A stretch of 64,000 nt of DNA from an uncultured Candidatus Saccharibacteria bacterium (GTDB lineage: Bacteria; Patescibacteriota; Minisyncoccia; Phycocordibacterales; UBA2100): positions 21,652 to 85,651 of the forward strand of contig CAZOZG010000001.1 of assembly GCA_964584225.1 (NCBI GenBank), given 5' to 3'. The notes beneath the pieces were generated by a model. The model saw only the letters and a list, made by a program, of their open reading frames with translations, did no database searches and was not told the origin of the DNA. Within the stretch, counting starts at the first letter, position 1. The number at the start of each line of letters is the position of its first letter. Below, in pieces: positions 1-64,000 of this stretch. The position numbers and the translations under genes were made by a program.

Positions 1-8
1 AAAATCAT

Positions 9-1208
9 ATGGCAGGAGAATTCAACCGAAGTAAGCCGCACGTCAACGTCGGCACCATCGGTCACGTCGACCACGGCAAGACCACGCTCACTGCAGCGAT
101 CTTGAATGTGCTCAACAAGGCCGGCAATGGATACTCGGCGACCGTCAAAGGCGTCGATGATATCGACAAGGCGCCTGAGGAAAAGGCGCGTGGTATTACG
201 ATCTCGCTCTCACACTCTGAGTACGAGACACCGAAGCGTCACTACGCGCACGTCGATGCGCCTGGTCACGCCGACTACATCAAGAACATGATTACAGGTG
301 CTGCGCAGATGGATGGAGCAATCCTTGTCGTTGCAGCAACTGACGGCGTGATGCCGCAGACGCGTGAGCACATTCTTCTCGCACGCCAAGTCGGCGTGCC
401 GAAGATCGTTGTCTTCCTCAACAAAGTAGACATGGTCGACGACAAAGACCTCGTCGATCTCGTCGAAGAGGAAGTCCGCGAGCTTCTCACGAAGCAAGGA
501 TTCGATGGTAAGGCCGCACCGGTCATCCGCGGATCCGGTCTCAAGGCTCTTGAGAATCCGGCACCGGGAAATGAATGGAGCGATAAAGTCATGGAGCTTG
601 TGAAAGCGCTTGATGAGTACATTCCAGAACCTGTCCGCGAACTCGACAAGCCGTTCTTGATGGCAATCGAAGACGTCTTCTCGATCGAGGGTCGTGGCAC
701 AGTGGTCACCGGCCGCATCGACCGCGGTATCATCAAAGTCGGTGAGGAAGTGGAAATCATCGGTATCAAGGATACGGTAAAGACGACCGTCACCGGCGTC
801 GAAATGTTCAACAAATCACTTCAGCAAGGTCAGGCCGGCGACAACGCGGGCGTGCTTTTGCGCGGAACGAAGAAAGAAGACGTGCACCGCGGCCAAGTCT
901 TGGCGAAGCCAGGCGCCACGAAGCCGCACACTGAATTCGAATCAGAAGTCTATATTCTGACGAAGGAAGAGGGTGGCCGTCACACACCGTTCTTCTCGGG
1001 CTACAAGCCGCAGTTCTACGTCCGAACGACAGACGTCACTGGTGAAGTGACGCTCAAGGAAGGCGTGGAAATGGTTATGCCGGGCGACACCGTCACTTTC
1101 AAGGTGAAGCTCGTCGGTCCGATCGCGCTTGAAGACCAGATGCGTTTCGCCATCCGCGAGGGTGGTAAAACAGTGGGCGCAGGCGTGGTAACGAAAATTG
1201 TTGCCTAA
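9..1208 (+). CDS. tuf: translation elongation factor Tu
   Basis: 399-aa ORF with [10 protein letters not shown]-loop and DAPGH switch II; full-length EF-Tu architecture. Confidence 0.97.
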
Positions 1209-1230
1209 CCTCTCGAACAAAAAAGTGCAC

Positions 1231-1262
1231 ACACCGGCCGCCCGAAGGGCGGCCGGTGTCGT
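1231..1262 (+). terminator. GC-rich hairpin after tuf (acaccggccgccc-gaag-ggcggccggtgt)
   Basis: 12-13 bp perfect stem directly after the tuf stop; U-tract weak. Confidence 0.5.
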
Positions 1263-1621
1263 ATACTTTGAGCATGAATTGGAGAGCTTTTGCGATGTCG
1301 TTTGGCGTTTCAATAAGCATTTTCGTTGTGTTGTTTCTGTGGATGCTCTTGGTATTGAATCAGCCGTGCCAACAAGGATCGCCATCAGATTGCGAGGCAG
1401 AAGGAATGGCAGCTGAACTCACTCTTTTTTTTGGTGGAGCCGTTTTGGTGGTCGGAGGTCTCGTCATTTCGCTTGTGAGTGCAGTTCTGTCAGGCGTTGT
1501 AGCAAAACGCAAAGAAAAAGCAACTGGCATTACGATTCTTTTGAGTCATATTGCGGTTTACACCTTCTTTGGAGTCGTTTGTGTAGTTATTGGATTTTAC
1601 CTGCTGCTACGTTTCCTCTAA
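1256..1621 (+). CDS. hypothetical small membrane protein
   Basis: 121-aa ORF with 3 predicted hydrophobic helices; start uncertain. Confidence 0.3.
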   Translation: MSYTLSMNWRAFAMSFGVSISIFVVLFLWMLLVLNQPCQQGSPSDCEAEGMAAELTLFFGGAVLVVGGLVISLVSAVLSGVVAKRKEKATGITILLSHIAVYTFFGVVCVVIGFYLLLRFL

Positions 1622-1796
1622 AGGAAAAAGGTGTCAGGTACCATTTTCTCGGCTCAAGACGATTGGGGAGATGGGGTCTGACCCCTCAGAAATGAATAAG
1701 TTGTGGCGTAATCATTCTCTCTCAACCACGCAACTGTTTGCTCGGCTCAAACGGATTGAGTTGTGTGAATTGGTGCTGTGCTATACTCTCCAAGCT

Positions 1797-2096
1797 ATGG
1801 CAAAGGTAAAGAACGAGACAGGGGAAATACTTGAAATCGTAAATTTCATCAAGGATCATATGGTGACAAACATGGCCACTAAGGACGAACTAGGTGAGTT
1901 TCGCTCGGAGGCGAATGAGCGATTTTTTGAGATTAATGGTCGACTTGTATCGATCGAACAAGATCTTAAGGACATCAAGCGTCGAATCACAACTCTTGAG
2001 GACAAACTCGAAAAGCATCGCGTCGTGACGAAAGACGAGCTCGATGAGGTCTGGAAACATGTCGCGGCAATCGAGAAGCACTTAAAGATGCATTGA
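1797..2096 (+). CDS. hypothetical coiled-coil protein
   Basis: Internal ATG at 1797 preceded by a TATACT -10-like box; Glu/Lys-rich coiled-coil-like composition. Confidence 0.35.
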   Translation: MAKVKNETGEILEIVNFIKDHMVTNMATKDELGEFRSEANERFFEINGRLVSIEQDLKDIKRRITTLEDKLEKHRVVTKDELDEVWKHVAAIEKHLKMH

Positions 2097-2157
2097 CTTC
2101 AGCGCCGGCGTTGTCACAAAGATCGTCACTTAATTTCGGACGAAGGTTCGAAAGCAG

Positions 2158-2184
2158 AAAACCCGCCGCAAGGCGGGTTTTCTC
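2158..2184 (+). terminator. rho-independent terminator (aaaacccgcc-gcaa-ggcgggtttt)
   Basis: Perfect hairpin plus T-tract; near-identical copy at 5442-5468. Confidence 0.6.
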
Positions 2185-2200
2185 ATGCCATACTTTGCAT

Positions 2201-2748
2201 ATGGAAGAGATCAAAAAATCGATCGACCAAAGCCCGTACACAAAAGATTTACCAGAAAAGCGCAGAGAATCGCTCGCAGAGTTAGCGGTTTTCGTTCGCG
2301 AACTTCAAAAGCAATATCATGTGCGCGGACATGGAATCTCGACCGAACAAGAAGCAAAAAGTATTCAAGAGCACGGCCTCCATACCAAATGGTCTGCACT
2401 CCAAGACCTCACTCATGCGCTCGAGAAAGACGAGGCGAGAGTTGCACGTCAAGTGACGTACTGGATTTTGAAGCCCGAGAATACGTTGTCCTTATCGCGG
2501 TGCCTGTGCACGACGACTATATGGCGTCAGATGTTGCCGACGAAGATCGAGATGGATGGGTAAATCGCGAGCGATCAAAGAAATTTGCGCGAGCACATGT
2601 GTTTGAACCTGCCGAGCAGCCGGAAGGGATCCGTGTGCCTGAGGGCACAAACAAACGAATTCCATCCGAGAAGATAATTGGATACTGGGATGACAAAGAG
2701 GGGAAGCTCCACATCAACCCGACCTGGCAAGCAGCCCAAGCTTTGTAA
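2201..2748 (+). pseudogene. hypothetical gene with apparent frameshift, or two overlapping small genes
   Basis: Frame 2 (2201-2563) is protein-like only until about residue 90. Frame 1 is protein-like from about 2470 to 2748. The two frames switch plausibility near 2455-2475. Confidence 0.3.
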
Positions 2749-2813
2749 CCAAAATCGTCGCTTACGTAAAGCGATTTGGTATACTGTCCCGCACTATCAA
2801 ATAAATTTCTCGT

Positions 2814-3515
2814 ATGGCCAAATCAGGACGTCCGTGGACGGTGGGTGCGCACTCTGAGCTGAAGCAGATCGACGACAATCTCTGGACAGTCGAAGACGTG
2901 TTCGCTCAAGGGATACATCGCCGAATGTGCATCATCAAGCGCTCGGATGGCGCTCTTACCTTTTTTCACGCGGTACCTGTCGATGACGCGACGCTCGCGA
3001 AGATTCGCGCGCTCGGGCAACCAAAATACATCGTCGTCGGCCACGAGCAACACACGGTGGATACGCGTGCCTTTCAAGAAAAACTCGGCCTTTCGGCATA
3101 CGGTCCGAAAAAGCTCGCCGAGGCGCTCAGAAAAAGATTCAATCTCACCGGCGCCCTTGAAGATATCCCCGCTGATCCGTCGATAGAGTACATCGAGACG
3201 CCCGGATCAAAGAAGGGCGAGACGACGTTGCTCGTAAAAAGCGGTGGCGGCTCGCGGGTGAGCATTCTCACTTCAGATGTACTCCAGAATAATCCGCAGA
3301 ATCTTCGACTTATGTTCCGCTTGCTCGGTTTTGCTGGCGGGCCAAAAGTCGTCCCGGTCTACCGCATGCTCTTTACCTCCGACAAAAAAGTCCTCAAAGA
3401 CACGCTTGTGAAATGGGCTGCCATGCCGGGCTTGAAGCGCCTCGTACCCTTCCACGGCATTATCGTCGAAGACGGGGTGAGCGAGGCAATCAAGAAAGCC
3501 GCATCAGCACTATGA
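2814..3515 (+). CDS. hypothetical protein (233 aa)
   Basis: Clean ORF with protein-like composition; no signal peptide; family not recognised with confidence. Confidence 0.5.
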   Translation: MAKSGRPWTVGAHSELKQIDDNLWTVEDVFAQGIHRRMCIIKRSDGALTFFHAVPVDDATLAKIRALGQPKYIVVGHEQHTVDTRAFQEKLGLSAYGPKKLAEALRKRFNLTGALEDIPADPSIEYIETPGSKKGETTLLVKSGGGSRVSILTSDVLQNNPQNLRLMFRLLGFAGGPKVVPVYRMLFTSDKKVLKDTLVKWAAMPGLKRLVPFHGIIVEDGVSEAIKKAASAL

Positions 3516-3943
3516 AGTCCGTCAAAACGAAAAACATCAAGCAAGTCGTGCTGTTCAAAGCGTCACCCCGTGAGCTCTATGCGATGCTCATGGATTCCAA
3601 AAGTCACGCGAAATTTACGGGCGAGAGCGCAAAGATGAGCAAAAAGATTGGCGCGAAATTTACCGCCTACGGCGGCTACATCACCGGCAAAAATCTCAAG
3701 CTGAAGCCCAGTCGCTTGATCGTCCAGGAGTGGCACATGAAAGGCTGGCCCACTGGCCACGCATCGAAAGTGATGTTTCTTTTCACAAAGACGAAAGATG
3801 GCACGAAGCTCACCTTTGGTCACACCGGCGTGCCTGCGACTAGCTACAAAGGCATCAACAGTGGGTGGAAGGAATCGTATTGGGACAAAATGAAAGTTGC
3901 GCTTGGCGAAAAGAAGGCGTCGAAGAAAAAGCGAGCCATGTAG
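3512..3943 (+). CDS. SRPBCC/Aha1-like (activator of Hsp90 ATPase homolog) domain protein
   Basis: 143-aa ORF overlapping the upstream stop by ATGA. Sequence pattern (ELYAMLMDSKSHAKFTG...GGYITGKNLKLKPSRLIVQEW) is typical of the AHSA1/SRPBCC family. Confidence 0.5.
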   Translation: MKSVKTKNIKQVVLFKASPRELYAMLMDSKSHAKFTGESAKMSKKIGAKFTAYGGYITGKNLKLKPSRLIVQEWHMKGWPTGHASKVMFLFTKTKDGTKLTFGHTGVPATSYKGINSGWKESYWDKMKVALGEKKASKKKRAM

Positions 3944-3986
3944 CTCCAGTCGTAGCGAGATTTCGCACAAAGATTTGAGCGAAGAC

Positions 3987-4017
3987 AGCCCGCCTGATGG
4001 CGGGTTTTCTGATTTTG
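3987..4017 (+). terminator. rho-independent terminator (agcccgcc-tgat-ggcgggtttt)
   Basis: Hairpin plus T-tract after 3943. Confidence 0.55.
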
Positions 4018-4061
4018 TGGAATAGTTTGGCCACGTCGAAATCCCGCAGAAGGAGACAGAC

Positions 4062-4508
4062 ATGACTCTCGACGAGTTCGTTCAAGAGGCAAAAAGAAGG
4101 AAGATTGGCGACGGCACGGTAGTCATCGATGCTCGCACGTACGCGTTCGACATCCTGCCCGCGAGCTTCCAGCCAGCAATACCGTTCTTCGTCGGGTATC
4201 CGATGGACTACCTCTTCATATCCGATGAGGTGCCGGAGCAGTATCGCATGGCAGCTCTTGCTCATGAGATCCTGTGCGAACGCTTTAGATTGAGTGGCGA
4301 TCACGCGCACTGCGAGCGCGCAGTGGCGGAAGAGATGAAGTACATCCCGGCCGATGCCGACAGGGATTACTACATTTCGCTGCGGCTCAAAATGTTCGAC
4401 TCTCTCATCGAGGTGTACGAGCGGGATGGTCAACATGATTCCGCCCGGCAAATGGTCGCACCACGCGATGCGTTCAAAGCCATGGTCGGAAAGCGATCAA
4501 TCCAATGA
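4062..4508 (+). CDS. hypothetical protein (148 aa)
   Basis: ORF preceded by an aaggaga SD. Confidence 0.45.
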   Translation: MTLDEFVQEAKRRKIGDGTVVIDARTYAFDILPASFQPAIPFFVGYPMDYLFISDEVPEQYRMAALAHEILCERFRLSGDHAHCERAVAEEMKYIPADADRDYYISLRLKMFDSLIEVYERDGQHDSARQMVAPRDAFKAMVGKRSIQ

Positions 4509-4531
4509 AGGCGACATTCGTCGCTTATCCG

Positions 4532-4565
4532 AAAGCCCCGGTCTTCGCCGGGGCTTTGCTTTTCG
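4532..4565 (+). terminator. rho-independent terminator (aaagccccgg-tcttcg-ccggggcttt)
   Basis: 10-bp stem plus T-rich tail. Confidence 0.55.
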
Positions 4566-4626
4566 CTTCCGCGATAGTGTGCTATCAATTCCCGAGCCAT
4601 CAAATAGATAGGAATAGGAGAAGAGG

Positions 4627-5331
4627 ATGCAAAGAGCAACTTCGCTCGGTGACATCACGCGAAGCGTGATGTGCATATCAAACTTCCGCCCCGGAGTGGG
4701 CCTCGATGCCTCAGGGACGGCGTGGTTCCTCAGGCCCACCGTCGTCGTGACTGCCGCGCATACTGCCTCAGGTATGAGCATGTGCCGTGAGTGGCAGCCG
4801 ATTTTGTGCAGGCACGTTGATAAAGGTGGTTCGAAGGAAGTCGCGTCTCTCAACGCCGCGCGGCTCATGAGTGTCGGGAGTCAACGCATTACTCCCGAAA
4901 CGAAGTGGCCTGTGGCTGCGACGATGTACGATGACATCGCACTTCTGGAGCTCCAGGAAGAAGTCCCTCACGCGCACATGCTCGCAGTGGAGCACGAACT
5001 TCCACCTGTGGGTACTCGCGTCGGCTGCGTCGGTTTCCCGCACGGGCAAATGGCTTTGGCGGTTGGCGAAATATTCGAATATGAATCGGGGCAGCCTCTC
5101 GCCATGAGGTTGAATCTCGGGCTCCAGGGGATCGCACCGACCGTGATGCGTTTCGGATCTTCGGGGGCGCCAATAGTGGGCCGGCGGGGTCGCGCCGTCG
5201 CGGTGCTCACGGGCTTGTGCGAGCCAGACGATCCTTTCGAACTTCTCTTCTCGCTCAGACCGAAACCGACGAACTTTGCGATTCACATCTCGCTGATCAC
5301 GCCTCTACTGCAGGAGCTGGGGCTGGGGTGA
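4627..5331 (+). CDS. trypsin-like serine peptidase (S1 family), no signal peptide
   Basis: Putative catalytic triad context: TAAH (His), DIALLEL (Asp) and GSSGAPIV (Ser). An aggagaagagg SD precedes the ATG. Confidence 0.6.
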   Translation: MQRATSLGDITRSVMCISNFRPGVGLDASGTAWFLRPTVVVTAAHTASGMSMCREWQPILCRHVDKGGSKEVASLNAARLMSVGSQRITPETKWPVAATMYDDIALLELQEEVPHAHMLAVEHELPPVGTRVGCVGFPHGQMALAVGEIFEYESGQPLAMRLNLGLQGIAPTVMRFGSSGAPIVGRRGRAVAVLTGLCEPDDPFELLFSLRPKPTNFAIHISLITPLLQELGLG

Positions 5332-5441
5332 GGTGAATCCACGAACATACCAAAAGGCATCGCCCCGCGCGCATGCCTTTTGTTTTTTTTCAATAACGCA
5401 CTAAAATCGTCGCTTAAGCGAAGAGGGAAGCCTCTTTCAAG

Positions 5442-5468
5442 AAAACCCGCCGCAAGGCGGGTTTTCTA
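5442..5468 (+). terminator. rho-independent terminator, repeat of the 2158 hairpin
   Basis: aaaacccgccgcaaggcgggtttt; lies between the two S1 peptidase genes. Confidence 0.55.
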
Positions 5469-5502
5469 CAGGTTGAGTGTCTGCTATAGTTTTCATCCCA
5501 GT

Positions 5503-6642
5503 ATGAATGACATACCAATATCTACTCGGTGGTTAAACGAAGCTGCTGACACCACAAATCAGTCAATTGCTCAAAATGTTTATCTGATCCATTGTCCCAA
5601 AACGCAAAGCAAGGGCACTGGTTTCGTGATCCCGACTGGTCATATTGTAACCAACTGGCACGTTATTAAAGATTGCGGAGCTAATGAGATAAAAGCCATA
5701 TCAACCAACGGTACGCAAATCGACTTTTCGAGCCTCATTGCAGACGAAAACCGAGATCTCGCTGTTCTCAAACCAACCATAGATTTAGGAGGTGGTTTAG
5801 AAATCCATGACGAAACCGAAAAAGTTCAAACAAAAGTATTAACGTGGGGACACCCGCTCGCATATAACGGACCTTCTCCGATTCTTTCCGTAGGCTACAT
5901 CGCTGGTTTTAATGAATACAAGAAAAATGCAACTGCGCCCGTGGTTAAGCGGTACGTCATCAACGGAGCCTTTAATCCTGGAAACTCAGGCGGACCTCTC
6001 CTCGCGGATCGAACAGCTAAAGTTGTTGGTGTGGTAGTTGCAAAACACGCGCCGATTCCGGATTTTCTACAGGCTGCTCTCGATGCCCTCAACAATAACA
6101 AGTCAGGATTCATGTACACAGCTTCGCATAATGGCGTGAGTAAAGGCTCGTTCTCTGAGGCTCAGCTAGTCGGCATGCTGCTGGATCATCAAAGAAAACT
6201 GACTCAGGTGATGATTGGAGAGGCCATATCCAGCTCTGAGCTGATAGCTTTTCTACAAGAAAGCAAAATTTTTCCCGAGAATAATGATATTCGTGGCTTG
6301 TCGGCAATATTTACGCGGTTTCTGAATTCAGTCTCAGACTTGACTGACAAATTTTATGATACTTTCGGGTTGTTTCTTGTTGTCGGGGGAAGTTTGCTGG
6401 CAGCAATGGCTATAGGCGAATTTCCAGGTCACTCAAGAATAGGCACTGATTCTGGCGAATACAGCATCATCGTAATGAAGCATCCAGTTTGGTTAAAATT
6501 GGGACTCATCGCCGTTGTGGTTGGATTTATCGTTCAGCTTTCGGACAACCTGATGACTGTTCATAAATTAGGTGGAAAAAGACTTTACTGGGCTTTAGGT
6601 GCCCTGTTAGTTTATTTGATACTTTTTGTAATGGCGAATTAG
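5503..6642 (+). CDS. trypsin-like serine peptidase (S1 family) with C-terminal transmembrane region; low-GC gene
   Basis: TNWHV (His), DLAVLK (Asp) and GNSGGPLL (Ser) motifs; two C-terminal hydrophobic helices; conspicuously AT-rich compared with neighbours; no SD. Confidence 0.55.
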   Translation: MNDIPISTRWLNEAADTTNQSIAQNVYLIHCPKTQSKGTGFVIPTGHIVTNWHVIKDCGANEIKAISTNGTQIDFSSLIADENRDLAVLKPTIDLGGGLEIHDETEKVQTKVLTWGHPLAYNGPSPILSVGYIAGFNEYKKNATAPVVKRYVINGAFNPGNSGGPLLADRTAKVVGVVVAKHAPIPDFLQAALDALNNNKSGFMYTASHNGVSKGSFSEAQLVGMLLDHQRKLTQVMIGEAISSSELIAFLQESKIFPENNDIRGLSAIFTRFLNSVSDLTDKFYDTFGLFLVVGGSLLAAMAIGEFPGHSRIGTDSGEYSIIVMKHPVWLKLGLIAVVVGFIVQLSDNLMTVHKLGGKRLYWALGALLVYLILFVMAN

Positions 6643-6693
6643 TCTAAATCGGCGATTACGAAAACTGTAAGTTCAATTTGGTATAGTGGCGGG

Positions 6694-7149
6694 ATGAATA
6701 TTCTCAAACAATGGGTGTGGCCGGTGGTGGCGGGGTTTGTGGTGGCGTCGATAATCATGCTGATTTTTGAATGGATCAATCATTATTTGTTTCCGTTGCC
6801 GGGAGGACTGGACCCGATGGATACGGCTGCAGTGCAGGCTTTTACCGCATCCTTGCCGTGGACGGTGTACATTCTCGTATTTGTCGGCTGGGCATTCGGC
6901 GCATTTGAAGGCGGCTGCACGACCGCGTGGCTCGGGAAGGGTAAGCAAATTCAACTGGTATCGGTGCTTGCCGCGATCTTGGTGGCGGCCGGCACATTCG
7001 ACATGACCGTACTCGGATTCCCCATGATTGCAATAGTCCTCGGCATCCTCGTCCTTGCGGCTTTTCCATACCTTGGCCGCCTCGCGATGAATACCTTTAT
7101 GAAAAGAAAAATGGCAGCGATGGCGGCGACCAATACTTCACAAGTATAA
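6694..7149 (+). CDS. hypothetical integral membrane protein
   Basis: 151 aa with 4 hydrophobic helices. Confidence 0.45.
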   Translation: MNILKQWVWPVVAGFVVASIIMLIFEWINHYLFPLPGGLDPMDTAAVQAFTASLPWTVYILVFVGWAFGAFEGGCTTAWLGKGKQIQLVSVLAAILVAAGTFDMTVLGFPMIAIVLGILVLAAFPYLGRLAMNTFMKRKMAAMAATNTSQV

Positions 7150-7154
7150 AAAGG

Positions 7155-7188
7155 AAAGACCGCGGCGAGATTCGCCGCGGTCTTTGTC
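7155..7188. terminator. bidirectional hairpin (gaccgcggcga-gat-tcgccgcggtc)
   Basis: Sits between convergent genes 6694-7149 (+) and 7194-7574 (-). Confidence 0.5.
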
Positions 7189-7193
7189 GGGGA

Positions 7194-7574
7194 TTACGAA
7201 GCCTTGTTCAATTGCACAGCTGCATTGTGCACGAGGCAGATGTTGGGAATGAGACCCGAAAGCAGCATCTCGCGCGGAGACTTATTGCCGAGCTCCGCAA
7301 GCGGTGCTCTGAGCCATTCTGTCAGCGGCTTGCGCTTGTTGAAACGCCGATCAAGCTGTTCCCGGATGTCGATAATGGTGCCGACGAGTTGGATCTCGCT
7401 CATCACGGGGCAATGAAGCAGTTCCGTTTTCACCGCTCCGAGTTCGGACTTTCGCCTGATCCGTTCGAAAAAGACGCGTGCGATCTGGGTCGGCGCGAAG
7501 CCGAGGTGCTTGAGGGATTCGAATGCAGTATCGATACGATTTGCAAACGACACTTTGGGGGTACGTGCTGGCAT
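7194..7574 (-). CDS. Xre-like/DUF2384-like (antitoxin ParS/MbcA-type C-terminal domain) protein, module copy 1
   Basis: C-terminal W...LGNKSPREMLLSG pattern resembles the DUF2384 domain. An aaggagag SD precedes the start. Paralog of 12971-13408. Confidence 0.5.
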   Translation of the reverse strand: MPARTPKVSFANRIDTAFESLKHLGFAPTQIARVFFERIRRKSELGAVKTELLHCPVMSEIQLVGTIIDIREQLDRRFNKRKPLTEWLRAPLAELGNKSPREMLLSGLIPNICLVHNAAVQLNKAS

Positions 7575-7590
7575 GGTGATCTCTCCTTTT

Positions 7591-7615
7591 TGCCGGTCTG
7601 CACCCTAGCACAAAA
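7591..7615 (-). promoter_or_regulatory. conserved upstream motif copy a (tgccggtctgcaccctagcacaaaa)
   Basis: One of four near-identical ~22-nt motifs placed 25-40 nt upstream of each module gene. It contains an extended -10-like TGcTAGGGT on the minus strand. Confidence 0.45.
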
Positions 7616-7707
7616 TCTTTTTTTAAGAAATGAGCCAGCACGCGTACAAAGGAACGGCCGCGCGGTGAAAACCGCGCGGCTCTGATATGTCGATCGCCAA
7701 GTCGTTC

Positions 7708-7797
7708 TTAGCCGATGAGGTCGAAATAGTTGATCACGGTGAGCACGACCACTACAACCGCGACGAGGAACAAAAAGAATTTCACACACCCTGGCAT
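7708..7797 (-). CDS. 29-aa hydrophobic micropeptide (MPGCVKFFLFLVAVVVVVLTVINYFDLIG)
   Basis: Starts 2 nt after the stop of the CPFC membrane-protein gene, with an aaggag SD inside that gene's 3' end. A positional homolog exists in module copy 2. Confidence 0.3.
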   Translation of the reverse strand: MPGCVKFFLFLVAVVVVVLTVINYFDLIG

Positions 7798-7799
7798 GG

Positions 7800-8117
7800 C
7801 TACTTCTTCTCCTTGAAGTTGGGAATCGTCTGGATGGTTACGCCACTTATGATTGCTGCGACACCGACAACCGCAGCCAGAGATACAAGCACGTCGATGA
7901 CAAAAAACACGCGTAAGACCACTGGCCGGTAGATCACGATCAGTGGGAAGGCGACCCAATAGCTCGTACAGAACGGGCAACTGAGGAACGATTTGGGACC
8001 GAATTTTTTGGTGAACCAGTCCCGGAGCGGCTCACCGATATCAGCTTTCGTCAGGGTGACAGAAATCGCTGACACGGCGAAACCAAGGTAGATGATACCG
8101 ATGAACTGATCAATCAT
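7800..8117 (-). CDS. small 3-TM membrane protein with CPFCTSY motif (DUF1360-like), module copy 1
   Basis: About 105 aa; about 50% identical to 12531-12872; conserved SCPFCTS(Y/F) and IYRP motifs. Family assignment is from memory. Confidence 0.5.
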   Translation of the reverse strand: MIDQFIGIIYLGFAVSAISVTLTKADIGEPLRDWFTKKFGPKSFLSCPFCTSYWVAFPLIVIYRPVVLRVFFVIDVLVSLAAVVGVAAIISGVTIQTIPNFKEKK

Positions 8118-8133
8118 GATCGAGACCCTCTCT

Positions 8134-8157
8134 TCCGACCGGCACCCTACCATAAAA
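8134..8157 (-). promoter_or_regulatory. conserved upstream motif copy b (tccgaccggcaccctaccataaaa)
   Basis: Same motif family as 7591, 12889 and 13424. Confidence 0.45.
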
Positions 8158-8199
8158 CGTGTTTTCGAGAAATCGGGAACCATTTGTTACAATCCGCGC

Positions 8200-8631
8200 A
8201 TGGCAGCAGTAAAGACGCATGTGACGAAGACGAGCCTCGCGAAATATATCGCGAGTATTCCAGACGCTGTGCGACGCGCCGAGGCGAAGAAGGTCGCCGC
8301 GCTTCTGCAGGCGATCACCAAAGAAAAGCCGACTGTGTGGAGCAACGGTATGGTCGGGTACGGCATGTACCACTTCAAATCGGAGCACACGTCGCACGAG
8401 GGCGATTGGCCGATGGCCGCCTTTTCCGCGCGCAAAGCCAACATCAGCATCTATCTCATGGGCGGGATGGGCGCTGCGAAAAAGCAGGGCGCACTTTTGA
8501 AAAAGCTCGGGCCGCACACGGCTTCGAGCGGCGGATGCGTCTATATCAAGCGTTTGGATAAAGTTGACATGAGCGTCCTCAAGAAAGTGATCGCAGCGGG
8601 TTACGCCGACATGAAAAAGAAATACGGCTGA
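8200..8631 (+). CDS. DUF1801 (YdhG-like) domain protein
   Basis: 143 aa; WSNGMVGYG...ISIYLMGG pattern typical of DUF1801; TACAAT -10-like box upstream. Confidence 0.5.
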   Translation: MAAVKTHVTKTSLAKYIASIPDAVRRAEAKKVAALLQAITKEKPTVWSNGMVGYGMYHFKSEHTSHEGDWPMAAFSARKANISIYLMGGMGAAKKQGALLKKLGPHTASSGGCVYIKRLDKVDMSVLKKVIAAGYADMKKKYG

Positions 8632-8632
8632 T

Positions 8633-8860
8633 ATGAAAAAACTCCCGGCGTGGACGCACAAGCTCATCATGCCAGCGCTCCTTACGTTTATCATGACCGC
8701 AATCGTCTGCGCGCTCGCGACGATTCGCGCCGCAGGAGCGAACGCGACGATCGGGCTGTGGTTTGGCTCGTGGATGTTTGCGTGGGCCGTCGCGTTTCCG
8801 ACGGTACTCGTCGTCCTTCCGCTTCTCAACACATTCCTCAAGCTCATCATCGAAGACTAG
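8633..8860 (+). CDS. DUF2798-like small membrane protein
   Basis: 75 aa and 2 TM; pattern MKKLP...FIMT.IV...AFPTVL as in DUF2798. Confidence 0.45.
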   Translation: MKKLPAWTHKLIMPALLTFIMTAIVCALATIRAAGANATIGLWFGSWMFAWAVAFPTVLVVLPLLNTFLKLIIED

Positions 8861-8918
8861 CCGTGTCCTCGGGTGAGCTTTCTGTGCTATGCTCTCGGCA
8901 TATTCATAATTTTTTGCT

Positions 8919-9362
8919 ATGGCGAAAAATAAAACATTTCTCATCGGGGTCACGGTAGTCTCGGCAGTTGTCACGTTTCTTTTGAGTCCCGTTATTTGGC
9001 CCAATTATCCGGACATGATGATAGTGCCGGGTGCCGCGCAGCTGCCATATCTCATGGCGGTTGCCGCAATTGAATCAATCGCATTCGGCGTCGGCGTCGC
9101 ATTTCTTCTCTCGCTCTGGGGATCCATGCACGGCCGCGGTACGTGGGATTGGCTTACGTATCTTTCGGTCGTGTGGCTTCTCGTATCGTGGTGGCCGCAT
9201 GACAATCTCCATCGCACGATGATGATGGGAGATTATTGGCAGCTTGTGAGGATCGAGTGGGGTTTTCATGTGACCTTGATCGCGGCTGGCGTCATCGTTG
9301 CGTCGTTCGTCTGGAAGCGATTCGGGATGCAGGGCATGACACAACCCAATACTTCGGTATAG
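8919..9362 (+). CDS. hypothetical integral membrane protein
   Basis: 147 aa, multiple hydrophobic segments. Confidence 0.4.
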   Translation: MAKNKTFLIGVTVVSAVVTFLLSPVIWPNYPDMMIVPGAAQLPYLMAVAAIESIAFGVGVAFLLSLWGSMHGRGTWDWLTYLSVVWLLVSWWPHDNLHRTMMMGDYWQLVRIEWGFHVTLIAAGVIVASFVWKRFGMQGMTQPNTSV

Positions 9363-9372
9363 TGGCGACACT

Positions 9373-9990
9373 ATGCAGATGAACAAAAGCCGCCTGGAAA
9401 ATCTATCGGACGGCGTTTTCGCGATCGTGATGACGCTGCTCATCATCGAGATAAGCGTGCCATCGGTGCACGGGCCACTTGCGGGAGAGCTTTGGAAACT
9501 TGCGCCGCTTTTCCTAAGCTACTTTTTTAGCTTCGCAGTGCTCTCGAGCTTTTGCCTCGCGCACCATGGCTTTTTTCACGTCTTCGTGCGCACGGTCAAT
9601 CGGCCAATGATCCAGCTCAATATCTTGTATCTCTCGTTCATTTCGCTCATACCATTTTCAGCGCATTTGCTCGGCACCAACCTCGGCGATCAAACGGCCG
9701 TGCTGTGGTACGGAGCCAACATTTTTCTTGCCTCGTCCGTGGGGGTCATTATGTTTTGGTATGCGATCCATTCCGATGAGGTGCAGGTGGCTGATGCACC
9801 AAGGAGAACGATGCGACAGGCCCAAATTCGCTATTCTTTGGCGCCGATCCTTGCCCTGTGTGGTATCGTCGCTTCTTTTTATTCAATTCCGCTCGCGATT
9901 GTCCTCTATCTCATTCCCACCGTGATCAACGCGATCCCCGGAAGTCTCAATGTCATCGAGCGGCTTATCGGCATGCGCATTCCCGATTAG
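9373..9990 (+). CDS. TMEM175/DUF1211-like putative K+ channel, copy 1
   Basis: N-terminal RLENLSDGVFAIVMTLLIIEI signature; about 6 TM; paralog at 56871-57512. Confidence 0.6.
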   Translation: MQMNKSRLENLSDGVFAIVMTLLIIEISVPSVHGPLAGELWKLAPLFLSYFFSFAVLSSFCLAHHGFFHVFVRTVNRPMIQLNILYLSFISLIPFSAHLLGTNLGDQTAVLWYGANIFLASSVGVIMFWYAIHSDEVQVADAPRRTMRQAQIRYSLAPILALCGIVASFYSIPLAIVLYLIPTVINAIPGSLNVIERLIGMRIPD

Positions 9991-10001
9991 CCGATGCGGC
10001 G

Positions 10002-10331
10002 CTAGTGCAAGACGAGTGCGTCGATTTTCTTCAGGGTAAGCGTGAGGGGCCGCGTCGCGGCATCTCCGGAGAATTGATCCATCAGCTGATTCCTCATCGG
10101 AGAATCATCTGGTGCGAGTAAATTTCTATCAGTAAATTGTTCTGAATTCCCTCCGGTGATGCTGGAAGTTTGTTCGCTGGTGCTGTCGAATCCATTGATG
10201 AGATCTGCGCGCAGCCCTTCGTGTCGTTTGATGAGCGGGCCCTCTTCTCCGCCGATGGTCGTTTCGAGTCCACTGAGATACTGCTCGAACTGCGGGTCGG
10301 AGGCTTCGAGAGTTCCCATCGATTCAATCAT
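10002..10331 (-). CDS. hypothetical acidic protein
   Basis: Internal start chosen downstream of the minus-strand terminator of 10433-11455. Confidence 0.25.
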   Translation of the reverse strand: MIESMGTLEASDPQFEQYLSGLETTIGGEEGPLIKRHEGLRADLINGFDSTSEQTSSITGGNSEQFTDRNLLAPDDSPMRNQLMDQFSGDAATRPLTLTLKKIDALVLH

Positions 10332-10432
10332 GCAGGAATGATACCAGAGGTGAGCCTGCATCAATAAAAGGAAACCCCGAGCGTGAGCCCGGGGCTTTTT
10401 ATTCGGTCGAGTTCGCGGCTCGATGCCGCTCA

Positions 10433-11455
10433 CTATCCGATTTTCAGGCTCGGAATGAATTTGGTGTTCAACGGTTTCATCCGAGGCTCGGCGGGAAGAA
10501 TTCGCTTCACGCCGAGAGTTTGGCGGCTAAAGAACAGCCAACCGATGTTGAGGACTCGCACGAGTTGCGGGTCGACGTCGGCGCTGACCGTTTCAACGAT
10601 CATGGAGGTGGCCAGTCGCTTACGCTCGGGATCCGACTCGAAGAAGATCACAATGCCCTTGCTGACAATGATCGAGAGTGCGGCCGCAAGGAACCCTGCA
10701 AGAACCGCAATTTGTACAGCACGTACCGGGTCTTCCGCCGACGGCAGATATGTGCGCGTTGCCCATACCGTCACGCCGAGCGCCGTTGTGATGCAGATGC
10801 CGCATTCAGCGTGTTTTGCAATGTTATACAGCATCTTCCGAACCAGTCGAACAAACGACATGGCTGCACCTCCGAGAAACCAGCTCACGACGGTAAAACC
10901 GTAGAAGACTAGTTGTGATACGACGATCACCGCGAAGACTGAGCCGATCCATCCGATCTCGAGCAGTTTGCGAGTGAAAAAATACACCCGCCCACGTTCG
11001 TACTGCGCTCGCTCGGACAGTTTGTTGATCTCAGCAAACGGCTCCTCAGTCCATTCTTGCTTGAGAAGGAACGAATGCGACGTGAGGAAAAGCGCCCAGA
11101 CCGTAATCGGCAGCCAAGGGCTCATGACCGAGTCGATCTTGAAGAGCGCTACGAGCGAAAGGATGAATGCGAAGAACGCAAACACAGTCATCGCTGCCGC
11201 TCGCAACCGTGCGATTTTTTGCTCGATTGTGACTTCCCGCGCACGATACGCGGTCCACGCCGTCGCAATTTCCGCCTTGCTTGTGCAGACGCCGGTGTAG
11301 ATTTGCGGATGGAACCACCCGAGAGTGCCGAAGAGCGCGCATGCGCCGAGGACAATCATCGGATCATGCGTGAAGAAGCTGAAAATCAGAACGGCGATTA
11401 CCGTCCCGGAAAATGCTCCGGCAAAATGTTGCCAGATTGAACCAGAACAAATCAT
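10433..11455 (-). CDS. hypothetical polytopic membrane protein (340 aa)
   Basis: Long ORF with more than 8 hydrophobic helices, followed on the minus strand by a hairpin at about 10370-10400. Confidence 0.5.
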   Translation of the reverse strand: MICSGSIWQHFAGAFSGTVIAVLIFSFFTHDPMIVLGACALFGTLGWFHPQIYTGVCTSKAEIATAWTAYRAREVTIEQKIARLRAAAMTVFAFFAFILSLVALFKIDSVMSPWLPITVWALFLTSHSFLLKQEWTEEPFAEINKLSERAQYERGRVYFFTRKLLEIGWIGSVFAVIVVSQLVFYGFTVVSWFLGGAAMSFVRLVRKMLYNIAKHAECGICITTALGVTVWATRTYLPSAEDPVRAVQIAVLAGFLAAALSIIVSKGIVIFFESDPERKRLATSMIVETVSADVDPQLVRVLNIGWLFFSRQTLGVKRILPAEPRMKPLNTKFIPSLKIG

Positions 11456-11599
11456 GGTTTGTACCCTCTAGTTACCGAGTCCGAAGACCCACTTTCGCAA
11501 GTATATCTATGGGCGTGTATCGCGCTAGCCTATGGCGAATGCATCACTGGAAATGAGTGATTTGATATACTGCGCCGACTAGTAAGTAACAATCTCGAT

Positions 11600-11950
11600 A
11601 TGAAAAAATTTGTTGTGGTGTATCGCGTACCTTTAGAAGTGATGGCGGAGTGGCGCAAGAACACGTCGCAAGAGGAAATGATGAAGCAGGGGAAAGAGCT
11701 CGGTGGTCAGATGGAGGCATGGATGAAAAAGAATGAGAAATCATTTGTCGACAAAGGCAATCCGCTTGGGAAAAACAAGCGCCTGATGAAAGATGGCGTG
11801 CAGGATGTGAGCAACGATCTCAACTACTACCAGGTCGTCGAAGCCAATACTGTCGACGAAGTCATCACGATGTGCAAAGACAACCCGCACATCGCGGTCA
11901 TTCCCGAGGCGTTCCTCGACATCATGGAAGTCCCGCAGATGGGAATGTAA
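11600..11950 (+). CDS. YciI-like / dimeric alpha+beta-barrel family protein, copy 1
   Basis: 116 aa; C-terminal YQVVEANTVDEVITMCKDNPH pattern resembles YciI-like proteins; paralog at 14398-14748. Confidence 0.4.
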   Translation: MKKFVVVYRVPLEVMAEWRKNTSQEEMMKQGKELGGQMEAWMKKNEKSFVDKGNPLGKNKRLMKDGVQDVSNDLNYYQVVEANTVDEVITMCKDNPHIAVIPEAFLDIMEVPQMGM

Positions 11951-12022
11951 ACATCCGAGCCATTATAGGTCAGTTGCGGCTGGAGCGGTTCTGTTGCAGA
12001 ATCGCCGGTAGGAGAATCAATC

Positions 12023-12346
12023 ATGATCACACTTCTCGCCGAGAACGACAGCATCTCGCTGGTCGTCTATCTTCTGTTCTTCGCGTTCCTCGTCTGGTGT
12101 GGCAGACGCCAGCGTTTTTGGCCGGTCGCCGTACTCGGAGTCTGTACAGCAACGCTTGCCTATCTTCTGGCGCTCTATTGCCGGGCTGCGACCGGTCTGA
12201 GCCCTGAACTGCACGTCGCCACCGGTGCGTTCTTCCTTAGTGCCGCGACGGCTGTCATGTGCGCCATCAGCATGCGCACCATGATTCGCCAGCAAAAAAT
12301 GGACGAATACATCCGTTCGATCAAACATCGTAATATCGGCGACTAA
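12023..12346 (+). CDS. hypothetical small membrane protein
   Basis: 107 aa with 3 hydrophobic helices. Confidence 0.35.
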   Translation: MITLLAENDSISLVVYLLFFAFLVWCGRRQRFWPVAVLGVCTATLAYLLALYCRAATGLSPELHVATGAFFLSAATAVMCAISMRTMIRQQKMDEYIRSIKHRNIGD

Positions 12347-12354
12347 CCGCCGCA

Positions 12355-12392
12355 GAAAAAAGTGGCCGCCCTTGTGCGGCCACAACCTTTTA
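12355..12392. terminator. hairpin gtggccgc-ccttgt-gcggccac with flanking A/T runs (bidirectional)
   Basis: Between convergent genes; a second hairpin (agaccgccggtatgaaccagcggtct) follows at 12400-12432. Confidence 0.5.
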
Positions 12393-12444
12393 TAAAAGAG
12401 GAAGACCGCCGGTATGAACCAGCGGTCTTTTGAGTGCGCGATCT

Positions 12445-12525
12445 TCAGCTAAACGCGCCCATCAGGTAGGCGCCGAAGACGACGACACCAGCGATGATAA
12501 GCAGCCAGACGAAAGGACATTTCAT
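12445..12525 (-). CDS. 26-aa hydrophobic micropeptide (MKCPFVWLLIIAGVVVFGAYLMGAFS)
   Basis: ATG lies 5 nt after the TAG of the CPFC membrane-protein gene, with an aaggag SD. Positional homolog of 7708-7797. Confidence 0.35.
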   Translation of the reverse strand: MKCPFVWLLIIAGVVVFGAYLMGAFS

Positions 12526-12530
12526 TGGGG

Positions 12531-12872
12531 CTACTCCTTCTCTTTAAAATCCGCGTTTGGATCTTTGTTGAAGTGTGGAATCGTTTGGATGACGACTCCG
12601 CTCACAACAGACGCTACGCCGACGATCGCGAAGAGCGAAACGAATAGATCGATCGGCGCGAATGTCAGTATCACCACCGGGCGGTAGATGAGTGTCAGCG
12701 CTGCCGACACATAGAAGCTCGTGCAGAATGGGCACGAGAGTGGTCCGAGACCGCCCCACCGGCCAAATACCCAGCCTCGGATTTGCTTTGACACCTGCGC
12801 TCTCGTCAATGCGACGGAGATCGCTGAGGCAGCAAAGCCGAGGTACACAATCAGGATGAAACGATCGAGCAT
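12531..12872 (-). CDS. small 3-TM membrane protein with CPFCTSF motif (DUF1360-like), module copy 2
   Basis: 113 aa; paralog of 7800-8117. Confidence 0.5.
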   Translation of the reverse strand: MLDRFILIVYLGFAASAISVALTRAQVSKQIRGWVFGRWGGLGPLSCPFCTSFYVSAALTLIYRPVVILTFAPIDLFVSLFAIVGVASVVSGVVIQTIPHFNKDPNADFKEKE

Positions 12873-12888
12873 ACGAGACCCCCGTTTT

Positions 12889-12912
12889 TGCCGAAGAGCA
12901 CCCTAGCATGAA
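12889..12912 (-). promoter_or_regulatory. conserved upstream motif copy c (tgccgaagagcaccctagcatgaa)
   Basis: Same motif family. Confidence 0.4.
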
Positions 12913-12970
12913 GCTCCGGTAAAAGGAAAGGCCGCCCCTCGATTTTCTCGGGGCGGCCTTTTGCTGAAGG

Positions 12971-13408
12971 CTAGTTGGGAGCGAATAGTCGCAGCGACAT
13001 CGCCACAAATGTCACGAGCTTGGAATTCGCCTTCTCAAAGTTCAGCTCCTGGAGACGAATCAGCACGGCAGCCACGAGAAAGAGGCGGCCCTCCGTGAGC
13101 ATTGTCTTTGGCGAATTGCCGAGGCCCTTGTCTTTGCGTCGCACCCAACGCTGTACTTCTTTTTCCGATGTGAAGTGTCGCAACGCGAGCCGCCGGATCT
13201 TCACGAGCCACTCGGATCGGTCCAACACATCCATGTTTTGGAATTTCGTATTGGCGAGCCTGCGCCGAAGCGCGCGGATCTGCGCAGGCGTTCCGTTCAC
13301 GAGTCCGTAGACGCGTGCTCTTTCTTCGATCGAGAATCCGAGCTGCTCCAGCGCTTCAAAACCCGCGTGCACCTTCGCGCGGTATTTTTCAGCTTTCATC
13401 CATGCCAT
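12971..13408 (-). CDS. Xre-like/DUF2384-like protein, module copy 2
   Basis: 145 aa; shares the LGNSPKTMLTEG C-terminal pattern with 7194-7574; aaggag SD. Confidence 0.5.
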   Translation of the reverse strand: MAWMKAEKYRAKVHAGFEALEQLGFSIEERARVYGLVNGTPAQIRALRRRLANTKFQNMDVLDRSEWLVKIRRLALRHFTSEKEVQRWVRRKDKGLGNSPKTMLTEGRLFLVAAVLIRLQELNFEKANSKLVTFVAMSLRLFAPN

Positions 13409-13423
13409 CTTTTGTACTCCTTA

Positions 13424-13449
13424 TGCCGACCGGCACCCTAGCACAAAAG
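13424..13449 (-). promoter_or_regulatory. conserved upstream motif copy d (tgccgaccggcaccctagcacaaaag)
   Basis: Immediately upstream of the SD of 12971-13408. Confidence 0.45.
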
Positions 13450-13561
13450 AAAATCTTCGAAAATGGCGCGGTACAGCGCCAACACCAACGAGAAGAGGGA
13501 AATTCATAGCAACGTCTGCTATAGTGGCGCTCGGCAATAGTATTGAAAACGGAGGTTTCTC

Positions 13562-14314
13562 ATGGAGATGCAGACCAGGCGCTTCGCAGCGCCCGTAGTG
13601 CGCAGCTCTGAGAAGCTGCGCATCATGAGTTGGAATGTCTACTATGGCAACGGCGAGAGTCATGCCGCAGAAGTCATTGATGCGCTGCAGTCATTCGACG
13701 GCGACATACTCCTGCTCTATGAGTTGAGTTTGGGGTTGCGCCTTCCGATGCGAATTTCGGAATTGTATCGCTATGGTGTATTTGTCGATATGAACTATCG
13801 ACGATGGCTCTCGCCAGTCCCAGGTGGTGTCGCGCTGTTCTCACGATTTCCGATCGAGCGCTACCGTACTGTGAAAACGGCTAAAAATGGATTCTTGCGC
13901 GTACGGCGGTATTACCTTGAAACGCGCGTGACTCTATCGCCGGATTACACACTGACGATCGGCATGATTCACCACACGTTGCCGTTTGAGCTTGGCTACC
14001 GTAGTGCGTCGGAAACACTGCTGCGAGAAATATCAAAGCATCAAGAGAAATACGTGTTCGCTGCGGACTTAAACGCGATGCCGTCGTTCTGGATCACGAA
14101 GGAGATCGGAAAGCGACTCGTGCATCTGGGTCCGCAGTTAGCAATACCGAGCCATCCGGAGAATCGGTGGTTCGCAGACGTCACCCCACAACGACGTCTC
14201 GATTATGCGTTCGCGACTCCTGATGTCGCGGCCAGACGTACCAGTGCCCGATTTGGCGAGAGTAATCCGTCGGATCACAAGCCGCTGATCATCGATCTGG
14301 ATTTGAAAAAGTAG
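13562..14314 (+). CDS. endonuclease/exonuclease/phosphatase (EEP) family protein
   Basis: N-terminal LRIMSWNVYYG motif, C-terminal SDHKPLIIDL motif and an internal D..N motif, as in the EEP superfamily. Confidence 0.65.
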   Translation: MEMQTRRFAAPVVRSSEKLRIMSWNVYYGNGESHAAEVIDALQSFDGDILLLYELSLGLRLPMRISELYRYGVFVDMNYRRWLSPVPGGVALFSRFPIERYRTVKTAKNGFLRVRRYYLETRVTLSPDYTLTIGMIHHTLPFELGYRSASETLLREISKHQEKYVFAADLNAMPSFWITKEIGKRLVHLGPQLAIPSHPENRWFADVTPQRRLDYAFATPDVAARRTSARFGESNPSDHKPLIIDLDLKK

Positions 14315-14318
14315 ATTA

Positions 14319-14353
14319 GTGCGGCCGCGCAGAGCGCGGCCGCATTCTTTTTG
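14319..14353 (+). terminator. rho-independent terminator (gtgcggccgcgc-agag-cgcggccgca + tttttg)
   Basis: 12-bp stem plus T-tract. Confidence 0.65.
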
Positions 14354-14397
14354 CGGCGTTTTGCTATACTGTGCCTCTATTCGTTAGCATTTATTGT

Positions 14398-14748
14398 ATG
14401 AAGCAATACCTAGCAATGTTTATGGGTTCGACCGCAGCCTTCGATGCGTGGATGAAAATGCCGGAAGCGGATCGAAAAGAAAAAGAAAAAGCGGGCATGC
14501 AAGGCTGGATGAAATGGGCGACTGACAACAAAGCGAGCATCGTCAACATGGGCTCGCCTTTGGGGAAGACGAAACGTGTCGACAAGAGTGGCATTACGGA
14601 TATCAAAAACGAGATGGGCGCTTGGTGCGTCGTGCAGGCGAATTCGTACGACGATGCAGTGAAACTCTTCATAAACCACCCGCACTTCACGCTTTTCCCC
14701 GGTGAGCGCATCGAGGTGATGGAGTGCTTGCCGATTCCGTCGATGTAA
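14398..14748 (+). CDS. YciI-like / dimeric alpha+beta-barrel family protein, copy 2
   Basis: Paralog of 11600-11950 (shared GSPLGKTKRV, VVQANSYDDAV, NHPH); TATACT -10 upstream. Confidence 0.4.
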   Translation: MKQYLAMFMGSTAAFDAWMKMPEADRKEKEKAGMQGWMKWATDNKASIVNMGSPLGKTKRVDKSGITDIKNEMGAWCVVQANSYDDAVKLFINHPHFTLFPGERIEVMECLPIPSM

Positions 14749-14771
14749 GAGCTCGGATTTTGTTTTCTTGC

Positions 14772-14812
14772 AGCCCCGATAGTGCTGTGGCACTATCGGG
14801 GCGATTTGCTCT
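14772..14812 (+). terminator. rho-independent terminator (gccccgatagtgc-tgtg-gcactatcggggc)
   Basis: 13-bp stem plus T-rich tail. Confidence 0.6.
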
Positions 14813-14849
14813 TTGAGGTCAAAGGGCACGAAACAAAGAGGAGTGCCTC

Positions 14850-15383
14850 ATGCGCTCACGAATTTGCACTGTTGCACTGCTGTCTTGTTTGCTCGTGTCA
14901 CCAGCGATGAGCACCCAGCGAATTGCTCCGTGCGAAAAACGCCTGCAAGACTTGAAGGTCTACACGGACAAACAGATCCAAGCGAAGGATGCGTCGGAAG
15001 GCTATGCGACTTTTCGTGAAGCCGTGCAGCTTGGTCGGCGCAACTATCCCATCCCTGATCTTCAGGTCAAAGTTACCGATTGTGCGCCACTCGGCGACGA
15101 TGTGTTGTTGGCTCGCAAGGTTCCACTCTATGACAAACATGCGCCGATTAAATTCACGATCTACGTGTCGCTCGCGTTTTTGAGCAAGGCAGAAAAATCG
15201 GAAATCGTGCACGAGGCGCTCGCGCAAGTGTGCTTCGCTCACGTCCGGAAGGATCAGCGGACGAAACTCACGTCACAAGACGAGCTTGTCGCACTCTTGG
15301 TGCGCTCCCACATCTGCGCGGCGGATCTCGTCGGCGATGAAGTTCGTGCCGAATGGTTTCGTCGATTCCAGAAGATGCAATGA
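14850..15383 (+). CDS. hypothetical secreted protein (signal peptide)
   Basis: 177 aa with an N-terminal hydrophobic signal-like segment. Confidence 0.45.
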   Translation: MRSRICTVALLSCLLVSPAMSTQRIAPCEKRLQDLKVYTDKQIQAKDASEGYATFREAVQLGRRNYPIPDLQVKVTDCAPLGDDVLLARKVPLYDKHAPIKFTIYVSLAFLSKAEKSEIVHEALAQVCFAHVRKDQRTKLTSQDELVALLVRSHICAADLVGDEVRAEWFRRFQKMQ

Positions 15384-15458
15384 CGCTGCATGCGATATTC
15401 GCGCCGAACGTTTCGTCCGGCGCGAATCTTTTAAATCTCGATTTGGTATACTCTCTGC

Positions 15459-15941
15459 ATGAAACACGTCATCAATATTTCAGAATTACAGTTTCAAGCG
15501 AATCCCGCGCCGATGCCGGAGAGCGTCAAAGCGAAGTACGAAGGCGCGACTATCGCGCGATTTTCAGAGGGTATTGGCGCGAAGAAGCTCGGCTACAACA
15601 TCACCGCAGTCCCTGCCGGCAAACGTGCCTTTCCCGCACACAATCATCACAAAAACGAAGAGATGTTTTTCATTCTCGAGGGCGAGGGCGAAGTTCGGAT
15701 CGGCGCCGAGACGTTTCCAATCAAAAAGGGAGATTTTATCGCCTGTCCGCCCGGCGGCCCCGAGCTCGCGCATCAGATTATAAATACGGGAAAAAGCGAG
15801 ATGCGCTATGTTGCAGTGAGTACGAAAGAAGCACCCGAAATAGCGGAATATCCAGACAGCGGAAAATTCGGCGTCATGGATGAAACCATGCGCTTCATCG
15901 GCAAAAAGGATCAGTCCCTCAATTACTGGGATGGCGAGTAA
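15459..15941 (+). CDS. cupin domain protein
   Basis: AHNHHKNEEMFFILEGEG plus GDFIACPPGGPELAH is the two-motif cupin signature. Confidence 0.6.
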   Translation: MKHVINISELQFQANPAPMPESVKAKYEGATIARFSEGIGAKKLGYNITAVPAGKRAFPAHNHHKNEEMFFILEGEGEVRIGAETFPIKKGDFIACPPGGPELAHQIINTGKSEMRYVAVSTKEAPEIAEYPDSGKFGVMDETMRFIGKKDQSLNYWDGE

Positions 15942-16272
15942 ATAGCAGAAATGCGTTCAGGCACAGGAGCACGATGAGTACGACGTGCGAAAGCGCTTCA
16001 GGGCCCGTAAAACTCGCCCAGTTTCTGAGGTCATAGAGGAAATAGAGTCCATAGAAGGCGTTACCGGCTATCGCAAGGTACCGCAGCGGGTTTGGTTTGA
16101 AAAAAGAAGAGGTGCTAAAAAAGAGAAGAATGATAAAGACGAGATACCATGGCGTGGCATAGGTAAATTGAAACGCGGCTTCGTCCATCCAATTGAAGAG
16201 CAGCCACAAAATAAAGAGTGCGTTGCCGGCGCTCGCGAGGAATCGTAGCGAATTGAAGTCGTGCCGACTCAT
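15919..16272 (-). CDS. hypothetical membrane protein
   Basis: 117 aa with 3-4 aromatic-rich hydrophobic helices. Confidence 0.35.
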   Translation of the reverse strand: MSRHDFNSLRFLASAGNALFILWLLFNWMDEAAFQFTYATPWYLVFIILLFFSTSSFFKPNPLRYLAIAGNAFYGLYFLYDLRNWASFTGPEALSHVVLIVLLCLNAFLLFTRHPSN

Positions 16273-16542
16273 GAGTTCATTGTAGCGTTAATCGTAGATT
16301 CAGGAAGCCGCTGGATACTAAAGTGCATGTTTGCGGCTGCACCGGGGTTTATCATGGCACTCCTTTTTCTCCTCGGCGCTATCGTGGTGAGCGATCTTTT
16401 GATGGTGCAGGGGACGCCGCAGATCCCGAATACCGGCCTCGAGGCGAGCACGAGCGCATATACGGGCGCGGAGTGACCTCGAGTAGCCTGGGGAGTTTCC
16501 ATTTGCAATTTGCCCAAGCCTAGTGCATACTCGGCGAGTTCT

Positions 16543-16959
16543 ATGACAGTAGAAGCGACAGTCAAGAAGGCGCGCAAGCCGCGCGCCAAGAAAGCAGTTA
16601 ATAAAACTGCTGACGCTTCCGCTGCTCCCGTGCGCGCCAAAAAAGCAGATACCTCGCATCGCCTCCGGATTCGCGTGCGTGCCTATGAGCACGGCGTCTT
16701 GGATGGCGCGGTGAAGCAGATCATCGACGTCGCAGCGCGACACAATGCAGAAGTCATCGGCCCCGTGCCACTCCCGATCGATATCAAGAAATACACCGTG
16801 AATCGCGCGGCGTTTATCGATAAGGATTCGCGTGAGCAATTTGAAATTCGTATTCACAAGCGCATGATCGACATTCTGAATCCAGCGCCGAAAGTCATCG
16901 AAGCACTCACCAACATCGATCTGCCTTCCGGCGTCTCGATCGACGTGAAGATGATGTAA
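16543..16959 (+). CDS. rpsJ: 30S ribosomal protein S10 with ~35-aa Lys/Ala-rich N-terminal extension
   Basis: Core RLRIRVRAYEH...EIRIHKRMIDI matches S10; TTGCAA-17-CATACT promoter 12 nt upstream of the ATG. Confidence 0.9.
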   Translation: MTVEATVKKARKPRAKKAVNKTADASAAPVRAKKADTSHRLRIRVRAYEHGVLDGAVKQIIDVAARHNAEVIGPVPLPIDIKKYTVNRAAFIDKDSREQFEIRIHKRMIDILNPAPKVIEALTNIDLPSGVSIDVKMM

Positions 16960-16982
16960 GAAAAACACGATACACTGGCCGC

Positions 16983-18572
16983 ATGATGCGGCCAGTGTTT
17001 TTTTCTGTGCTCGGCGGGCTTCTGCTCGGGATAGGGTTTGTCGTCCCAATCGTGTGGACGCTCGTTTTTTTTGGGTTCATCCCTCTTTTGTATGCACTCA
17101 GCGAGGCGCGCTCAGATGCGCACGCCTTTGGACTTGGCTGGTGCAGTGGCTTCGCTCTCTACGGTTGCGCGATTTTTGGAATCTTTTGGTTCACGTTGCC
17201 GCTCGATTGGCTCGGTGTGTTTCCGTTGTGGTTTCAGATCGTGCTCGTCGGGATCAGCTGGTCGCTGACGAGCTCAGGGCTCGCGCTTTCCGTCGGGCTT
17301 TTTGCGGTCGTCGTTCGGCGTCTCAGCAGCGACTCATGGCACGATGTTTTTATCGTTCCCGCAGCGTGGGTACTGTGCGAGTGGCTCGCCATGTGGGAAT
17401 TCAGTATTCAAAACGCAGGCAATGGCTCGATTCTCGGGGCTCATTTTGGGCTCGGACAACTGGGGAATCTGGTCGCGCACGACGACGTACTGCTGCAGCT
17501 TGCGTCGCTTGGTGGCGTCTATATATTGAGCGCGCTCGTTCCGATTGTCGGCGTTTTGCTGTATCGACTGCGGTGCACGCACGGCTCAGAGCGCCGCGCC
17601 ATCGTCAACGTGATCGCGATCGTCGTCGTTGTGTGGGTGATGGGCTACGCGTTTTTGGAGCGCACCCCGAGTGCGCCTGCGGGCGCACTCGGGGTGCGCG
17701 TCGCACTCGTCTCCACCCAGGAGCCGCCGATTTTTCATCCGTCGGCCGATGACGCCAAAAAAAGTTTTGAGACGGTGAAAACGATACTGCCACGTGGAGA
17801 GGGAAGCGACATCGTCGTGCTTCCTGAAAGCACAGAATTTTTGAATTATTATCGCGCCGTTGATGGCCCCCTATTCGCGCAACACGTCGCCGAACTCTTG
17901 GGCACGAGTTCACCCATCCTGATCGATTCAGACACGATACAGGTCGTTGGCGGTTCGCTTGAATCGCAACTCGAACTCTATGATCCCACGACGCGTGAGT
18001 CGATCAAGAGTTATAAATATTTCTTGCTGCCAGATGGTGAGTACGTTCCTTCGATGTACAACGTTCTCATTCCACTCCTCGGTCAAGGTGCGGCTCTGAA
18101 GGCAGTCGCGCAATATCGTACGTTCGAACACGCGCTTGCACCGGCGCCTCTTTTTGTTCGCAATACATCGCTCGGCGTGCTCTTTTGCAATGAGACAATG
18201 AGTCCGACCTTGTATGCCTCGCTCGCTCTACATGGTGCGTCGGTCTTTATCAACGTCGCTGCGCACAGCTGGTTCCATGGGTCACGTGTCGTCGCCGAAC
18301 AAATGCTAGAAGCTGCAAAAATTCGTGCTGTCGAAAGTCGCCGTTGGTACGCGCAAGCGACTGACGTTGCGCCGTCGTTTGTCCTTGATCCGTATGGTCG
18401 CGTGGCGACGTCGTCAGCGTGGGGGAGTGTCGGACTCGTCAACGCCGTGGTGTATCCGCGCACCGACAGCACGCCCTACAGTGCGTTTCCTCTGTGGCCA
18501 TTGATTCTATGCACAGTTCTTATACTCGCGCGGTTTGGACGTGGCAGAAGGCGTGAGAAAATGGACGCATGA
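16983..18572 (+). CDS. lnt: apolipoprotein N-acyltransferase-like (Lnt-like: N-terminal polytopic domain plus C-terminal CN-hydrolase domain)
   Basis: About 8 N-terminal TM helices, then a nitrilase-fold region with VVLPE, a K-containing segment and LGVLFCNE (candidate E-K-C triad). Confidence 0.55.
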   Translation: MMRPVFFSVLGGLLLGIGFVVPIVWTLVFFGFIPLLYALSEARSDAHAFGLGWCSGFALYGCAIFGIFWFTLPLDWLGVFPLWFQIVLVGISWSLTSSGLALSVGLFAVVVRRLSSDSWHDVFIVPAAWVLCEWLAMWEFSIQNAGNGSILGAHFGLGQLGNLVAHDDVLLQLASLGGVYILSALVPIVGVLLYRLRCTHGSERRAIVNVIAIVVVVWVMGYAFLERTPSAPAGALGVRVALVSTQEPPIFHPSADDAKKSFETVKTILPRGEGSDIVVLPESTEFLNYYRAVDGPLFAQHVAELLGTSSPILIDSDTIQVVGGSLESQLELYDPTTRESIKSYKYFLLPDGEYVPSMYNVLIPLLGQGAALKAVAQYRTFEHALAPAPLFVRNTSLGVLFCNETMSPTLYASLALHGASVFINVAAHSWFHGSRVVAEQMLEAAKIRAVESRRWYAQATDVAPSFVLDPYGRVATSSAWGSVGLVNAVVYPRTDSTPYSAFPLWPLILCTVLILARFGRGRRREKMDA

Positions 18573-18814
18573 AAGCGCGAGCGACCCTCCCGGGGTTGAT
18601 TGTCCTGTGCGGATTTCTTCTTTCGTACGCGATTGTCGCCGCTGGCGGCAAAGGTGGGGGAGGTGGCTACGTCCCGCCGCCGCCGCCAGCCGCGTGTTGC
18701 TCCACCTACTACTATTGCAGCGGCAACGACTTAGGTAAGCACCACGCAGATTGCACTGACTCTGTCATTCAGACATGTCCGGACGGCTGCAGAAACAGCG
18801 CGTGTAATCCATAG
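18569..18814 (+). CDS. small secreted Cys-rich protein (signal peptide, poly-Gly/Pro, YYCSGNDL...TC..GC..C module)
   Basis: 81 aa; ATGA overlap with the lnt stop; shares the Cys module with 18819, 41628 and 51355. Confidence 0.45.
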   Translation: MKARATLPGLIVLCGFLLSYAIVAAGGKGGGGGYVPPPPPAACCSTYYYCSGNDLGKHHADCTDSVIQTCPDGCRNSACNP

Positions 18815-18818
18815 TCAT

Positions 18819-20963
18819 ATGCGCCTGCGTTACGCACTCATCGGTTCACTTCTCCTCATGCCGCTCGTGGCATTTGCGGGAGGAAAAGGCGGCTACGCGC
18901 AAGGCTACTACCAGGGCTACTACGCACCGCCGTGTCATGACCCGTACTACTATTGTACTGGCAATGATTTGTACGAAAAATTGACCGACGACACCGACCA
19001 ATTCGTCAAAACGTGCGCCAATGGTTGTAACAGTGCGACAGGTGCGTGTATTGACGAAAACCCACCGCAGCCCGTGACCTACACGCCGCCAAGCTGCACG
19101 ATCACATTCGACAAAAATCCCGTGGCACCCGGAGAAAGTACGACCATGCATTGGAGTTCCAGCAATGCGTATTCGATGTACATCAATACGGTTGGTTATG
19201 TCGACCCGTCCGGCTCGGCAACGGTGAACGTCAATCAGACCACCGACCTTTCGGGCGTTGCGACTGGATACAATGCGCCCGCAGGAGCGCCAGCGCCAAC
19301 AAATCAGACGAGCGCGCCGCCGCCCCCGTCGAACACCGTTACCTTCACGACACCGGGCACGTACGAATACACCTGGACGGCACCGACTGGCGTCACGCAA
19401 GTGCACGCGACAGTCGTCGGCGGCGGCGGCGGCGGCGCGGGCGGCCAGGCGCCCGACGACGATGGAGGCTGCGATTGTATTTTGGGCTCGGGCGGCGGGG
19501 CGGGTGGCGCACAGATTAATGAAACCATCAGCGTGACGCCAGGTCAGACGTATCAAGTTATTGTCGGACGAGGTGGTCTCGGTGGTATTCATCGCTCGGT
19601 GTCGTACTGCCCGAGTACCTTCCCCGGCGCGAACGGTGGTGATTCGTCGTTTGGCACGCTCGTAGCGCATGGAGGACAAGCAGGATCCGGCATTTACACA
19701 GGCGGAGCTGGTGGCACGCCAGGCGGGACTGCGGGCTGCGGCGGCACACTCTACTCTGGCGGCTCGAGCTGCGGCGGCACGAACGCCACTTCTCACGGAG
19801 CTGGCGGCACGGGCGGCGGCTGCTACGTCAACGGAGGTAATGGCGCTGATGGCTACGTTTCAATCTCGTGGGACTCGCCTGCGCCTTCTACCGAAACGCC
19901 ACCACCCAACAGCGTGTCTGTCTCGTGTGCGGCAGTGCTCACAACTGATGCCTCACTCGCGCCGTCGGCCCGCATCAGAGCTGACTCAGTCATTGTTGCG
20001 CTTGGTGATTCGATTGGCGTCCACGCCGATTACACCGTCGGCACAGGTGATACCTTAGGATCATCGCGTATCGATTCGCCAGAAGGTAACGCAGTGACCG
20101 GTAGTTCTGCGCTTGCGCATCGCGACTACAGCTTTGCTCCGGCGGTCACCGGTCTTTACACGTTCTTTGCTCGACTCGCGAGCGCAAAATTCCCGACACT
20201 CAAGACATACGATTCGGTCGGGGTACAAGTCTCAGAGAACACGGCGTGTGGCAGCGGTCAGTATTTCGCGACTGATCAGCCCTACGGTGGAGAATGTATT
20301 TGTAAAATAAATAACGCGTTGCCGATCAATGGGCAGTGCGAGTCGTCGTGCACGCTCGGCCAGCACTCCTCAGGCGGCGTATGCTTGTGCGACAACAATG
20401 ACACTGCCCCCGTTTTTGGTGAGTGTCATATGTGCACGGTGGGTACGCCAGTGTGCGCCGGGCCCGATGTCGATGGTGACAGCATCGGTGACAGCATCGC
20501 GCACATTTCAAATGCGCTCACATGTGCCGTAGATACTAGCAACCTCACTGCCTGCAGCAGCGGCTATCACTGCGTATCGGGTCAATGCACACATATGCCA
20601 CCGACTGCGTACTTCCGCGCGCTTCCTGGTGTTGTCGCGAAAGGTAACGCGTCGTCGCTTGCGTGGTTTGCCGCTGGCGTGCAGCCAAGCTCGTGCTCGG
20701 TCACGGGCCCCAACGGTCAAGCCTTTAGTTCGGTCGCGATTGGATCGGCACAAGCCTCCGGCAGTAGCACCGGCGCATGCTCGAGTGCGAACACAAGTTG
20801 CCCGCTCGGCTCTGTGTGTTTGGGGACGCAGTGCATCAACGCGCAACCGACAGCGGCTATCACGTCGCGCAGCACGTTCAATCTTGCGTGCACCGGGCTC
20901 GATGGCACTCCGCTGCGTCAAAGTGTGACGATTGGTATCGCGCCCACACATAGTGAGCACTAA
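18819..20963 (+). CDS. large secreted glycine-rich cell-surface protein (714 aa)
   Basis: Signal peptide; Cys module; CTITFDKNP Ig-like domain; Gly-rich beta-type domain (TPGTYEYTWTAPTGVTQVHATVVGGGGGG...VSISW); C-terminal Ig-like domain ending PTHSEH. Confidence 0.7.
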   Translation: MRLRYALIGSLLLMPLVAFAGGKGGYAQGYYQGYYAPPCHDPYYYCTGNDLYEKLTDDTDQFVKTCANGCNSATGACIDENPPQPVTYTPPSCTITFDKNPVAPGESTTMHWSSSNAYSMYINTVGYVDPSGSATVNVNQTTDLSGVATGYNAPAGAPAPTNQTSAPPPPSNTVTFTTPGTYEYTWTAPTGVTQVHATVVGGGGGGAGGQAPDDDGGCDCILGSGGGAGGAQINETISVTPGQTYQVIVGRGGLGGIHRSVSYCPSTFPGANGGDSSFGTLVAHGGQAGSGIYTGGAGGTPGGTAGCGGTLYSGGSSCGGTNATSHGAGGTGGGCYVNGGNGADGYVSISWDSPAPSTETPPPNSVSVSCAAVLTTDASLAPSARIRADSVIVALGDSIGVHADYTVGTGDTLGSSRIDSPEGNAVTGSSALAHRDYSFAPAVTGLYTFFARLASAKFPTLKTYDSVGVQVSENTACGSGQYFATDQPYGGECICKINNALPINGQCESSCTLGQHSSGGVCLCDNNDTAPVFGECHMCTVGTPVCAGPDVDGDSIGDSIAHISNALTCAVDTSNLTACSSGYHCVSGQCTHMPPTAYFRALPGVVAKGNASSLAWFAAGVQPSSCSVTGPNGQAFSSVAIGSAQASGSSTGACSSANTSCPLGSVCLGTQCINAQPTAAITSRSTFNLACTGLDGTPLRQSVTIGIAPTHSEH

Positions 20964-21013
20964 ACTGTTAATAGCGAGGGTCGAAGAGAAAATTTGTCGG
21001 TACAATAAGACGC

Positions 21014-21472
21014 ATGTATCACAAGGCGCTCTATGGGGGCCTCGCGATTTGCCTGTTACTCATCGCTATCATCATTTGGTTGTCGTACGCGTCCCAAACG
21101 GCGCCAGGCAGTACCGGTGTCACTTCCCCTCAAACCGCCGCTCACTCTTTGTCGAACAGTCCAGCCCCGAAACCTGGCGGCTTTCAGCTTTTGATTTCAT
21201 ATACCGAGAGCGGCTTCCAGCCCGCGATCGCACACGTGAAGCCAGGTAACACCGTTCGTTTTACAAATAATTCTTCGGGCACGTTGTGGGTCAGTGCATA
21301 CGGCAGAAATGTGTATCCACGCGAATCATCAAGTTGCGGTCAGAGCGCGCTCGATTCCTGCAAAGCGATCGCGCGCGGCGCGTTTTGGGAGTTTACGCTC
21401 AAAAATGCCGGTACCTGGTTGTATCAGAACAAAAATGACACCAGCAAAAACGGAAGCATCGTTGTGAAATGA
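21014..21472 (+). CDS. hypothetical membrane-anchored protein (possible cupredoxin-like beta domain)
   Basis: N-terminal TM; C-terminal PAIAHVKPGNTVRFTNNSSGTLWV beta-rich pattern. Confidence 0.35.
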   Translation: MYHKALYGGLAICLLLIAIIIWLSYASQTAPGSTGVTSPQTAAHSLSNSPAPKPGGFQLLISYTESGFQPAIAHVKPGNTVRFTNNSSGTLWVSAYGRNVYPRESSSCGQSALDSCKAIARGAFWEFTLKNAGTWLYQNKNDTSKNGSIVVK

Positions 21473-21473
21473 T

Positions 21474-24329
21474 ATGAAACACGTCATACACAATCTGTCA
21501 GTCGTCGTCCTTGGTCTCGGTTTCCTCATCGTGCCTTCGCTTCTGTATGCATATGGCGAAGGGAATTACTACAGCGAGGGGTATTACTATAGCCAATCGT
21601 ATTACGAAGGATTTTATTACAGCCAGGGTTCATACTCATCCAACGCGAAAAGTTGTGATCAGACATTTTCAACACCCGGTCCCGGTACATTTACTGTCCC
21701 AGCAGGTGTCACATCGCTTCGAGTAGTCGCAGTCGGCGGTGGCGGTGGCGGTGGCGCGGGTGCCGGCGGTTGGGGAAGTGGCGGTGGCGGTGGTTGCAGC
21801 GGGGCGGTAGTGGGAAACACGCTCACCGTTACACCTGGGCAAGCAATCCCAGTCTATGTTGGTTATGGCGGAGCAGGAGGTAATGGCGCCGGTCAGTGCA
21901 CTATCTCAGGGTTTCCATGGTGCGGTTCGTATAATCCAAGCACAAATGGTTCTACAGGCGGTGATTCTGGGTTTGGCTCAATCGTTGCGCACGGCGGAAG
22001 CTGGGGAAGGACGGGATTTTACAATCTGTTCAATCAATATCCGGGTGGTAGTGGAGGCGGCTCTGGCGGTGGCGGGGGAGGAAACGGCTGGCCAGGGTTT
22101 TATGCACAAGCTGGAAATGGAGGAATGGCGGGCGGACAGACAAATAGCCAAGGTGCCGGTGGATATTGCACGGGAGGTGGTTGGGGCTGGAACGGTACGT
22201 CGCTCATCAAACAGGTCCCGTATGCAGCTGGCCAGGGGGGCACTGTCGGCGGCGGGTACTACGGTGGCGGCGGTGGCGGCGGACTCATTTTGAACGGCAG
22301 CAGCATCAAGGGCGGTGACGGCCAGTCAAGCCCCGGTAACGGCGGCGTCGGCTACGGAGCGGGCGGCGGCGGTTCGAATCTCGACAACACTGGCGTCGGC
22401 GGCAGTGGGGCACAAGGCATAGTCTACGTTGAATGGGATCCATCTTCGTCTGGTTCGTGTTCTGCGCCACCACCACCCCCTCCGCCGACGGCGCAATGCT
22501 CAATCACATTTGATAAAAATCCAATCAATTTCGGCGATGGCACTACTATTCATTGGACGTCGAACGGAGGTGATCTCTACATCAACAACATCGGATACGT
22601 GAATGCAACAGGGACGGCCGTCGTCCAGCCAGCGACGACGACTGATTATTCAGGAGTTGTCTCCTCCAGCACCTCACTGGCATTCGCGCCGTCTCAGCGA
22701 GGAAAAGTCGCCGGCGCCGGGTCGCAATCGTACATAACGCCGGGCACCTATCAGTTCACGATTCCGAATTACACCGGGACGCTCACGGCCACAGTAAACG
22801 GCGCCGGGGGAGCAGGCGGCTGGGGAGGTTGCGGCGTCGATTCCGGTGGATCAAATCAGTGTCTATATGGCGCAGGCCAAGGAGTCGCATCTGGTTCAGG
22901 CGAGTCGTCTTCATTTGGGTCGGCCATGGCGGGTGGCGGCGGAAATGGTGCCGAAGGTGGGAGGGGTATTACTAGCGACCCTTGTAATGGAGGACCCGGC
23001 GCAGATGGCAACCCGGGAACAGGGACTGTCTCTGGCGGAGGCGCTCTCGGCGGCGGAGGGGGCGATGGATACACAGGAGGATGGTGCAACGGAGGAAAAG
23101 GAGGCACGGGAGGATCTGGAGGTAAGACGACTCAAACATTCACTACGTCTACACTTGCACCCGGGTCCACTGTGACAGTCGTCGTTGGTGCAGGTGGCAT
23201 CGGCTGGGTGGGGTATTGCAATCAGACTTGTGCCGGTTCTGGCCAAAACGGCTCCGTCTCAATCTCCTGGACAGACGCATCAAACCCACCTCCACCCACC
23301 TGCTCCAACGGTCTCAATATCAGCCAATATCCCAGTTGCTCTTGCCCGAGCGGGCAGTCCCAAAGTGGTTCGACGTGTGTGGCGCCCGCGGCACCGAAAG
23401 TTGTTGCAACCTGCCCCGTCACCCTCACCGTCAACAAACCCACAACTCCCACTGCACACATCAGTGCCGATTTCACGAAGCTCACCGTGGGTGAAACCAC
23501 CGGGATCCACGCAGACTTCTCAGCGGGCTCGGGAGATGCAATCGCGGAAGACAACATCGATTCGCCGGAGGGGACGGGCCTTGGTGCGACGACCAACCCT
23601 GATTCGCGCAAAGACATCACCTTCACCGCGTCCACGACGGGGACCTACACCTTCTACGCGCGCATGCGCACGGCAAATTTTCCCGAGTGGAAGTCGTACG
23701 ACAGTGTCACGATCACGGTCTCACCGTCGGCTGAATGCAATACGAACAACGACTGCGCGACCGATGAAATTTGTTCGACATCATCGATGTGCGAATTCCT
23801 CGATTGCGGTGTCGATACCAACATGCATGCAGAAAATCACGAGTGTGTCTGTGATGCCAATTACGCACTCGGCAGCGACAATATCTGCCACCTCGAATGC
23901 ATCGATGCATTTATCTGTGCCAACGCCGACGGCACGCCAGACCCGGGTGGCACCTACAGCGCTCACCAGGATACGAGCTGCACGCTCGGCGCACCGCAGT
24001 TATGTCAGTACGGATGTCTCAATGGCATTTGTGAAAGTCCAACACCGGCCTTTACCTTCAGAATTGTCCCAAGCGCAGTCGTCAAAGGAAACACGACGAC
24101 AATCATCTGGAATGCGACGCATGTGAGTTCCTGTACACTCACTGGTGACAACACAGACGCGTGGAGTTGCGACGATACTGCCTCCTGCACGACGCTTCAT
24201 ACCGTCACCACCGCTCCGATCCAGGGCAAGACGACCTACACACTTTCGTGTCTGCCGCTTGCCGGTCAGCCAGCGATTCCTGATCAAAAGAAGGCAGTCA
24301 CTGTCACGCCCACGCATAGCGAACACTAG
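21474..24329 (+). CDS. giant secreted glycine-rich cell-surface protein (951 aa), paralog of 18819-20963
   Basis: Signal peptide plus Tyr-rich low complexity; CSITFDKNP domain; two Gly-rich domains; PPPP linker; shared central domain (IDSPEG...YTFYARM); Cys-rich EGF-like segment; C-terminal domain ending PTHSEH. Confidence 0.7.
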   Translation: MKHVIHNLSVVVLGLGFLIVPSLLYAYGEGNYYSEGYYYSQSYYEGFYYSQGSYSSNAKSCDQTFSTPGPGTFTVPAGVTSLRVVAVGGGGGGGAGAGGWGSGGGGGCSGAVVGNTLTVTPGQAIPVYVGYGGAGGNGAGQCTISGFPWCGSYNPSTNGSTGGDSGFGSIVAHGGSWGRTGFYNLFNQYPGGSGGGSGGGGGGNGWPGFYAQAGNGGMAGGQTNSQGAGGYCTGGGWGWNGTSLIKQVPYAAGQGGTVGGGYYGGGGGGGLILNGSSIKGGDGQSSPGNGGVGYGAGGGGSNLDNTGVGGSGAQGIVYVEWDPSSSGSCSAPPPPPPPTAQCSITFDKNPINFGDGTTIHWTSNGGDLYINNIGYVNATGTAVVQPATTTDYSGVVSSSTSLAFAPSQRGKVAGAGSQSYITPGTYQFTIPNYTGTLTATVNGAGGAGGWGGCGVDSGGSNQCLYGAGQGVASGSGESSSFGSAMAGGGGNGAEGGRGITSDPCNGGPGADGNPGTGTVSGGGALGGGGGDGYTGGWCNGGKGGTGGSGGKTTQTFTTSTLAPGSTVTVVVGAGGIGWVGYCNQTCAGSGQNGSVSISWTDASNPPPPTCSNGLNISQYPSCSCPSGQSQSGSTCVAPAAPKVVATCPVTLTVNKPTTPTAHISADFTKLTVGETTGIHADFSAGSGDAIAEDNIDSPEGTGLGATTNPDSRKDITFTASTTGTYTFYARMRTANFPEWKSYDSVTITVSPSAECNTNNDCATDEICSTSSMCEFLDCGVDTNMHAENHECVCDANYALGSDNICHLECIDAFICANADGTPDPGGTYSAHQDTSCTLGAPQLCQYGCLNGICESPTPAFTFRIVPSAVVKGNTTTIIWNATHVSSCTLTGDNTDAWSCDDTASCTTLHTVTTAPIQGKTTYTLSCLPLAGQPAIPDQKKAVTVTPTHSEH

Positions 24330-24377
24330 CCTGTGCATATCTCACTGTTGCTCCTCGCGCGTTGGTACAATGGTTCC

Positions 24378-24761
24378 ATGATGGTTCACGTGCGTCACAC
24401 GCTCATCGCCGCATTCACTGCGCTCTTCGTTGCGGCGGTCATCGTCCCGGTGCTCGCACACGCACAAGAGACCGATCTAAAGACAGCGATTCGCGCCGCG
24501 ATCAGCGCCGACGCACGATCTGCTCACCTCACCTCCGCGCAGCTTGATGCCTTGGCGACTGCGCTCACGACACAAGCACAGTCCAACGGTGTGACAGCGC
24601 AAGATATCGAGTGGAAGCCGACGAGCGCCCTTTCGCCCGCACCCGTCTCCAATGGCTCAGACATGACTGGTCTATGGATGTTGACGCTTTTCTTTGCATC
24701 CATGCTCGGCCTTGCGACTATCGCAGCGATGATGGAGCAATCAAAAGCACAAATGGCGTAA
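24378..24761 (+). CDS. hypothetical protein with N- and C-terminal hydrophobic segments
   Basis: 128 aa; Ala-rich helical middle. Confidence 0.35.
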   Translation: MMVHVRHTLIAAFTALFVAAVIVPVLAHAQETDLKTAIRAAISADARSAHLTSAQLDALATALTTQAQSNGVTAQDIEWKPTSALSPAPVSNGSDMTGLWMLTLFFASMLGLATIAAMMEQSKAQMA

Positions 24762-24783
24762 GTGTCCTTCGGGGTCGGGACCT

Positions 24784-26052
24784 ATGATAACGAACGAAGC
24801 GCTCGATTTTATACGGCAGCAGCGAGCTCAGGGTATTGCTGACAACGATATTAAGGGTGCGCTCGCGCGAAGTGGGTGGAAACCGGAGGATATAAATGAG
24901 GCGTTTGTCGCGGCGGCGCAGCCTGCGGCTGCGCCGCCGCCCGCATCCCCAATTGCCGGCGGTGAAAAACCACTTTCCGTTGGCTCATTTATCGGCACGT
25001 CGTGGGAGATCTTCAAGAAACGTCCGTGGTTTTTGATCGGTGTGTGGCTTTTGTCGACCATCGGTTTCTTCGCCGTATCCGGCATATCAAGCGGCATCAC
25101 GACATCCATCGGACACGGGGCGCAATTCATCAGCCTCGTCGTCAATTGGATCATCCAGATTCTCTACGGCATGGGATTGATCGCGTTCTTTTTGAAGGCA
25201 CACGACGACATTAATGCTGTTTCGTTTAAAGATCTCTGGCATCCAAGAAAGTTTTGGAGTTATGTCGGCGCCTACGCACTCTACATCATCGCGATTCTCG
25301 TCGGATACATCCTGCTTCTCGTTCCTGGCGTGATTGCGATGATCGCCTTTTTCTTCGCTCCATACTTTGTCATTGATAAAGGCATGGGTCCCATCGAGGC
25401 GATGAAAGCATCAGCTCGCATCACGAAAGGCAATCGTCTCCGCTTGCTTGCGCTTTTTGGCGCGTGCGGATTACTCGCACTCCTGGGCTTCATTGCACTG
25501 ATTGTTGGAATACTGGTCGTCATCCCAGTCGTCTCACTTATCTACGTGAATGCATACCGAAGGCTCTCGGCGGCAGCGGATGCAAAGATGCCACGGCAAA
25601 AGCTCACCGGCGGCGAGCTCACACTCGTTATTCTCGGGTGTCTCATACCGGGCGCCGTTGCCGTCATCGGTCTTTTGGCTTCGGTCGTCCTCGTGAGTCT
25701 GAATTCTGCGCGTGAAAAAGGCCGCGACGCGATACGATTTTCTGACGTGAAACAACTCGAAATAGCGCTTACGCTCTATCAAGATCAAAACAATTCGTAT
25801 CCCGCGACGCTCGAGTTGCTGCAGCCGGATTTCATTGCTGCCGTACCGACTGACCCGCAAACAAATCAATCGTTTGACTATGAACCTGCCGCGGATGGCA
25901 AATCCTACCAATTGTGTACCACCTACGAGACATCGACATCGTACGACAAATGCGTCTCTTCGGATGATGGTGGTGTATCGCCAGGCGCCACAAACACGAC
26001 AGACTCCACCGGCACATCTGCGTCGCCACTCGATACGACCCCGACACTGTAA
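24784..26052 (+). CDS. membrane protein with DUF975/GDPD-membrane-like core and an internal pseudopilin-like (type IV pilin N-terminal-like) segment
   Basis: Polytopic core; then TM LTLVILGCLIPGAVAVIGLLASVVLVSL followed by NSAREKGRDAIRFSDVKQLEIALTLYQDQNNSYP, which closely resembles the post-cleavage helix of pilins/pseudopilins; Ser/Thr-rich tail. Confidence 0.5.
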   Translation: MITNEALDFIRQQRAQGIADNDIKGALARSGWKPEDINEAFVAAAQPAAAPPPASPIAGGEKPLSVGSFIGTSWEIFKKRPWFLIGVWLLSTIGFFAVSGISSGITTSIGHGAQFISLVVNWIIQILYGMGLIAFFLKAHDDINAVSFKDLWHPRKFWSYVGAYALYIIAILVGYILLLVPGVIAMIAFFFAPYFVIDKGMGPIEAMKASARITKGNRLRLLALFGACGLLALLGFIALIVGILVVIPVVSLIYVNAYRRLSAAADAKMPRQKLTGGELTLVILGCLIPGAVAVIGLLASVVLVSLNSAREKGRDAIRFSDVKQLEIALTLYQDQNNSYPATLELLQPDFIAAVPTDPQTNQSFDYEPAADGKSYQLCTTYETSTSYDKCVSSDDGGVSPGATNTTDSTGTSASPLDTTPTL

Positions 26053-26056
26053 TTTG

Positions 26057-26085
26057 CATTTTGTAGTTGCTTCGCGTATAGTGCC
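26057..26085 (+). promoter_or_regulatory. sigma70-like promoter TTGCAT-17-TATAGT upstream of rplC
   Basis: Good -35/-10 match with 17-nt spacer. Confidence 0.45.
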
Positions 26086-26130
26086 TCGCACGCCATGTCC
26101 CCATAGGGACCAATAGCGAGGCAGAGAGCT

Positions 26131-26157
26131 GCCCGCTATCGCGGGCGTTTCGTTTTT
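26131..26157 (+). promoter_or_regulatory. leader hairpin plus U-tract (gcccgc-tatc-gcgggc gtttcgttttt) in the rplC 5' UTR, putative attenuator
   Basis: Terminator-like structure between promoter and ATG; analogous hairpin before rpsS. Confidence 0.35.
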
Positions 26158-26163
26158 AAAGAT

Positions 26164-26760
26164 ATGAAATTCATGCTCGGCACCAAAGGCAAAATGACCC
26201 AGGTCTTCGACGACGCTGGTGCCGTCTGGGCTGCGACGATCGTAAACGCCGGTCCGTTGACCGTCACGCAGGTGAAGACGACGGAGAAAGATGGGTATGC
26301 ATCAGCGCAAGTGGGTTTTGGCATGAAGAAAGAAAAGCGCGTCAACCAAGCGCAAAAGGCAAAGCCGTTTCAATACATGCGCGAATTTACAGATAAAACA
26401 CTGCCGGAAATGGGCGCGAAAATCGACGCGTCGATTTTCGCGCCAGGCGATGTTGTCGCCGTTTCCGCGATCTCAAAAGGCAAAGGCTTCCAGGGCGTCG
26501 TGAAGCGCCACGGTTTTGCAGGCGGTCCTCGCTCGCACGGCCAGAAGAATAAAGAGCGCGCGCCCGGATCAATCGGCGGTGGTGCACGAGCTGGCGCACA
26601 CGTCGCAAAAGGCATGCGCATGGCCGGCCGTATGGGCAGTGATCGCATCACCATCAAAAACCTCAAAGTGCTGCAAGTCGACGCAGCGTCAAACACGATT
26701 GTGATTTCAGGCGCGATTCCCGGTCGTCCGGGCACGCTCGTTGAAATCGTAGGAAAATAA
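26164..26760 (+). CDS. rplC: 50S ribosomal protein L3
   Basis: 198 aa; QVFDDAG...KGKGFQGVVKRHGF motif typical of L3. Confidence 0.95.
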   Translation: MKFMLGTKGKMTQVFDDAGAVWAATIVNAGPLTVTQVKTTEKDGYASAQVGFGMKKEKRVNQAQKAKPFQYMREFTDKTLPEMGAKIDASIFAPGDVVAVSAISKGKGFQGVVKRHGFAGGPRSHGQKNKERAPGSIGGGARAGAHVAKGMRMAGRMGSDRITIKNLKVLQVDAASNTIVISGAIPGRPGTLVEIVGK

Positions 26761-26938
26761 TGAGCGAAGCGAATATATTTTCCACGACCCAGCACCAATT
26801 TTGAAACTCGAGAAAAATATGCAAAACTATCCGACTCAGTTGAATACAGCGAAAGGAGGCACGAACTTCTGGCACTCAAAATTGGTGCTGGGTGCAAGAG
26901 CTTCTAAGCTCGCTGTGCTCGCTAAGAATCTCTAGCAT
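26761..26938 (+). ncRNA. conserved structured intergenic element, copy A (5' GAGCGAAGCGAA; 15-bp inverted repeat cccagcaccaatttt/aaaattggtgctggg; 3' block aagagcttctaagctcgctgtgctcgctaagaatctctagcat)
   Basis: Paralogous to 36489-36646 with compensatory change of the long inverted repeat; ends exactly at the rplD ATG. Confidence 0.4.
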
Positions 26939-27604
26939 ATGGACGCACCTATCTACAACGCACAAGGAAAGAAAGGAGGCTCGGTAAAGCTCCCCGACAA
27001 CGTCTTTGGCATTGCGTGGAATGATTCTTTGATGCACCAAGTTGTCACCTCGATGCAAAGCAACGCACGCGGCCCTGTCGCGCACGCCAAAGGTCGCGGC
27101 GACGTCCGCGGTGGTGGCAAAAAGCCATGGCAGCAGAAGGGCACTGGTCGCGCTCGTCACGGCTCGATCCGCTCGCCCATTTGGAAAGGCGGTGGTGTCA
27201 CACACGGTCCGATCAAAGACAAGAATTATACCCGGGAAATTCCAAAAAAAATGCGCGCAAAGGCACTCTTCATGGCACTCTCGCGTAAACTCGCCGACAA
27301 CGAAATCGTCTTCGTCGACTCGTTCGGTATTACTGCGCCGAAGACGGCAGTTGCAAAGAAAGCACTCGTCGCACTCTCGAAGAGTGGTTTTGAAAAGCTT
27401 TCGAAGAAAAAGAATGCTGCGCTCATTGCGCTTCCCGATCCTTCAGAGGCGGCGATGAAGAGTTTCCGCAACATCGGCAATGTCGACGTCATGAGCGTCA
27501 GAAACCTCAACCCAGTGGCTGTCATGGGCAGCTCCTACCTCGTCGTCGAAAATCCTGAAGCTGCCGTCGCGATTCTCGCCACACGTGCAACAAATAAAAA
27601 ATAA
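26939..27604 (+). CDS. rplD: 50S ribosomal protein L4
   Basis: 221 aa; KKPWQQKGTGRAR motif. Confidence 0.95.
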   Translation: MDAPIYNAQGKKGGSVKLPDNVFGIAWNDSLMHQVVTSMQSNARGPVAHAKGRGDVRGGGKKPWQQKGTGRARHGSIRSPIWKGGGVTHGPIKDKNYTREIPKKMRAKALFMALSRKLADNEIVFVDSFGITAPKTAVAKKALVALSKSGFEKLSKKKNAALIALPDPSEAAMKSFRNIGNVDVMSVRNLNPVAVMGSSYLVVENPEAAVAILATRATNKK

Positions 27605-27606
27605 GT

Positions 27607-27984
27607 ATGGCCTGGTTTAAAAACGACAAAAAAGAAGAAAAGAAAGAGACAGCGACGCCGAAAGCCGCGACGCCTGTATCAGCAGCGACATCATCGACCA
27701 AAGCCGATCTCGCGCACGTCCTGAAGAATCCGCGCATCACCGAAAAGGCGACGATGCATGGGGCACAGGGCGTCTACACCTTCGACATCGCTGAAAACGC
27801 CACAAAGCGCGAAATCTTCGCCGCCGTCAAAAAGTTTTACGCCGTCACGCCGCGCATGGTGCGCGTTGTTCGTGTGCCCGCGAAGATGAAACGCAGCATG
27901 CGCACTGGCAAGGTGGGCATGAAAAGCGGTGGCAAAAAAGCATACGTTTACCTCAAAAAAGGCGAACAGATAACACTCACATAA
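27607..27984 (+). CDS. rplW: 50S ribosomal protein L23 with Lys/Ala-rich N-terminal extension
   Basis: Core VLKNPRITEKA...YTFDIAENATKREI matches L23. Confidence 0.9.
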   Translation: MAWFKNDKKEEKKETATPKAATPVSAATSSTKADLAHVLKNPRITEKATMHGAQGVYTFDIAENATKREIFAAVKKFYAVTPRMVRVVRVPAKMKRSMRTGKVGMKSGGKKAYVYLKKGEQITLT

Positions 27985-27985
27985 T

Positions 27986-28822
27986 ATGAAAACCTATCGA
28001 CCAGTCACCAAATCTGAGCGTCAGCACACCTCGATCGAATACTCGAAGCTCTTGAGCGGTCACAAGCCTCATAAGCCTTTGGTGGGCGGCAAACGCCACA
28101 CCGGCGGCCGCAATGCGCACGGCAGGATCACGATGCGTCACAAAGGTGGCGGTCACAAGAAAAACTACCGATCGGTCGACTTCACGTTCGACAAAAAGAA
28201 CGTTCCCGCGCGCATCGCGACGATCGAATACGACCCGTTCCGCTCGGCGTTCATTGGACTTGCGATTTACGCCGATGGCGAGAAGCGCTATGTCATCGTC
28301 CCGCAGCGCGTAAAGGTCGGCGACACCTTCCTCGTTTCTGAAACCGCGCCGGTGAAGCCTGCGAATCGCCTACCGCTTGGGAAAATTCCGGTGGGTACGT
28401 TTGTCTACAACATCGAGCTGAAGCCGGGCGCTGGCGGCGTCCTCGCGCGCTCGGCGGGCAATTACTGCGAAATCATCGCGCAAGATGCTGGCTACACACA
28501 CCTCAAGATGCCGTCGACCGAAGTCCGCAAAGTGATCGGCACTGCTTGGGCATCCGTCGGCGAAGTTTCAAATCAAGAACACTCGCTCGTCGTCATCGGC
28601 AAAGCGGGCCGAACGCGCTGGATGGACGTGCGCCCGACGGTGCGTGGTACTGCTATGAACCCGGTGGATCACCCGCACGGTGGAGGTGAAGGTAAGCAAG
28701 GCCGCGGCAGCCGTCGCCAAAAGACTATCTGGGGTAAACCAGCCGGCAAAGGTCAAAAGACAAGGCGGCCGAAGAAATACTCCAACGTCTTCATTGTTTC
28801 TCGCAGAAAGGTTGGCAAATAG
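27986..28822 (+). CDS. rplB: 50S ribosomal protein L2
   Basis: 278 aa; GGGHKKNYR and HPHGGGEG motifs. Confidence 0.97.
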   Translation: MKTYRPVTKSERQHTSIEYSKLLSGHKPHKPLVGGKRHTGGRNAHGRITMRHKGGGHKKNYRSVDFTFDKKNVPARIATIEYDPFRSAFIGLAIYADGEKRYVIVPQRVKVGDTFLVSETAPVKPANRLPLGKIPVGTFVYNIELKPGAGGVLARSAGNYCEIIAQDAGYTHLKMPSTEVRKVIGTAWASVGEVSNQEHSLVVIGKAGRTRWMDVRPTVRGTAMNPVDHPHGGGEGKQGRGSRRQKTIWGKPAGKGQKTRRPKKYSNVFIVSRRKVGK

Positions 28823-28854
28823 TCTCTCGATTCGCGCATGATACACTGCGCGAG

Positions 28855-30060
28855 ATGGCGAATTCGTTCGAGGATTTTCAGCTGAAAAGGAAGGAGCGCA
28901 ACGAAGATTTCGACGCCGAACTCGACTCGCTGCAGCAGCGCCTCGGGTACCGCTTTAAAAACAAAGAGCTTTTGATACAGGCGCTCACCGCGAGAGGTTT
29001 CGCCGAGCAGATTGGTGAGCGACACAACACGAGACTCGAAGCGCGCGGCGACGATATTTTGGAGCGGCGAGTCAATGCATGGCTCACACAACACCCGTTT
29101 GGTTCCTATCGAGGGTATATCTATTTAAACGGTTTTCTCAACAGCAACCTGTATCTTTCATCGGCCGGCGTTCGTTTGGGCATTGATCGCGGCGTCCGCG
29201 TGAATGAGGCGCGTGCACAGAGTCAAAGTGTCGAGACGAAAATACGGATGACCGCCGACGCCATGGAAGCGATCATCGCGGCGATCGAAGACGATGGTGG
29301 CAGACCTGCCTCGATCGACTTTATGGAGGCGCACTTGTTGCCCGAATCGGTGTCGGATTCGCCGCTTGGGCGTTTTGTTGGGCTATGCTCCGGTGATCCG
29401 CACGTGATCGAGCAGACATTCAACTCGCTCTTGCGTGGACGAGCAAAACTAGAAATGACTAAACAGGGGAGGGATTTTCATGCAGTCATCAAGGGCGTCG
29501 ACCTGCCCGACGTTCCTTCCAGCCACTCCGACGCTGCACACGCCGCTCATCGAGCAGTCATGACATTTCTCCGGCAAAATCCGTGGGTGCTGTGGGGTTT
29601 CGACGGGCCGGTGAGTCAGCGTGCACCTTCAATGGCATGGGGCGCATACCCGGAGTACGTCGAGCAATCTCTGCCGAAAGAAGTGCGAACGCCCGAATAC
29701 ATCGAAGATCCATACCTTTCGGTCCCTCATCGCGAGGAAGAAGGATGGCCAGATATCGAAATTCCTGCGCTCTTGCCTGAATCAACTCGAGATCGCGGCC
29801 CCTACATCGACAAACTTCGCTGTGTGCTCGAAGGTAAAACTGTCGTCGTGCGTTCGAAAAAAATCGGCAAGGAACAGTTTCCTCGCTACGCATTCTATGT
29901 CGACAAAAATTTTCTCACGACTGTCGAAGGACGTCGCACCTTGAACGACGCCGCGAGTCAGGCCTTACGTGAGCTCGCTGAGATCGAGGCAGAGGGAATA
30001 GAGGATAAAGAAGCAGACGAATTGCCGGTAGAAAATTCACCGGAACCAGAAAGTCAATAA
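28855..30060 (+). CDS. atypical RNase III-like protein (N-terminal ribonuclease III catalytic domain plus ~230-aa C-terminal extension with possible dsRBD-like end)
   Basis: NTRLEARGDD matches the ERLEFLGD signature with E and D retained. MTADAMEAIIAAIEDDGG matches ADALEAL(I)GAIYLDGG. It is 401 aa versus about 230 aa for canonical bacterial RNase III. Confidence 0.55.
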   Translation: MANSFEDFQLKRKERNEDFDAELDSLQQRLGYRFKNKELLIQALTARGFAEQIGERHNTRLEARGDDILERRVNAWLTQHPFGSYRGYIYLNGFLNSNLYLSSAGVRLGIDRGVRVNEARAQSQSVETKIRMTADAMEAIIAAIEDDGGRPASIDFMEAHLLPESVSDSPLGRFVGLCSGDPHVIEQTFNSLLRGRAKLEMTKQGRDFHAVIKGVDLPDVPSSHSDAAHAAHRAVMTFLRQNPWVLWGFDGPVSQRAPSMAWGAYPEYVEQSLPKEVRTPEYIEDPYLSVPHREEEGWPDIEIPALLPESTRDRGPYIDKLRCVLEGKTVVVRSKKIGKEQFPRYAFYVDKNFLTTVEGRRTLNDAASQALRELAEIEAEGIEDKEADELPVENSPEPESQ

Positions 30061-30061
30061 A

Positions 30062-30096
30062 AAGAGAAAGGCCCAGGATTTCCCCGGGCCTTTACG
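30062..30096. terminator. hairpin aaaggccc...gggccttt between convergent genes
   Basis: 8-bp stem with flanking A/T runs on both strands. Confidence 0.4.
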
Positions 30097-30108
30097 GTCG
30101 GAACTGCG

Positions 30109-30360
30109 TTAACGAAAAAGCGACAAGGCTCCCGGGGGCAGCAGGTCGTCGCCAACGCGGATCGGTTTGTCTTCCTGATGTGCCTTCACCAACAGGTGAT
30201 GAATTCGAATCGCATTCCTGTACACCTCAGATTCTGTCGCGGCGTCGGTCCACTGATCGAGATCCTGAGCCATGAGGTCAGTTGCGGGCGAAACGGATAT
30301 CGTTTTCTTGACCTTTTTAGAATTTCTCCCGACCCCAACGGCTTGTCGTTGCTTTGCCAT
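30109..30360 (-). CDS. ribbon-helix-helix (CopG/Arc/MetJ-like) DNA-binding protein
   Basis: 83 aa; KKTISVSPATDLMAQDLDQWTDAATESEVYRNAIRIHHLL fits the beta-strand plus two-helix RHH pattern; aaggag SD 7 nt upstream. Confidence 0.5.
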   Translation of the reverse strand: MAKQRQAVGVGRNSKKVKKTISVSPATDLMAQDLDQWTDAATESEVYRNAIRIHHLLVKAHQEDKPIRVGDDLLPPGALSLFR

Positions 30361-30407
30361 GGTTCAACTCCTTTGCCGAACAGCAGGCTAACATGGGCCT
30401 TAGAAAA

Positions 30408-30436
30408 TTGACAGAGAGAGCCATTTCCTATACATT
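30408..30436 (+). promoter_or_regulatory. sigma70-like promoter TTGACA-17-TACATT upstream of rpsS
   Basis: Restart promoter after the RNase III/RHH insertion. Confidence 0.45.
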
Positions 30437-30443
30437 GTGCCTA

Positions 30444-30461
30444 CCCGCGACGCGGGATTTT
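30444..30461 (+). promoter_or_regulatory. leader hairpin plus U-tract (cccgc-gac-gcggg atttt) in the rpsS 5' UTR
   Basis: Same architecture as the rplC leader hairpin. Confidence 0.3.
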
Positions 30462-30469
30462 AAATTGAT

Positions 30470-30826
30470 ATGAGTCGCAGTTTGAAGAAAGGCCCCTACG
30501 TGGACCAGAAATTGATGAAGAAAGTCGGCGCTCGAAAGTCGGGTGCGGGCTCTATCAAGACGTGGGCGCGCGCGAGCTCGATCGCGCCGGAGTTTGTCGG
30601 CTACACGTTTTCTGTACACAACGGTAAGAGCTTCGAGGAAGTGTTCGTGACCGAAGACATGGTGGGGCATCGCCTCGGTGAATTCGCCCCGACGACCAAA
30701 TTCATCAAGCACGGTGGTCGCATGCAGAAAGAAGCAGAGATGGCAGCGAAGGCCGCTGAGATCGCTTCTGCGCAAGCTGCAAAAGCAACCGCCGAGACGG
30801 CAAAGCCAGGTGCTGGTGCAAAATAA
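30470..30826 (+). CDS. rpsS: 30S ribosomal protein S19 with Ala/Lys-rich C-terminal extension
   Basis: [11 protein letters not shown]...TFSVHNGK core. Confidence 0.95.
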
Positions 30827-30829
30827 TAT

Positions 30830-31201
30830 ATGAAAGCGCTTTTGAAAAACTATCATCAGTCGCCGCGCAAGGTTCGCCTTGTCGCAGATTTGATTCGCGG
30901 CAAGAGCGTGCCCGCCGCGCGCGCTGCTCTTATGTACTTGCCGAAGAAGTCCTCGCCAGCTATTTCCAAATTGCTCGACTCCGCAGTCGCCAACGCGCGC
31001 GCGGCGGGCGCACATCCTGAGAATCTTTTCGTGAAGAAAATCACTGTCGACAAAGGTATGGTCATGCGCCGCTACCGCCCCTTTGCGCGCGGCCGCGCAG
31101 GTTCTGTACGAAAGACCATGAGTATCGTCAATCTTGAGCTCGCGCAAGGGAGCGCGCCCATGAAGGCAAAAAAGGCCAAGAAGCAAGTCGAGGCAAAATA
31201 A
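30830..31201 (+). CDS. rplV: 50S ribosomal protein L22
   Basis: 123 aa; SPRKVRLVADLIRGK motif. Confidence 0.93.
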   Translation: MKALLKNYHQSPRKVRLVADLIRGKSVPAARAALMYLPKKSSPAISKLLDSAVANARAAGAHPENLFVKKITVDKGMVMRRYRPFARGRAGSVRKTMSIVNLELAQGSAPMKAKKAKKQVEAK

Positions 31202-31202
31202 T

Positions 31203-31877
31203 ATGACTCACACAGTACATCCATACGCACACCGTCTCGGCATCATTCGCGACTGGAAGAGTCGTTGGTTTGCCAAGACACCGGCTGAGTACCGCCAGAA
31301 TGTCATGACCGACGCAGCAATTCGCCGCTTCCTCAAGAAGCGCTTGCGCGGCAGCTATGTGACCGCAGTCGAAATCGAGCGCAACGAAAAGAACATCCGC
31401 GTCTTGGTGAAGACATCGCGCCCTGGCCTTATCATCGGTCGTGGTGGCGAGGGAAGCACGAAGCTCACGAAAGAAATTGAGACGATTGCGCGCAAAGTCC
31501 CGGGTGCCACCAAGAAACCCGTGCGCCTCGATATCGAGGAGGTCCGCTCGCCAGAATCACAAGCGCCTGTTGTTGCATACATGATCGCCGAAGGTCTCGA
31601 AAAGCGACAGACCTTCCGTCGTGTTTTGAAGCAGACGGTAGAAAAAGTGATGGCCAATCGCGACGTGCAAGGTGTGCGCATCGCAATCGCCGGTCGCTTG
31701 GGCGGCGCAGAAATGTCACGCACCGAAGAGATCAAGCGTGGCCGCGTACCGCTCCAGACGTTGCGTGCCGATATCGATTTCGCGAAAGAGGAAGCGTATC
31801 TGCCGTACGGCGTGATTGGCGTCAAAGTCTGGATCTACCGCGGAGAAATTTTCGATAAAAACAAGGCACAAAAATAG
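31203..31877 (+). CDS. rpsC: 30S ribosomal protein S3
   Basis: 224 aa; KH domain plus S3 C-terminal domain. Confidence 0.95.
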   Translation: MTHTVHPYAHRLGIIRDWKSRWFAKTPAEYRQNVMTDAAIRRFLKKRLRGSYVTAVEIERNEKNIRVLVKTSRPGLIIGRGGEGSTKLTKEIETIARKVPGATKKPVRLDIEEVRSPESQAPVVAYMIAEGLEKRQTFRRVLKQTVEKVMANRDVQGVRIAIAGRLGGAEMSRTEEIKRGRVPLQTLRADIDFAKEEAYLPYGVIGVKVWIYRGEIFDKNKAQK

Positions 31878-31878
31878 T

Positions 31879-32301
31879 ATGTTGGCTCCCAAAAAAGCAA
31901 AATTCCGAAAGTGGCAGCGTGGTCGCCGGGGCGAACGCCGCATGAACGCGCCAGAGACACGTGGCATTACTGTTGCGTTTGGTTCCTTCGGCCTCAAAGC
32001 GCTGACGCAAGGGCGAGTTCGCTCCAACCAGATCGAAGCGGCGCGTCGCGCGCTCACGCGTGCGGGCGGCAAATCCGCAAAGATCTGGACGCGCGTGTTC
32101 CCCGACCGACCCTTCACACAGAAAGCAGCGGAAGTCGGCATGGGTAGCGGAAAGGGTGACGTCGCTGGCTACGAAATCGACATTCGACCAGGCCGCGTGA
32201 TTTTCGAAATCGACGGCGCGCCAGAAGAGATGGCACGTGAAGCGTTGCGCAAAGCTGGCACCAAGCTTCCCCTCAAAGCGAAAGTCGTCGCTCGACAATG
32301 A
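31879..32301 (+). CDS. rplP: 50S ribosomal protein L16
   Basis: MLAPKKAKFRKWQRGR start. Confidence 0.95.
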   Translation: MLAPKKAKFRKWQRGRRGERRMNAPETRGITVAFGSFGLKALTQGRVRSNQIEAARRALTRAGGKSAKIWTRVFPDRPFTQKAAEVGMGSGKGDVAGYEIDIRPGRVIFEIDGAPEEMAREALRKAGTKLPLKAKVVARQ

Positions 32302-32302
32302 T

Positions 32303-32491
32303 ATGGCAGATTTTAAAGCACAAAGCGTAGAGGAATTGAACCAGCTCGTCTCTGAGAAACGCGAGGCACTTCGCGCGTTTCGCTTCGGTGGAGCCGGCAG
32401 CCGCGTGCGCAACACGCGCGAGGGTCGCAGTATTCGCAAAGAAATCGCACAGATTCTCACCGAGCTTCGGGCTCGTACACTCAAGAAATAG
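32303..32491 (+). CDS. rpmC: 50S ribosomal protein L29
   Basis: 62 aa; ELNQLVSEKREALRAFRF. Confidence 0.85.
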   Translation: MADFKAQSVEELNQLVSEKREALRAFRFGGAGSRVRNTREGRSIRKEIAQILTELRARTLKK

Positions 32492-32492
32492 T

Positions 32493-32735
32493 ATGGAACA
32501 CACCAACCCAGGCGCAAAAGAATTTAATGGCGTCGTCGTCAAAACGGCGATGAAAGACACGGCCACTGTGCTCGTGAATCGCTACGTCATGCACCCGAAA
32601 TACAAAAAATATCAAAAGCGCAGCAAGAAATTCCTCGTGCACGACGTCGGCAACACAGCGAAAGTAGGAGACAAAGTCACGATCCGCGAGACGCGCCCGA
32701 TCTCGAAGCGAAAGCGCTTCATCCTCGTCACATAA
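32493..32735 (+). CDS. rpsQ: 30S ribosomal protein S17
   Basis: 80 aa; GVVVKTAMKDTATVLVNRYVMHPKYKK. Confidence 0.9.
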   Translation: MEHTNPGAKEFNGVVVKTAMKDTATVLVNRYVMHPKYKKYQKRSKKFLVHDVGNTAKVGDKVTIRETRPISKRKRFILVT

Positions 32736-32736
32736 T

Positions 32737-33117
32737 ATGATTCACGATCGAACCATCGTAAAAATTGCAGACAACTCAGGCGGCCTCATCGGTCGTGTGT
32801 TCAAAGTGCTCGGCGGATCGAAAAAGCGCTACGCGCGCATCGGTGAGGAAGTGGTGATTTCGATTCAGACTGTGCAGCCGCGCAAAGCCGTGAAGAAGAA
32901 GGAAGTGCACCGCGCCGTCGTCGTCCGCACCACTGCTCCCGTGCGCCGCAAAGATGGCTCGTACGTTCGTTTTGATGAAAACGCTGTCGTACTCGTCGTC
33001 GGATCGGGCAAAGAGCCGAAGGAGCCGAAGGCAAACCGCGTGTTTGGTCCGATCCCGCGTGAGGTTGTCGAAAAAGGCTACCAGCGCATTGGCTCGCTCG
33101 CGCCAGAAATCGTCTAA
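32737..33117 (+). CDS. rplN: 50S ribosomal protein L14
   Basis: 126 aa; KIADNSGG...KVLGGS. Confidence 0.95.
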   Translation: MIHDRTIVKIADNSGGLIGRVFKVLGGSKKRYARIGEEVVISIQTVQPRKAVKKKEVHRAVVVRTTAPVRRKDGSYVRFDENAVVLVVGSGKEPKEPKANRVFGPIPREVVEKGYQRIGSLAPEIV

Positions 33118-33127
33118 ATCTTTACAT

Positions 33128-33436
33128 ATGAAACTCAAGAAAGGAGACAAAGTAATCGTCATTGCGGGCAAAAATCGTGGTCAAAATGGCACGATTGTGC
33201 GTGTGCTACCGAAGAAAGACTTGGTGATCCTCGAGGGACTCAATCTTGTGAAAAAACACCGCAAGCCGTCGGCACAAAATCGCAAAGGTCAAATCGTCGA
33301 CAAGCCAATGCCGCTTCATGTCTCCAATGTCATGATCGCCGACCCGAAAGATGGCAAACCGACGCGCGTCAAAATCACGCGCGACAAGGATGGCATGCAC
33401 CGCGTCGCAGTCAACAGCGGCGAGCAGCTCAAATAG
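33128..33436 (+). CDS. rplX: 50S ribosomal protein L24
   Basis: MKLKKGDKVIVIAGKNRGQNGTI (KOW motif). Confidence 0.9.
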   Translation: MKLKKGDKVIVIAGKNRGQNGTIVRVLPKKDLVILEGLNLVKKHRKPSAQNRKGQIVDKPMPLHVSNVMIADPKDGKPTRVKITRDKDGMHRVAVNSGEQLK

Positions 33437-33437
33437 T

Positions 33438-33980
33438 ATGGCGACCATAACTCACACACATACGTTTGCGGCCATGAAAGATTCGATGGGCTACACCAAT
33501 GTCATGCAAGCACCGCGCGTCACCAAGATCGTCGTTTCGACAGGCGTCGGTGGCGTGAGGGGAGACAAGAAACGTCTCGAACTCATCGTTGATCGTCTCG
33601 CGCGCATTACGGGTCAAGCGCCGGCGACGCGTGCTGCGAAGAAATCGATCGCAACCTTCAAAGTGCGCCAAGGCGACATCGTCGGCTACCAAGTCACGTT
33701 GCGTGGCGCACGCATGCAAGCATTTTTGGACAAACTCATTCACATTGTGTTCCCACGCACCAAGGACTTCCGAGGCTTGAAGTCTTCTGCGATTGATGAA
33801 ATGGGCAACATGACGATCGGCATCAAAGAACACACCGTCTTTCCCGAGACTTCCGACGAAGATTCGAAAGATATCTTTGGCCTTGCTGTCACCATCACCA
33901 CGACCGCGAAGAACAAAAAAGAGGCAGAAGGGTATCTCCGGCACCTCGGCCTTCCGCTCCAGCCTGCCGACAATAAGTAA
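33438..33980 (+). CDS. rplE: 50S ribosomal protein L5
   Basis: 180 aa; typical L5 core. Confidence 0.95.
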   Translation: MATITHTHTFAAMKDSMGYTNVMQAPRVTKIVVSTGVGGVRGDKKRLELIVDRLARITGQAPATRAAKKSIATFKVRQGDIVGYQVTLRGARMQAFLDKLIHIVFPRTKDFRGLKSSAIDEMGNMTIGIKEHTVFPETSDEDSKDIFGLAVTITTTAKNKKEAEGYLRHLGLPLQPADNK

Positions 33981-34008
33981 AACGGACGCCTACGAGCATC
34001 CGTTTTTC
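33978..34008. terminator. hairpin aaaacgga...tccgttttt after rplE
   Basis: 8-bp stem plus T5. Confidence 0.45.
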
Positions 34009-34208
34009 CAGAACAAGTGATAATACTGCGTCCATTTTCTGAGGAGCTTTGCTTTAGCGCGTCTTTTTGCCTTCCGCTTGCGCTTTCTTAATTTCACCTC
34101 GACGCGGAGCAATCCGGTATAAGCGACGATCAGCTTCTTTGTATAATAGATGTGCGGTGCGCCGCACTCATCCACCCAGCCGACGTATGCGTACAGCTTC
34201 TTTGGCAT
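33990..34208 (-). CDS. hypothetical small basic protein (72 aa)
   Basis: ORF inside the rplE-rpsN insertion; Lys/Arg-rich tail. Confidence 0.3.
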   Translation of the reverse strand: MPKKLYAYVGWVDECGAPHIYYTKKLIVAYTGLLRVEVKLRKRKRKAKRRAKAKLLRKWTQYYHLFWKNGCS

Positions 34209-34328
34209 TGAGATCTCCCGTGGCTGAGCCGATAGTGCACGTAAGTGTTCCCTAGGTCAAATACCTCTCGCTATATAAAAAAGAAACGGGCGCTTTCGGG
34301 CGCCCGTTTTGTTTCGGATCAGCGGCAT

Positions 34329-34751
34329 TCACTGTGCAAGCAATTCAATCGCGTTGTTGAGAGCGATAATTGCTTTGCCCTGGGCGTCATTGAGCTTAGC
34401 CTGGAGCTTTGCCTGTGACGCTTTCGAAGCATTGCGCGCGGCTTGTGCCGCGTTGAGCCGCAATCGTGCTGTTTTCCATGCTGCACGAGCCTCCTCCACG
34501 GCTTTGTGGCAAGGGATTGCTTGCACGGTCGACAGTTCACCGCAACTCTCATTCAGCTGCACGAACGTCGCATCCGTGTACATGAGATACAGTGTTGCCA
34601 GATACACGTTTCCTGCGCCATCCATGAAATGGACGGATCCGTGCATGTACCCTTGGTTGATGACGAGGGTTTGCGCGGAGGAAACAGTTGTCGTAACAAC
34701 CAGCACAATGAATGTGATGATTGCAAAGAGCGGGCGAGTAAGCATGTTCAC
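34329..34751 (-). CDS. hypothetical secreted protein (signal peptide plus Ala/Gln-rich coiled C-terminus)
   Basis: 140 aa; followed on the minus strand by hairpin plus T-tract at about 34275-34310. Confidence 0.45.
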   Translation of the reverse strand: MNMLTRPLFAIITFIVLVVTTTVSSAQTLVINQGYMHGSVHFMDGAGNVYLATLYLMYTDATFVQLNESCGELSTVQAIPCHKAVEEARAAWKTARLRLNAAQAARNASKASQAKLQAKLNDAQGKAIIALNNAIELLAQ

Positions 34752-34999
34752 GTCTCCCTGTTGTTACATCGCGTGCAAGGATTATACCACATATATACTT
34801 ATAGCGCAAGTGCTTTTGTTTGACTTCAGAAGTGCCATCGCGTATAGTGGCAGAGCCTCGTAGGGGGCCTTGTTTTTAGCCAAAAAATGGCTGTTACCCA
34901 AAGTTTCTGAGGGGAACAAGGTCACGGTTGGGAAGCCCATAATCCTTCGCGTAAGCAAAGGATGCAGGCTCTCAAAATCTTCCTATTTGGCGCACTGCA

Positions 35000-35185
35000 A
35001 TGGCAAAAAAGTCTTTGATCGTAAAAGCGAACCGCAAGCCGAAGTTTTCTTCGCGCAAGGTTCGCCGCTGCTACAAGTGCGGCCGCCCGCGCGGTTTTAT
35101 GCGTGATTTCAATCTGTGCCGCGTGTGTTTCCGAGAGGAAGCGCTCGAAGGCAACATTCCCGGCATCAAAAAATCAAGCTGGTAA
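35000..35185 (+). CDS. rpsZ: 30S ribosomal protein S14 type Z (zinc-binding)
   Basis: 61 aa; CYKCGRP...CRVCFRE. Confidence 0.9.
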
Positions 35186-35191
35186 TTTTCT

Positions 35192-35584
35192 ATGACTGAC
35201 GTAATTGGAGATTTGGTAGTGCGTTTGAAAAACGCGAGCGACGTCAAAAAGGCGAGCGTCTCGATTCCATTTTCGAATTACAAAATGGCGATCGCGGAAA
35301 AATTACAGCATGCAGGATTCGTCAAAGGCGTCGAAAAGCGTGGGAAGAAAATTAAAAAGACGCTCGAGGTGATGCTCAAGTACGATGAAGGAGGTAAGCC
35401 GGCGATCAGCGGTACGAAACGTATTTCGAAGCCGGGTCGTCGCATGTATCGCGCTGTTTTGGACATCCACTCGGTCCGCTATGGCCGTGGCGCACTCATT
35501 CTCTCGACACCGAAGGGCATTTTGACCGACAAAGAAGCGCGTAAAGAAAAAGTCGGCGGCGAAGCACTCTTCGAAATTTGGTAA
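35192..35584 (+). CDS. rpsH: 30S ribosomal protein S8
   Basis: 130 aa; MTDVIGDLVVRLKNA start. Confidence 0.93.
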   Translation: MTDVIGDLVVRLKNASDVKKASVSIPFSNYKMAIAEKLQHAGFVKGVEKRGKKIKKTLEVMLKYDEGGKPAISGTKRISKPGRRMYRAVLDIHSVRYGRGALILSTPKGILTDKEARKEKVGGEALFEIW

Positions 35585-35591
35585 ATCATTT

Positions 35592-36140
35592 ATGAGTCGC
35601 ACCGGCAAACTTCCGATCAAAATTCCCGCAGGCACAGATGTGTCTGTCGCAAGCGGCACGATTACGGTCAAGGGCAAAGGCGGCACGCTGAAGCGCACAC
35701 TGCACCCGGCGGTTGCTGTCGCTGTGGCAAATGGTGAAGTCACCGTCACGCCCGCAACTGAATCGCGTATTGCCCGTTCGCTCTGGGGCACCTATGCAGC
35801 ACACGTACGCAACATGGTCGCCGGCGTCAACACACCCTTTTCCAAAAAGCTCCAGATCGAAGGAATCGGTTACCGCGCCGAGCTTTCTGGTAAGCAGCTC
35901 AAATTGAGCTTGGGCTTTTCGCATCCTGTCCTTGTCGCGATTCCTGAAGGCATCACGGTCACTGTCGAGAAGAACATCGTCACCGTGAGTGGCGCCAACA
36001 AAGAAATGGTCGGTGAATTTTCTGCATCTGTCCGTGCACTCAAAAAGCCAGAACCGTACAAGGGGAAGGGTATTCGCTATGAGGGCGAAGTGGTCCGCGA
36101 GAAGGCGGGCAAGAAAGCTGCCGCCGCAGCAACTGCATAA
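35592..36140 (+). CDS. rplF: 50S ribosomal protein L6
   Basis: 182 aa; two L6 repeats. Confidence 0.93.
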   Translation: MSRTGKLPIKIPAGTDVSVASGTITVKGKGGTLKRTLHPAVAVAVANGEVTVTPATESRIARSLWGTYAAHVRNMVAGVNTPFSKKLQIEGIGYRAELSGKQLKLSLGFSHPVLVAIPEGITVTVEKNIVTVSGANKEMVGEFSASVRALKKPEPYKGKGIRYEGEVVREKAGKKAAAAATA

Positions 36141-36143
36141 TCT

Positions 36144-36488
36144 ATGACAATGACGAAATCACAACAGCGAGAACGACGTCATCGCCGGGTGCGTGCAAAA
36201 GTCATTGGTACGGAAAAGCGTCCGCGCCTTTCTGTATTTAAATCCAATACGCGTTTGGTCGCACAGATCATCAATGATGATAAGGGCGTGACGATCGCAG
36301 CCGTTTCTTCGCGTGACGAGCAGGGCAAGACGCCGCGTGAGCGCGCCGAGATGGCAGCAAAGACACTTGCGACGCGCGCAAACGAGAAAGGCGTGAAAGC
36401 GGTAGTCTTCGATCGAGGCGGCTTTCAATACCTCGGGACGATCAAGGCTTTCGCCGATGCTGCGCGCGCCGCAGGATTAGAGTTTTAA
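36144..36488 (+). CDS. rplR: 50S ribosomal protein L18
   Basis: 114 aa; RLSVFKSN...FDRGG. Confidence 0.9.
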
Positions 36489-36646
36489 GGGAGCGAAGCG
36501 AACACTTACCCCGCACTTTCTAACATCACTTTTCTTCAAGAAGCAAATATGAAAACACCAACCGACAACAGTACAAAATGCAACGTACAGAAAGTGCGGG
36601 GTGTAAGAGCTTCTAAGCTCGTTGTTACTCGCTAAGAATCTCTAAC
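36489..36646 (+). ncRNA. conserved structured intergenic element, copy B (5' GAGCGAAGCGAA; 14-bp inverted repeat ccccgcactttct/agaaagtgcgggg; 3' block aagagcttctaagctcgttgttactcgctaagaatctctaacATG)
   Basis: Ends exactly at the rpsE ATG; paralog of 26761-26938. Confidence 0.4.
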
Positions 36647-37270
36647 ATGAACGCTGAACCAAACATGCAAGAGGGAGGAATGACAGAGCCGGCCGTCGAG
36701 GTGCCGGTGCGGGAGGTGAGCATGCCGGAGCCGCAGGCTTCGGAGACGAAACCATTTGAACGACGTGGTGGTTTCCGCGAACGCGGCGGTGATCGCCGTG
36801 GTGGCCGCCCGCCTCGAGGCGGTGGCCGCGAGGGCCAGCGCAGCGAATTTGCGCAAAAATTGATCGGCATCCGCCGCGTGGCGCGTGTCATGGCGGGCGG
36901 CCGTCGTTTCAATTTCTCCGTCGGCATTGTCTTGGGCGACAAAAAGGGCCGTGTCGGTGTGGGCTTGGGCAAGGCGGCAGACACGCAGCTCGCGATTGAA
37001 AAGGCAAGCCGCGCAGCCAAGCGCAACATGCTCAACCTCAATCTCACCAAAAACCGCTCGATTCCACACAACGTCGAGGCGAAATACTGCGCGTCAGTCG
37101 TCGAAATCCGTCCGGCCGCGGGCCGCGGATTGGTTGCTGGCTCTTCGGTCCGAACGGTCTTGGAGCTCGGTGGAGTCTCCGATGTCACTGCAAAATTGCT
37201 CTCCCGCAGCCACAATCCGGTCAACAACGCACGCGCAGCAATCGAAGCCTTGCGCCAAATTTCCAAATAA
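36647..37270 (+). CDS. rpsE: 30S ribosomal protein S5 with Arg/Gly-rich N-terminal extension
   Basis: S5 dsRBD-like and C-terminal domains; rplR is followed directly by rpsE and rplO, with no rpmD. Confidence 0.93.
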   Translation: MNAEPNMQEGGMTEPAVEVPVREVSMPEPQASETKPFERRGGFRERGGDRRGGRPPRGGGREGQRSEFAQKLIGIRRVARVMAGGRRFNFSVGIVLGDKKGRVGVGLGKAADTQLAIEKASRAAKRNMLNLNLTKNRSIPHNVEAKYCASVVEIRPAAGRGLVAGSSVRTVLELGGVSDVTAKLLSRSHNPVNNARAAIEALRQISK

Positions 37271-37273
37271 TCT

Positions 37274-37726
37274 ATGCAGCTTCACTCAATCACACGTCCC
37301 TCGACACTGAAGCGCCCGTACCGCCGAGTCGGTCGCGGTCAATCTTCAACGCGTGGCAAACAATCAGGCCGTGGCGGCAAAGGGCAGACGGCGCGCGCCG
37401 GTCACAAAATTCGTCCGGCACTTCGCGACATCATCAAGAAAATCCCGAAGCGCCGTGGATTTGGTAAAAACCGTGGTCGCACTGTCGTCGGGACGCGTCT
37501 TCCGACGTTTGCAATTCCGCTCGCCCGCCTCGAAGCGGCGTTTGATAGCGGGGCAGAAGTGACGCTCGCGGCACTCCGAGAGCGCGGCATTCTCCACGCT
37601 CGGAAACACATGCCGGTCAAAGTCGTCGGCGGTGGTGAACTCTCGAAAAAACTTTCACTCAAAGGCTTGAGCGTTTCTGCAGGAGTTCGCGCGAGCGTCG
37701 AAAAAGCAGGTGGCAGCATCGCCTAA
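37274..37726 (+). CDS. rplO: 50S ribosomal protein L15
   Basis: 150 aa; Gly/Arg-rich N-terminus. Confidence 0.9.
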   Translation: MQLHSITRPSTLKRPYRRVGRGQSSTRGKQSGRGGKGQTARAGHKIRPALRDIIKKIPKRRGFGKNRGRTVVGTRLPTFAIPLARLEAAFDSGAEVTLAALRERGILHARKHMPVKVVGGGELSKKLSLKGLSVSAGVRASVEKAGGSIA

Positions 37727-37728
37727 AT

Positions 37729-39003
37729 ATGTTTCAAGAATTTCTTCGCAAAGCAAAACTCATCGCGACTGATGAGACATTGCGCTCGCGCGTCTTGTTC
37801 GTCTTGGGAGCACTCATCGTTTTCCGTTTGCTCGCCGCGATTCCGGTTCCCGGTATCAACGCAGCCGCACTCCAAAATTATCTCAACAACAACCAATTCC
37901 TGGGCCTCTTGAATGTTTTTTCTGGCGGCGGTTTTTCCAATCTCTCGATCATGATGATCGGTGTCTCGCCCTTCATCACTGCTTCGATCATCATGCAACT
38001 CGCGACAGTCCTCTTTCCGAAATTGAAGGAAATGTATCAAGAAGAAGGCGACTCGGGCCGGCAGCGCTTTACGCAGTACTCGCGATACCTCACGGTGCCC
38101 TTGGCGTTCGTCCAGGCGTTCGGTTTTCTCATTTTGCTTGCGCAAAACGGCGTCCTTCCAGCGCTTGATCTCATGCACATGGTGACCAACGTCGTCGTCA
38201 TCGCAGCAGGATCGATTCTTCTTATGTGGATCGGCGAGTTGATCACGGAATTTGGCGTCGGCAACGGCGTCTCGCTCCTCATCTTCGCTGGTATCGTCGC
38301 GCGCATTCCGAGTAATATTTCGCAACTTGCATTTAGTTTTGACGTCTCGCAGTTGCCGGCCTACGTCGGCTTCCTCGCGGCTGCAATTGTGATCGTCGCT
38401 GGCGTTGTCTTTATCACAGAAGCTGAGCGGCCGATTCCAGTTACCTATGCGCGCCGCGTGCGTGGCATGAAAGTCTTGGGTGGCGTCTCGACGTACTTGC
38501 CGCTTCGCGTGAATCAGGCGGGCGTGATTCCGATTGTCTTTGCACTCTCGATTCTCCTTTTCCCGCAGATGATCGCGTCGTTTCTCGCGCGCAGTTCGGT
38601 GAGCATCGTCGCGACGATCGCGAGCGCAGTCGTCTCAGGCTTGGCGAATCAGTGGATTTACGGAGGTCTGTACTTTGCATTTGTTGTTATCTTCACGTAC
38701 TTCTACACGGCGATTACATTCGAGCCGCACCAGATTGCAAAAAACCTCCATAAAAACGGGGCATTCATCCCCGGCGTTCGTCCGGGCCAAACGACCTCGG
38801 AGTACCTTGGCAACATCATCACGCGCATTACGCTCGTCGGTGCTCTCTTCCTTGGTTTGCTCGCGATCTTGCCCCTCATACTGCGTGGCATCACCGGAAT
38901 TACCGCGCTCACGATTGGTGGCACGGCGCTCCTGATCGTCGTTTCGGTCGTATTGGATGTGGTTAAAAAGATTGACGCGCAAACTTCCATCCGCGAGTAC
39001 TAG
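37729..39003 (+). CDS. secY: preprotein translocase subunit SecY
   Basis: 424 aa, 10 TM; LFVLGALIVFRLLA..IPVPGI N-terminus. Confidence 0.95.
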   Translation: MFQEFLRKAKLIATDETLRSRVLFVLGALIVFRLLAAIPVPGINAAALQNYLNNNQFLGLLNVFSGGGFSNLSIMMIGVSPFITASIIMQLATVLFPKLKEMYQEEGDSGRQRFTQYSRYLTVPLAFVQAFGFLILLAQNGVLPALDLMHMVTNVVVIAAGSILLMWIGELITEFGVGNGVSLLIFAGIVARIPSNISQLAFSFDVSQLPAYVGFLAAAIVIVAGVVFITEAERPIPVTYARRVRGMKVLGGVSTYLPLRVNQAGVIPIVFALSILLFPQMIASFLARSSVSIVATIASAVVSGLANQWIYGGLYFAFVVIFTYFYTAITFEPHQIAKNLHKNGAFIPGVRPGQTTSEYLGNIITRITLVGALFLGLLAILPLILRGITGITALTIGGTALLIVVSVVLDVVKKIDAQTSIREY

Positions 39004-39018
39004 TGCTACAATTTGCGG

Positions 39019-39561
39019 ATGCCCCCGGGGTCTCCATCTCCTTCAACGGGTATCAAGTGGCATGAAGTCACCTGGTATTCCAAGCTCGGCGCAATAATTC
39101 TTTTTTTGGGCATAGTTCCGGTGGTTTGTTTTTATATCGGAACACAATATGAGTTAGCTCAACAATCTTTTACGGCACCCATTTCGATGTCGGTTTCACC
39201 AGCTAATAATCAACAAGAAAATGTTAGATCTCAAAACAGAAATGCATCAATCGCAACAACCACGCCGGCGGGTATTCCTGTCACCATAGAAATCTCACCC
39301 TGCGCACAGAATGATGATCAGTATTGTTTCGGATCTGGTACTGCAAATTCCGCAACGAAAGGCAATATCACTGTGTTCGATACGGTATCGACGGATTGTT
39401 CCATAAATTATGGGGTAATAGCTGACCGCCAGGGAACAAAATATTTCTACAATGTGGATGTGGATTCAGGAAATAACTGCTCTTCACTACAGCCTGACGA
39501 CAGATACCTAGCGCATGCTCAATTTCGTGACGAAATTCTCAATGGTGCTCTGGGAATGTAG
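39019..39561 (+). CDS. hypothetical membrane-anchored protein, low-GC gene inserted after secY
   Basis: N-terminal TM; Cys-containing extracytoplasmic region; markedly AT-rich versus flanks. Confidence 0.4.
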   Translation: MPPGSPSPSTGIKWHEVTWYSKLGAIILFLGIVPVVCFYIGTQYELAQQSFTAPISMSVSPANNQQENVRSQNRNASIATTTPAGIPVTIEISPCAQNDDQYCFGSGTANSATKGNITVFDTVSTDCSINYGVIADRQGTKYFYNVDVDSGNNCSSLQPDDRYLAHAQFRDEILNGALGM

Positions 39562-39636
39562 GGTAAGTCTTCGTCTATTAATTTTTAATTCTCTAACGTC
39601 GTGCACCGTGATCTGATGTGGTAGGATGTCGCGAAT

Positions 39637-40212
39637 ATGAAGCAGGTCGTCGTGATCGCGGGCCCGTCGGGGAGCGGGAAGGATGTCATCATCCGCGAGC
39701 TTGAAAAGCGCTACAAAAATGTCACGCGCATGGTTACAGCGACGACCCGACCACCGCGCCCCGGTGAGCAGGATGGGATCGACTACCATTTCATGTCGAA
39801 CGACGATTTCAAACAGGAAATCAAAGCCGGAAATATTCTCGAACACTACTATCGCGAAGAGACTGAGACGTACTACGGCACGTACAAGCCCGACGTCGAC
39901 ACCCGAATCGCGACCGGGAAGATTGTCTTTTGTCAGCTCCAGATCGTAGGCGCAAAATATTTTAAAGAGCATTACCATGCGACAACGATTTTTATCGAAC
40001 CGCCGTCCTTGAAGGTGCTCGATGAGCGTATCGCGGCACGTTCGGTGATGAGTGCAATTGAACTCAAAGAGCGCGAAAAAATCACGAAAGAAGAAATCGA
40101 GCAGGATGCAAAATGGTACGACTATCGAGTCGTCAACGAAGAAGGCAAGCTCGAAAAAGCGGTCGACGAAGTGGTGGCAATTCTCCAAAAAGAGGGCTAT
40201 ACTCTTGCGTAA
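39637..40212 (+). CDS. gmk: guanylate kinase
   Basis: GPSGSGK P-loop and TTRPPRPGEQDGIDYHF motif. Confidence 0.8.
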   Translation: MKQVVVIAGPSGSGKDVIIRELEKRYKNVTRMVTATTRPPRPGEQDGIDYHFMSNDDFKQEIKAGNILEHYYREETETYYGTYKPDVDTRIATGKIVFCQLQIVGAKYFKEHYHATTIFIEPPSLKVLDERIAARSVMSAIELKEREKITKEEIEQDAKWYDYRVVNEEGKLEKAVDEVVAILQKEGYTLA

Positions 40213-40809
40213 ATGAAAGATCCACTCACGATTGCGTTCTTCGGTATTTCTGGAAGCGGCAAAGGGACACAAGCCGCACTTCTCATAGATTACTTGAAAG
40301 AAAAGGATCCCGGCCGCGTCTCCGCGCGCGCAGAGATGGGAAATTTCTTGCGTGCCTTTGCCGAGGAGCCGACGTTGCTCGGGAAAAAAGTGAAAGAGAT
40401 CCTGATGTCCGGCGGCCTCGTGCCGTCTTTTATGGCGATTTACATGCTGGTACGGTATTTCGATACACACATTCAAGGTGATGAGCATTTTATTTTCGAC
40501 GGCACCTGCCGCCGGCCGGAGCAGTCGATCGCTGTCGACGAGCTCGCGCGTTTCTACGGACGCAAAGATCTGCATGTTGTTGTCTTGAACCTCTCACGAG
40601 AAGAAGCGCATAAGCGCCTTCTCGCGCGCGGTCGCCCGGACGATGCAACAGAAGAAGCATTAAATAGTCGTTTCCAGTGGTACACCGATCACGTTATTCC
40701 CTCGATCAATAAATTGGTTGAGCTGGGGTGGACCAAGCACGAAGTCGACGGTGCCGCCGATATCGCGACGGTTCATAAGCAACTGCTCGGAGAACTGAAA
40801 CTCGCATGA
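40213..40809 (+). CDS. adk: adenylate kinase
   Basis: GISGSGKGTQA P-loop; FDG; ARGRPDD LID-like segment; in the canonical position between secY and map. Confidence 0.75.
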   Translation: MKDPLTIAFFGISGSGKGTQAALLIDYLKEKDPGRVSARAEMGNFLRAFAEEPTLLGKKVKEILMSGGLVPSFMAIYMLVRYFDTHIQGDEHFIFDGTCRRPEQSIAVDELARFYGRKDLHVVVLNLSREEAHKRLLARGRPDDATEEALNSRFQWYTDHVIPSINKLVELGWTKHEVDGAADIATVHKQLLGELKLA

Positions 40810-41576
40810 TTGCGAAAAAGAAAGAAGAACTCGAAATCCTGCGCGAAGGCGGCAGGAGGCTTGCGCGTCACGTTCGTCATCTAAGTGAAATGGTACAACC
40901 GGGCGTCGCTGCAGCCGATCTCGAAAAAGCAGCGCGTGAGTGGGTTGCCGCTGAAGGCGATGAGCTCGCGTTCTTTGGGTACCGAGGCAAGAAAGACGAA
41001 CACGGCTTTCCGTCTGGGCTGTGCGTATCAGTCAACGACGTGATCGTGCACTCGCCGGCCGGGCAGAACAACGCCGTCTTTCAAGAGGGCGACGTCGTCT
41101 GCGTCGATTTCGGAATCAAACATCGCGGTCTCTACACTGATCATGCGGCGACCGTCATCGCAGGAAAAGCAAAAAGCGTAGACGACGAGAAACTTGTCAG
41201 AGGGACGTATGAGGCGCTCACCGCCGGGATTACAGAGGCCGTCGTCGGCAATACGACGGGCGACATCGGCTACGCAGTGCAAGAAATCGCCGAAAAATAC
41301 GCCTTTGGCTATCCGAAGAATCTCTCGGGGCATGGAGTTGGCAAACACGTCCACGAAGAACCACACGTCCCGAATTACGGCGAGCCCGGTAGAGGTGAGA
41401 AATTAGTGGAAGGACTCGTCATCGCAATTGAGCCAATGATGACGCTCGGCTCCGGAGAGCTCTACATCGACAAGGACGGGCACTCGTATCGCACCAAAGA
41501 CAAATCTCGCTCCGCACACGCGGAACACACGGTGCTCATCACAAAAAAAGGTCCGGAAATTTTGACGAAAGAGTAG
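40806..41576 (+). CDS. map: methionine aminopeptidase type I
   Basis: 256 aa; metal-binding D/D/H/E/E pattern. Confidence 0.9.
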   Translation: MIAKKKEELEILREGGRRLARHVRHLSEMVQPGVAAADLEKAAREWVAAEGDELAFFGYRGKKDEHGFPSGLCVSVNDVIVHSPAGQNNAVFQEGDVVCVDFGIKHRGLYTDHAATVIAGKAKSVDDEKLVRGTYEALTAGITEAVVGNTTGDIGYAVQEIAEKYAFGYPKNLSGHGVGKHVHEEPHVPNYGEPGRGEKLVEGLVIAIEPMMTLGSGELYIDKDGHSYRTKDKSRSAHAEHTVLITKKGPEILTKE

Positions 41577-41627
41577 CCTGTTGACAGCGAGCTCGGCCGA
41601 TGCCGATGCTGCGGGTATACTTCCGGT

Positions 41628-42995
41628 ATGACACTCGTGCGCGTGCGGGTCGGTTATCTCGTGGCAGTGATGGTAGCGCTTTGTGCACTCCCGACTCTCG
41701 TTGTGCACGCACAGGCTGCCGGATGTCACATCGCATCGCAAGCTGAAGTTGATGCAGGTGCGGTAGCAGGGCGCGAGGTGTGCGCAGCGGACGTCGCCGC
41801 GGGCATTACCGTTCAAGCAGGTGAGGCAAAAGAATACCTGCGCTCAATCTTTACGTCAGGCGGACAGCAATGTACGGCACAGCAGGATAAGATCGGTCAG
41901 CTCAATAACACGTTTGCAACGTGCGCGGCCCAGATGCTGAAGGCATATCAGGAGCGTTACGGCAAAGTCACCATCAATCGCGCATACAACGCAATGTCAT
42001 GCGAGGCGGCGTTGTGCGTGAATAATCCTGGCTGCGGTGGTTTCAACAACAACCCAGCCCCCAACAGTAGCCATGTGCAAGGAGTTGCCATGGACGTACA
42101 GACGCAAAATCAACAGCAGCTCATCGGCTTTGCGCGCGCCAATCCGCAATTTGGTGTGTGTTTTCCGATTTCGTGGGATACGGTGCACCTCGTCGGCGCG
42201 GGCTACAGCAACAACGGTGAGAGTCGCAGTTGCGCGTCGCAGGGAATCACGCAGCCGTGCGATGGTCTTCAAGCGGGGCAGGTGAACGCGCCCAACATGT
42301 CGGGCTTACCGCCCGCATCTCAATACGGAATGTCGCCGAACACACCTGCGCCAGCAGGATATACGACGCCACCAGCGTCTCCCGCGTCAGTTGCGCCAAT
42401 CGGTTCGCCACCACCCCTCGGGAACAACACGACCGCGTATGCCGTCGGCACCTGCTCACCGCAGTTTTATTGTTACAACAACAGCCTCACGTACCGCGCG
42501 AGCACGTGCGTCGACCAAACCTACCAGACATGCGCGTATGGATGTTCCGGCAATCAGTGTGCTCCCGCAGGTAGTCCCAGTAGTTCCACAAGCACTGTAG
42601 CGAACACGTCGCCCGTCAATACTGGAATCTCACTCGATAGTCTTTTCAACTTCGCCTCTAGCACGCCATCGCAAACGTCGTCGCAAACGGTCTCAACGTC
42701 GACGCCTGTCTTTAATTCCAATATGGCGGATGTGGTCGCGCTCAAGGTAGCCAATCCTTTCGCATCTCTCGGTCAGCAAGTCGCGACGGCCGCGCCACAG
42801 ACCGCATACACTTCAGGCGAGACATTCACCTCATCAGATCTGAGTTACTCTCCAGGCGGATCCTTTTCTTCTGTCGTGCAAAACAATAGCCTCCAATTTA
42901 CGCTCGGAGTTCTCAAAGACGCGTTGGTTGGATTGCTTGGTCTTTTGAAACCATTCGGCGGCGTCAACCCGCACGCGACGGGCACGCTGTACTAA
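41628..42995 (+). CDS. secreted LAS/M15-like peptidase-domain protein with Ser/Thr-rich linker, Cys-rich module and conserved C-terminus
   Basis: Signal peptide; SSHVQGVAMDV and WDTVH motifs; CSPQFYCYNNSL...TCAYGCSGNQC module; C-terminal LLGLLKPFGG; paralog at 51355-52704. Confidence 0.5.
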   Translation: MTLVRVRVGYLVAVMVALCALPTLVVHAQAAGCHIASQAEVDAGAVAGREVCAADVAAGITVQAGEAKEYLRSIFTSGGQQCTAQQDKIGQLNNTFATCAAQMLKAYQERYGKVTINRAYNAMSCEAALCVNNPGCGGFNNNPAPNSSHVQGVAMDVQTQNQQQLIGFARANPQFGVCFPISWDTVHLVGAGYSNNGESRSCASQGITQPCDGLQAGQVNAPNMSGLPPASQYGMSPNTPAPAGYTTPPASPASVAPIGSPPPLGNNTTAYAVGTCSPQFYCYNNSLTYRASTCVDQTYQTCAYGCSGNQCAPAGSPSSSTSTVANTSPVNTGISLDSLFNFASSTPSQTSSQTVSTSTPVFNSNMADVVALKVANPFASLGQQVATAAPQTAYTSGETFTSSDLSYSPGGSFSSVVQNNSLQFTLGVLKDALVGLLGLLKPFGGVNPHATGTLY

Positions 42996-43023
42996 AAGAA
43001 TGCTAGAGTAGACGCAATTCGCC

Positions 43024-44358
43024 ATGGAAGACAAGATCGACGTACTCTTGATCGGCAACGGTGGCAGGGAAGCAGCAATCGCCTGGAAACTGAAACAATC
43101 CCCGCGGCTCGGGAAGTTTTACATCGCTCCCGGCAATCCGGGGACGGCGCTCTACGGTGAAAACGTAAATATCCCGGCGACAGATGTTCCCGGGCTTACC
43201 AAATTCGCTTCAGAAAATAAAATCGGATTGACGATCGTCGGGCCCGAGGACGCACTTGCCGCCGGTATCTCTGATTTTTTCAAATCGTGTGGTCTGCGCG
43301 TGTGGGGACCGGTCAAGGACGCCGCGCAAATCGAAAGCTCAAAAGCATTTGCCAAGCAGCTCATGAAGCAGATGGAGATTCCCACTGCCGCGTACCAGGT
43401 ATTCACCAAGTACGAGGACGCGATGAAATATTTGAAGACGCAAAAAGCACCGATCGTCGTGAAAGCGAGTGGATTATCGCTGGGGAAGGGCGTCTACGTC
43501 TGCCAAAGCATCGAAGAAGCGGAGCAGGCAGTGCACGACATCATGATCATGCGCGTGCACAAGGATGCCGGTAGCACGGTCGTCATCGAAGAATATCTGG
43601 AAGGACAAGAAATTTCCATTCACGCGATCGCTGACACGAAAACCTTCTACACATTCCCACCGTCACAGGATCATAAGCGCATCGGCGAGAGTGACACCAA
43701 TAAAAACACGGGCGGCATGGGTACGATCGCGCCGGTGCCGTGGGTAACCGAACAGCAAATGTATGAAATCGAAGAGAAAATCGTCCGCCCCGCACTCAAA
43801 ATGCTCGGCGCGCGCAGCATTCCCTACGTCGGCGTACTCTATCCGGGTATCATGATGACCGACAAAGGACCAAAAGTGCTCGAGTACAACTGCCGCATGG
43901 GGGATCCGGAGACGCAGGTCTACATGCGACTTCTCAAAAACGACCTGCTGGAATTCCTCCATGCATGCGTGTTCGTCAATCTCGATCAAATGAAACCTGA
44001 GTGGGAGCCGGGCTTTGCCTGTAATATCGTAATCGCCTCCGGAGGTTACCCGGATGAATACCAGACAGGCTTTCCGATCACCGGCATTGATGAAGCAGAG
44101 AAAGTGCCCGGCGTCGTCGTCTTTCAGGCTGGGACAAAAATGGAAAATGGCCAGCTCGTCACTGCAGGCGGGCGCGTCTTGAGTGTCTCAGCGGTCGGTG
44201 CGACCTTACAAGAGGCACTCGATCGAGCCTACCAAGGTTGTGAAAAGATCAAGTTCGAGGGCGCTTATTTCCGCCGCGACATTGGCGCCAAAGCACTTGG
44301 CAACGAGGTGTTGCAAACACAGAAACAGAGTTCAACGCCAAATAATGTCGGTTGGTAG
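43024..44358 (+). CDS. purD: phosphoribosylamine--glycine ligase
   Basis: 444 aa; ATP-grasp; VLLIGNGGREAAIAWKL start. Confidence 0.93.
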   Translation: MEDKIDVLLIGNGGREAAIAWKLKQSPRLGKFYIAPGNPGTALYGENVNIPATDVPGLTKFASENKIGLTIVGPEDALAAGISDFFKSCGLRVWGPVKDAAQIESSKAFAKQLMKQMEIPTAAYQVFTKYEDAMKYLKTQKAPIVVKASGLSLGKGVYVCQSIEEAEQAVHDIMIMRVHKDAGSTVVIEEYLEGQEISIHAIADTKTFYTFPPSQDHKRIGESDTNKNTGGMGTIAPVPWVTEQQMYEIEEKIVRPALKMLGARSIPYVGVLYPGIMMTDKGPKVLEYNCRMGDPETQVYMRLLKNDLLEFLHACVFVNLDQMKPEWEPGFACNIVIASGGYPDEYQTGFPITGIDEAEKVPGVVVFQAGTKMENGQLVTAGGRVLSVSAVGATLQEALDRAYQGCEKIKFEGAYFRRDIGAKALGNEVLQTQKQSSTPNNVGW

Positions 44359-44360
44359 CC

Positions 44361-44933
44361 ATGAGTTACTGGCCAGTGATCCTCGGATCGTTCGTCAATC
44401 TTCTCGGAACCTCATATTACATTCGTAATACGATTCGCGGAGTCACCAAGCCTAATCGCGTGACGTGGTTGATGTGGTCGATCGCACCTGTGATTGGCAC
44501 CGCGGCAGCGCTTGCCAGTGGTGTTACGTGGGCAACGTTGCCAGTGTTTATGGCAGGTCTCATGCCGTTTCTCGTATTCATAGCATCGTTTATCAATCCG
44601 AATTCATATTGGAAACTTGGCACATTCGATTATGGATGCGGCATACTGTCTGCTTTCGCGCTCATATTGTGGTATCTCACGAGCGAACCTGCCGTCGCTA
44701 TCGTCTTTTCAATCGCGAGTGACTGTGCAGCCGGAATTCCGACTCTGATAAAATGCTGGAAACAGCCAGAGACTGAGACTGCTTCTGGTTTTACTGCAAG
44801 CGGCATCAACAACCTCATGAGTTTCTTTGTCATCACGAATTGGAATTTCGCAAACATCGCGTTCCCGTTGTATCTCGTTATTTTCAACACGATACTCGCG
44901 TTTCCGGTGGTGCGCAAGAAGGGTTCGCTCTAG
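44361..44933 (+). CDS. hypothetical integral membrane protein
   Basis: About 190 aa, 6 TM. Confidence 0.45.
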   Translation: MSYWPVILGSFVNLLGTSYYIRNTIRGVTKPNRVTWLMWSIAPVIGTAAALASGVTWATLPVFMAGLMPFLVFIASFINPNSYWKLGTFDYGCGILSAFALILWYLTSEPAVAIVFSIASDCAAGIPTLIKCWKQPETETASGFTASGINNLMSFFVITNWNFANIAFPLYLVIFNTILAFPVVRKKGSL

Positions 44934-44948
44934 TGATATACTTTTTCT

Positions 44949-47768
44949 ATGCCTCCATCGACGATGGAGAAGCCGCGCGTTGTGGCTTCGGAGAAATTTA
45001 AATCCCCTCAAGAGGAATTGGCGTATTTGCGTGAGCAAGTGCGGCAGAAGGAGCAGGAACTTGAAGCTGCGCCGAATCGTTTTGAGAGTGATCGGATCGC
45101 CAAGCGCGAAATCGTAAGCTACGGTAATGCGCCGGCGGCGCAGATTTTACACGAAGATGTTGTCATGCCTGAGCACGATATCTTGCGCAACGTCTTGAAA
45201 CTTGAGCCGGAAGCGCACGACGCGCAACTCGACGAACTCTTGAAGATCGTCGTTGATCGCGGGATCAAAAACGCGTTGTCGGTTGCGGCGCGCCTTAAAA
45301 ACCCACACATCGAAGACGATTTACATCGCGCGCTCGTGCGCTACGTCGCAGAGGGTCTGCCGATGCACGGCGCGCCGCCGGAAAAGATCCGTCGTGCGCT
45401 GGATCTGATTCTCTTCACGATCGAACCGCAGGCGCACGGCGACAGAGAGAAGCAAGACAACAGCCAGCATCGTCTCGAACAAGTGCTCGCGCCATCGGAG
45501 CAACTCTATGCGGGTCTCACCTCGCTTATCGCTCCGCACGAAGGTTTTTCACTTGAGATTGCAGTTCCCGATGGTACAGAAGAAGCACTGCTCTACCTCG
45601 CTGTCCCGCGCTCCAAAAAGCATCTCGCCGAACGACTCATTTCATCGGTGTTCCCGAATGCACACATTGCCGAAAATCGTGGCGACTACAATGTTTTCAA
45701 TTTTGAAGGTGAGAACGCGGCTGCGTACGCGAAGCTCGCGAATCACCCTGCGTACCCCCTAAAGACACCGGACATGTTCGAACACGATCCGATGAATGTG
45801 CTTCTGGCGGCGTTTGCAAAAATCGCGAAACACGGCGAAGGCGCAGCGATGCAAGTCATCGTGTCTTCTGACGGCGACCGCTACAATGAGCACTATAAGA
45901 AAATGCTCCGCCGACTCGGAGAGGGCAAACATCTCCACCGCGTCCTCAATGTTCCCGAGTCGACGATTGGCGAGGTTCTCTACGACGTGAGTCACACGAT
46001 GTTCCAGGGCCAGCAGGAACTTCAAGATCAAAAAGACAAAGAGATGCGACGGCAGCCCGACAAGGTTGCGCAAGAAGAGATCGAGCGCAAAGTCAAAAGC
46101 AGAATTTGCCCGGCCCTTATCCGGCTTGTCGCCTCAGCGCCTGAAAAGCACCGCGCAGAAGAAATCATCGACAATCTGATCGCGCCGTTCTCGCAGTACG
46201 ACGACCCGCGTGGGAATCGCCTTGAGTTTAAAAAAGTCTCGAGTTGGCACAAAAACACTTTTTTGCGTGATTTCACCTATCGCACCTATGATCCAGCCTA
46301 CGCGATGCCGCTTTCACTTGCGGAGATCACCTCCATTTTCCATTTCACCGCCGAGCGTGTGCACACTTCGCCCGAGCTGAAGCGTTCCTTCGCCAAACAA
46401 GCGCCCTCACCAGTCGAAATGCCCGCCGACGGGATCGTGGTCGGTATCAACCGCTACGGTGCCGATGAGCGACCGGTTCATTTTGGCGCCGCCGATCGTC
46501 TCAGGCACTGCTACGTCATCGGGCAAACGGGTACGGGAAAGACAGGCTTTCTGAAAAACATGATTATTCAGGACATTCAAAATGGGGAAGGCGTTGCCTT
46601 TATCGATCCGCATGGCAACGACATCGAAGACGTACTCGCAGCGATTCCGCCGGAGCGCGCAAAAGATGTTATTTATTTCGATCCAGCTCACACAGAGCAA
46701 CCGATGGGACTCAACATGCTCGAGTACGATCGAAACCGTCCCGAGATGAAGACGTTCGTCGTCGACGAAGTCTACGGTATTTTCCGCAAGCTCTATGCTG
46801 ATGTGCCGGAAGCGTTTGGGCCGATGTTTGAGCAATATTATCGCAATGCCGTGCAACTCGTGGTCGAGGATCCTGATTCTGGCAGCACGTTCGTGGAGAT
46901 TCCGCGCGTCTTCGCTGATACCGCGTTTCGTAATCTGAAGCTCGCACACTGTCAAAATCCCATCATCGTGCAGTTTTGGAAGAAAATTGCAGAGCAAGCG
47001 CAAGGCGACCCGTCGCTTGAGAACGTTGCGCCCTATATCACGTCGAAATTTGACGTCTTTCTCACGAACGACATCATGCGCCCCATCGTGAGTCAGGAAA
47101 AATCCGCCTTTGATTTCCGCCAGATTATGGACGGCAAGAAAATCTTTCTCGCGAATCTCTCGAAAGGGCGTCTCGGCGATCGCAATACCGCGCTTTTGGG
47201 GCTCGTGCTCGTGTCGAAATTCCTGCAAGCAGCGTTTTCGCGAGTCGATTCACATGGCGACTTGCCAGTCTTTTACCTCTATATAGACGAATTTCAAAAT
47301 TTCGCGACGCCATCGATTGGGACGATTCTCTCTGAAGCACGTAAATATAAGCTCTCGCTTGTCGTCGCACACCAATTCATCGCACAGCTCGACGAAAAAA
47401 TCCGCGATGCAGTGATCGGTAACGTTGGCACGAAGGCGGCGTTTCGTGTCGGAACCACAGATGCGGAATTCTTAGCAAAACAGTTCGAACCGGTTTTTAG
47501 TCAAGAAGATCTGGAGAATTTGCCGAATCGAAATGCGGTTCTTTCGCTTTTGATCAACGGAACACCAGCGCGACCGTTTTCAATCCACACAGAGGATCTT
47601 CCCAAATTTGATTACGCACGCGTTGCGGCGCTTAAAGATCTTTCGTATCGCACCTACGGTAGACCGCGCGAAGAGGTTGAGGCCGAAATGCGCGCTAAAT
47701 TTGACGCCGCGTACGGAAAAAAACCCGCCCCTCGCATCGAGCCATCTCCTGCGCCAGACGTCCAGTAG
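44949..47768 (+). CDS. TraD/VirD4/HerA-FtsK-like P-loop ATPase with ~450-aa unknown N-terminal region
   Basis: GQTGTGKT Walker A, YLYIDEFQNF Walker B and VVAHQ motif in the C-terminal half; the N-terminal half has no recognisable motifs. Confidence 0.6.
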   Translation: MPPSTMEKPRVVASEKFKSPQEELAYLREQVRQKEQELEAAPNRFESDRIAKREIVSYGNAPAAQILHEDVVMPEHDILRNVLKLEPEAHDAQLDELLKIVVDRGIKNALSVAARLKNPHIEDDLHRALVRYVAEGLPMHGAPPEKIRRALDLILFTIEPQAHGDREKQDNSQHRLEQVLAPSEQLYAGLTSLIAPHEGFSLEIAVPDGTEEALLYLAVPRSKKHLAERLISSVFPNAHIAENRGDYNVFNFEGENAAAYAKLANHPAYPLKTPDMFEHDPMNVLLAAFAKIAKHGEGAAMQVIVSSDGDRYNEHYKKMLRRLGEGKHLHRVLNVPESTIGEVLYDVSHTMFQGQQELQDQKDKEMRRQPDKVAQEEIERKVKSRICPALIRLVASAPEKHRAEEIIDNLIAPFSQYDDPRGNRLEFKKVSSWHKNTFLRDFTYRTYDPAYAMPLSLAEITSIFHFTAERVHTSPELKRSFAKQAPSPVEMPADGIVVGINRYGADERPVHFGAADRLRHCYVIGQTGTGKTGFLKNMIIQDIQNGEGVAFIDPHGNDIEDVLAAIPPERAKDVIYFDPAHTEQPMGLNMLEYDRNRPEMKTFVVDEVYGIFRKLYADVPEAFGPMFEQYYRNAVQLVVEDPDSGSTFVEIPRVFADTAFRNLKLAHCQNPIIVQFWKKIAEQAQGDPSLENVAPYITSKFDVFLTNDIMRPIVSQEKSAFDFRQIMDGKKIFLANLSKGRLGDRNTALLGLVLVSKFLQAAFSRVDSHGDLPVFYLYIDEFQNFATPSIGTILSEARKYKLSLVVAHQFIAQLDEKIRDAVIGNVGTKAAFRVGTTDAEFLAKQFEPVFSQEDLENLPNRNAVLSLLINGTPARPFSIHTEDLPKFDYARVAALKDLSYRTYGRPREEVEAEMRAKFDAAYGKKPAPRIEPSPAPDVQ

Positions 47769-47790
47769 GCGCTTGTGCTATAGTGGTGGC

Positions 47791-48159
47791 ATGAAAAAGT
47801 TCGCTTCGCTTATTGCGACTGTGGCACTCTTCTGTGCTCCTGCTATCGCGCTTGCCGATTCGCTCATTCCAATGGGCCCGACGCCTGAACAACTTCTCTC
47901 GCGACAAGCATTTATGAATGCAGTGGTGCAAGGGACATCAGTCGCTTGCGTCGTGCAAACGAGCGCGACACAAGTGCGCCTCAATCAGTCGTACCGAGTG
48001 TGGTGGGGATCCTTTGGCAGTAACGGCGTCGGCTGGGCGCCAGTCGGCTCGTACACGATCATGCCGAGCAAAGAGGGAATTTATGAATTCAAACTGACGT
48101 TCCACGCGGCTGATGGCACGAGCGCGACCTGCAAGACCGATGTCGCGGTCACGGCGTAA
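47791..48159 (+). CDS. hypothetical small secreted protein
   Basis: 122 aa; signal peptide MKKFASLIATVALFCAPAIALA. Confidence 0.45.
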   Translation: MKKFASLIATVALFCAPAIALADSLIPMGPTPEQLLSRQAFMNAVVQGTSVACVVQTSATQVRLNQSYRVWWGSFGSNGVGWAPVGSYTIMPSKEGIYEFKLTFHAADGTSATCKTDVAVTA

Positions 48160-48180
48160 ATTCATGCTACAGTAGCGCCT

Positions 48181-48786
48181 ATGCAGCACCCGAAAGACGA
48201 ACGAACTTTTGTCATTATCAAACCAGATGGCGTGCAGCGTGGCCTGGTAGGCGAGATCATCAAACGATACGAAGATGTCGGTCTCAAATTAATCGCTGCA
48301 AAGATGTTGGTGCCGACGCCTGAACAAGTAGAACAGCACTACACACTCGACCCGAATTGGCGCAAAGTGACAGGCGAGAAAACCATCAAAGGATACCAAG
48401 ATAAAGGTCTGACGCCGCCGTCGATGGATCCCTTGGAGATCACGGCGAAGATTCTCGCGAATCTTAAAAAGTATTTGGCAGCGGGGCCGGTACTCGCAAT
48501 GGTCTGGGAAGGGGCACACGCGGTGAAAATCGTGCGCAAGCTCACGGGAGGCACAGAGCCGTTGACGTCAGACGTTGGCTCCATTCGCGGTGACTACGTC
48601 TTGGATTCCTATCAGATTTCCGACCCTGATAACCGCGCTGTCCGCAACCTTGTGCATGCCTCCGGCTCTGTCGATGAGGCAAATGCCGAGATTTCACACT
48701 GGTTCAAACCTGAAGAAATCACGGACTACCGAATGATTCACGAAGAGATACTCTACGACGTAAATCTCGATGGCATTCTCGAGTAA
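48181..48786 (+). CDS. ndk: nucleoside diphosphate kinase (with ~50-aa insertion)
   Basis: ERTFVIIKPDGVQRGLVGEII and NLVHASGS (active-site His) motifs. Confidence 0.85.
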   Translation: MQHPKDERTFVIIKPDGVQRGLVGEIIKRYEDVGLKLIAAKMLVPTPEQVEQHYTLDPNWRKVTGEKTIKGYQDKGLTPPSMDPLEITAKILANLKKYLAAGPVLAMVWEGAHAVKIVRKLTGGTEPLTSDVGSIRGDYVLDSYQISDPDNRAVRNLVHASGSVDEANAEISHWFKPEEITDYRMIHEEILYDVNLDGILE

Positions 48787-49018
48787 CGTCGGCGGTTGTT
48801 TGTAGAAATCGTCGATTTGATATACTAGCGGAAGCGGCTGGTACTTAAACCTGCTTGGTTCAAGTAAGGGAAGATCAATTTTGCGGCGCGCCAATGAGAA
48901 CCTCAATGGATTTCAGCGGCACAGCCACTTAGATCACCCACCTGGTCTATAAGCCCAGGCTTGCCGTACCCGCCGCCCCGATAGACCCTGCCCTCGGCAG
49001 GGTTTCTCGGCAAAAGAT

Positions 49019-49387
49019 ATGTACGGACGTCGCTTCCTTTTCAATTCATTTTTCGTACTCGTCGTTTTGACGCTTTTGAATTTAGTGGGCATCATCTTTT
49101 CTCTCTACTGGCGCTTGTGGTGGTACGATATCCCCGCGCATGTCTTAGGCGGCGTGTCTGTCGCGCTCGCGGCGGCGTGGCTGCAGGCGATCCGCGGCGA
49201 GCGACCGACGTTTCTTTTTTGTATTTCGGCCGTCTTTGCCGTCGGCGTCGCGTGGGAAATTTTTGAAGCAGTCTCTGGTCTCACGCAATTTCCTCAGGAC
49301 ACGGTCGACACCATCAAAGATCTCTGTGACGACGTCATTGGTGGTCTCATCACACTTCTCCTCATCTACCGGCGGCCCGTACAGTGA
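49019..49387 (+). CDS. hypothetical small membrane protein
   Basis: 122 aa, 4 TM. Confidence 0.4.
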   Translation: MYGRRFLFNSFFVLVVLTLLNLVGIIFSLYWRLWWYDIPAHVLGGVSVALAAAWLQAIRGERPTFLFCISAVFAVGVAWEIFEAVSGLTQFPQDTVDTIKDLCDDVIGGLITLLLIYRRPVQ

Positions 49388-49399
49388 TATACTGCTCGC

Positions 49400-50086
49400 A
49401 TGGCGAATCGGAAAGTCTTGAATCCCAATCACACCGCAGTTCCGCGCAATTTTTGTCGGCTCCCCGATGGCTACGGTGTCGTAAAAATCGGCGTCTCCGG
49501 CGCTGCGGAGACTGGCTACTGCGGCTTGGATGCGTATGAAAAGGCGAAAGAAATAGGGCGGGAAATCGCACGGCAGGGCGGTGTCATTACGACAGGCGCG
49601 ACGACTGGATTCCCCATGTATGCAGCGATGGGTGCCAAAGATGAATGCGGCTTTTCAATTGGTTTTTCTCCTGCGGCAAACGAACGTGAGCATGTCGAGG
49701 TCTACAAACTGCCTCTGGAATACATGGATGTCGTCGTCTACACCGGCTTTGGCTATTCAGGGCGCGACTTATTGCTCACACGTTCGTCGGATGCTGTCGT
49801 GATCGGCTGCGGGCGCGTCGGGACCATCAACGAATTTGCCGTCGCCTTTGAGGATCGGCGGCCGATCGGGGTCTTAGAGGGGAGCTGGGAGACAGACGAA
49901 ATTTTGCGTCATGTGATCGAGGCGGCGCATCGTCCGAATCCAAAAATTATTTTTGATTCTGATCCCAAAGCGCTCGTCACCAAGCTCATCGAGATGGTGC
50001 AGAAAGATAAAGAGGCGACCAATCTGGTCTACAATAATCCCGAAAAGTGGGATCCGACAGCGCGTGGCGCCGAATATATTCTCTAG
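49400..50086 (+). CDS. LOG/TIGR00725-like (SLOG) Rossmann-fold protein
   Basis: VKIGVSGAAETG...GGVITTGATTGFPM pattern typical of the TIGR00725/LOG superfamily. Confidence 0.5.
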   Translation: MANRKVLNPNHTAVPRNFCRLPDGYGVVKIGVSGAAETGYCGLDAYEKAKEIGREIARQGGVITTGATTGFPMYAAMGAKDECGFSIGFSPAANEREHVEVYKLPLEYMDVVVYTGFGYSGRDLLLTRSSDAVVIGCGRVGTINEFAVAFEDRRPIGVLEGSWETDEILRHVIEAAHRPNPKIIFDSDPKALVTKLIEMVQKDKEATNLVYNNPEKWDPTARGAEYIL

Positions 50087-50430
50087 CGCTTCACGTGCTC
50101 CAAAACGCGCGCGAAAATTTCTGGGTGGTCTTTGGCGAGTGCGCCGAGGGACTTACGATCGAGGCCGATGCTGCTTTTCTTCAGCGAGTCGATGAGTTTT
50201 GAATATGAAAGACCGAGCGGTCGGGCGGCGGCGTTGATGCGAAGCGTCCAGAGGTAACGGAATTCTCGCTTTTTTGCGCGGCGGTGCTTGAAGGCGTAGA
50301 TGCCTGCATGGCGGATCGCCTCACGTGCAACGCGCTCCTTGCTCTTTCGGTCAAAACGATAGCCCTTGGTCTGTGCCAAAAGGTAGCGGCGGCGTTTATT
50401 CTTCGTTGTTCCTCGTTTAACGCGTGCCAT
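50083..50430 (-). CDS. rplT: 50S ribosomal protein L20
   Basis: MARVKRGTTKNKRRR start. Confidence 0.93.
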   Translation of the reverse strand: MARVKRGTTKNKRRRYLLAQTKGYRFDRKSKERVAREAIRHAGIYAFKHRRAKKREFRYLWTLRINAAARPLGLSYSKLIDSLKKSSIGLDRKSLGALAKDHPEIFARVLEHVKR

Positions 50431-50433
50431 ATC

Positions 50434-50634
50434 TTATTGGATTGACTGGCCCGGGAAGAAGCGGCCTTTGTCGGAATTGCGCAGTGCCGCGTGGAACGAG
50501 ACGGCGCGGCGACGGCGCATGCGGCCAGCGCTCGACTCTTTTGCGTTGAAATGGTTGTGACCGGGCACGCGCGCGACGATCTTGCCGCGTTTGGTGACGC
50601 GAAGGCGCTTCATGTATGACTTATTTGATTTCAT
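50434..50634 (-). CDS. rpmI: 50S ribosomal protein L35
   Basis: 66 aa; MKSNKSYMKRLRVTKRGK. Confidence 0.9.
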   Translation of the reverse strand: MKSNKSYMKRLRVTKRGKIVARVPGHNHFNAKESSAGRMRRRRAVSFHAALRNSDKGRFFPGQSIQ

Positions 50635-50697
50635 ATTGAAACCGCGCCAAAGCGCGGTAGGGGCAGTATGCCTTACGGGAGCCGAAAACGCAAGAAT

Positions 50698-51324
50698 TCA
50701 GGCAGCTGGCGCTTCAGACGAGGGCTGCTTGGCAGGCGCCGCTTTTGGCGCGGTCGGTTTGAGGCCTTTTGAGGAATCGCGCTCGAGTGCTACCGAAAGG
50801 CCTTTCGGGCTCTTCTGAATATCTTCCGCAATTTTGAAATTCTCCGGAATCAATGCCAGGAATCGCTCAAGTCGCTCCTTCAAGAAGTTGAATTCCATCG
50901 CCTTGTAGCGACCCCACAAGAAGAGATCGATTTTGACGCGGTGGCCCTCCCGAAGCCATTCTGCTGCCTTCGACGCCTTGATGTGCATGTCGCGCTCTGA
51001 GGTTCCGATCTTCACTTGCGTCACTTTGGTCTCAGTGATATGCGATTTCGCTTTCACTTCTTTTTCCTTTTTTTTCTGCTCGTACTTAAATTTGCCGTAG
51101 TCAGTGATTTTGGCGACGGGCGGCTGCGCGTTGGGAGATATTTCGATCAAATCCAATCCCAACTCGCGCGCCTTGTCGATTGCTTCGGCGATCGCCATAA
51201 CACCGAGGTTGCCTCCCTCGGGCCCAATTACCCGCACCTGCGGCGCGCGGATGCTTTCGTTCATGCGGACGCGCTCCTTGTCCTGTTGAGTCGTGTATTT
51301 AGTGAAACCCATTTGTCCGAGCAC
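50698..51324 (-). CDS. infC: translation initiation factor IF-3 (start codon uncertain; C-terminal Ala/Pro/Lys-rich tail)
   Basis: IRAPQVRVIGPEG...DLIEISPNAQPPVAKI core; canonical infC-rpmI-rplT order. Confidence 0.85.
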   Translation of the reverse strand: MLGQMGFTKYTTQQDKERVRMNESIRAPQVRVIGPEGGNLGVMAIAEAIDKARELGLDLIEISPNAQPPVAKITDYGKFKYEQKKKEKEVKAKSHITETKVTQVKIGTSERDMHIKASKAAEWLREGHRVKIDLFLWGRYKAMEFNFLKERLERFLALIPENFKIAEDIQKSPKGLSVALERDSSKGLKPTAPKAAPAKQPSSEAPAA

Positions 51325-51354
51325 TATAGCACAACGGTCGTTTTACGACCAAGC

Positions 51355-52704
51355 TTACAGGCCCGCGCGCGTGCCGCCGAATGGTTTCAAGGCCGCGAGA
51401 ATTCCCAAGAGCGTTGTCTTCAATGTCTGGAGCATTGCTTGAAAACCGGTTGTCTGAGAACCGATAAGCGCACCGCCATTGTAATTACTGTTTGCAAGAT
51501 CTGGCGAAACAAACGTCGGGCCGCCGCTTGGCGCAAGCGCATACGTATTGCTCGCAAGGCCAGCGTTCGGCGTTGGCTGCGAAGGGAACACTGGTACGAG
51601 AGAGACGGAATTATTCGAAATACCGTTCACGTCGAGAGATGCGTTCGCGCCGGAGCCGGTGCTCGTGGAAGATCCGTAGAGGTACTGATTGAGCAAATCG
51701 TAGATCGATGTAGAGCCTGAGTTCCCTGCCCTGCTTCCAGTCGTGCTCGCGCTTTCTGCGTTGCACATACCCGAAGCGCACCCGCTCGGACACGCCTGGT
51801 ACTGCTGTTGGGTGCAACTCGATGTCTGATAAAAAACAGCGTTGCCGGAGCAATAAAATTGTGGCGAGCACAACCCGACGGTCGAAGTTGCGCTTGTCGA
51901 CGTACCAACAGGCAACACGGTCACAGGCGTGAACGGCAGTGATGCGGGATTAAAAAGGTTGCGAAATGCGTTTGAAAGTGGGGCGGTCGGCGTGGTTTGC
52001 ATCGGAGTGTTCGACGGCCCAGGTCCGAGTTCATACTCGGCGTTGCTGTTGCGGTTGACTCCCTGGTACGCAGGACCCGATGTGTAGCTGCCATCCAACG
52101 TCCCGTATCCCCCCGTGCTCCCGTTACAAGATTGTGCACACTGACTTGTCGGTGGGCGTGCGCCGCCATCCTGCACGTGCGCTGGGTCCCACGCTCCTAT
52201 AACTGCGAGACCAAATTGCGAGACGTTGGCACGAATCCAAGTAACCGTTTGCGCGCCAGTGTTGTTGAAGTCCGCTGCGAGGCCGTACTGATGATATGAG
52301 CCGCAGGGACCAACTCTCGTCGATCCGGCGGGTAAATTCGCCTGAGCAACTGGCGATCGATAACCGTCATTAATGACCGGCTTCGGAAGACCTGCGGGCA
52401 CTGCCTGAATCATATTCTTTAGTTTTTCGGCAAACGCAGCGTTGAAGCAAGAAACGTTCACGTTTCTTGTCACGTATTGCCGGAGAAATTCCTTCGCGTC
52501 GCTTGCCTGCAAGCCGGTCTCTGCGTTTGAAGGGTCATAGCATTCGCCGAGAGAGAGCATGCCGAGTTTGTAGATTGCATCGTTGGCCATCACAGCGCGG
52601 GTTCCCGGTAAGATCGAACAGTCAGTCGTTGCGAAGGCTATCGGTGCCGGACTAGAGAGGAGGGCCAACAAACCAAAAAAAGCGACCAGCCGGCGTATTG
52701 CCAT
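51355..52704 (-). CDS. secreted LAS/M15-like peptidase-domain protein, paralog of 41628-42995
   Basis: GYRSPVAQ, SYHQYGLAADF and WDPAH motifs; CSPQFYCSGNAVFYQTSSC...CPSGCASGMC module; C-terminal LLGILAALKPFGG. Confidence 0.55.
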   Translation of the reverse strand: MAIRRLVAFFGLLALLSSPAPIAFATTDCSILPGTRAVMANDAIYKLGMLSLGECYDPSNAETGLQASDAKEFLRQYVTRNVNVSCFNAAFAEKLKNMIQAVPAGLPKPVINDGYRSPVAQANLPAGSTRVGPCGSYHQYGLAADFNNTGAQTVTWIRANVSQFGLAVIGAWDPAHVQDGGARPPTSQCAQSCNGSTGGYGTLDGSYTSGPAYQGVNRNSNAEYELGPGPSNTPMQTTPTAPLSNAFRNLFNPASLPFTPVTVLPVGTSTSATSTVGLCSPQFYCSGNAVFYQTSSCTQQQYQACPSGCASGMCNAESASTTGSRAGNSGSTSIYDLLNQYLYGSSTSTGSGANASLDVNGISNNSVSLVPVFPSQPTPNAGLASNTYALAPSGGPTFVSPDLANSNYNGGALIGSQTTGFQAMLQTLKTTLLGILAALKPFGGTRAGL

Positions 52705-52795
52705 GTAAAAAGTATACAGCGTCGCCGACTTTGTGGGCCTTCCCGTGTGGGACAGCGCTTCATGTTCTTTGCACAGTTCGCTCTGCTAGAGTAGG

Positions 52796-53236
52796 ATGCT
52801 CGCCATGGATGTCACACAACTCACGTCGGTCGACGAAAGCGAGGCGCAGGAGCTCAACGCGCTTCTGACACAACTTTCATCAAAAGGCGAGGCAAAAAAT
52901 CGCTCGCGCGACGCATTGCACGAGGTTGCGACGACGCCGACGACGGAAGTCTGGGTTGCCAAAGACGGCGGCAAGATCGTCGGGATGGCATGTCTCGTGC
53001 TCGTCGTCTTGCCGGAAGGGACAAATGCGCGTGTCGAAGACGTCGTCGTCGATGGCTCGCAGCGCGGCAAAGGCCTCGGGCAAATTCTTTCGGAAAAAAT
53101 CATCGAGCGCGCGCGAGCGCGCGGCGCATCGACTTTGTATTTATCGAGTAAGCCGGCACGCGAGGCTGCGAATTCTCTGTATCAAAAACTGGGTTTTGAG
53201 CAGTACGAGACGAATACGTACAAGCTTCAGCTATAA
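52796..53236 (+). CDS. GNAT family N-acetyltransferase
   Basis: VVDGSQRGKGLGQ acetyl-CoA-binding motif. Confidence 0.7.
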   Translation: MLAMDVTQLTSVDESEAQELNALLTQLSSKGEAKNRSRDALHEVATTPTTEVWVAKDGGKIVGMACLVLVVLPEGTNARVEDVVVDGSQRGKGLGQILSEKIIERARARGASTLYLSSKPAREAANSLYQKLGFEQYETNTYKLQL

Positions 53237-53244
53237 AAAGAGTG

Positions 53245-53272
53245 GGCGGCGTCGGCCAAAGGCCGACGCCGC
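53245..53272. terminator. bidirectional hairpin ggcggcgtcggcc-aaa-ggccgacgccgc
   Basis: 13-bp stem between convergent genes. Confidence 0.55.
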
Positions 53273-53278
53273 ATGTTC

Positions 53279-53578
53279 TTATCGCAAATCGACTGCAATC
53301 GGCTTGGGAAAGTCGACGAGCTCGACTTCGGCATACGAGACGGTGTTGCGACTCGTGTTGAGCCACGGTGCGTCCCTGAGTTTAATTCGGGCATCAAGGA
53401 ACGCATCGTTGAGGGCGCAGGTCAGTTCGAGAATTGACTGGTTGATCGATTGCATTTGTCCGACCGCCCAGCGCAAGAAATCCTCGACATTCTCGACCGT
53501 CAATCCTGTCTTCTTCAGCTCTCGCAATTTCAAAGTCGCTACTGCTTTGAAGGCGACAGTATCGCTACTCATGGTCAT
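53279..53578 (-). CDS. hypothetical protein (99 aa)
   Basis: ORF with protein-like composition between terminators. Confidence 0.3.
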   Translation of the reverse strand: MTMSSDTVAFKAVATLKLRELKKTGLTVENVEDFLRWAVGQMQSINQSILELTCALNDAFLDARIKLRDAPWLNTSRNTVSYAEVELVDFPKPIAVDLR

Positions 53579-53645
53579 GGATACCCCCTATTCGTGCTGA
53601 TTGATCTGCAAGCTGCGTTAACTATGCCTGCCCGCAGGAGGTGAG

Positions 53646-54287
53646 TCAACGTGACGAAAAAAGCGACGGCAGCATCGCGGCACGCGCGCGGAAGTTGCGC
53701 ACGCAGTCGTACAATGCACCGAGCGAAATGAGCGATTGCAATATACCGAGCGACGCATACGCCCACGGAGCGTCAAAGAGATGCGGCGAGCTGTAGACTG
53801 CGGCAAAGGAGGTCACGTTGAAAACAAACGCAATCGGAACGAGGTATTTCATCTCCATCACGTGTCGCGATTCGATCTCGCCAATATAGTCGGCAGGGAA
53901 ATGCATTCGCATCGAGCGGATAATTCGCAAGTCAACGACGTAAATCACAAAGACAAACGCTGAAAAGACACACCAGGTGAGAAACCACAGCACAAGATTC
54001 TGCATCATGCCGTATGCGATCACTTGAATAAACGCCGCGACGAAGTAGGTGAGCATGTGTTCCATCCGAAGTGGCCAACGGATAAAAGAAACTGCATGCA
54101 AAATCGCTTGCGACCAAAAGACGAGAAGAATAATCAGTCCGGCCAAGATGTAAGGAAGGTGCGGCCACATACCTGGCGTGTGCAGAATATCGAGCGTATT
54201 TTCGGCCAAGAAAGTAAGCGCCACCGCCTCGATGATGCTGATCAAAACAAGTTCGATGTTGAGTGCTATCTCATCGAGCTTGGTCAT
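53646..54287 (-). CDS. hypothetical polytopic membrane protein
   Basis: About 213 aa, 6 TM. Confidence 0.45.
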   Translation of the reverse strand: MTKLDEIALNIELVLISIIEAVALTFLAENTLDILHTPGMWPHLPYILAGLIILLVFWSQAILHAVSFIRWPLRMEHMLTYFVAAFIQVIAYGMMQNLVLWFLTWCVFSAFVFVIYVVDLRIIRSMRMHFPADYIGEIESRHVMEMKYLVPIAFVFNVTSFAAVYSSPHLFDAPWAYASLGILQSLISLGALYDCVRNFRARAAMLPSLFSSR

Positions 54288-54350
54288 GCCGGCATTGTAC
54301 ACGCAGGTACAAAAAGAGAAACCGCCGCGGCCTACTGGCCGCGGCGGGAA

Positions 54351-54878
54351 CTATTCAATAACTTGTGCAACCTCCCAATTAGGATCGGGGTCCACGAGCG
54401 GTTCTCGCTCGTGCGCGTAGACGACGACATCAGTACCGCGTACTTCCAGTTTCGTGACACGTGCCCGCGGGTCTAGTGCCGAGTTGTCGAATGTTCGCAC
54501 GAACTCGATAAACTCGGCTGCGAGTTCCCGAAACAGTGCATCACCTCGAGCACCCGGCGGGATCGTGATTACAAAGAAGAGATCGTCTTTAACCTCCTCT
54601 GGAAACTCTCCGTCTTTTATAAACTCAAACGAAACCTCACCGTCCCAGATTTTTTCAGCTTTACAGGCTTCGATGAGAGCACGGTCTACAAGAGCACGGT
54701 CTGCGTAGGTTCCGACTGTTTGGACAAGTTTGACACCGTACGCGTCGCGCAGTCTTTCAATTTCCTCCTCTCTTGCGAAGAGAAGTTGAATTTTGACAAG
54801 CCAGGGACATTCCGGATGCGTTCTGATGGCTTTTAGAATTCGACGCACAAGCGGCATCGAGGGTTTAAAGTCAAACAT
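54351..54878 (-). CDS. hypothetical protein (about 175 aa)
   Basis: Clean ORF followed on the minus strand by a GC hairpin plus T-tract (54308-54345). Confidence 0.4.
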   Translation of the reverse strand: MFDFKPSMPLVRRILKAIRTHPECPWLVKIQLLFAREEEIERLRDAYGVKLVQTVGTYADRALVDRALIEACKAEKIWDGEVSFEFIKDGEFPEEVKDDLFFVITIPPGARGDALFRELAAEFIEFVRTFDNSALDPRARVTKLEVRGTDVVVYAHEREPLVDPDPNWEVAQVIE

Positions 54879-54961
54879 CTTTAGTCTCCACGTTTCTAGC
54901 GGCACAGTACTCTATGTGTTTCCCGAAAGCAAAACCACCGCGACTGTCCACAGGGCAGTGC

Positions 54962-54991
54962 TTGACAGGTGGACCATGGTTCACCTATACT
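54962..54991 (+). promoter_or_regulatory. lexA promoter TTGACA-18-TATACT with embedded palindrome GTGGACCATGGTTCAC (Cheo-box-like GGAC-N4-GTTC)
   Basis: Near-consensus sigma70 hexamers; palindromic operator in the spacer; ATG 4 nt after the -10. Confidence 0.5.
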
Positions 54992-54994
54992 GAG

Positions 54995-55567
54995 ATGGCC
55001 ATGTATGAGGAGTATAAAAAGAAATTTCTGGCGTTTTATGAAAAGAGTGGGCGTATGCCCGGCTACGCGGAGACGATGGCATTCACGGGTTTTAGATCCA
55101 AGAACGCTGTGTTCAAACTTATCAGTCGACTTGTGGAGGAAGGAGTTCTCCGAAAAGACGCCCGAGGACGACTTTCCCCCGGTGCATTCGGACAGGGCAT
55201 TCGACTGCTTGGTTTGGTCGAGGCAGGATTTCCGTCGGCGGCCGAAGAAGAGCTTTTGGACACGATCGATTTTGATGAGTACCTGACGCCGAATAAAGAG
55301 TCGAGCTACATTTTGAAAGTAAAGGGTGATTCGATGATTGAGGCTGGTATCCAGCCGGGAGACATGGTGATTGTCGAGCGCAAAGCCAATTACAAGCCCG
55401 GGCAGATCGTCATCGCACAGGTAGACAGCGAGTACACGATGAAGTATTTGCGCAAAAAAGGCGATCGCTACTACCTCGAGCCGGCCAATGCGAAGTACAA
55501 GCCGATTTATCCGAAGGAAGCATTCAGCGTCGAGGCAGTCGTCACGGCGGTAGTTAGAAAGTACTAA
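54995..55567 (+). CDS. lexA: LexA repressor (S24 peptidase)
   Basis: N-terminal wHTH; C-terminal KVKGDSMIEAGI (Ser) and K-containing catalytic region. Confidence 0.85.
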   Translation: MAMYEEYKKKFLAFYEKSGRMPGYAETMAFTGFRSKNAVFKLISRLVEEGVLRKDARGRLSPGAFGQGIRLLGLVEAGFPSAAEEELLDTIDFDEYLTPNKESSYILKVKGDSMIEAGIQPGDMVIVERKANYKPGQIVIAQVDSEYTMKYLRKKGDRYYLEPANAKYKPIYPKEAFSVEAVVTAVVRKY

Positions 55568-55569
55568 CT

Positions 55570-56874
55570 ATGTGGGGATCTCCTCGAAATTTTCCAAGAG
55601 CGATTTTGCACGTCGACGGTGACTCTTTCTTCGCAGCAGTCGAAGTTGCGAAGAACCCATCGTTACGTGGCAAGCCCGTGATTACCGGCAAAGAGCGCGG
55701 CATCGTTTCCGCATGCACGTACGAAGCAAAAGCCCGCGGTGTGAAGCGCGGCGTGAAGTTGTCCGAAGCGCTGAAGGCCTGTCCCGACGCGATTGTGTTG
55801 CCCTCTGATTACGAAACGTACTCGCTCTTCTCGGAGCGCATGTACGAAATCGTGCGGCGCTACACCCCCGACGTAGAAGAGTATTCGATTGATGAATGTT
55901 TCGCGGATCTTACCGGTATGCGCCGCGTCAATCACATGGGCTACAGGGATATGGCACTCGAAATTCGGCAGAAGTTGAAGATCGAGCTGGGGATGACATT
56001 TTCCGTCGGTCTTTCGGCGACAAAAGTCTTGGCAAAAGTCGCGTCGAAGTGGGATAAACCCGACGGCTTCACCGTGATTCCAGTCGATGAGGCGCCAAAA
56101 TTTCTTGCGAAAATTCCCGCATTCAAAGTCTGGGGAATCGGCCACAACACTGCCGCCTATCTCGAAAAATTCGGCATCCGCACAGCGCTCGACCTCGCGC
56201 GGCGCGATGATGCGTGGGTACGCGCGAATCTCTCGAAGCCATTTTATGAACTGTGGCACGAGTTGAACGGTCGGGTTGTCTTCCAACTCGCAACTGAAAA
56301 GAGGGAGACCTATCAATCCATTAGCAAGACGAAGACGTTTACGCCGCCGTCGCGTGATCAGCATTTCATCTTTTCGCAGCTATCAAAAAATATCGAAAAT
56401 GCGTGCATCAAGGCGCGTCGCTGGAATCTTGCGACCAAAGAGATTTTCTTTTTCCTCAAGACGCAAGATTTCAAATATCATGGGTTTGAGATCAAGTTGC
56501 CGCATCTCACCTCAATCCCGCAGGATATTGTGCGCGAAGTGAAGCGTTTTTACTCGCAGGTGTATCACAAGGGCACGCTGTATCGAGCAACTGGCATCAC
56601 GCTTTTGAAATTGCGAGATGCCGACGAAGCACAGCTCGATCTTTTTGGTGCCGTACAAAAATCGGAGGGAATGAAGCTTGTGTTCAAAAGTGTAGACGAA
56701 ATTTCCGAACGCTACGGCAAGCACGCCGTGTTCTTGGGTTCGAGTTTTGAAGCGATGAAATTCGGCGCGCACCTTGGCTCACGAGGCGACACGCCCGCGC
56801 GCACCAAAGAGCTTTTCAAAGGGGAGACGTCTCGCCGACGGCTCGCGATTCCATCGCTCGGAGAGATTGATTGA
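55570..56874 (+). CDS. dinB: Y-family DNA polymerase (DinB/UmuC-like)
   Basis: ILHVDGDSFFAAVE and SIDECFADLTG catalytic motifs; translationally coupled to lexA. Confidence 0.85.
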   Translation: MWGSPRNFPRAILHVDGDSFFAAVEVAKNPSLRGKPVITGKERGIVSACTYEAKARGVKRGVKLSEALKACPDAIVLPSDYETYSLFSERMYEIVRRYTPDVEEYSIDECFADLTGMRRVNHMGYRDMALEIRQKLKIELGMTFSVGLSATKVLAKVASKWDKPDGFTVIPVDEAPKFLAKIPAFKVWGIGHNTAAYLEKFGIRTALDLARRDDAWVRANLSKPFYELWHELNGRVVFQLATEKRETYQSISKTKTFTPPSRDQHFIFSQLSKNIENACIKARRWNLATKEIFFFLKTQDFKYHGFEIKLPHLTSIPQDIVREVKRFYSQVYHKGTLYRATGITLLKLRDADEAQLDLFGAVQKSEGMKLVFKSVDEISERYGKHAVFLGSSFEAMKFGAHLGSRGDTPARTKELFKGETSRRRLAIPSLGEID

Positions 56875-57512
56875 GCGTGTACAATGAGCTCATGAATAAG
56901 AACCGACTCGAAGCCCTGTCGGACGGTGTGTTCTCCATTGTGATGACGCTTCTCATTTTCAACATCGCAGTTCCGACGATTCAGGGCACACCGACGGACG
57001 CAGCAGTTCTCCAGGATCTGCTGAAGCTTTGGCCCCTCTTGGCGAGCTACTTCACCAGTTTCGCCGTACTCGCGATGTTCTGGATCTCGCACAACTTTTT
57101 CTATCATTCATTCACGCTTGAGGTGAATCGAAAGCTGGTACTCCTCAACATGCTCTACCTATCGCTTCTCGCGTTGATTCCGTTTTCGACACGGCTTCTT
57201 GGTCAGTACGAAGATGTGCGCATCGCAGTTTTGGTGTACGGGCTGAATGTGTTTCTCATCGGTATTGTCGCGACATTCGTGTTGCATTATGCAATCTATT
57301 CGCATGAGATCGACATAAGCCACATCGAGCCGCGTCTGCTGCGGCAAGCTCGCGTGCGCTCGCTGATTACGCCGACTTTTGCCGCGATCGGCATCATCGC
57401 GGCATACTTTTCGACGCCGCTCGCACTTTTGTGTTTTGCATTCCCGGTCGTTTTCAATCTCGTGCCCGGCATGCTCAATTTCGCCGAGCAAATCTTTGGG
57501 TTTACGCTCTAA
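56871..57512 (+). CDS. TMEM175/DUF1211-like putative K+ channel, copy 2
   Basis: RLEALSDGVFSIVMTLLIFNI signature; paralog of 9373-9990. Confidence 0.6.
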   Translation: MSVYNELMNKNRLEALSDGVFSIVMTLLIFNIAVPTIQGTPTDAAVLQDLLKLWPLLASYFTSFAVLAMFWISHNFFYHSFTLEVNRKLVLLNMLYLSLLALIPFSTRLLGQYEDVRIAVLVYGLNVFLIGIVATFVLHYAIYSHEIDISHIEPRLLRQARVRSLITPTFAAIGIIAAYFSTPLALLCFAFPVVFNLVPGMLNFAEQIFGFTL

Positions 57513-57517
57513 AAAAG

Positions 57518-57552
57518 AAACCGCCGCGGCTTGCGGGCCGCGGCGGGTTTGC
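57518..57552. terminator. hairpin aaaccgccgcggc-ttgc-gggccgcggcgggttt (bidirectional)
   Basis: GC-rich stem with A- and T-runs on either side. Confidence 0.55.
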
Positions 57553-57563
57553 TGTAAGAGCAA

Positions 57564-57836
57564 CTACGTCACGAGTTTGACGGCAACGAATGACGGCCAT
57601 CGTTTGTTCCACGGTCCGTAGTGTAGATTAATTGCGTCGTCGAAATCTTTGCCGATCGTGTGGAAGAGCGTACGTGCGTTGACACACACAGTCTTACCAG
57701 GATGATCATGTGTCAGTCGCTTCTGATGCGCATTGAGCCACACATCGGCATTAGCGAATACCATGGTCTTCGTGATAGACCACGGACGTATCGCGTCCAT
57801 TTCTTCCTCAGTGAGGCCTTTCAGTTCAAAGATCAT
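57564..57836 (-). CDS. hypothetical protein (90 aa)
   Basis: ggagaaccc SD before the ATG at 57836. Confidence 0.35.
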   Translation of the reverse strand: MIFELKGLTEEEMDAIRPWSITKTMVFANADVWLNAHQKRLTHDHPGKTVCVNARTLFHTIGKDFDDAINLHYGPWNKRWPSFVAVKLVT

Positions 57837-57971
57837 GGGTTCTCCTTTTTCCGGACAGTGAGCGAGTCTGAACAAATTCAGAGTCGGTCGCTATCTAAAG
57901 TTAGCGTGCTGGTGGCGCCGCAGAGTACTGCGGCATCCTACAAAAATATAGTCGCTTCGCTTCTTATTTTT

Positions 57972-58365
57972 GTGGAGATGGAGGGAATTGCACCCTCGTC
58001 CAGAGAAGGGAAGATGTATGCTTCTACACAGCGTAGATCATCTTGAAGTTTTAAATCACGTACCTAAAAGATGAACGAAACGGTACGCGATCGAGCTCGT
58101 TGTCTCGGAAATCTGCTGAGCAGACAGAATTCCATGCTTGAGATTTGTTACGCCCGGCGGAAATTAATCAAGCATCATCTCCGTGGACGGCGCTTAGGCT
58201 ACGAGAGCGTAAGCGGGCTGCAGGTCCGCCAATTGAATTGGCGAGAGTACTGCACGTGCTACTTTGTTCGCACTTAGTTTTGAGGCAGTTTCGAAAGATG
58301 CCCCAACTTTGTTGTGCACATACAAAATCCTATTTCCCTGTCGAAACTGATCATCCCCCACCTCC
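57972..58365 (-). ncRNA. ssrA: tmRNA (SsrA), about 392 nt, standard (non-permuted)
   Basis: 5' GGAGGUGGGGGAUGAUCAGUUUCGACAGGG matches the GGGGnnG...GAUUCGACGGG tmRNA consensus. The 3' end is a T-arm-like GAGGGUGCAAUUCCCUC followed by CAUCUCC-A, which pairs perfectly with the 5' GGAGGUG. An internal frame SPIQLADLQPAYALVA-UAA is a plausible tag peptide. It lies immediately downstream of smpB. Confidence 0.7.
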
Positions 58366-58465
58366 ACAAAAATAACGAGCCGCAGGCGAGTATATTTTTG
58401 TAGGATGCCGAGCGTATGCGAGGCACCGGCATTTCGTTTTGGAAGTGGCGAATGACCACAACAGG

Positions 58466-58930
58466 TCAATCTTTCAAAGTGCGTTCGATGCGGCGTTTCT
58501 CTTCACGCGCTCGGATAGTATGACGTTTATCTTCCTTTTTCTTTCCGCGCGCAATGGCGATCGAGAGTTTCAGTTTTCGACCTTTATTGTAGACCTTAAT
58601 CGGCACGATTGTCAAGCCCTTTTGGCCTTCAGCTGAAGCCACATGTGCGATTTCTTTCTCTGTGAGAAGAAGCCGACGCGTTCGTTCTGCGTCGTAACTC
58701 TTTGGGGTGTTATTCGTTTGCCATGGTGGAATCGATGCGCCGACGAGGTACACCTCGCCACCGCGTGCGACGACGTGCGCACCTTTGAGGGAGCCGTGTC
58801 CGGCTCGAAGCGACTTCACTTCAAGTCCAAGCAATTCCAGACCCGCCTCCATCGTTTCAATGATCGAGTAGTCGAAGCTGACGCGGCTATTTTCCACCAG
58901 CGACATGTCGCTCACTATACCCCGCACCAC
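58466..58930 (-). CDS. smpB: SsrA-binding protein SmpB
   Basis: 154 aa; FDYSIIETMEAGLELLGLEVKSLR...RTRRLLL core. Confidence 0.9.
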   Translation of the reverse strand: MVRGIVSDMSLVENSRVSFDYSIIETMEAGLELLGLEVKSLRAGHGSLKGAHVVARGGEVYLVGASIPPWQTNNTPKSYDAERTRRLLLTEKEIAHVASAEGQKGLTIVPIKVYNKGRKLKLSIAIARGKKKEDKRHTIRAREEKRRIERTLKD

Positions 58931-59073
58931 TTTTTACAGAAAGAGGGTTTGAACGTGCAACGGTCGTACGGATACTGTTTGTTGTATAGATTGATGAGTT
59001 GGACGTGAAGAATGTGCCGCAGCAACGGCGTTTTTTCTTTTATAATCAGGCGTTTTATGTATAATGCCTTCTC

Positions 59074-60990
59074 ATGAGTGACGGAAATCAGAAACAACGA
59101 CGCGCACCAAAATCCCCGCGCGGACCGTCCACAGGTCCATCGTTGTGGATGCAGCTTGCAATTGCGTTTGCAGTCTTTTTGCTTCTTTCTGCCGCGTATT
59201 CGCTTCTTAGAGATTACGTCGTGAACCAACAAGAATCCGTTCCACTTTCGCAAATTGCCACCGACATCGTGGGCGCCAAGATCACGTCGATCACGATTGA
59301 AGGTGATTCGATCACTGCGACCTACACCGATAAGACAGAAAAGACTTCTCGCAAGGAAACTGAGAGCTCACTCACCGACACGCTCAAAAATTACGGTCTC
59401 ACGCCTGAGCAAATCGACGGCGTAAAAATCGAAGTCAAAGACGAAAGTGGCGTCCGGTTTTGGTTTCTCACGCTCGCTCCGCTGATTCTTCCGATCATCA
59501 TGATTTTTGCGCTGATCTGGTATCTCTCGCGCCAAATGCGAGGTGCGGGCATGCAAGCGTTTACTTTCGGTCGTTCGATGGCGCGCCTCACAAATCCGGA
59601 AGATACGGTGCAACGAGTCACTTTTGCCGACGTTGCCGGTGCCAAGGAAGCGAAAGCCGAGCTTTTGGAAATCGTCGACTTTCTTAAAAATCCGAAAAAA
59701 TTTATCCAAATCGGCGCGCGTATTCCAAAAGGCGTGCTTTTGATGGGAGCGCCAGGGACGGGGAAGACTTTGCTTGCGCGCGCGGTCGCCGGTGAAGCCG
59801 GCGTGCCGTTCTTCTCAATCTCGGGCTCTGAATTTGTCGAAATGTTTGTCGGTGTCGGTGCTTCGCGTGTGCGCGACCTCTTTCAGACAGCGAAAAAAGC
59901 ATCGCCCGCGATTGTCTTCCTTGATGAAATCGATGCCGTCGGACGCGTCCGCGGCACGGGCGTTGGTGGTGGCAATGACGAACGCGAACAAACACTGAAC
60001 CAGATTCTTGTCGAAATGGACGGCTTCGAGCCGAATGAAAAAGTCATTGTGATGGCAGCAACCAATCGCCCGGACGTGCTTGATCCCGCGCTCGTGCGTC
60101 CCGGCCGTTTCGATCGCCGTGTCGTCATTGATTTGCCGGATCGAAAAGATCGCGAAGATATTTTGAATGTGCACGCACGTACGAAACCGCTCGGGCCGGA
60201 TGTGAAGCTCTCAGTGATTGCCGAGCGCACGCCTGGTTTCTCTGGTGCGGACCTCGCGAATCTCATGAACGAAGGCGCGATTCTTGCTGCGCGCGAAGAT
60301 CGCAAAGAGGTGACGCAATTCGATCTCATCCGCTCGATCGAGAAAGTGATGCTCGGGCCCGAACGTCGCTCGCATGTTTTGAACGAAAAAGAAAAGAAGA
60401 TCACGGCGTATCACGAAGCCGGGCACGCGCTCGTCGCTTCTGTCTTACCGCACGCCGATCCGGTGCATAAAATTTCTATCATTTCGCGTGGCCGTGCGGC
60501 AGGATACACGCTGAAACTCCCATTTGAAGATCGACGCATGCAGTCGCGACTCGAATTCCTCGACGATATCGCCGTATCACTCGGCGGCTACCTTGCTGAA
60601 AAAATGATATTCGACGACGTCACGACGGGTGCTTCCAACGATCTCCAGGTACTCTCAGCGCTCGCGCGCGACATGGTCACGCGCTACGGCATGAGCGAAA
60701 AAATGGGACCAGTTGCATTCGACGCAGCACAGGGGCGCACAATGTTTGGTTCAGGACTCGAAGGTGGCGAACAATCAGAGCAGGTCGCCGCGCAAATCGA
60801 CGAAGAGGTGAAACACATCGTCGACGGCGCACACAAGCGCGCGGACGCAGTATTGAAAAAACATCGCAAAGCACTCGACGCCATCGCCGAGCGCCTCATC
60901 GAAGTTGAAACCATCGAGCGCGAAGAGTTTGAGCAAATACTCTTGGGCAACGGCATCGTCCCGAAGAAAAAAGAAGAGCGCGACGCCTAA
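59074..60990 (+). CDS. ftsH: ATP-dependent zinc metalloprotease FtsH
   Basis: 2 TM; AAA+ GAPGTGKT and DEID motifs; SRH; HEAGHAL zinc motif. Confidence 0.95.
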
Positions 60991-60993
60991 TCG

Positions 60994-62064
60994 TCAGTTC
61001 GCGATTTTCCAGTGAATTGTTTCGTTACCGAGGCCGTGCTTTACGTGGCCAATCGGCCAGAGGTTGACTCCTTCATCGGTCACCACTGGTTCCGTGATTT
61101 GCCAATCTTTTTTCTCCAAGGTAATCGTCTCCGGACTTGGTTCGATGCCAAAGAATGTGGGTCCATTGAGCGAAAGGAATCCTTCCAGCTTATCGAGCGC
61201 GCCAAGTTCGTCGAAAACTTGTGTGTACATCTCAATCGCCGCAGGGGAGCAAAAAACGCCAAAAACGACGCACGAGGAAAATTTCTTGGCTTCTGGATGC
61301 GGCGCGCTGTCGGTGCCGGCGGAAATAAACGGCAGGCCTTTTCGGGCAATGTCGCGGACGCGCTCACGATCCTCGCGCGTTTTTATGAGTGGCTTCATGT
61401 GAAGGAGCGTGCGGTAGCCGCCCGAAAAGGCCTGCCGGCGATCGTACATAAGATGCGTCGGCGTGATGGTCGCAACCAATTGCCCGGCTTTTCCGTTCTT
61501 TTCCATAAAGTCGACTGCCTTCGCGGTCGACATATGTTCGAGCGACACCTTGAGCTTTGGATACGAGTCCAAGAGGCGCGGTAAGACGTCTTCGATAAAC
61601 ATGCGCTCACCTTCGTACGGATCTTCTTCTTCGTCGTGATCGTTGAGATGCACCTCGCCGTGCAAAAGAAGCGGCATGCCGAGCTCCTCCATCTTTTTCA
61701 GTACCTCATTCGCCTCGAGAATGCTGCGATAGCCCCACTGGGAATTTGTCGTTGCTCCGTACGGATACGATTTCACTGCATGCACGCCATTGCCGAATGC
61801 TTTTTCAAGTTCGTCAGGCTTCAGATTCTTCGTGAGATAAAAAGTCATCAGTGGTTCAAACGCACTTCCAGTCGGCAGTGCGGCACAAATTTCTTTCTTG
61901 TATTCCATCGCTTGTGTGAGCGTCTCAATCGGCGGCTCGGTGTTGGGCATCACAATCGCGGCGTGAAATTTTGCTGCCGTGATCGGCGTCACCGCTCGCA
62001 GTACCGATCCGCGGCGCAGGTGCACGTGCGAGTCGAATGGTTTCTTGATCGTTATGGTTTGCAT
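60994..62064 (-). CDS. pyrC: dihydroorotase (E. coli PyrC-like type II)
   Basis: DSHVHLR, VMPNTEPP, LLHGEV and GTDSAPH motifs. Confidence 0.85.
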   Translation of the reverse strand: MQTITIKKPFDSHVHLRRGSVLRAVTPITAAKFHAAIVMPNTEPPIETLTQAMEYKKEICAALPTGSAFEPLMTFYLTKNLKPDELEKAFGNGVHAVKSYPYGATTNSQWGYRSILEANEVLKKMEELGMPLLLHGEVHLNDHDEEEDPYEGERMFIEDVLPRLLDSYPKLKVSLEHMSTAKAVDFMEKNGKAGQLVATITPTHLMYDRRQAFSGGYRTLLHMKPLIKTREDRERVRDIARKGLPFISAGTDSAPHPEAKKFSSCVVFGVFCSPAAIEMYTQVFDELGALDKLEGFLSLNGPTFFGIEPSPETITLEKKDWQITEPVVTDEGVNLWPIGHVKHGLGNETIHWKIAN

Positions 62065-62124
62065 ATGCGACGCGTTTAGAATAGCATCTCTCTCGGCCAA
62101 CTTCACTCTATAGAGGAGGAGTAT

Positions 62125-62544
62125 ATGCTGGTATCGTTGCGCACACTCTTCTTCTACCTCCTGAGTAAGAAGATCGTGCGATTCGGCGGGGTCGGATGCT
62201 TGAGCACGTCCCTCTACTACGGGCTCTTCATACTTTTCGAGGGAGAGCTTGGTATCAGGTACGAAATCGCATCGGCGCTGGGCTTTCTACCGGCGTTTGT
62301 TGTGAATTTCGTGCTGCACAAATCGTGGACGTTTAGCAATCATTCGTACGATCTTCGCACGCTCGCAAAACAGCTGCCGAATTTCTCCCTGAACAAACTG
62401 CTGTTTTTCGCAGCGAATCTCGGGATGCTCCATGTATGTGTCGAGTGGATTGGGTTAGCGCCCTGGCTCGCACAGATCATCGCCATCGCCGTCTTAGGCG
62501 GCCTCAGCTACGTGAGTCTTCTGTACTGGGTATTTGCTCGTTAA
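62125..62544 (+). CDS. GtrA-like polysaccharide-synthesis membrane protein
   Basis: 139 aa, 4 TM; RFGGVGCLSTSLYYGLF typical of the GtrA family. Confidence 0.6.
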   Translation: MLVSLRTLFFYLLSKKIVRFGGVGCLSTSLYYGLFILFEGELGIRYEIASALGFLPAFVVNFVLHKSWTFSNHSYDLRTLAKQLPNFSLNKLLFFAANLGMLHVCVEWIGLAPWLAQIIAIAVLGGLSYVSLLYWVFAR

Positions 62545-62580
62545 CCTCCGGTCGCGTATCGCGTCCGGAGGTTTCTTGTT
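62543..62580 (+). terminator. rho-independent terminator (aacctccgg...ccggaggtttcttgtt)
   Basis: 9-bp outer stem with inner cgcg-tat-cgcg hairpin, then T-tract. Confidence 0.55.
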
Positions 62581-62605
62581 GTGAAGAAAGCGCTATACTG
62601 CGCCG

Positions 62606-63739
62606 ATGAAGAAAAACGATGTGTCGAAGAAGGCGCTCGCGTTGCACAAAAAGCTTGGTGGCAAAATCAGAATTGAACCAGCGACTCCGGTGCGTAATCG
62701 CACAGATCTCTCGCTCGTGTACACACCTGGCGTCGCTGCAGTTTCTTCATACGTTGCAAAAAATCCTAGAGCTGCGCGCGACTACACGATCAAGGGTCGT
62801 GCGGTCGCCGTGATTTCTGATGGCTCTGCGGTTCTCGGGCTTGGAAATATTGGTGCGCTCGGGGCGTTGCCTGTGATGGAAGGCAAGTGCATGATTTTCA
62901 AATCGTTTGCTGGTGTCGAAGCAATTCCTCTCGTCTTGGACACACAGGATCCGGACGAAATTGTCGAGACGGTGATTCGCGTCGCACCCGCATTCGGGGG
63001 GATTAATCTCGAAGACATCGCCGCGCCAAAATGTTTTGATATTGAAAAAAGAATCGTCGATGCACTCACTATTCCAGTGATGCACGATGATCAGCACGGC
63101 ACGGCGATCGTGGTCGTCGCAGCGCTACTGAATGCGCTCAAAGTGGTGGGTAAAAAAATGACGAATGTGCGCATCGTGGTACTGGGCGCGGGAGCCGCGG
63201 GAGCGGCGACCGCGCATCTTTTGCATGCAGCGGGAGCAAAAAATATCATCGTGCTCGATAGCAAGGGCGTCGTCGATTCGAAGCGGCCGGAGTCGCACAA
63301 GAAAGAGTTGGCGAAGCACAACAAACACCAGATCCGCGGTGGTCTCCGCGATGCACTCAAAGGCGCCGATATTTTGCTCGGCGTTTCCGGTCCCAATCTT
63401 GTCACGGCTGCCGATGTTAAGCTCATGGCAAAAAAGGCGATTGTGCTTGCTATGGCGAATCCGGTCCCTGAAATCATGCCGGATGAGGCGAAGAAGGGTG
63501 GCGCTGCGATCGTCGGAACTGGCCGCTCTGACTTTCCAAACCAAATCAATAACTCGCTCGCATTTCCGGGTGTGTTCCGCGGCGCGTTGGACAATCGAGT
63601 ACGGAAAATTACCACACAAATGAAATTGAACGCTGCAAAAGCAATTGCGGCGCTCGTGCAAAAGCCGTCGACCAACAAAATCGTTCCTGACATGTTCGAC
63701 AAACGCGTTGCGCCAGCTGTCGCCAAAGTGATTCGTTAG
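62606..63739 (+). CDS. NAD(P)-dependent malic enzyme (short form)
   Basis: 377 aa; LSLVYTPGVA, GINLEDI and VVLGAGAAG Rossmann motifs. Confidence 0.85.
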   Translation: MKKNDVSKKALALHKKLGGKIRIEPATPVRNRTDLSLVYTPGVAAVSSYVAKNPRAARDYTIKGRAVAVISDGSAVLGLGNIGALGALPVMEGKCMIFKSFAGVEAIPLVLDTQDPDEIVETVIRVAPAFGGINLEDIAAPKCFDIEKRIVDALTIPVMHDDQHGTAIVVVAALLNALKVVGKKMTNVRIVVLGAGAAGAATAHLLHAAGAKNIIVLDSKGVVDSKRPESHKKELAKHNKHQIRGGLRDALKGADILLGVSGPNLVTAADVKLMAKKAIVLAMANPVPEIMPDEAKKGGAAIVGTGRSDFPNQINNSLAFPGVFRGALDNRVRKITTQMKLNAAKAIAALVQKPSTNKIVPDMFDKRVAPAVAKVIR

Positions 63740-63757
63740 GCCTATAATCGCCACATT

Positions 63758-63830
63758 GCGCCCGTAGCTCAACGGTTAGAGCACAGAGCTTATACCTCTG
63801 GGGTTCCTGGTTCGAATCCAGGCGGGCGTA
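63758..63830 (+). tRNA. tRNA with anticodon UAU (reads AUA; tRNA-Ile by anticodon)
   Basis: Manual cloverleaf: acceptor GCGCCCG/CGGGCGU (G1-U72 wobble); D arm GCTC-AACGGTTA-GAGC; anticodon arm CAGAG-CTTATAC-CTCTG; variable loop GGGTT; T arm CCTGG-TTCGAAT-CCAGG; discriminator A; CCA not encoded. TATAAT at 63744-63749. Confidence 0.8.
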
Positions 63831-63872
63831 CATGAAACAAAATAGTGCCTACGCACTGTTTTGTTTCATGTA
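63831..63872 (+). terminator. long hairpin catgaaacaaaatagtgc-ctac-gcactgttttgtttcatg after the tRNA
   Basis: About 18-bp nearly perfect stem directly after the tRNA 3' end. Confidence 0.55.
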
Positions 63873-64000
63873 CGAGGCGGAGCGATGCGAGCCGCAGCGG
63901 CGGCGAACCGCGAGCCGGGGTCGCGGAATTTTTTCCGCTACGGCGGACGAAATATCCGTGACTAGAGACGTGATACGATGCGTCGATGGAAATTACGACG

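What the first reader, a model, noticed from the sequence alone, without database searches (positions are those of the whole stretch)
13424..13449. Four copies of a ~22-nt motif upstream of every gene of the duplicated module
Plus-strand copies: tgccggtctgcaccctagcacaaaa (7591-7615), tccgaccggcaccctaccataaaa (8134-8157), tgccgaagagcaccctagcatgaa (12889-12912) and tgccgaccggcaccctagcacaaaag (13424-13449). On the coding (minus) strand this reads TTTTGTGCTAGGGTGCCGGTCGGCA, placed 25-40 nt upstream of each start and just 5' of the SD. It contains an extended -10-like TGcTAGGGT and a conserved GC-rich half, GTGCCGGTCGG. Its presence in front of both the Xre-like genes and the membrane-protein genes suggests a shared promoter or operator, possibly autoregulated by the Xre-like protein.
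Basis: seen in the sequence. Interest (0 to 1): 0.6.

Follow-up and report, generated by a model that had tools for sequence, protein, structure and literature searches.

The report
Shared core promoter of a duplicated gene module
A 20-25 base sequence repeated four times is most likely the shared promoter that switches on the four separately transcribed units of a duplicated, uncharacterised gene module; it is a real signal, but an ordinary kind of one.

Summary
TGSTAGGGTGCNNNNCGGMA, preceded by TTYR, occurs exactly four times in 64 kb. All copies are on the minus strand and end 15-16 nt before the ATG of two NatR/Xre-like genes and two DUF1360 membrane-protein genes. None is expected by chance.

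The left half matches this genome's own promoter type, TGnTAnnnT. Elsewhere in the window that element sits exactly 6 nt before many start codons, which indicates leaderless mRNAs. This calibration puts the transcription start on the conserved CGG and gives a 19-20 nt leader carrying the Shine-Dalgarno sequence.

Each unit has its own terminator, and no other promoter candidate is present. The leaders show no significant RNA structure, and Rfam has no match there.

A related metagenomic module (L008) also carries one near-identical block in front of both gene types, but with a different sequence (TCCTGTATTGTCGCGCTCRGAA). A shared core promoter therefore looks like a property of the module.

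The "Xre-like" label is supported by fold: the best matches are NatR, VPA0769 and P. putida Xre. Autoregulation remains untested and is weakened by three points: no RES toxin, no dyad conserved in all copies, and different recognition helices in the two paralogs.

Verdict: a lineage-specific co-regulation promoter, with an operator role possible. Interest is modest.

The parts
13424..13448 (-). Motif copy 1: TTTTGTGCTAGGGTGCCGGTCGGCA. The -10 TAGGGT is at 13440..13435 and the predicted start at 13428/13427. It is the promoter of Xre/NatR-like gene B.
12889..12913 (-). Motif copy 2: CTTCATGCTAGGGTGCTCTTCGGCA. The -10 is at 12905..12900 and the predicted start at 12893/12892. It is the promoter of DUF1360 gene B plus its peptide ORF.
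8133..8157 (-). Motif copy 3: TTTTATGGTAGGGTGCCGGTCGGAA. The -10 is at 8149..8144 and the predicted start at 8137/8136. It is the promoter of DUF1360 gene A plus its peptide ORF. It lies back to back with the leaderless promoter TGTTACAAT (8185-8193, +) of the DUF1801 gene.
7591..7615 (-). Motif copy 4: TTTTGTGCTAGGGTGCAGACCGGCA. The -10 is at 7607..7602 and the predicted start at 7595/7594. It is the promoter of Xre/NatR-like gene A.
12971..13408 (-). Xre/NatR-like protein B, 145 aa: an N-terminal helix-turn-helix-like domain plus an Xre_MbcA_ParS_C domain.
   Evidence: Weak PF09722 hit. Profile hits to 6gw6_B and 8qnl_A. AF2 model with pLDDT 93.9. Foldseek top hits are NatR, VPA0769 and Xre.
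7194..7574 (-). Xre/NatR-like protein A, 126 aa; a paralog of B at 27% identity.
12531..12872 (-). DUF1360 membrane protein B, 113 aa.
7800..8117 (-). DUF1360 membrane protein A, 105 aa; 55% identical to B.
12445..12525 (-). 26-aa hydrophobic peptide ORF (MKCPFVWLL...) directly after DUF1360 B, with no promoter of its own.
   Evidence: Equivalent ORFs follow DUF1360 in L003, L004, L005 and L008.
7708..7797 (-). 29-aa hydrophobic peptide ORF (MPGCVKFF...) directly after DUF1360 A.
12927..12961 (-). GC-rich hairpin (12-bp stem, 11-nt loop) followed by CCTTTT. It is the likely terminator of Xre-like gene B and separates that gene from motif copy 2.
   Evidence: Read from the sequence. The loop is too long for the scan used.
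12402..12429 (-). Intrinsic terminator after the DUF1360 B and peptide unit.
7657..7680 (-). Intrinsic terminator after the DUF1360 A and peptide unit, just upstream of motif copy 4.
7155..7185 (-). Intrinsic terminator after Xre-like gene A.
   Evidence: I14

Best explanation
The motif is the core promoter of four independent transcription units: Xre-like A, DUF1360 A plus peptide, Xre-like B, and DUF1360 B plus peptide.

Proposed mechanism (inferred):
- RNA polymerase with the primary sigma factor recognises the extended -10 element (T-15 G-14, then T-12 A-11 ... T-7 of TAGGGT). It does not need a good -35.
- The polymerase melts the G-rich -10 and the GC-start discriminator.
- Transcription starts at the C/G of the conserved CGGMA, 7-8 nt after the -10.
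- The resulting 19-20 nt leader holds little more than the Shine-Dalgarno sequence.

The conserved block runs from about -18 to +5, which is the span RNA polymerase contacts at extended -10 promoters. Only positions -4 to -1 vary.

Keeping the same unusual core (TAGGGT, G-6 C-5, CGGMA) on non-homologous genes gives them the same promoter kinetics and the same response to whatever acts there, so the module's genes are co-expressed although they are not in one operon. A repressor covering -10 to +5 is possible, with the module's own NatR/Xre-like protein the obvious candidate, but this is not shown.

Shown: the sequence facts, the genome's promoter grammar, the terminators, the parallel case in L008, and the fold of the Xre-like protein. 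Inferred: the start site, the sigma factor, the co-regulation and any repressor.
For: - Four copies only, far above chance.
- The genome's other promoter-like sites are TGnTAnnnT. Many lie exactly 6 nt before an ATG that opens a long ORF, for example at 6679, 8185, 10346, 15444, 24363, 39004, 44934, 47776 and 49385.
- The TANNNT-to-ATG distance histogram peaks at 6-7 nt (22 and 12 cases, against roughly 2-8 at most other distances). A second rise at 24-28 nt contains the four copies, which sit at 26-27 nt.
- Each unit has its own terminator. The sigma-70 scan finds no other candidate on the minus strand in these intergenic regions. The copy at 8133-8157 sits in an 82-nt divergent intergenic region with no room for another promoter.
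- Conservation cuts across non-homologous genes. The Xre-B and DUF1360-A copies match at 22/25, and the Xre-A and Xre-B copies at 22/25, although those two proteins are 27% identical.
- L008 has the same gene order (DUF1360, peptide, terminator, Xre-like). Both of its genes are preceded by TCCTGTATTGTCGCGCTC(A/G)GAA, that is, a -10 TATTGT, 6 nt, then CGGAA or CAGAA.
- When homolog loci L004, L005, L013, L014 and L015 are anchored at the -10, they show the same layout: a -10 hexamer (TAnnGT, or TATAAA in L004), 6 nt, then a pyrimidine-purine or purine start. L003 has 7 nt before GGCA.
- No RNA explanation: the fold z-scores are -0.02 to -1.48 and Rfam has no hit at these sites.
Against: - There are no transcript data, so the start site is inferred only from the genome's own leaderless genes.
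- TAGGGT is not seen at any other promoter-like site in the window. Recognition by the primary sigma factor is an assumption based on the TANNNT rule known from Actinobacteria and Deinococcus (PMC3898074, PMC4007540).
- The source organism is unidentified.
- RNA polymerase contacts alone do not obviously demand identity at the three G's and at G-6 C-5 in all four copies. An additional sequence-specific factor may well be involved.
- Only 64 kb of the genome could be scanned. The genome is absent from the representative-genome collection.
Confidence: 0.62

Rival explanations
1. Operator for the module's own NatR/Xre-like protein. On this view the block is conserved mainly because a dimer or higher oligomer of the Xre-like protein binds over -10 to +5 and represses all four units. 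This is compatible with the block also being the promoter.
For: - The AF2 model (pLDDT 93.9) best matches the NatR, VPA0769 and P. putida Xre antitoxins, including a DNA-bound complex.
- Sequence profiles agree.
- NatR-NatT and Xre-RES repress their own promoters (PMC11535050, PMC12204516).
- The block's sequence differs between genomes but is shared within each genome (window versus L008). That is expected if it co-evolves with a module-encoded binder.
- The pattern of conserved flanks around a free 4-nt spacer resembles a bipartite site.
Against: - No dyad is conserved in all four copies. TGCCG-GT-CGGCA is perfect only at 13424-13435 and 9/10 at 8133-8144.
- The two paralogs differ strongly in the putative recognition helix (PAQIRALRRRLA versus KSELGAVKTELL), yet the motif carries no module-specific signature.
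- The known relatives bind DNA only as a 4:2 complex with a RES toxin, and no such toxin is present.
- The homologs in L013 and L015 share the -10 TAGTGT but have dissimilar helices.
Confidence: 0.3
2. Promoter cassette inherited by duplication, with no special regulation. On this view the four copies descend from one promoter that was copied when the module was rearranged and duplicated, and they stay similar only because any working extended -10 promoter is constrained.
For: - The DUF1360 A and B copies match at 18/25 (72%), about the same as the 70% DNA identity at the start of their coding regions (D2).
- The GGTCTCG stretch in the two DUF1360 leaders points to common descent.
- The left half equals the generic TGTGCTAnnnT of strong promoters in this genome.
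Against: - Xre-like A and B have diverged to 27% protein identity, but their motifs still match at 22/25.
- Positions that generic promoters here leave free are invariant in all four: the three G's, G-6, C-5 and CGG.
- The flanks outside the block cannot be aligned.
- L008 shows the same within-genome identity with a different sequence.
Confidence: 0.15
3. Promoter for an alternative sigma factor, with the GGGT(G)C part acting as a sigmaB/F-like -10 and the four units forming a stress regulon.
For: GGGTGC resembles the GGGTAT/GGGTAC -10 of sigmaB/F-type promoters (from memory). TAGGGT is confined to these genes in the window and recurs upstream of the DUF1360 homolog in L005.
Against: - No GTTT-type -35 lies at 12-17 nt. 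The upstream region shows only a loosely conserved ATTTC.
- The L008 module uses TATTGT, and L013, L014 and L015 use TAGTGT or TACGGT. An alternative-sigma -10 should be conserved across genomes.
- The TG and TA...T positions fit the primary-sigma pattern of the genome exactly.
Confidence: 0.07
4. Leader RNA element. On this view transcription starts further upstream, and the motif acts in the mRNA as a protein-binding site or small hairpin that controls translation or stability.
For: A small UGCN-NNNN-NGCA hairpin can be drawn. Xre-like homologs in L008, L013, L014 and L015 have a real hairpin in their longer leaders.
Against: - The folds are no better than shuffles, with z-scores of -0.02 to -1.48.
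- The closing pairs are not maintained in two of the four copies.
- Rfam has no match.
- Terminators lie directly upstream of two copies, and an 82-nt divergent region holds a third, so there is no room for an upstream promoter.
Confidence: 0.05

Closest known systems
Extended -10 (TGn) promoters with a TANNNT -10, as in leaderless-rich bacteria such as Mycobacterium and Deinococcus (PMC3898074, PMC4007540, PMC12340547)
   Same: TG lies one base upstream of a TAnnnT hexamer and there is no convincing -35. The same genome has many genes whose ATG sits 6-7 nt after such a hexamer.
   Different: These four promoters are leadered (19-20 nt, with a Shine-Dalgarno sequence). They also share a longer, gene-set-specific block (TAGGGT, GC, N4, CGGMA) that generic promoters lack.
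Autoregulated promoters of RES-type toxin-antitoxin systems: P. putida Xre-RES and P. aeruginosa NatR-NatT
   Same: The module encodes proteins with the NatR/Xre antitoxin fold. In the known systems this protein, in complex with its toxin, binds a repeat in its own promoter and represses it (PMC12204516, PMC11535050).
   Different: Here there is no RES toxin, and the neighbour is a DUF1360 membrane protein with a small peptide ORF. The genes are separate transcription units in variable order. The same block also precedes the non-homologous partner gene. No conserved palindrome is present.
Regulon-type shared cis elements and putative 'mobile promoters' (homologous promoter sequences in front of non-homologous genes within one genome; the concept is recalled from memory)
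   Same: A short, nearly identical upstream block lies in front of non-homologous genes at a fixed distance from the start codon.
   Different: There are only four copies, all within one duplicated module. No sign of mobility was found, and there are no copies elsewhere in the 64 kb.

Membership tests
Primary-sigma extended -10 promoter | TG at -15/-14, one base upstream of the -10 hexamer | tested here: met
   TGC or TGG directly precedes TAGGGT in all four copies.
Primary-sigma extended -10 promoter | -10 hexamer with T-12, A-11 and T-7 | tested here: met
   TAGGGT fits TANNNT. The interior GGG is atypical compared with the TATAGT, TATACT and TACAAT seen elsewhere in the window.
Primary-sigma extended -10 promoter | Position and orientation consistent with driving the downstream gene | tested here: met
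   The -10 ends 26-27 nt before the ATG, inside the 24-28 nt class of the genome's own distance histogram. Terminators or divergent promoters bound each region.
Primary-sigma extended -10 promoter | Transcription actually starts 6-8 nt downstream of the hexamer | not testable with these tools
   No transcript data were available. The start is inferred from leaderless genes of the same window.
Xre-RES / NatR-NatT type autoregulated toxin-antitoxin locus | Antitoxin with an HTH N-domain and an Xre_MbcA_ParS_C domain | tested here: met
   Foldseek against 8qnq_A, 8qnl and 8gug gives TM 0.51-0.75 at probability 1.0. The profile matches 6gw6_B at E 2e-6 and 8qnl_A over its full length. PF09722 matches 16 of 32 family members, but the two window proteins score below Pfam's cut-off.
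Xre-RES / NatR-NatT type autoregulated toxin-antitoxin locus | Adjacent RES-domain (or MbcT/ParT) toxin co-transcribed with the antitoxin | tested here: not met
   The neighbours are DUF1360, small peptide ORFs, DUF1801, Exo_endo_phos and others, with no RES domain. Each gene has its own terminator.
Xre-RES / NatR-NatT type autoregulated toxin-antitoxin locus | Inverted repeat operator in the promoter | tested here: inconclusive
   A 5+5 dyad, TGCCG-GT-CGGCA, is perfect in one copy, 9/10 in a second and degenerate in the other two. No other shared dyad was found.
Xre-RES / NatR-NatT type autoregulated toxin-antitoxin locus | Protein binds the promoter and represses it | not testable with these tools
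   This needs EMSA, footprinting or reporter assays.
SigmaB/F-type alternative sigma promoter | GTTT-type -35 about 12-17 nt upstream of a GGGTAT-like -10 | tested here: not met
   No such element is seen in the anchored alignment. The -10 interior is not conserved in related modules.
Cis-regulatory RNA (riboswitch or leader) | Match to a described family, or a stable conserved structure | tested here: not met
   Rfam at gathering threshold finds only a tmRNA and a tRNA in the window. Fold z-scores are -0.02 to -1.48.
Dispersed repeat (REP/MITE-like) | Many copies in varied contexts, or terminal inverted repeats | tested here: not met
   There are four copies, each in the same orientation and at the same distance from a start codon. 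Only 2 unrelated hits were found in 596 Gb of representative genomes.

The most novel reading that the evidence does not exclude
The NatR/Xre-like protein, the DUF1360 membrane protein and the small Cys-Pro peptide together form a previously undescribed toxin-antitoxin-like or membrane-stress module. In it, an antitoxin-fold regulator that has no RES toxin controls, through the shared -10/+1 block, both its own gene and a membrane effector operon transcribed separately. The block would then be its operator, co-evolving with the module from genome to genome (TAGGGTGC..CGGMA here, TATTGTCGCGCTCRGAA in L008).
Probability: 0.2. Interest if true: 0.6.

Novelty: new member of a known kind. Interest (0 to 1): 0.33.

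Why it matters
The motif gives a concrete, testable handle on an uncharacterised module. The module pairs antitoxin-fold regulators that lack any known toxin with a DUF1360 membrane protein, a family that appears in only two papers of the searched literature, neither of them about its function.

It also documents the promoter grammar of an unidentified lineage: an extended -10, many leaderless genes, and a class of very short leaders. That grammar helps start-codon and operon annotation.

If the regulator is shown to bind the block, antitoxin-type autoregulation would extend to a toxin-less, multi-unit arrangement. If not, this is a clean example of co-expression achieved by copying a core promoter rather than by forming an operon.

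Tried and rejected
- **Whole-collection motif scan.** Scanning 596 Gb of representative genomes with TTYRTGSTAGGGTGCNNNNCGGMA gave only 2 unrelated single hits, in a Flavobacteriaceae MAG and an Alphaproteobacteria MAG, with no module homologs nearby. The source genome is not in that collection, so the genome-wide regulon test could not be run.
- **Viral contigs.** There were 11 single motif hits. At least two (L016, L017) arise from generic GGGTGC-N6-GCACCC hairpins, the L025/L026 pair are near-identical sequences, and none lies near a module homolog. No DUF1360 relatives were found.
- **Phage and plasmid collections.** No protein matches.
- **Exact-protein look-ups to recover the source contig.** Most failed. 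Only two short Logan contigs of the same organism were found.
- **Word-based homolog searches.** These found almost nothing. The HMMER representative search gave 46 family members.
- **First structure prediction.** With a two-sequence alignment the model was unusable, at pLDDT 47. The 32-sequence alignment fixed this.
- **PADLOC defence models.** No hits.
- **Sigma-54 reading of the plus strand (GGCAC...GCA).** Rejected. The GG-to-GC spacing is 9 rather than 12, and it would point away from the genes.
- **Sigma-28, ECF and sigmaB/F readings.** Rejected for lack of a matching -35 or -10.
- **'CGGMA at +1 is a general feature of the genome'.** Only weakly true. TANNNT-N6-CGGMA occurs 7 times against 3.6 expected. 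Four of these are the motif and two more are promoter-like, at 13520(+) and 30390(-).

Full report
**Observation**

A search for TGCTAGGGTGCCGGTCGGCA with up to 3 mismatches returns only 7591-7610, 8133-8152, 12889-12908 and 13424-13443, all on the minus strand, and shuffles gave 0.00 matches. The octamer TAGGGTGC occurs only at these four sites.

A PWM built from the four 25-mers scores them 33.0-38.6 bits, and the next best site in the window scores 11.8 bits. The repeat finder returns the same four sites as its top direct-repeat family, 47 nt long at 62-72% identity. The pattern common to all four is TTYR-TGS-TAGGGT-GC-NNNN-CGGMA.

**Surroundings**

All four copies lie on the coding strand of minus-strand genes and end 15-16 nt before the ATG. 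The genes form two paralogous modules.

| | Module A | Module B |
|---|---|---|
| DUF1360 protein | 8117..7800 | 12872..12531 |
| Peptide ORF | 29 aa, 7797..7708 | 26 aa, 12525..12445 |
| Xre-like protein | 7574..7194 | 13408..12971 |
| Order along the minus strand | DUF1360, peptide, Xre-like | Xre-like, DUF1360, peptide |

- The DUF1360 pair is 55% identical and the Xre-like pair only 27% identical.
- The gene order is swapped between the two modules.
- Every unit ends in its own hairpin terminator: 7185-7155, 7680-7657 and 12429-12402, and 12961-12927 read from the sequence.
- The module is therefore four separate transcription units. The peptide ORFs have no motif of their own and follow the DUF1360 genes without an intervening terminator.

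**What the left half is**

Promoter-like sites elsewhere in the window have the form TGnTAnnnT (TGCTATAGT, TGGTATACT, TGCTACAAT and similar). A striking number sit exactly 6 nt before an ATG that opens a long ORF, at 6679, 8185, 10346, 15444, 24363, 39004, 44934, 47776 and 49385.

The TANNNT-to-ATG distance histogram has a sharp peak at 6-7 nt (22 and 12 cases, against roughly 2-8 at most other distances). A second, broader rise lies at 24-28 nt. This is the signature of abundant leaderless mRNAs described for Mycobacterium and Deinococcus (PMC3898074, PMC4007540, PMC12340547).

The leaderless genes calibrate the start site at the 7th base after the -10. Applied to the motif, this gives the following layout:

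- TG at -15/-14;
- TAGGGT at -12 to -7;
- G-6 C-5;
- four free positions at -4 to -1;
- a start on the C/G of the conserved CGGMA;
- a 19-20 nt leader made of little more than the Shine-Dalgarno sequence.

The four copies have a -10-to-ATG distance of 26-27 nt, inside the genome's short-leader class. No alternative sigma-70-like site is found on the minus strand in these intergenic regions. The copy at 8133-8157 shares an 82-nt region with the divergent leaderless promoter of the DUF1360 A neighbour, the DUF1801 gene, so there is no room for another promoter. I conclude that the motif is the core promoter of each unit. The start site remains inferred.

**Why conservation goes beyond a generic promoter**

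Generic promoters here vary freely inside the -10 and in the discriminator. The four copies nevertheless share GGG, G-6, C-5 and CGG.A.

- Copies in front of non-homologous genes match at 22/25 (Xre-B versus DUF1360-A).
- The two Xre-like copies also match at 22/25, although their proteins are 27% identical.
- Sequence outside the block cannot be aligned.
- The DUF1360 A and B pair alone is less telling. Its block matches at 18/25, similar to the 70% DNA identity of the adjacent coding sequence.

**Related loci**

The family is rare. Word-based searches found four DUF1360 relatives and no Xre-like relatives. The exhaustive HMMER search found 46 Xre-like relatives.

The most informative locus is L008, a metagenomic contig with the same order as module A: DUF1360, a 25-aa peptide ORF, a terminator, then the Xre-like gene. 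Both of its genes are preceded by the same block, TCCTGTATTGTCGCGCTC(A/G)GAA, which is identical over 18 nt. The sequence differs from the window's, but the layout is the same: a -10 TATTGT, 6 nt, then CGGAA or CAGAA. A shared core promoter for the two gene types therefore looks like a property of the module, and its sequence differs between genomes.

Other loci, anchored at the -10, show the same general layout:

| Locus | Gene | -10 and what follows |
|---|---|---|
| L005 | DUF1360, 60% identical | TAGGGTG |
| L013 | Xre-like | TAGTGT, N6, CGGAA |
| L014 | Xre-like | TACGGT, N6, AGCAA |
| L015 | Xre-like | TAGTGT, N6, CAGAG |
| L004 | DUF1360 preceded by a 69-aa ORF | TATAAA, N6, CGGCA |
| L003 | DUF1360 preceded by a 69-aa ORF | CATAAA, N7, GGCA |

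L013-L015 and the Xre-like gene of L008 carry an additional leader hairpin that the window copies lack.

**The Xre-like protein**

Pfam and NCBIfam give only sub-threshold hits to the Xre/MbcA/ParS C-terminal domain. The other evidence is stronger:

- A 32-sequence family profile hits the P. putida Xre antitoxin (6gw6_B, E 2e-6) and NatR over its full length (8qnl_A).
- 16 of 32 family members hit PF09722.
- With that alignment AlphaFold gives a confident model, at pLDDT 93.9.
- Its best PDB matches are NatR (TM 0.61-0.75), VPA0769 and P. putida Xre, including the DNA-bound complex 9r35.

Those relatives repress their own promoters, but as 4:2 complexes with a RES toxin and through an inverted repeat (PMC12204516, PMC11535050).

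Four points count against it here:

- There is no RES toxin.
- The genes are not an operon.
- No dyad is shared by all four copies. TGCCG-GT-CGGCA is perfect in one copy and 9/10 in another.
- The putative recognition helices of the two paralogs are very different, yet the motif shows no module-specific variant.

**Rivals tested**

- An RNA element is unlikely. The fold z-scores are -0.02 to -1.48, Rfam has no hit, and terminators lie directly upstream of two copies.
- An alternative sigma factor is unlikely. There is no matching -35, and the -10 interior is not conserved across genomes.
- A dispersed repeat is excluded by copy number and by the strictly fixed context.
- Simple inheritance by duplication explains part of the similarity. 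It does not explain the identity across non-homologous genes or across the highly diverged Xre-like pair.

**Verdict**

This is a real, lineage-specific core promoter, with a possible overlapping operator, that co-regulates four units of an uncharacterised duplicated module. My probability estimates are:

- about 0.8 that it is the promoter;
- about 0.5 that a dedicated factor reads the non-generic positions;
- about 0.3 that this factor is the module's own NatR/Xre-like protein.

It is a new member of a known kind. Interest is modest (0.33). It would rise if the antitoxin-fold protein proves to control a DUF1360 membrane effector in a toxin-less arrangement.

Noticed in passing
window 7708-7797 (-) and 12445-12525 (-); L003 1329-1412, L004 3125-3199, L005 434-520, L008 354-431: Every DUF1360 gene of this subfamily is followed directly by a 24-29 aa hydrophobic ORF whose N-terminus carries Cys or Cys-Pro (MKCPFVW..., MPGCVKFF..., MLKCPFVW..., MWGCPGIW..., MRVCPALA...). 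The DUF1360 proteins themselves have an invariant LSCPFCT motif. This looks like a conserved two-gene membrane pair of unknown function.
   Followed up: partly
whole window, e.g. 6679, 8185, 10346, 15444, 24363, 39004, 44934, 47776, 49385: Many genes have TGnTAnnnT exactly 6 nt before the ATG. The distance histogram peaks at 6-7 nt, which implies widespread leaderless mRNAs and extended -10 promoters in this unidentified organism.
   Followed up: yes
window 13517-13536 (+) and 30374-30393 (-): Two other promoter-like sites share the right half of the motif. TGCTATAGTGGCGCTCGGCA lies divergent from Xre-like B and drives the Exo_endo_phos gene at 13562. TGTTAGCCTGCTGTTCGGCAAAGGAG lies before an 83-aa ORF with no family match. 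They may be weak relatives of the motif or may just share a favoured start context.
   Followed up: partly
L008 509-545, L013 436-460, L014 1251-1270, L015 207-232 (approximate): Xre-like homologs in other genomes have a 6-8 bp hairpin in the leader a few bases after the predicted start. The sequences differ but the position is the same. The window copies lack it.
   Followed up: partly
L003 about 1440-1890 and L004 about 3240-3680: A conserved non-coding stretch of about 400 nt lies downstream of the DUF1360 and peptide pair in two contigs of GCA_021733385.1. It starts at a TGCTATTCT promoter-like site and has no Rfam match. It may be a long leader or a non-coding RNA.
   Followed up: partly
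window 11600-11950 (+) and 14398-14748 (+); 4627-5331 (+) and 5380-6642 (+): The region holds further paralog pairs. Two 116-aa proteins without Pfam hits flank module B and look clearly similar by eye. Two trypsin-like peptidase genes lie in tandem upstream of module A.
   Followed up: no
window 63758-63831 (+) and 57972-58358 (-): There is a tRNA-Ile with the uncommon anticodon TAT, and a tmRNA whose tag peptide is ANKVARAVLSPIQLADLQPAYALVA.
   Followed up: no
window 13399-13408: The public protein for Xre-like B (P0005, 142 aa) starts three codons downstream of the first ATG. The AAGGAG Shine-Dalgarno sequence lies 8 nt before the first ATG (13408), which favours the longer 145-aa form.
   Followed up: partly

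Follow-up and report, generated by a model that had tools for sequence, protein, structure and literature searches.

A candidate C-terminal sorting cassette on phage-fibre-like, Cys-rich proteins encoded in a ribosomal gene cluster of a CPR bacterium

Organization of the locus

The window, the whole 64-kb stretch of DNA that was analysed, carries two large open reading frames, ORF A and ORF B, within the ribosomal str/S10 cluster. Here the insertion lies between rpsJ and rplC, and the genes for L4, L23 and L2 come after rplC. The features of this region are as follows.

16510-16959, + strand: rpsJ (ribosomal protein S10), the upstream border; a typical S10 sequence with equivalently placed Pfam Ribosomal_S10 counterparts in loci L003, L004 and L021
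16983-18572, + strand: Lnt homolog (apolipoprotein N-acyltransferase), with Pfam LNT_N and CN_hydrolase
18569-18814, + strand: 81-aa ORF encoding a signal peptide, a Gly/Pro run and a Cys-knot module, a duplicate of the N-terminal one in ORF A
18819-20963, + strand: ORF A, 714 aa
21014-21472, + strand: CUP, 152 aa, a predicted membrane-anchored cupredoxin fold without copper ligands (AF2, Foldseek, alignment)
21474-24329, + strand: ORF B, 951 aa
24333-24761, + strand: w142, a small protein whose helical region is flanked by an N-terminal signal/TM segment and a C-terminal TM segment
24784-26052, + strand: fusion protein that joins a DUF975-like membrane domain to a type IV pilin/GspG-like segment, matches below cut-offs
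26164-26760, + strand: rplC (ribosomal protein L3), the downstream border, assigned from its sequence, which matches L3 of L015, L017, L018 and L021

The bounds of ORF A and ORF B are those originally predicted. All gaps from S10 to L3 fall between -4 and 111 nt; the start of the 81-aa ORF overlaps the Lnt stop by 4 nt. The Lnt homolog scored 138.8 bits against NCBIfam TIGR00546 (cut-off 132.9), and the 81-aa ORF matched ORF A at 2e-10 (phmmer). Both matches of the fusion protein, to Pfam DUF975 (3.7e-6) and NCBIfam GspG (4e-5), were sub-threshold.

Architecture of ORF A and ORF B

The original prediction described two giant proteins with five common modules. At 714 and 951 aa they are large rather than giant; the modular kinship was borne out, and both ORFs lie on the + strand. 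The modules are distributed as follows.

ORF A, N-terminal part: signal peptide 1-20; Gly/Tyr low complexity 21-37; Cys module 38-78
ORF A, middle part: C-TITFDKNP beta module ~90-160; Gly_rich_2 domain 171-354; central beta-sandwich ~367-472
ORF A, C-terminal part: Cys-rich spacer 473-592; C-terminal Ig-like domain 595-708, including a Cys-rich insert
ORF B, N-terminal part: signal peptide 1-26; Tyr-rich low complexity 27-57; first Gly_rich_2 domain 58-324
ORF B, middle part: C-SITFDKNP beta module 339-400; second Gly_rich_2 domain 413-603; then a Cys linker
ORF B, C-terminal part: central beta-sandwich 641-752; Cys-rich spacer 753-857; C-terminal Ig-like domain 858-945

By sequence, each protein begins with what resembles a Sec signal peptide, and Gly/Tyr low complexity comes next; ORF A contains 33 Cys. 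The C(T/S)ITFDKNP modules of the two proteins are 49% identical (E 9e-21), and the C-terminal ~420 aa, spanning the central and Ig-like modules, are 29% identical (E 9e-43). The two ORFs encode Cys-rich, modular paralogues, each with a predicted signal peptide.

The Lnt homolog lies directly upstream of these proteins here and in the close relative L020, and it could be supposed that they are lipoproteins or other substrates of this enzyme, in a locus for lipoprotein maturation. However, the N-termini, MRLRYALIGSLLLMPLVAFAGGKGG and MKHVIHNLSVVVLGLGFLIVPSLLYAYGEG, are without Cys, and 39 of the 40 larger loci are without Lnt. With no lipobox Cys past the signal peptide, neither protein is an evident Lnt substrate, and we consider this explanation very improbable.

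Glycine-rich domains

The Gly-rich stretches had been likened to beta domains of phage tail-fibre-like proteins, a view that structure comparisons upheld. PF21722 (Gly_rich_2), an uncharacterised glycine-rich domain family whose members include both window proteins, has a gathering threshold of 24.3 bits; ORF A scored 41.6 bits (residues 177-342) and ORF B 48 bits (two stretches), with one domain in ORF A and two in ORF B. Most homologs also exceed this cut-off. In fold, the Gly-rich module is similar to the receptor-binding phage tail-fibre tip of the Pam3 gp24 kind, in which a TNF-like domain is combined with a glycine-rich one. Phage tail proteins were its top structural matches, the closest tips being those of cyanophage Pam3 gp24 (PDB 7ypx) and mycobacteriophage Bxb1 gp33 (9d93), and the window proteins have GGGGxGG-type motifs like those of the phage tips. 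The Pam3 tip domains have been related to S16 gp38 and to the ALK/LTK ligand-binding domain (PMC9608196). A Pfam search of ORF A and ORF B at E values up to 1 gave no match to PF12810, the ALK/LTK glycine-rich domain. One homolog (P0017) carries PF12810.

Since phage tail proteins lead the structural matches, it might be proposed that these are tail-fibre genes of a prophage or of phage descent, carried by a mobile element that inserted by chance beside rpsJ. Unlike phage fibres, however, the window proteins are cellular and bear signal peptides, they lack the N-terminal baseplate-docking helix, and their Gly-rich domains sit amid Ig-like and Cys-rich modules with a further C-terminal cassette behind them. 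Their neighbours are ribosomal and envelope genes, with no phage genes among them, and the same position is kept in many genomes. No relatives of the cassette were found among 2.9 million viral contigs, and tblastn against 50,697 phage records gave no match, a test weakened by its low-complexity filter. We regard a phage or prophage origin as largely refuted and hardly credible.

The C-terminal tail

Both proteins end in the identical hexapeptide PTHSEH, as had been noticed at the outset, and a six-frame scan of the 64-kb window revealed no third PTHSEH-stop terminus.

20943-20960, + strand: tail of ORF A, the six PTHSEH codons ahead of its stop
24309-24326, + strand: tail of ORF B, the six PTHSEH codons ahead of its stop

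The tail is encoded by CCC ACA CAT AGT GAG CAC TAA in ORF A and by CCC ACG CAT AGC GAA CAC TAG in ORF B. Because three of the six codons differ synonymously and the stop codons also differ, the tail is not a recent DNA copy.

The literal hexapeptide stands at none of the homolog termini seen, and its exact DNA pattern had 0 matches in the metagenome collection. What is found family-wide is the relaxed terminus P-x-[F/Y/W]-x-E-x-COOH, which closes the C-terminal Ig-like domain. When 49 metagenome loci were fetched by internal motifs only, with the tail left out of the query, 41 of the 48 readable copies ended in P-x-[FYHW]-x-E-x-stop, and the register of the stop codon was constant in nearly all of them. 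Among 45 non-redundant termini, 42 have the Pro, 42 the Glu and 39 F/W/Y, and the pattern ...VNI.P.[FY].E. closes all full-length homologs. A search of 185,579 species genomes with the tail pattern alone retrieved 15 relatives. Most of their genome records carry the label Kaiserbacteria, Paceibacterota, Parcubacteria or Adlerbacteria; of the other four, three are labelled Saccharibacteria and one Alphaproteobacteria. In all, 81 proteins with the tail were counted in 63 loci, with several such proteins per locus.

Both window proteins carry the full C-terminal unit, namely an Ig-like domain with a W and two Cys that runs into ...V-N-I-x-P-x-[FYW]-x-E-x with the stop in register. In alignment A2, which includes the two, the invariant residues include P, W, both Cys and E; at the aromatic position both have His, with the register unchanged. 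PTHSEH thus appears to be a local variant of the conserved P-x-aromatic-x-E-x-COOH. Pfam and NCBIfam hold no model that covers the C-terminal domain, and no match fell on the last 100 aa of either protein. PF21722 covers the Gly-rich domain alone, so that cassette, tail and synteny lie outside it, and it is absent from many tail proteins. At least five unrelated types of N-terminal passenger occur; those without Gly_rich_2 have GYAWSDTIGWISL repeats, a FTDNS...PASCPSNP Cys-rich region, a YGIDWDNNG module or CARDB. By these comparisons the cassette seems to define a lineage-restricted, undescribed family, with a domain new to Pfam and NCBIfam.

A profile of the Ig-like domain matched 10,419 cluster representatives, mostly multi-repeat proteins. 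The tail is present in 4 of the 150 best profile matches, and some of these proteins stop directly past the last strand. Internal copies of the domain in the same proteins end at or before profile position 87 and continue into other sequence. Since such relatives and internal copies are without the tail, the fold of the Ig-like domain does not appear to need it.

The nearest ORF A ortholog, 54% identical over its full length, ends in PVFHEQ. None of the 45 unbiased termini has H at -4, and neither S at -3 nor H at -1 is among the residues listed for them; all three are found in both window paralogues. Because the ortholog ends in PVFHEQ, the tails of both paralogues appear to have changed together in the window genome.

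It is possible, though we think it clearly the less probable view, that the tail does no more than cap the last Ig-like domain structurally and that nothing reads it in trans. The Pro would end the final strand, the aromatic residue and Glu would fold back to stabilise or protease-proof the free end, and the proteins would remain secreted phage-fibre-like binding proteins. The AF2 model of ORF B is of only moderate overall quality (pLDDT 68.8, from 22 aligned sequences). In it the last strand stops at residue 945, the tail begins one residue beyond it, and residues 946-948 have moderate confidence, as a cap would have it. However, residues 949-951 have pLDDT <50, and Ig-like relatives of the same fold, like the internal copies, end without a tail. 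Nor does a cap obviously require a constant stop register, or explain how three tail positions came to hold the same unusual residues in two paralogues whose C-terminal domains without the tail are 34% identical (27 of 80 aligned columns).

Recurrent neighbours

The recurrent neighbours of tail-protein genes are CUP, w142 and the ribosomal-cluster genes rpsJ, rplC and tuf; genes for S10, L3 or EF-Tu-type proteins occur in 22 of the 40 loci of at least 6 kb. Locus L021 has the order rpsJ-CUP-tail protein-w142-rplC-rplD..., with gaps of 65, -4, 14 and 144 nt. Homologs of w142 were found in 13 loci (for example L021, 6e-15, and L015-L017), and in many related loci they lie directly upstream of rplC; in L055 w142 lies between S10 and L3 with no tail protein there. 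The Lnt-like and pilin-like genes, which the original prediction took as signs of a dedicated cell-surface locus, do lie close to the tail-protein genes in the window; they are not conserved partners, Lnt, a lineage-local neighbour, being found in 1 and the DUF975-pilin fusion in 2 of the 40 larger loci. Lnt precedes an ORF A ortholog in L020 only.

The AF2 model of CUP has a mean pLDDT of 80.8; in it, residues 2-28 form a helix and residues 30-52 a disordered linker. Foldseek matched it to plastocyanin and amicyanin (E 5e-7, TM 0.7-0.8, up to 0.81, target-normalised). Type 1 copper is bound by His, Cys, His and Met. Across 11 CUP homologs no His or Met is invariant; C108 and C116, both in a CG.S..DSC loop, are the sole invariant Cys, and the C-terminal ligand-loop region has no Cys and no His. 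CUP lies directly upstream of 9 of 20 Gly-rich tail proteins vs 2 of 38 others (p 5.5e-4), although such counts and the Fisher test overstate the support because the loci are not phylogenetically independent. The occurrence of CUP follows the Gly-rich passenger rather than the tail.

CUP may serve as a membrane-proximal chaperone or tether for the Gly-rich domain. Pam3 fibres likewise need a beta-sandwich chaperone, gp25 (PMC9608196), and in both cases the beta-sandwich partner is encoded next door; unlike gp25, the window neighbour is a membrane-anchored cupredoxin fold and not a Tfa/gp25-type chaperone.

Other neighbours vary with the passenger subfamily and include, besides CUP, a 500-aa CarboxypepD_reg-like membrane protein and TPR membrane proteins. 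The co-conserved peptidase or sortase-like partner that had been envisaged was not found, and the 63 loci yielded neither a receptor nor a processing enzyme for the tail, nor any conserved tail-specific gene. That no such partner turned up, and that CUP, the sole strongly recurrent neighbour, follows the passenger, are both consistent with a cap.

Proposed function

Our preferred reading, to which we give a probability of about one half, is that the cassette is a lineage-specific surface-retention or sorting module on phage-fibre-like adhesins. ORF A and ORF B would be Sec-exported, disulfide-rich modular surface proteins of an uncultured, ultra-small CPR bacterium of the Paceibacteria, Kaiserbacteria-like in kind. 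Their Gly-rich domains may bind a ligand on another cell or surface, as adhesins or in host recognition by an episymbiont. The cassette, made up of Cys-rich spacer, Ig-like domain and six-residue tail and joined to several unrelated passengers, would act as a common retention or sorting module. Because the tail marks a whole family of such proteins, it is probably a cell-surface address tag. Its free C-terminus would be read in trans by a common putative component, either a cell-envelope receptor or a processing enzyme, and PTHSEH would be the window genome's co-varied version. The earlier suggestion of a secretion, sorting or processing signal thus survives for the family motif, whose conservation fits sorting or anchoring; the literal hexapeptide is not the conserved unit.

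The co-directional insertion and tiny gaps between rpsJ and rplC suggest that the genes are probably co-transcribed with the ribosomal genes and produced constitutively. Such a site could give the high expression that a structural envelope protein needs, and it is conceivable, albeit unlikely, that the proteins polymerise into a surface layer or fibre, with the free tail of each subunit inserted into the next in a donor-strand-like manner. The str/S10 position in many genomes, the exact and invariant terminus, and an Ig-like modular build with generic Foldseek matches that include the S-layer proteins 7ptp and 4aq1 would agree with this. However, these are Ig-array matches with a TM of about 0.1, no acceptor groove was identified, and the last strand already lies within its own domain in the AF2 model. 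The very diverse passengers and several paralogues per locus are also unlike a single lattice protein.

The proposed sorting cassette resembles two known kinds of C-terminal signal. Like the signals of sortases, exosortases and archaeosortases (LPXTG, PEP-CTERM, PGF-CTERM, GlyGly-CTERM, MYXO-CTERM), it presents a short conserved C-terminal motif on diverse passengers, in one lineage, with multiple paralogues per genome. Those signals are tripartite, with the motif followed by a hydrophobic helix and then a basic cluster (for example 10.1101/2023.06.07.544157). In contrast, the chain stops here five residues past the Pro, with no hydrophobic segment or basic cluster, and NCBIfam sorting-domain models had no match in ORF A or ORF B.

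The second likeness is to the T9SS C-terminal domain of Bacteroidota (PF18962/TIGR04183), which is also a folded Ig-like beta-sandwich of ~80-90 aa at the extreme C-terminus, without a TM helix, found within one lineage on many secreted proteins whose passengers are unrelated. Unlike that domain, the cassette has an invariant six-residue free terminus as its hallmark, and neither PF18962 nor TIGR04183 matched it in the Pfam and NCBIfam searches. Neither an outer membrane nor a T9SS is known from CPR bacteria. In some Gly_rich_2 proteins of other bacteria (P0021, P0210), PF18962 occupies the same position.

Two secreted paralogues with a shared C-terminal hexapeptide

The original prediction described two neighbouring ORFs that share several modules and end in the same six residues, PTHSEH. 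Both are real, and match that description in coordinates, length and strand. They lie between rpsJ and rplC.

Selected genes from tuf to rplC in the window, in order
9-1208: tuf
from 16510: rpsJ
16983-18572: Lnt homolog
18569-18814: 81-aa ORF
18819-20963, + strand: ORF A, 714 aa, ends PTHSEH
21014-21472: CUP, membrane-anchored cupredoxin-like protein
21474-24329, + strand: ORF B, 951 aa, ends PTHSEH
24333-24761: w142, small protein
24784-26052: DUF975/pilin fusion
from 26164: rplC, followed by rplD ... secY

A six-frame scan of the 64-kb window found PTHSEH followed by a stop codon solely at the ends of ORF A and ORF B. The two proteins aligned over their C-terminal ~420 residues (29% identity, E 9e-43) and over the C(T/S)ITFDKNP module (49% identity, E 9e-21). 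Pfam PF21722 (Gly_rich_2) was detected above threshold once in ORF A and twice in ORF B, and both are members of this known but uncharacterised family. Their N-termini show the basic/hydrophobic/small-x-small arrangement typical of Sec signal peptides, with no lipobox Cys in the N-terminal sequence of either, and their Cys contents (33 in ORF A, 36 in ORF B) fit extracytoplasmic, disulfide-rich proteins. Searching the PDB by sequence with the whole protein gave no match, and Pfam and NCBIfam scans gave none on the C-terminal domain, the central domain, the 81-aa ORF or w142. The terminal-domain profile matched the internal C-ITFDKNP module only at i-E 17, and we do not claim that this module belongs to the terminal-domain family.

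The six PTHSEH codons of ORF A and ORF B carry three synonymous differences, their stop codons differ too, and elsewhere in the terminal domain identity is only 34%. Thus, the hexapeptide was not recently copied from one gene to the other at the DNA level.

Other copies of N-terminal elements were also seen. In the 81-aa ORF, the N-terminal part of ORF A recurs with its signal peptide, Gly/Pro run and Cys module (2e-10); an ORF A ortholog, P0189, itself begins with the GGKGGGGYSPPPPP form. The ORF A-type Cys module is also matched (7e-6) by an ORF of 449 aa at window positions 51355-52704 (- strand), which has no Pfam hit. Several members have a Tyr/Ser/Gln-rich repeat directly after the signal peptide, e.g., YYSEGYYYSQSYYEGFYYSQGSY and YSQKYYQSSYYSQSYYQSYYQSSYY; it occupies ORF B residues 27-57 (window 21552-21644) and also occurs in the homologs P0003, P0012 and P0013.

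The hexapeptide is one form of a family-wide free terminus

Every full-length homolog of ORF B ended in ...V-N-(I/V)-x-P-x-(F/Y)-x-E-x, and all of those with a name were from Paceibacterota or Kaiserbacteria. In the terminal-domain alignment, a Pro, a Trp, two Cys, the Pro of the tail (P-x-[F/Y/W]-x-E-x-COOH) and its penultimate Glu were invariant. When the tail alone served as the pattern for scanning 185,579 genomes, one per species, 26 stretches matched, 15 of which encode relatives. The MAGs of these relatives were labelled Kaiserbacteria, Paceibacterota, Parcubacteria group, Adlerbacteria, Saccharibacteria (three), Alphaproteobacteria (one) and, in several cases, "uncultured bacterium".

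The decisive and unbiased test of the tail came from a metagenome scan that used two internal domain motifs as the query and excluded the tail. P-x-[FYHW]-x-E-x-stop ended 41 of the 48 readable copies, and three further copies ended in near variants in the same register. Among the 45 non-redundant termini of this set, Pro was present in 42, Glu in 42 and F, W or Y in 39. The exact PTHSEH DNA pattern had no hits in metagenomes. The expectation that homologs elsewhere would share the terminus therefore held for the general P-x-aromatic-x-E-x form, which is family-wide, and failed for the literal hexapeptide, found nowhere else.

A conserved end might simply complete the last strand of the Ig-like domain. 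The terminal-domain profile matched 10,419 cluster representatives, the best being proteins with up to 22 tandem copies; many of these bear other types of C-terminal anchor. Among the best 150 of the 10,419 matches, only four end in the tail, and some proteins stop directly after the last strand. Within tail-bearing proteins, no internal copy extends beyond profile position 87, and what comes after it is unrelated sequence. In a model of ORF B, the last strand ends at residue 945 and the final S-E-H has pLDDT <50. Together, the tail-less relatives, the internal copies and the model indicate that the fold does not need the tail, and the stop codon in fixed register suggests that the free terminus itself matters. 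The tail may act through receptor docking, processing or simple capping, and we give recognition in trans about an even chance. If the tail is a structural cap only, the finding shrinks to a well-delimited new domain family.

Both paralogues of the window depart from the common tail in the same way

A full-length ortholog of ORF A (54% identity) ends in PVFHEQ. None of the 45 unbiased termini has His at -4, and the residues listed for them include neither Ser at -3 nor His at -1, yet all three are found in both window paralogues, encoded by different synonymous codons. The shared PTHSEH arose either by an old, short gene conversion followed by purifying selection, or because both tails tracked a change in a common reader (a trans-acting receptor or enzyme); both origins imply selection on the peptide. 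Tail concordance in other genomes was partial only, as on one contig where P[AT]YHE[LR] occurs twice but PTFNEQ is also found.

The tail belongs to a cassette carried by diverse passengers

We counted 81 tail proteins in 63 loci, often side by side, two or three together. Besides Gly_rich_2, the N-terminal passengers included three GYAWSDTIGWISL-type repeats, a FTDNS...PASCPSNP Cys-rich region, a YGIDWDNNG module, CARDB, and other sequence without any Pfam match. What is new at this locus is the C-terminal cassette (Cys-rich spacer, Ig-like domain and tail): its free tail is invariant, it is restricted to Paceibacteria, it is used in a modular way, and its genes reside in the ribosomal gene cluster. 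Pfam and NCBIfam do not cover this cassette family, nor did we find it in the literature on PF21722, CPR glycine-rich surface proteins, Patescibacteria sorting signals and Parcubacteria adhesins; PMC13622651, which concerns a host Esx effector, was set aside.

The Gly-rich passenger, which the original prediction had compared to phage tail fibres, was examined by modelling ORF B with AlphaFold2 from an alignment of 22 homologs. The mean pLDDT was 68.8, with high values for the beta cores of three domains (Gly-rich, central and C-terminal). Foldseek matched this model to the Pam3 fibre with probability 1.0; most whole-model matches were Ig arrays of the complement/cytokine receptor type, which we disregarded as generic. 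The Gly-rich profile found Pam3 alone in the PDB, non-significantly (E 0.5). The Pam3 fibre unit is described as a TNF-like sandwich whose glycine-rich loops stack into a lattice carrying a variable, host-recognising distal tip; its authors link it to S16 gp38 and to the ligand-binding domain of ALK, and show that it requires a beta-sandwich chaperone (PMC9608196). By this match and description, the Gly-rich module of the original prediction is a true binding domain with a fold of its own rather than low-complexity sequence. Most likely, ORF A and ORF B act at the cell surface as binding proteins that resemble phage fibres. The findings do not support a phage origin of the locus: the proteins have signal peptides, the neighbours are cellular genes, no cassette relatives were found in viral contigs, and a phage tblastn gave no hit.

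A secreted family starting ...SAWTGPT.APP.GNV.AP.NVG, with no Pfam hit, was found together with tail proteins in 12 loci (L005, L006, L011, L012, L035, L041, L044, L046, L047, L049, L050 and L065). It contains GN.GIG..NP..KL.V repeats, which are typical of phage tail-fibre-like proteins.

A possible protein-display system

Much of bacterial diversity belongs to the CPR/Patescibacteria, and a lifestyle of attachment to the cells of a host is common among them. Little is known of how they recognise hosts and retain proteins on a wall that has no outer membrane, and the present locus opens this question to testing. Tentatively, with a probability of roughly 0.3, we propose that the cassette is the substrate tag of an unrecognised Paceibacteria protein-display system, a monoderm counterpart of the T9SS C-terminal domain that would be read by a co-evolving envelope receptor or enzyme and used to present phage-fibre-like and other binding domains for host recognition, from within ribosomal protein operons. 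A conserved C-terminal module on unrelated secreted proteins of one lineage is how sorting or anchoring signals were recognised before, and by this analogy the cassette may be one. A co-evolving reader would also account for both tails of this genome having turned to PTHSEH together. The locus offers a family-defining tag searchable by a simple pattern and a catalogue of tag-borne passengers, including receptor-binding domains common to phage tail fibres. Such a tag would permit genome-wide prediction of the Paceibacteria surface proteome, guide the search for a sorting or anchoring partner, and supply candidate host-specificity determinants.

Candidate partners among the neighbours

The observation behind the original prediction was confirmed; its interpretation was supported in part. 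Synteny rejects the adjacent Lnt and pilin-like proteins as partners. The Lnt homolog, which scores above the TIGR00546 equivalog cut-off in an organism that presumably lacks an outer membrane, stands only beside ORF A and a close ortholog (locus L020). The pilin fusion combines a DUF975/YciC-like multi-pass membrane domain, a type IV pilin/GspG-like N-terminal helix and a Ser/Thr-rich tail, its DUF975 and GspG matches both being below curated cut-offs. No peptidase or sortase-like gene recurred among the neighbours of tail-protein loci.

CUP is predicted to start with a TM helix, which a disordered linker joins to a cupredoxin fold. This fold matches plastocyanin and amicyanin (TM 0.7-0.8) and has no conserved copper ligands. 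CUP directly precedes 9 of 20 Gly-rich tail proteins, against 2 of 38 others (Fisher p 5.5e-4, the loci not being independent). This skew indicates that CUP goes with the passenger and not with the tail, and we rejected it as tail receptor because it is missing beside most tail proteins. By analogy with phage fibre chaperones, CUP may be a chaperone or tether.

A second conserved gene pair, analogous to CUP and the Gly-rich protein, is formed by a ~500-aa membrane-anchored CarboxypepD_reg-like protein directly upstream of a subfamily of tail proteins that are short (270-430 aa) and end in, for example, PQFQEI or PEFQEQ, in nine loci (L049, L050, L051, L059, L062, L068, L011, L008 and L070). 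Other tail-protein subfamilies have TPR membrane proteins upstream. Homologs of w142 directly precede rplC in 13 loci, among them L015-L017, L021-L024, L028, L055, L058, L063 and L069; they begin with a signal/TM segment, continue with a helical stretch that bears the motif D-I-(E/L/A)-W-(K/R/Q)-P, and close with a TM segment at the C-terminus. At L055 the w142 homolog is alone between rpsJ and rplC with no tail protein, so that its link to tail proteins may be positional only. Two more families recur, in seven loci each (L003, L015-L018 and further loci): a YcaO-like protein of 441-546 aa that ends ...PHPF, and a member of the nitroreductase family. Both are encoded within a few kb of the rpsJ-rplC tail-protein loci, on the other strand.

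Setting within the ribosomal gene cluster

The tail-protein genes form a striking conserved insertion into the otherwise very stable rpsJ-rplC junction. In its minimal arrangement (L021), the order is rpsJ - CUP - Gly-rich tail protein - w142 - rplC - rplD - rplW - rplB - rpsS - rplV - rpsC. In many other loci, tail proteins adjoin rpsJ and/or rplC, or fusA/tuf, and genes of the rpsJ/rplC/fusA/tuf type were present in 22 of 40 loci of at least 6 kb. The gaps between genes from rpsJ to rplC in the window are all -4 to 111 nt, and strand and spacing suggest co-transcription of tail-protein genes with ribosomal genes.

The str/S10/spc cluster (window 1-39003) is interrupted by accessory genes at several points: about 15 kb separates tuf from rpsJ, 9.2 kb separates rpsJ from rplC, and an RNase III-like gene (28855-30060) follows rplB. 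A 939-aa protein at 44949-47768 has TraG/VirD4-type coupling-protein motifs (TraG-D_C, TrwB_AAD_bind), which points to a component of type IV secretion or of a conjugation-like system within the window.

What the first reader, a model, noticed from the sequence alone, without database searches (positions are those of the whole stretch)
26761..26938. Two copies of a ~170-nt structured intergenic element with covarying long inverted repeats, each ending at an r-protein start codon
Copy A (26761-26938, before rplD) and copy B (36489-36646, before rpsE) share three conserved parts. The first is a 5' block, GAGCGAAGCGAA, right after the upstream stop. The second is an internal aaatatg(c)aaaac...ccgac segment. 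The third is a 40-nt 3' block, aagagcttctaagctcg(c/t)tgt(g/t)(c/a)tcgctaagaatctcta(g/a)cat, immediately followed by the ATG. Between them lies a 14-15 bp perfect inverted repeat whose sequence differs between copies (cccagcaccaatttt/aaaattggtgctggg versus ccccgcactttct/agaaagtgcgggg) but stays perfectly complementary. That is classic covariation and supports an RNA structure, not a DNA repeat. These are the only two large gaps inside otherwise tightly coupled r-protein runs, and both downstream genes lack SD sequences. Candidate roles are an internal promoter plus structured leader, an RNase III processing stem (an RNase III-like gene sits in the same operon), or an autoregulatory r-protein binding site.
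Basis: seen in the sequence. Interest (0 to 1): 0.7.

Follow-up and report, generated by a model that had tools for sequence, protein, structure and literature searches.

The report
Mobile hairpin cassette between ribosomal genes
The two look-alike 160-180-base spacers are gene-less copies of a mobile, three-hairpin DNA cassette, found in many ultra-small (CPR/Parcubacteria) bacteria, that wedges itself exactly between the stop codon of one essential gene and the start codon of the next and in its complete form carries a small GIY-YIG nuclease gene.

Summary
Copy A (26761-26938, L3 to L4) and copy B (36489-36646, L18 to S5) share the stated blocks and a perfect, copy-specific inverted repeat. 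No third copy exists in the window.

Exact-pattern scans followed by a profile search found 143 distinct copies in about 150 loci, almost all CPR/Parcubacteria.

Each copy has three modules:
- P0: a hairpin that includes the upstream stop codon, capped by GA-GCGNAGC-GA.
- P2: a near-perfect 9-22 bp inverted repeat. Its interior is at most 20 nt or about 72 nt.
- P3: a conserved imperfect hairpin ending 3 or 5 nt before the ATG, or before a Shine-Dalgarno site in other lineages.

All three stems covary. Mismatches are A·C rather than G·U, so they do not behave like a sense-strand RNA.

Relatives of the window organism have 9-33 nt junctions at both sites, so both copies are insertions.

Four family members carry an 84-92 aa GIY-YIG nuclease ORF inside P2. 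Homologous GIY-YIG genes elsewhere are flanked by a closely related inverted repeat (ACCCTGTTAAAT-type).

Best reading: these are ORF-deleted derivatives of a GIY-YIG mobile cassette that restores downstream expression through its start-proximal P3 end. That mechanism is inferred only. The element is not an r-protein autoregulatory site or a known Rfam family.

The parts
26752..26783 (+). Copy A, module P0. The stem is GGAAAATA (26752-26759) paired with TATTTTCC (26776-26783). The cap GAGCGAAGCGAA lies at 26762-26773. The 5' strand holds the last L3 codons and the stop TAA at 26758-26760.
   Evidence: Sequence. P0 stems covary across 49 distinct copies. The L3 C-terminus is ..EIVGK* here but ..EIRG* in relatives.
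26787..26804 (+). Copy A, P2 5' arm: ACCCAGCACCAATTTTGA.
   Evidence: It forms a perfect 18-bp inverted repeat with 26876-26893. The same arm class flanks a real GIY-YIG ORF in L035.
26805..26875 (+). Copy A, P2 interior, 71 nt. It is unstructured and A/C-rich, and it holds the conserved AAATATGCAAAACTATC. I read it as the remnant of a deleted GIY-YIG ORF.
   Evidence: Interior lengths cluster at 65-80 nt in 53 copies. Interiors fold no better than shuffles, z about 0. They show weak similarity to GIY-YIG ORF DNA.
26819..26935 (+). Copy A, 38-codon open frame (MQNYPTQ...LAKNL, stop TAG 26933-26935). It is not a conserved gene.
   Evidence: A frame of this kind, starting in the interior and stopping just before the ATG, exists in only 19 of 71 long forms.
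26876..26893 (+). Copy A, P2 3' arm: TCAAAATTGGTGCTGGGT.
26897..26933 (+). Copy A, module P3, an imperfect hairpin: AGAG-C-TTCT-A-AGC-TC-GC-TGT-GC-TC-GCT-A-AGAA-T-CTCT. It is followed by AGCAT and then the L4 ATG at 26939.
   Evidence: Covariation test. Covariance-model hit of 69.8 bits. The 4th nt after the stem is a purine in 112 of 118 copies.
36486..36508 (+). Copy B, minimal P0. TAAG (36486-36489, which includes the L18 stop) pairs with CTTA (36505-36508). The cap GAGCGAAGCGAA lies at 36491-36502.
   Evidence: L18 still ends ..AAGLEF* as in relatives, so the insertion starts right after the stop.
36507..36521 (+). Copy B, P2 5' arm: TACCCCGCACTTTCT.
   Evidence: It forms a perfect 15-bp inverted repeat with 36589-36603.
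36522..36588 (+). Copy B, P2 interior, 67 nt. A 28-codon frame runs from 36549 to 36635.
36589..36603 (+). Copy B, P2 3' arm: AGAAAGTGCGGGGTG.
36606..36643 (+). Copy B, module P3 hairpin, followed by AAC and then the S5 ATG at 36647.
   Evidence: Covariance-model hit of 76.1 bits. Covariation test.

Best explanation
Both spacers are non-autonomous, ORF-deleted members of a family of mobile palindromic cassettes. The family colonises cistron junctions of highly expressed operons in CPR/Parcubacteria genomes.

The complete element has this layout:
- P0: a hairpin whose 5' strand supplies a stop codon for the upstream gene. It is capped by a GCGNAGC mini-hairpin.
- P2: a near-perfect inverted repeat that encloses an 84-92 aa GIY-YIG nuclease gene.
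- P3: a conserved imperfect hairpin that abuts the start codon of the next gene.

Shown here: the family, its three covarying hairpins, its fixed orientation and position, empty sites in relatives, and ORF-bearing members.

Inferred:
(i) The GIY-YIG nuclease, acting on the inverted repeat or hairpin DNA, is what spreads the cassette. ORF-less copies such as these two would be mobilised in trans or be dead relics.
(ii) Insertion breaks the tight stop-start coupling used in these operons, so the cassette survives only because its P3 end re-establishes expression of the downstream essential gene. P3 would do this by fixing a new mRNA 5' end at a conserved purine 4 nt after the stem. That purine is the A of the ATG or lies 2 nt before it, which gives a leaderless mRNA in this genome.
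(iii) P3 most likely does this as an outward-facing promoter: -35-like TTCTAA, a 15-17 nt spacer that equals the hairpin loop, -10-like AAGAAT, 7 nt, then +1.
(iv) When the element is read through from upstream, the perfect P2 helix and the P0 hairpin would give an RNase III-type cut and a protected 3' end for the upstream message.

The confidence of 0.5 is a blend. I put about 0.85 on the identity (a mobile palindromic cassette family, with the window copies as ORF-less insertions), about 0.6 on the nuclease being the mobilising enzyme, and about 0.35 on P3 acting as a promoter.
For: Family size and position:
- An exact-pattern scan of one genome per species gave 34 loci, mostly CPR. A metagenome scan gave 110 more stretches.
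- A profile search of these loci found 143 distinct copies.
- 114 of 128 testable copies are followed at once by an ATG-started ORF of at least 45 aa on the same strand.
- The distance from the P3 stem to the ATG is 3 nt in 73 copies and 5 nt in 29. The 4th nt after the stem is a purine in 112 of 118.
- In lineages that use Shine-Dalgarno sites, that purine is a G directly before GGAGGTG.
- In the first set of about 35 copies checked, the upstream ORF usually stops inside the P0 5' strand.

Insertion and mobility:
- Relatives L035 and L036, whose L4 is 78-80% identical, have L3-L4 gaps of 33 and 9 nt and L18-S5 gaps of 16 and 10 nt.
- Copy A is 81% and 79% identical to copies in other genomes in front of other genes, but only 66% identical to copy B. 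Copy B is 78% identical to a copy that precedes S7.

Nuclease link:
- GIY-YIG ORFs (Pfam E = 1e-13 to 3e-17) sit exactly in the P2 loop in L099, L023 and L035, and in part in L111. Each runs through the 3' arm and stops at a P3 TAA.
- Small GIY-YIG genes from 4 other protein clusters (8 loci) are flanked by ACCCTGTTAAAT...ATTTAACAGGGT or a one-mismatch variant of it.
- Some ORF-less interiors keep ORF fragments, for example a 21-nt perfect match in L070.

Expression role:
- This genome is largely leaderless, with TGnTAnnnT placed 6-7 nt before the ATG.
- P3 has promoter-like geometry, with loop lengths of 10-12 nt in nearly all copies.
- In L152 and L153 an ordinary leaderless promoter (TGATACACT, 7 nt, ATG) occupies the place of P3 after the nuclease cassette.
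- Downstream genes are mostly r-proteins, RpoA, NusA, NusB, SecY and SSB.
Against: - No transcript data exist, so a start site or cleavage at the conserved purine is inferred only.
- P3 matches the sigma-70 consensus poorly. One covarying class of about 8 copies (AAGAAAAACT) lacks the key -10 T.
- The two arms of P3 covary, which a plain promoter does not need.
- 75 of 105 copies are operon-internal. In 14 of 29 operon-start contexts a good canonical promoter lies upstream of P0. The element is therefore often co-transcribed and need not carry a promoter.
- L3 in this window is translated from a leadered mRNA without a Shine-Dalgarno site, so a leaderless mRNA may not be required.
- Nuclease-driven mobility is by analogy only. 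These nucleases are catalytic domain only, with no DNA-binding domain.
- No target-site duplication or clear long terminal inverted repeat was found.
- Only 4 of 143 copies carry the ORF.
Confidence: 0.5

Rival explanations
1. It is a sense-strand RNA processing element. The cassette is transcribed as part of the operon. RNase III cuts the perfect P2 helix, as it does the stems of rRNA intervening sequences. P0 protects the upstream message, and another cut just after P3 yields a leaderless or short-leader downstream mRNA. No promoter is involved.
For: - P2 is a near-perfect helix of 9-22 bp, 15-22 bp in most long forms.
- 75 of 105 copies are operon-internal, and half of the operon-start copies lie downstream of a canonical promoter.
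- The P3 class without a -10-like T must be expressed from read-through RNA.
- CPR genomes retain RNase III and RNase J (PMC12641178).
- In CPR rRNA genes, GIY-YIG ORFs lie in insertion sequences that resemble neither group I nor group II introns. That paper also notes that some 23S intervening sequences are cut by RNase III (PMC11270868).
- An RNase III-like gene lies in this operon.
Against: - The stems do not tolerate G·U more than A·C on the sense strand.
- Sense-strand P3 is the weaker version, -8.5 against -10.7 kcal/mol, and its conserved mismatches are pyrimidine-pyrimidine.
- A nuclease has no obvious reason to require a purine at the cut position.
- The RNase III-like gene is absent from relatives, so no association is shown.
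Confidence: 0.22
2. It is a purely selfish palindromic repeat, in the manner of REP/BIME/REPIN elements or MITEs, with no host function. Its position at stop-start junctions would reflect target preference plus survival of only the harmless insertions. P3 would be conserved because the mobilising enzyme recognises it.
For: - Empty sites in relatives.
- Subfamilies shared between genomes at different genes.
- Dense arrays, such as 5 copies in the 9-kb contig L041.
- P0 and P3 look like inverted versions of one capped hairpin. The P3 profile hits P0 only in reverse orientation, 9 hits against 0. P0 is more stable on the top strand and P3 on the bottom strand.
- P3-like hairpins occur in a 135-bp MITE of a Ruminococcaceae genome and between tRNA genes in a Bacteroides genome.
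Against: - Orientation relative to the downstream gene is fixed. The P3 end is far better conserved than the P0 end, and a purine sits at a fixed distance.
- In other lineages P3 abuts the Shine-Dalgarno site rather than the ATG.
- The element is enriched before highly expressed genes.
- An insertion of 110-190 nt between coupled essential genes must provide some way to express the downstream gene.
Confidence: 0.2
3. It is a translational device built on an upstream ORF. A short ORF starts in the P2 interior, runs through P3 and stops at TAA 1 nt before the ATG. Terminating ribosomes would then re-initiate on the main gene.
For: - The copies before the genes in L015, L072, L060, L106 and L053 have TTGAGA, 17 nt, TACAAT, 6 nt, then ATG AGA AC.. 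That gives a 23-codon frame ending TAA-C-ATG.
- Copy A and its relatives keep a 38-codon frame.
- For 11- and 12-nt loops, P3 carries TAA in all three frames (my own frame count on the sequences).
Against: - Only 19 of 71 long forms and 1 of 35 short forms have such a frame.
- Copy B's frame stops 12 nt earlier.
- The peptide is not conserved.
- The frame is better explained as the two ends of the deleted GIY-YIG ORF.
Confidence: 0.05
4. It is an r-protein autoregulatory binding site or another ligand-sensing leader RNA.
For: It lies in r-protein operons and folds well.
Against: - The same conserved block precedes genes of 67 different Pfam families, including SOD, pyrophosphatase, an exonuclease and pilus genes.
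- There is no Rfam match.
- It is absent from orthologous junctions in relatives.
- It consists of three simple hairpins without a junction or pocket.
Confidence: 0.03

Closest known systems
Insertion sequences in CPR rRNA genes that encode GIY-YIG proteins and resemble neither group I nor group II introns (PMC11270868). The same paper notes that some 23S rRNA intervening sequences are excised by RNase III.
   Same: - Same kind of organisms.
- Small GIY-YIG ORFs carried in insertions placed in conserved, highly expressed genes.
- The paper places most of its insertion sequences at the top or base of stem-loops.
- ORF-less short versions are common.
- A long stem could be an RNase III substrate.
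   Different: - Here the host site is a protein-gene junction, stop to start, and not an rRNA helix.
- The element has two extra conserved modules, P0 and P3, tied to the stop and start codons.
- I did not compare the sequences of the rRNA insertions with this family.
Free-standing GIY-YIG homing endonuclease genes of phages, such as the T4 seg genes (from my own knowledge).
   Same: A small nuclease gene inserted between conserved genes, present or absent between relatives, and carrying its own expression signals.
   Different: - Seg proteins are about 200 aa or more and have a DNA-binding domain. These are 84-92 aa and catalytic domain only.
- Here the gene is bounded by an inverted repeat, and most copies have lost it.
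- Homing was not tested.
Correia / NEMIS elements of Neisseria (PMC2649163).
   Same: A roughly 100-155-bp palindromic mobile repeat next to genes. It is co-transcribed, can create outward promoters at its ends, and forms a hairpin bound or cut by RNase III.
   Different: - There is no sequence similarity. Best BLAST is 23 bits, against 20-31 bits for shuffled queries.
- No 26-bp terminal inverted repeat and no TA duplication.
- The CPR element has three hairpins, a strict orientation and a strict stop-to-start position.
- Correia elements have no known associated nuclease ORF.
REP / BIME / REPIN repeats mobilised by RAYT transposases (PMC3116915, PMC2817692).
   Same: - Extragenic imperfect palindromes with a (G/T)TAG head.
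- Paired in inverted orientation around a spacer.
- Often found inside operons.
   Different: - The associated enzyme here is a GIY-YIG nuclease and not a Y1 transposase. Presence of a RAYT was not tested.
- The position relative to start codons is fixed.
- The inverted homology between P0 and P3 is weak outside the 11-nt cap.
Sigma-70 promoters of leaderless genes in this same genome.
   Same: The position of an A/T-rich hexamer with A at position 2 and T at position 6, 6-7 nt before the ATG, with a purine at +1.
   Different: - P3 has AAGAAT without the TG extension.
- It has a weak -35.
- It has a hairpin symmetry that ordinary promoters lack.
- One class lacks the T.

Membership tests
Rfam RNA families (r-protein leaders, riboswitches, ribozymes) | A match to a curated covariance model at or near its gathering score. 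| tested here: not met
   The whole window at gathering threshold gave only tmRNA and a tRNA. Region 26700-27000 at E up to 10 gave only noise. Six non-CPR loci that carry the hairpin gave nothing relevant.
MITE (generic) | A short, non-coding element in many copies, present or absent at orthologous sites. | tested here: met
   143 distinct copies. Empty L3-L4 and L18-S5 junctions in L035 and L036.
MITE (generic) | Terminal inverted repeats and a target-site duplication. | tested here: inconclusive
   By eye, the ends read TTAGA(A/G)A ... TCTCTAA, about 7 bp. No duplication could be seen at the two filled sites when compared with the empty ones.
GIY-YIG nuclease cassette | An ORF with a GIY-YIG catalytic domain inside the element. 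| tested here: met
   L099, L023 and L035 score PF01541 with E = 9e-14, 3e-17 and 7e-16. This holds for the family only. The two window copies have no such ORF.
GIY-YIG nuclease cassette | The same inverted repeat flanks the nuclease gene wherever the gene occurs. | tested here: met
   All 8 loci from 4 further protein clusters have the ACCCTGTTAAAT-type repeat. It is perfect over 12-15 bp in 7 loci and has one mismatch in L154. The window arms are of the class that flanks the ORF in L035.
GIY-YIG nuclease cassette | The nuclease cleaves the empty site or the element ends and so drives mobility. | not testable with these tools
   This needs biochemistry or genetics.
Correia / NEMIS | Sequence homology to the Correia consensus, a 26-bp terminal inverted repeat, and a TA duplication. 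| tested here: not met
   A Correia copy was fetched from N. gonorrhoeae. BLAST against all CPR copies scored no better than shuffled queries.
REP / BIME / REPIN | An imperfect palindrome with a GTAG head, occurring as inverted pairs. | tested here: inconclusive
   By eye, P0 begins with (G/T/C)TAG in most copies. P3 matches P0 only in reverse orientation, and weakly, with best E = 0.004. The two modules favour opposite strands.
REP / BIME / REPIN | An associated RAYT (Y1 transposase) gene in the genome. | not tested
   Whole genomes were not available to scan.
IS200/IS605-type palindrome-associated elements | Sub-terminal hairpins at both ends on the same strand. | tested here: not met
   P0 is more stable on the top strand in 40-43 of 49 copies. 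P3 is more stable on the bottom strand in 73-74 of 76.
Integron attC site | Outer R'' (RYYYAAC) and R' (GTTRRRY) boxes that pair with each other (consensus from my own knowledge). | tested here: not met
   By eye on the sequences, the ends read TAGAAAA... and ...TCTCTAAC. No such boxes are present at the ends.
Sigma-70 promoter (P3) | -35 and -10 hexamers with a 15-19 nt spacer and a purine start 6-8 nt after the -10. | tested here: inconclusive
   The canonical form is TTCTAA, 15-17 nt, AAGAAT, 7 nt, then a purine in 112 of 118 copies. The consensus scan did not call it a promoter. The TTG class lacks the T. Activity cannot be tested here.
RNase III substrate (P2) | A long, regular double-stranded RNA helix that RNase III cleaves. 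| not testable with these tools
   The helix is there, 15-18 bp and perfect in the window, and 91% Watson-Crick across the family. Cleavage is unknown.

The most novel reading that the evidence does not exclude
A small GIY-YIG nuclease gene bounded by the ACCCTGTTAAAT-type inverted repeat may be an undescribed kind of bacterial mobile element.

Its proposed properties:
- It spreads across phyla.
- It targets hairpin tips and cistron junctions of essential operons.
- In CPR it has acquired two adaptor hairpins, P0 and P3.

P3 would be a conserved hairpin-shaped promoter or 5'-end-defining signal. It is more stable on the template strand, and it launches leaderless or SD-first mRNAs. That would make the cassette a portable intercistronic expression unit that has re-wired r-protein operons.
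Probability: 0.25. Interest if true: 0.85.

Novelty: new variant of a known kind. Interest (0 to 1): 0.62.

Why it matters
If the reading is right, r-protein operons of many ultra-small bacteria are broken up by a mobile cassette. These operons are among the most conserved gene arrays known.

The cassette brings its own stop codon, hairpins and start-proximal signal. That would bear on four points:
- It would explain odd 110-190-nt gaps and N-terminally over-extended gene calls in CPR genome annotations.
- It would give a sequence tag (P3) that marks real start codons.
- It would link the small, domain-only GIY-YIG genes scattered through bacterial genomes to a defined inverted-repeat unit, and so to a testable mobility mechanism.
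- The near-invariant 37-nt P3 hairpin is a concrete handle on how genes are expressed in organisms that mostly lack Shine-Dalgarno sites.

Tried and rejected
1. Pairing of the 5' block with the loop of the 3' block, as in the minimum-energy folds. Rejected. Copies with identical 5' blocks have different P3 loops. The cap covaries within itself (G3-C9 changes to A3-T9 seven times and to C3-G9 once). The P3 apex covaries within itself.

2. A conserved small protein or upstream ORF. Rejected as a general feature.

3. A sigma-70 promoter in the P2 interior as a general feature. Rejected. Enrichment is marginal and there is no strand bias. It is still plausible in some subfamilies.

4. A structured P2 interior. 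Rejected, z about 0.

5. Homology to Correia elements, a lead from my memory of shared words (GATTCTCTAAGG, GGTGCTG). I fetched and tested a Correia copy, and similarity was at chance level.

6. Phage or plasmid origin. The viral scan gave one chance hit inside a gene. There were no BLAST hits in the plasmid or phage collections.

7. Known Rfam family. No match.

8. Mimicry of the 23S rRNA L11-binding site, based on the 10-mer GCUUAGAAGC on the bottom strand. This came from memory. By my own rough estimate the match is at chance level, and I did not pursue it.

9. Literature. Ten searches found no description of this element.

10. One Pfam call failed because of a bad frame and was not repeated.
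Full report
**1. The observation**

The window carries a CPR-type r-protein cluster: L3, L4, L23, L2, S19, L22, S3 ... S8, L6, L18, S5, L15, SecY (Pfam).

Copy A fills the 178 nt between the L3 stop and the L4 ATG. Copy B fills the 158 nt between the L18 stop and the S5 ATG.

The two copies align at 79% mean column identity. The 12-nt 5' block and about 40 nt at the 3' end are almost identical.

Each half of the 3' block occurs exactly twice in the window even with three mismatches allowed, and shuffles give none. A covariance model of the block run without filters finds only these two copies.

- Other large gaps exist in the r-protein run.
- Most genes here lack a Shine-Dalgarno site. Operon-internal genes are joined as TAA-N(1-3)-ATG. 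Many first genes have TGnTAnnnT 6-7 nt before the ATG, which implies leaderless mRNAs.

**2. It is a large family**

I scanned one genome per species for GCTTCTAAGC-N8-16-GCTAAGAATC. This gave 34 loci, nearly all CPR MAGs labelled Kaiserbacteria, Paceibacterota or Parcubacteria. Some are labelled Saccharibacteria, but their r-proteins look Kaiserbacteria-like, so I do not trust that label.

A stricter pattern on metagenomes gave 110 more stretches.

A profile of the 3' block then found 195 hits and 143 distinct copies. These include divergent variants next to canonical ones, and dense arrays such as 5 copies in the 9-kb contig L041.

There is no match in Rfam, phages or plasmids. Ten literature searches found no description of the element.

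**3. Anatomy**

Aligning many copies shows three consecutive hairpins.

P0:
- An 8-15 bp stem whose 5' strand is the end of the upstream gene. The stop codon lies in that strand, either TAA just before the cap or TAG 10-17 nt earlier.
- Its apex is GA-GCGNAGC-GA(A/C).
- P0 stems pair with their own partner much better than with partners from other copies, 16.0 against 7.7 ± 0.44.
- The cap shows internal compensatory changes: G3-C9 to A3-T9 seven times and to C3-G9 once.

P2:
- It follows P0 directly. It is a near-perfect inverted repeat of 9-22 bp, 91% Watson-Crick over 89 distinct arm pairs.
- Its interior is either at most 20 nt (29 copies) or 65-80 nt (53 copies).

P3:
- Sequence: AGAG-C-UUCU-A-AGC-UC-(2 bp, 3-4 nt loop, 2 bp)-UC-GCU-A-AGAA-U-CUCU.
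- On 78 distinct sequences, 13 pairs are 96% paired.
- Seven pairs show changes on both sides, against 3.4 ± 0.8 in shuffles. That is 75 cells against 22 ± 9, and 0 of 500 shuffles reach the observed value.
- Slid registers collapse to at most 43% paired.
- Four positions are never or almost never paired: A×A, C×U, U×C and C×U.

The minimum-energy fold pairs the 5' block with the P3 loop. Covariation does not support that pairing.

**4. DNA or RNA?**

If these were sense-strand RNA helices, G·U should be tolerated and A·C should not. The reverse is seen:
- P2: 49 A·C against 29 G·T.
- P3: 21 A·C against 7 G·T.

The conserved 'mismatches' of P3 make more sense on the complementary strand. Tandem U×C/C×U becomes tandem G·A, and the UNC loop becomes a GNA loop. 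The apex then reads GAGCGNAGCGA, which is the same motif as the P0 cap.

Energies agree. P3 is more stable on the bottom strand in 73 of 76 copies with RNA parameters and in 74 of 76 with DNA parameters. P0 is more stable on the top strand in 40-43 of 49.

The P3 profile hits P0 only in reverse orientation, 9 weak hits against 0, while shuffles give about 0.8 per round.

These counts are not phylogenetically independent. Even so, they argue that the palindromes are maintained at the DNA level or on both strands, not as a classical sense-strand RNA fold.

**5. The copies are insertions and the family moves**

Relatives of the window organism, whose L4 is 78-80% identical, have 33- and 9-nt L3-L4 junctions and 16- and 10-nt L18-S5 junctions with no element.

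Copy B begins right after an unchanged L18 stop (..AAGLEF*). Copy A rewrites the L3 C-terminus from ..EIRG* to ..EIVGK*, with the element's GTAGGAAAATAA supplying the new end.

Copy A is closer to copies in other genomes that sit before other genes than it is to copy B: 81% and 79% against 66%. Copy B is 78% identical to a copy that precedes S7.

**6. The nuclease link**

In L035, a relative of the window organism, the copy before S14 has a 20-bp P2 repeat (ACCCAGCA(T/C)CTTGTTTGTTT). This repeat encloses an 84-aa ORF exactly.

The same arrangement occurs before L11 in L099 and before L10 in L023, and in part in L111. There a full P0 precedes the P2 5' arm. The ORF starts 0-16 nt after the arm, reads through the 3' arm and stops at the first or second TAA of P3. 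L035 has no recognisable P0.

All three ORFs are GIY-YIG catalytic domains, E = 1e-13 to 3e-17.

Homologues of 84-96 aa are numerous: 272 at E ≤ 1e-8. I read eight loci from four further protein clusters. Some are clearly not CPR operons and lie next to DruA, a DNA methylase or 23S_rRNA_IVP genes. In all eight the gene is flanked by ACCCTGTTAAAT...ATTTAACAGGGT or a close variant. The 3' arm encodes the C-terminal ..SYLTG.

So P2 is the boundary of a GIY-YIG gene unit. The roughly 72-nt interiors are best read as what is left after the ORF was deleted:
- Interiors are slightly but significantly more similar to GIY-YIG ORF DNA than shuffles are, 18.1 against 16.9 ± 0.26 bits. L070 has a 21-nt perfect match and L058 a 19-nt match.
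This is by eye only.

Published work reports GIY-YIG ORFs in non-intron insertion sequences of CPR rRNA genes (PMC11270868). I found nothing about protein-gene junctions.

**7. What P3 does**

Position and conservation:
- P3 always faces the downstream gene. 114 of 128 testable copies are followed at once by an ORF.
- The stem ends 3 nt (73 copies) or 5 nt (29 copies) before the ATG.
- The 4th nt after the stem is a purine in 112 of 118 copies. It is the A of the ATG, or an A or G two bases before it.
- In SD-using lineages it is a G directly before GGAGGTG.

Points for a promoter giving a leaderless or SD-first mRNA:
- There is a fixed purine with C at -1, an AAGAAT 7 nt upstream and a TTCTAA 15-17 nt further up. 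The spacer is the hairpin loop, and its length is held at 10-12 nt.
- In L152 and L153 an ordinary leaderless promoter (TGATACACT, 7 nt, ATG) sits where P3 would be, after the nuclease unit.
- The downstream genes are the highly expressed core: r-proteins, RpoA, NusA, NusB, SecY, SSB and others, 67 families in all.

Points against:
- The match to consensus is poor compared with this genome's own promoters.
- One covarying class lacks the -10 T.
- The arms covary.
- 75 of 105 copies are operon-internal, and 14 of 29 operon-start copies have a good promoter upstream of P0. The element is therefore often part of a longer transcript.

The alternative is RNA processing: RNase III cutting at P2 and a second cut after P3. 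I cannot separate the two readings without transcript data.

**8. Verdict**

Shown:
- A new, widespread family of three-hairpin palindromic cassettes at stop-start junctions of CPR operons.
- The two window copies are lineage-specific, ORF-less insertions.
- Complete members carry a GIY-YIG nuclease bounded by the P2 repeat.

Inferred:
- Mobility is driven by the nuclease.
- P3 has an expression-restoring role. I favour a promoter, with processing as the main rival.

It is not an r-protein autoregulatory site, a known RNA family or a conserved small gene.

I rate it a new variant of known kinds (MITE-like or intervening-sequence-like palindromic insertions, and free-standing GIY-YIG genes). 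It is of good but not top interest until the mechanism is tested.

Noticed in passing
window 28855-30060 (and the small ORF at 30178-30411): A 401-aa protein with an N-terminal RNase III-like domain (PF14622, E = 7e-11) is inserted between rplB and rpsS. It has its own leaderless-type promoter (TGATACACT, 7 nt, ATG). In relatives L035 and L036, L2 and S19 are adjacent, so this is another lineage-specific insertion in the operon.
   Followed up: partly
window, whole (e.g. 21014, 24378, 39019, 41628, 44949, 47791, 49400, 56892, 62606): Many genes have an extended -10 element (TGnTAnnnT) ending 6-7 nt before the ATG and no Shine-Dalgarno site. Operon-internal genes are joined as TAA-N(1-3)-ATG. 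The organism seems to rely on leaderless mRNAs and on termination-reinitiation. Only a few genes have GGAGG.
   Followed up: partly
window 34820-34999; also L001 about 7500-7640 and L035 about 13500-13560: Upstream of rpsN (S14) lies a promoter (TTGACT, 17 nt, TATAGT). It is followed by a leader of about 150 nt that starts with a terminator-like hairpin, GCCTCGTAGGGGGCCTTGTTTTT. The same hairpin sequence recurs upstream of S14 in other genomes. It may be an attenuator or an S14-specific leader. There is no Rfam match.
   Followed up: no
window 26053-26163: rplC (L3) has a promoter-like site (TTTGCA, 18 nt, TATAGT). A GC-rich hairpin plus T-run at 26130-26156 follows, only a few bases before the ATG. 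So L3 appears to be translated from a leadered mRNA without a Shine-Dalgarno site, with an attenuator-like structure.
   Followed up: no
window 33980-35000 and L035 12353-13971: The L5-S14 junction is a hot spot for insertions. The window has a minus-strand 139-aa ORF there (34329-34745) with terminators on both sides. L035 has two unknown ORFs plus the GIY-YIG cassette.
   Followed up: no
window 63758-63831: A tRNA-Ile gene with the anticodon TAT, which is unusual in bacteria.
   Followed up: no
L004 1530-1665, L022, L026, L033 (Ruminococcaceae RUG13855); L052, L115, L064: A repeat of about 135 bp has terminal inverted repeats TGTCATCCTCCT... / ...GAATGACA. It contains a P3-like hairpin (AGAGCTTCTAAGC-GGCAAGCC-GCTAAGAATCTCT), a TTCGC-GAA-GCGAA hairpin and a P2-like hairpin. 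The modules are the same as in the CPR element but in permuted order, and the host belongs to an unrelated phylum.
   Followed up: partly
L012 3099-3293 (Bacteroides MAG): Two tandem 134-bp units each contain a P3-like hairpin. They lie between two tRNA genes, with the hairpin's more stable (bottom-strand) version on the tRNA strand.
   Followed up: no
L078 246-497, L081 1833-1949, L098 497-615: Tandem partial duplications. Units made of a GC-rich hairpin plus the 5' half of P3 are repeated two or three times before a complete P3, which is followed by GGAGGTG and the ATG.
   Followed up: no
L154-L162 (gene at 1501-1764 in each): Small GIY-YIG genes with the ACCCTGTTAAAT inverted repeat sit in variable regions next to DruA, an N6/N4 DNA methylase and 23S_rRNA_IVP genes. 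Sometimes two occur in tandem (L157, L159).
   Followed up: partly
P0003 / L038 406-1179 and other L4 homologues of 240-260 aa: Several database L4 proteins are 20-35 residues longer at the N-terminus than the rest. The extension in L038 (MNTTHKQFQKNSVDLAALRKGG) lies upstream of the conserved MEATVYNAQ start. These look like over-extended gene calls across the L3-L4 spacer.
   Followed up: no
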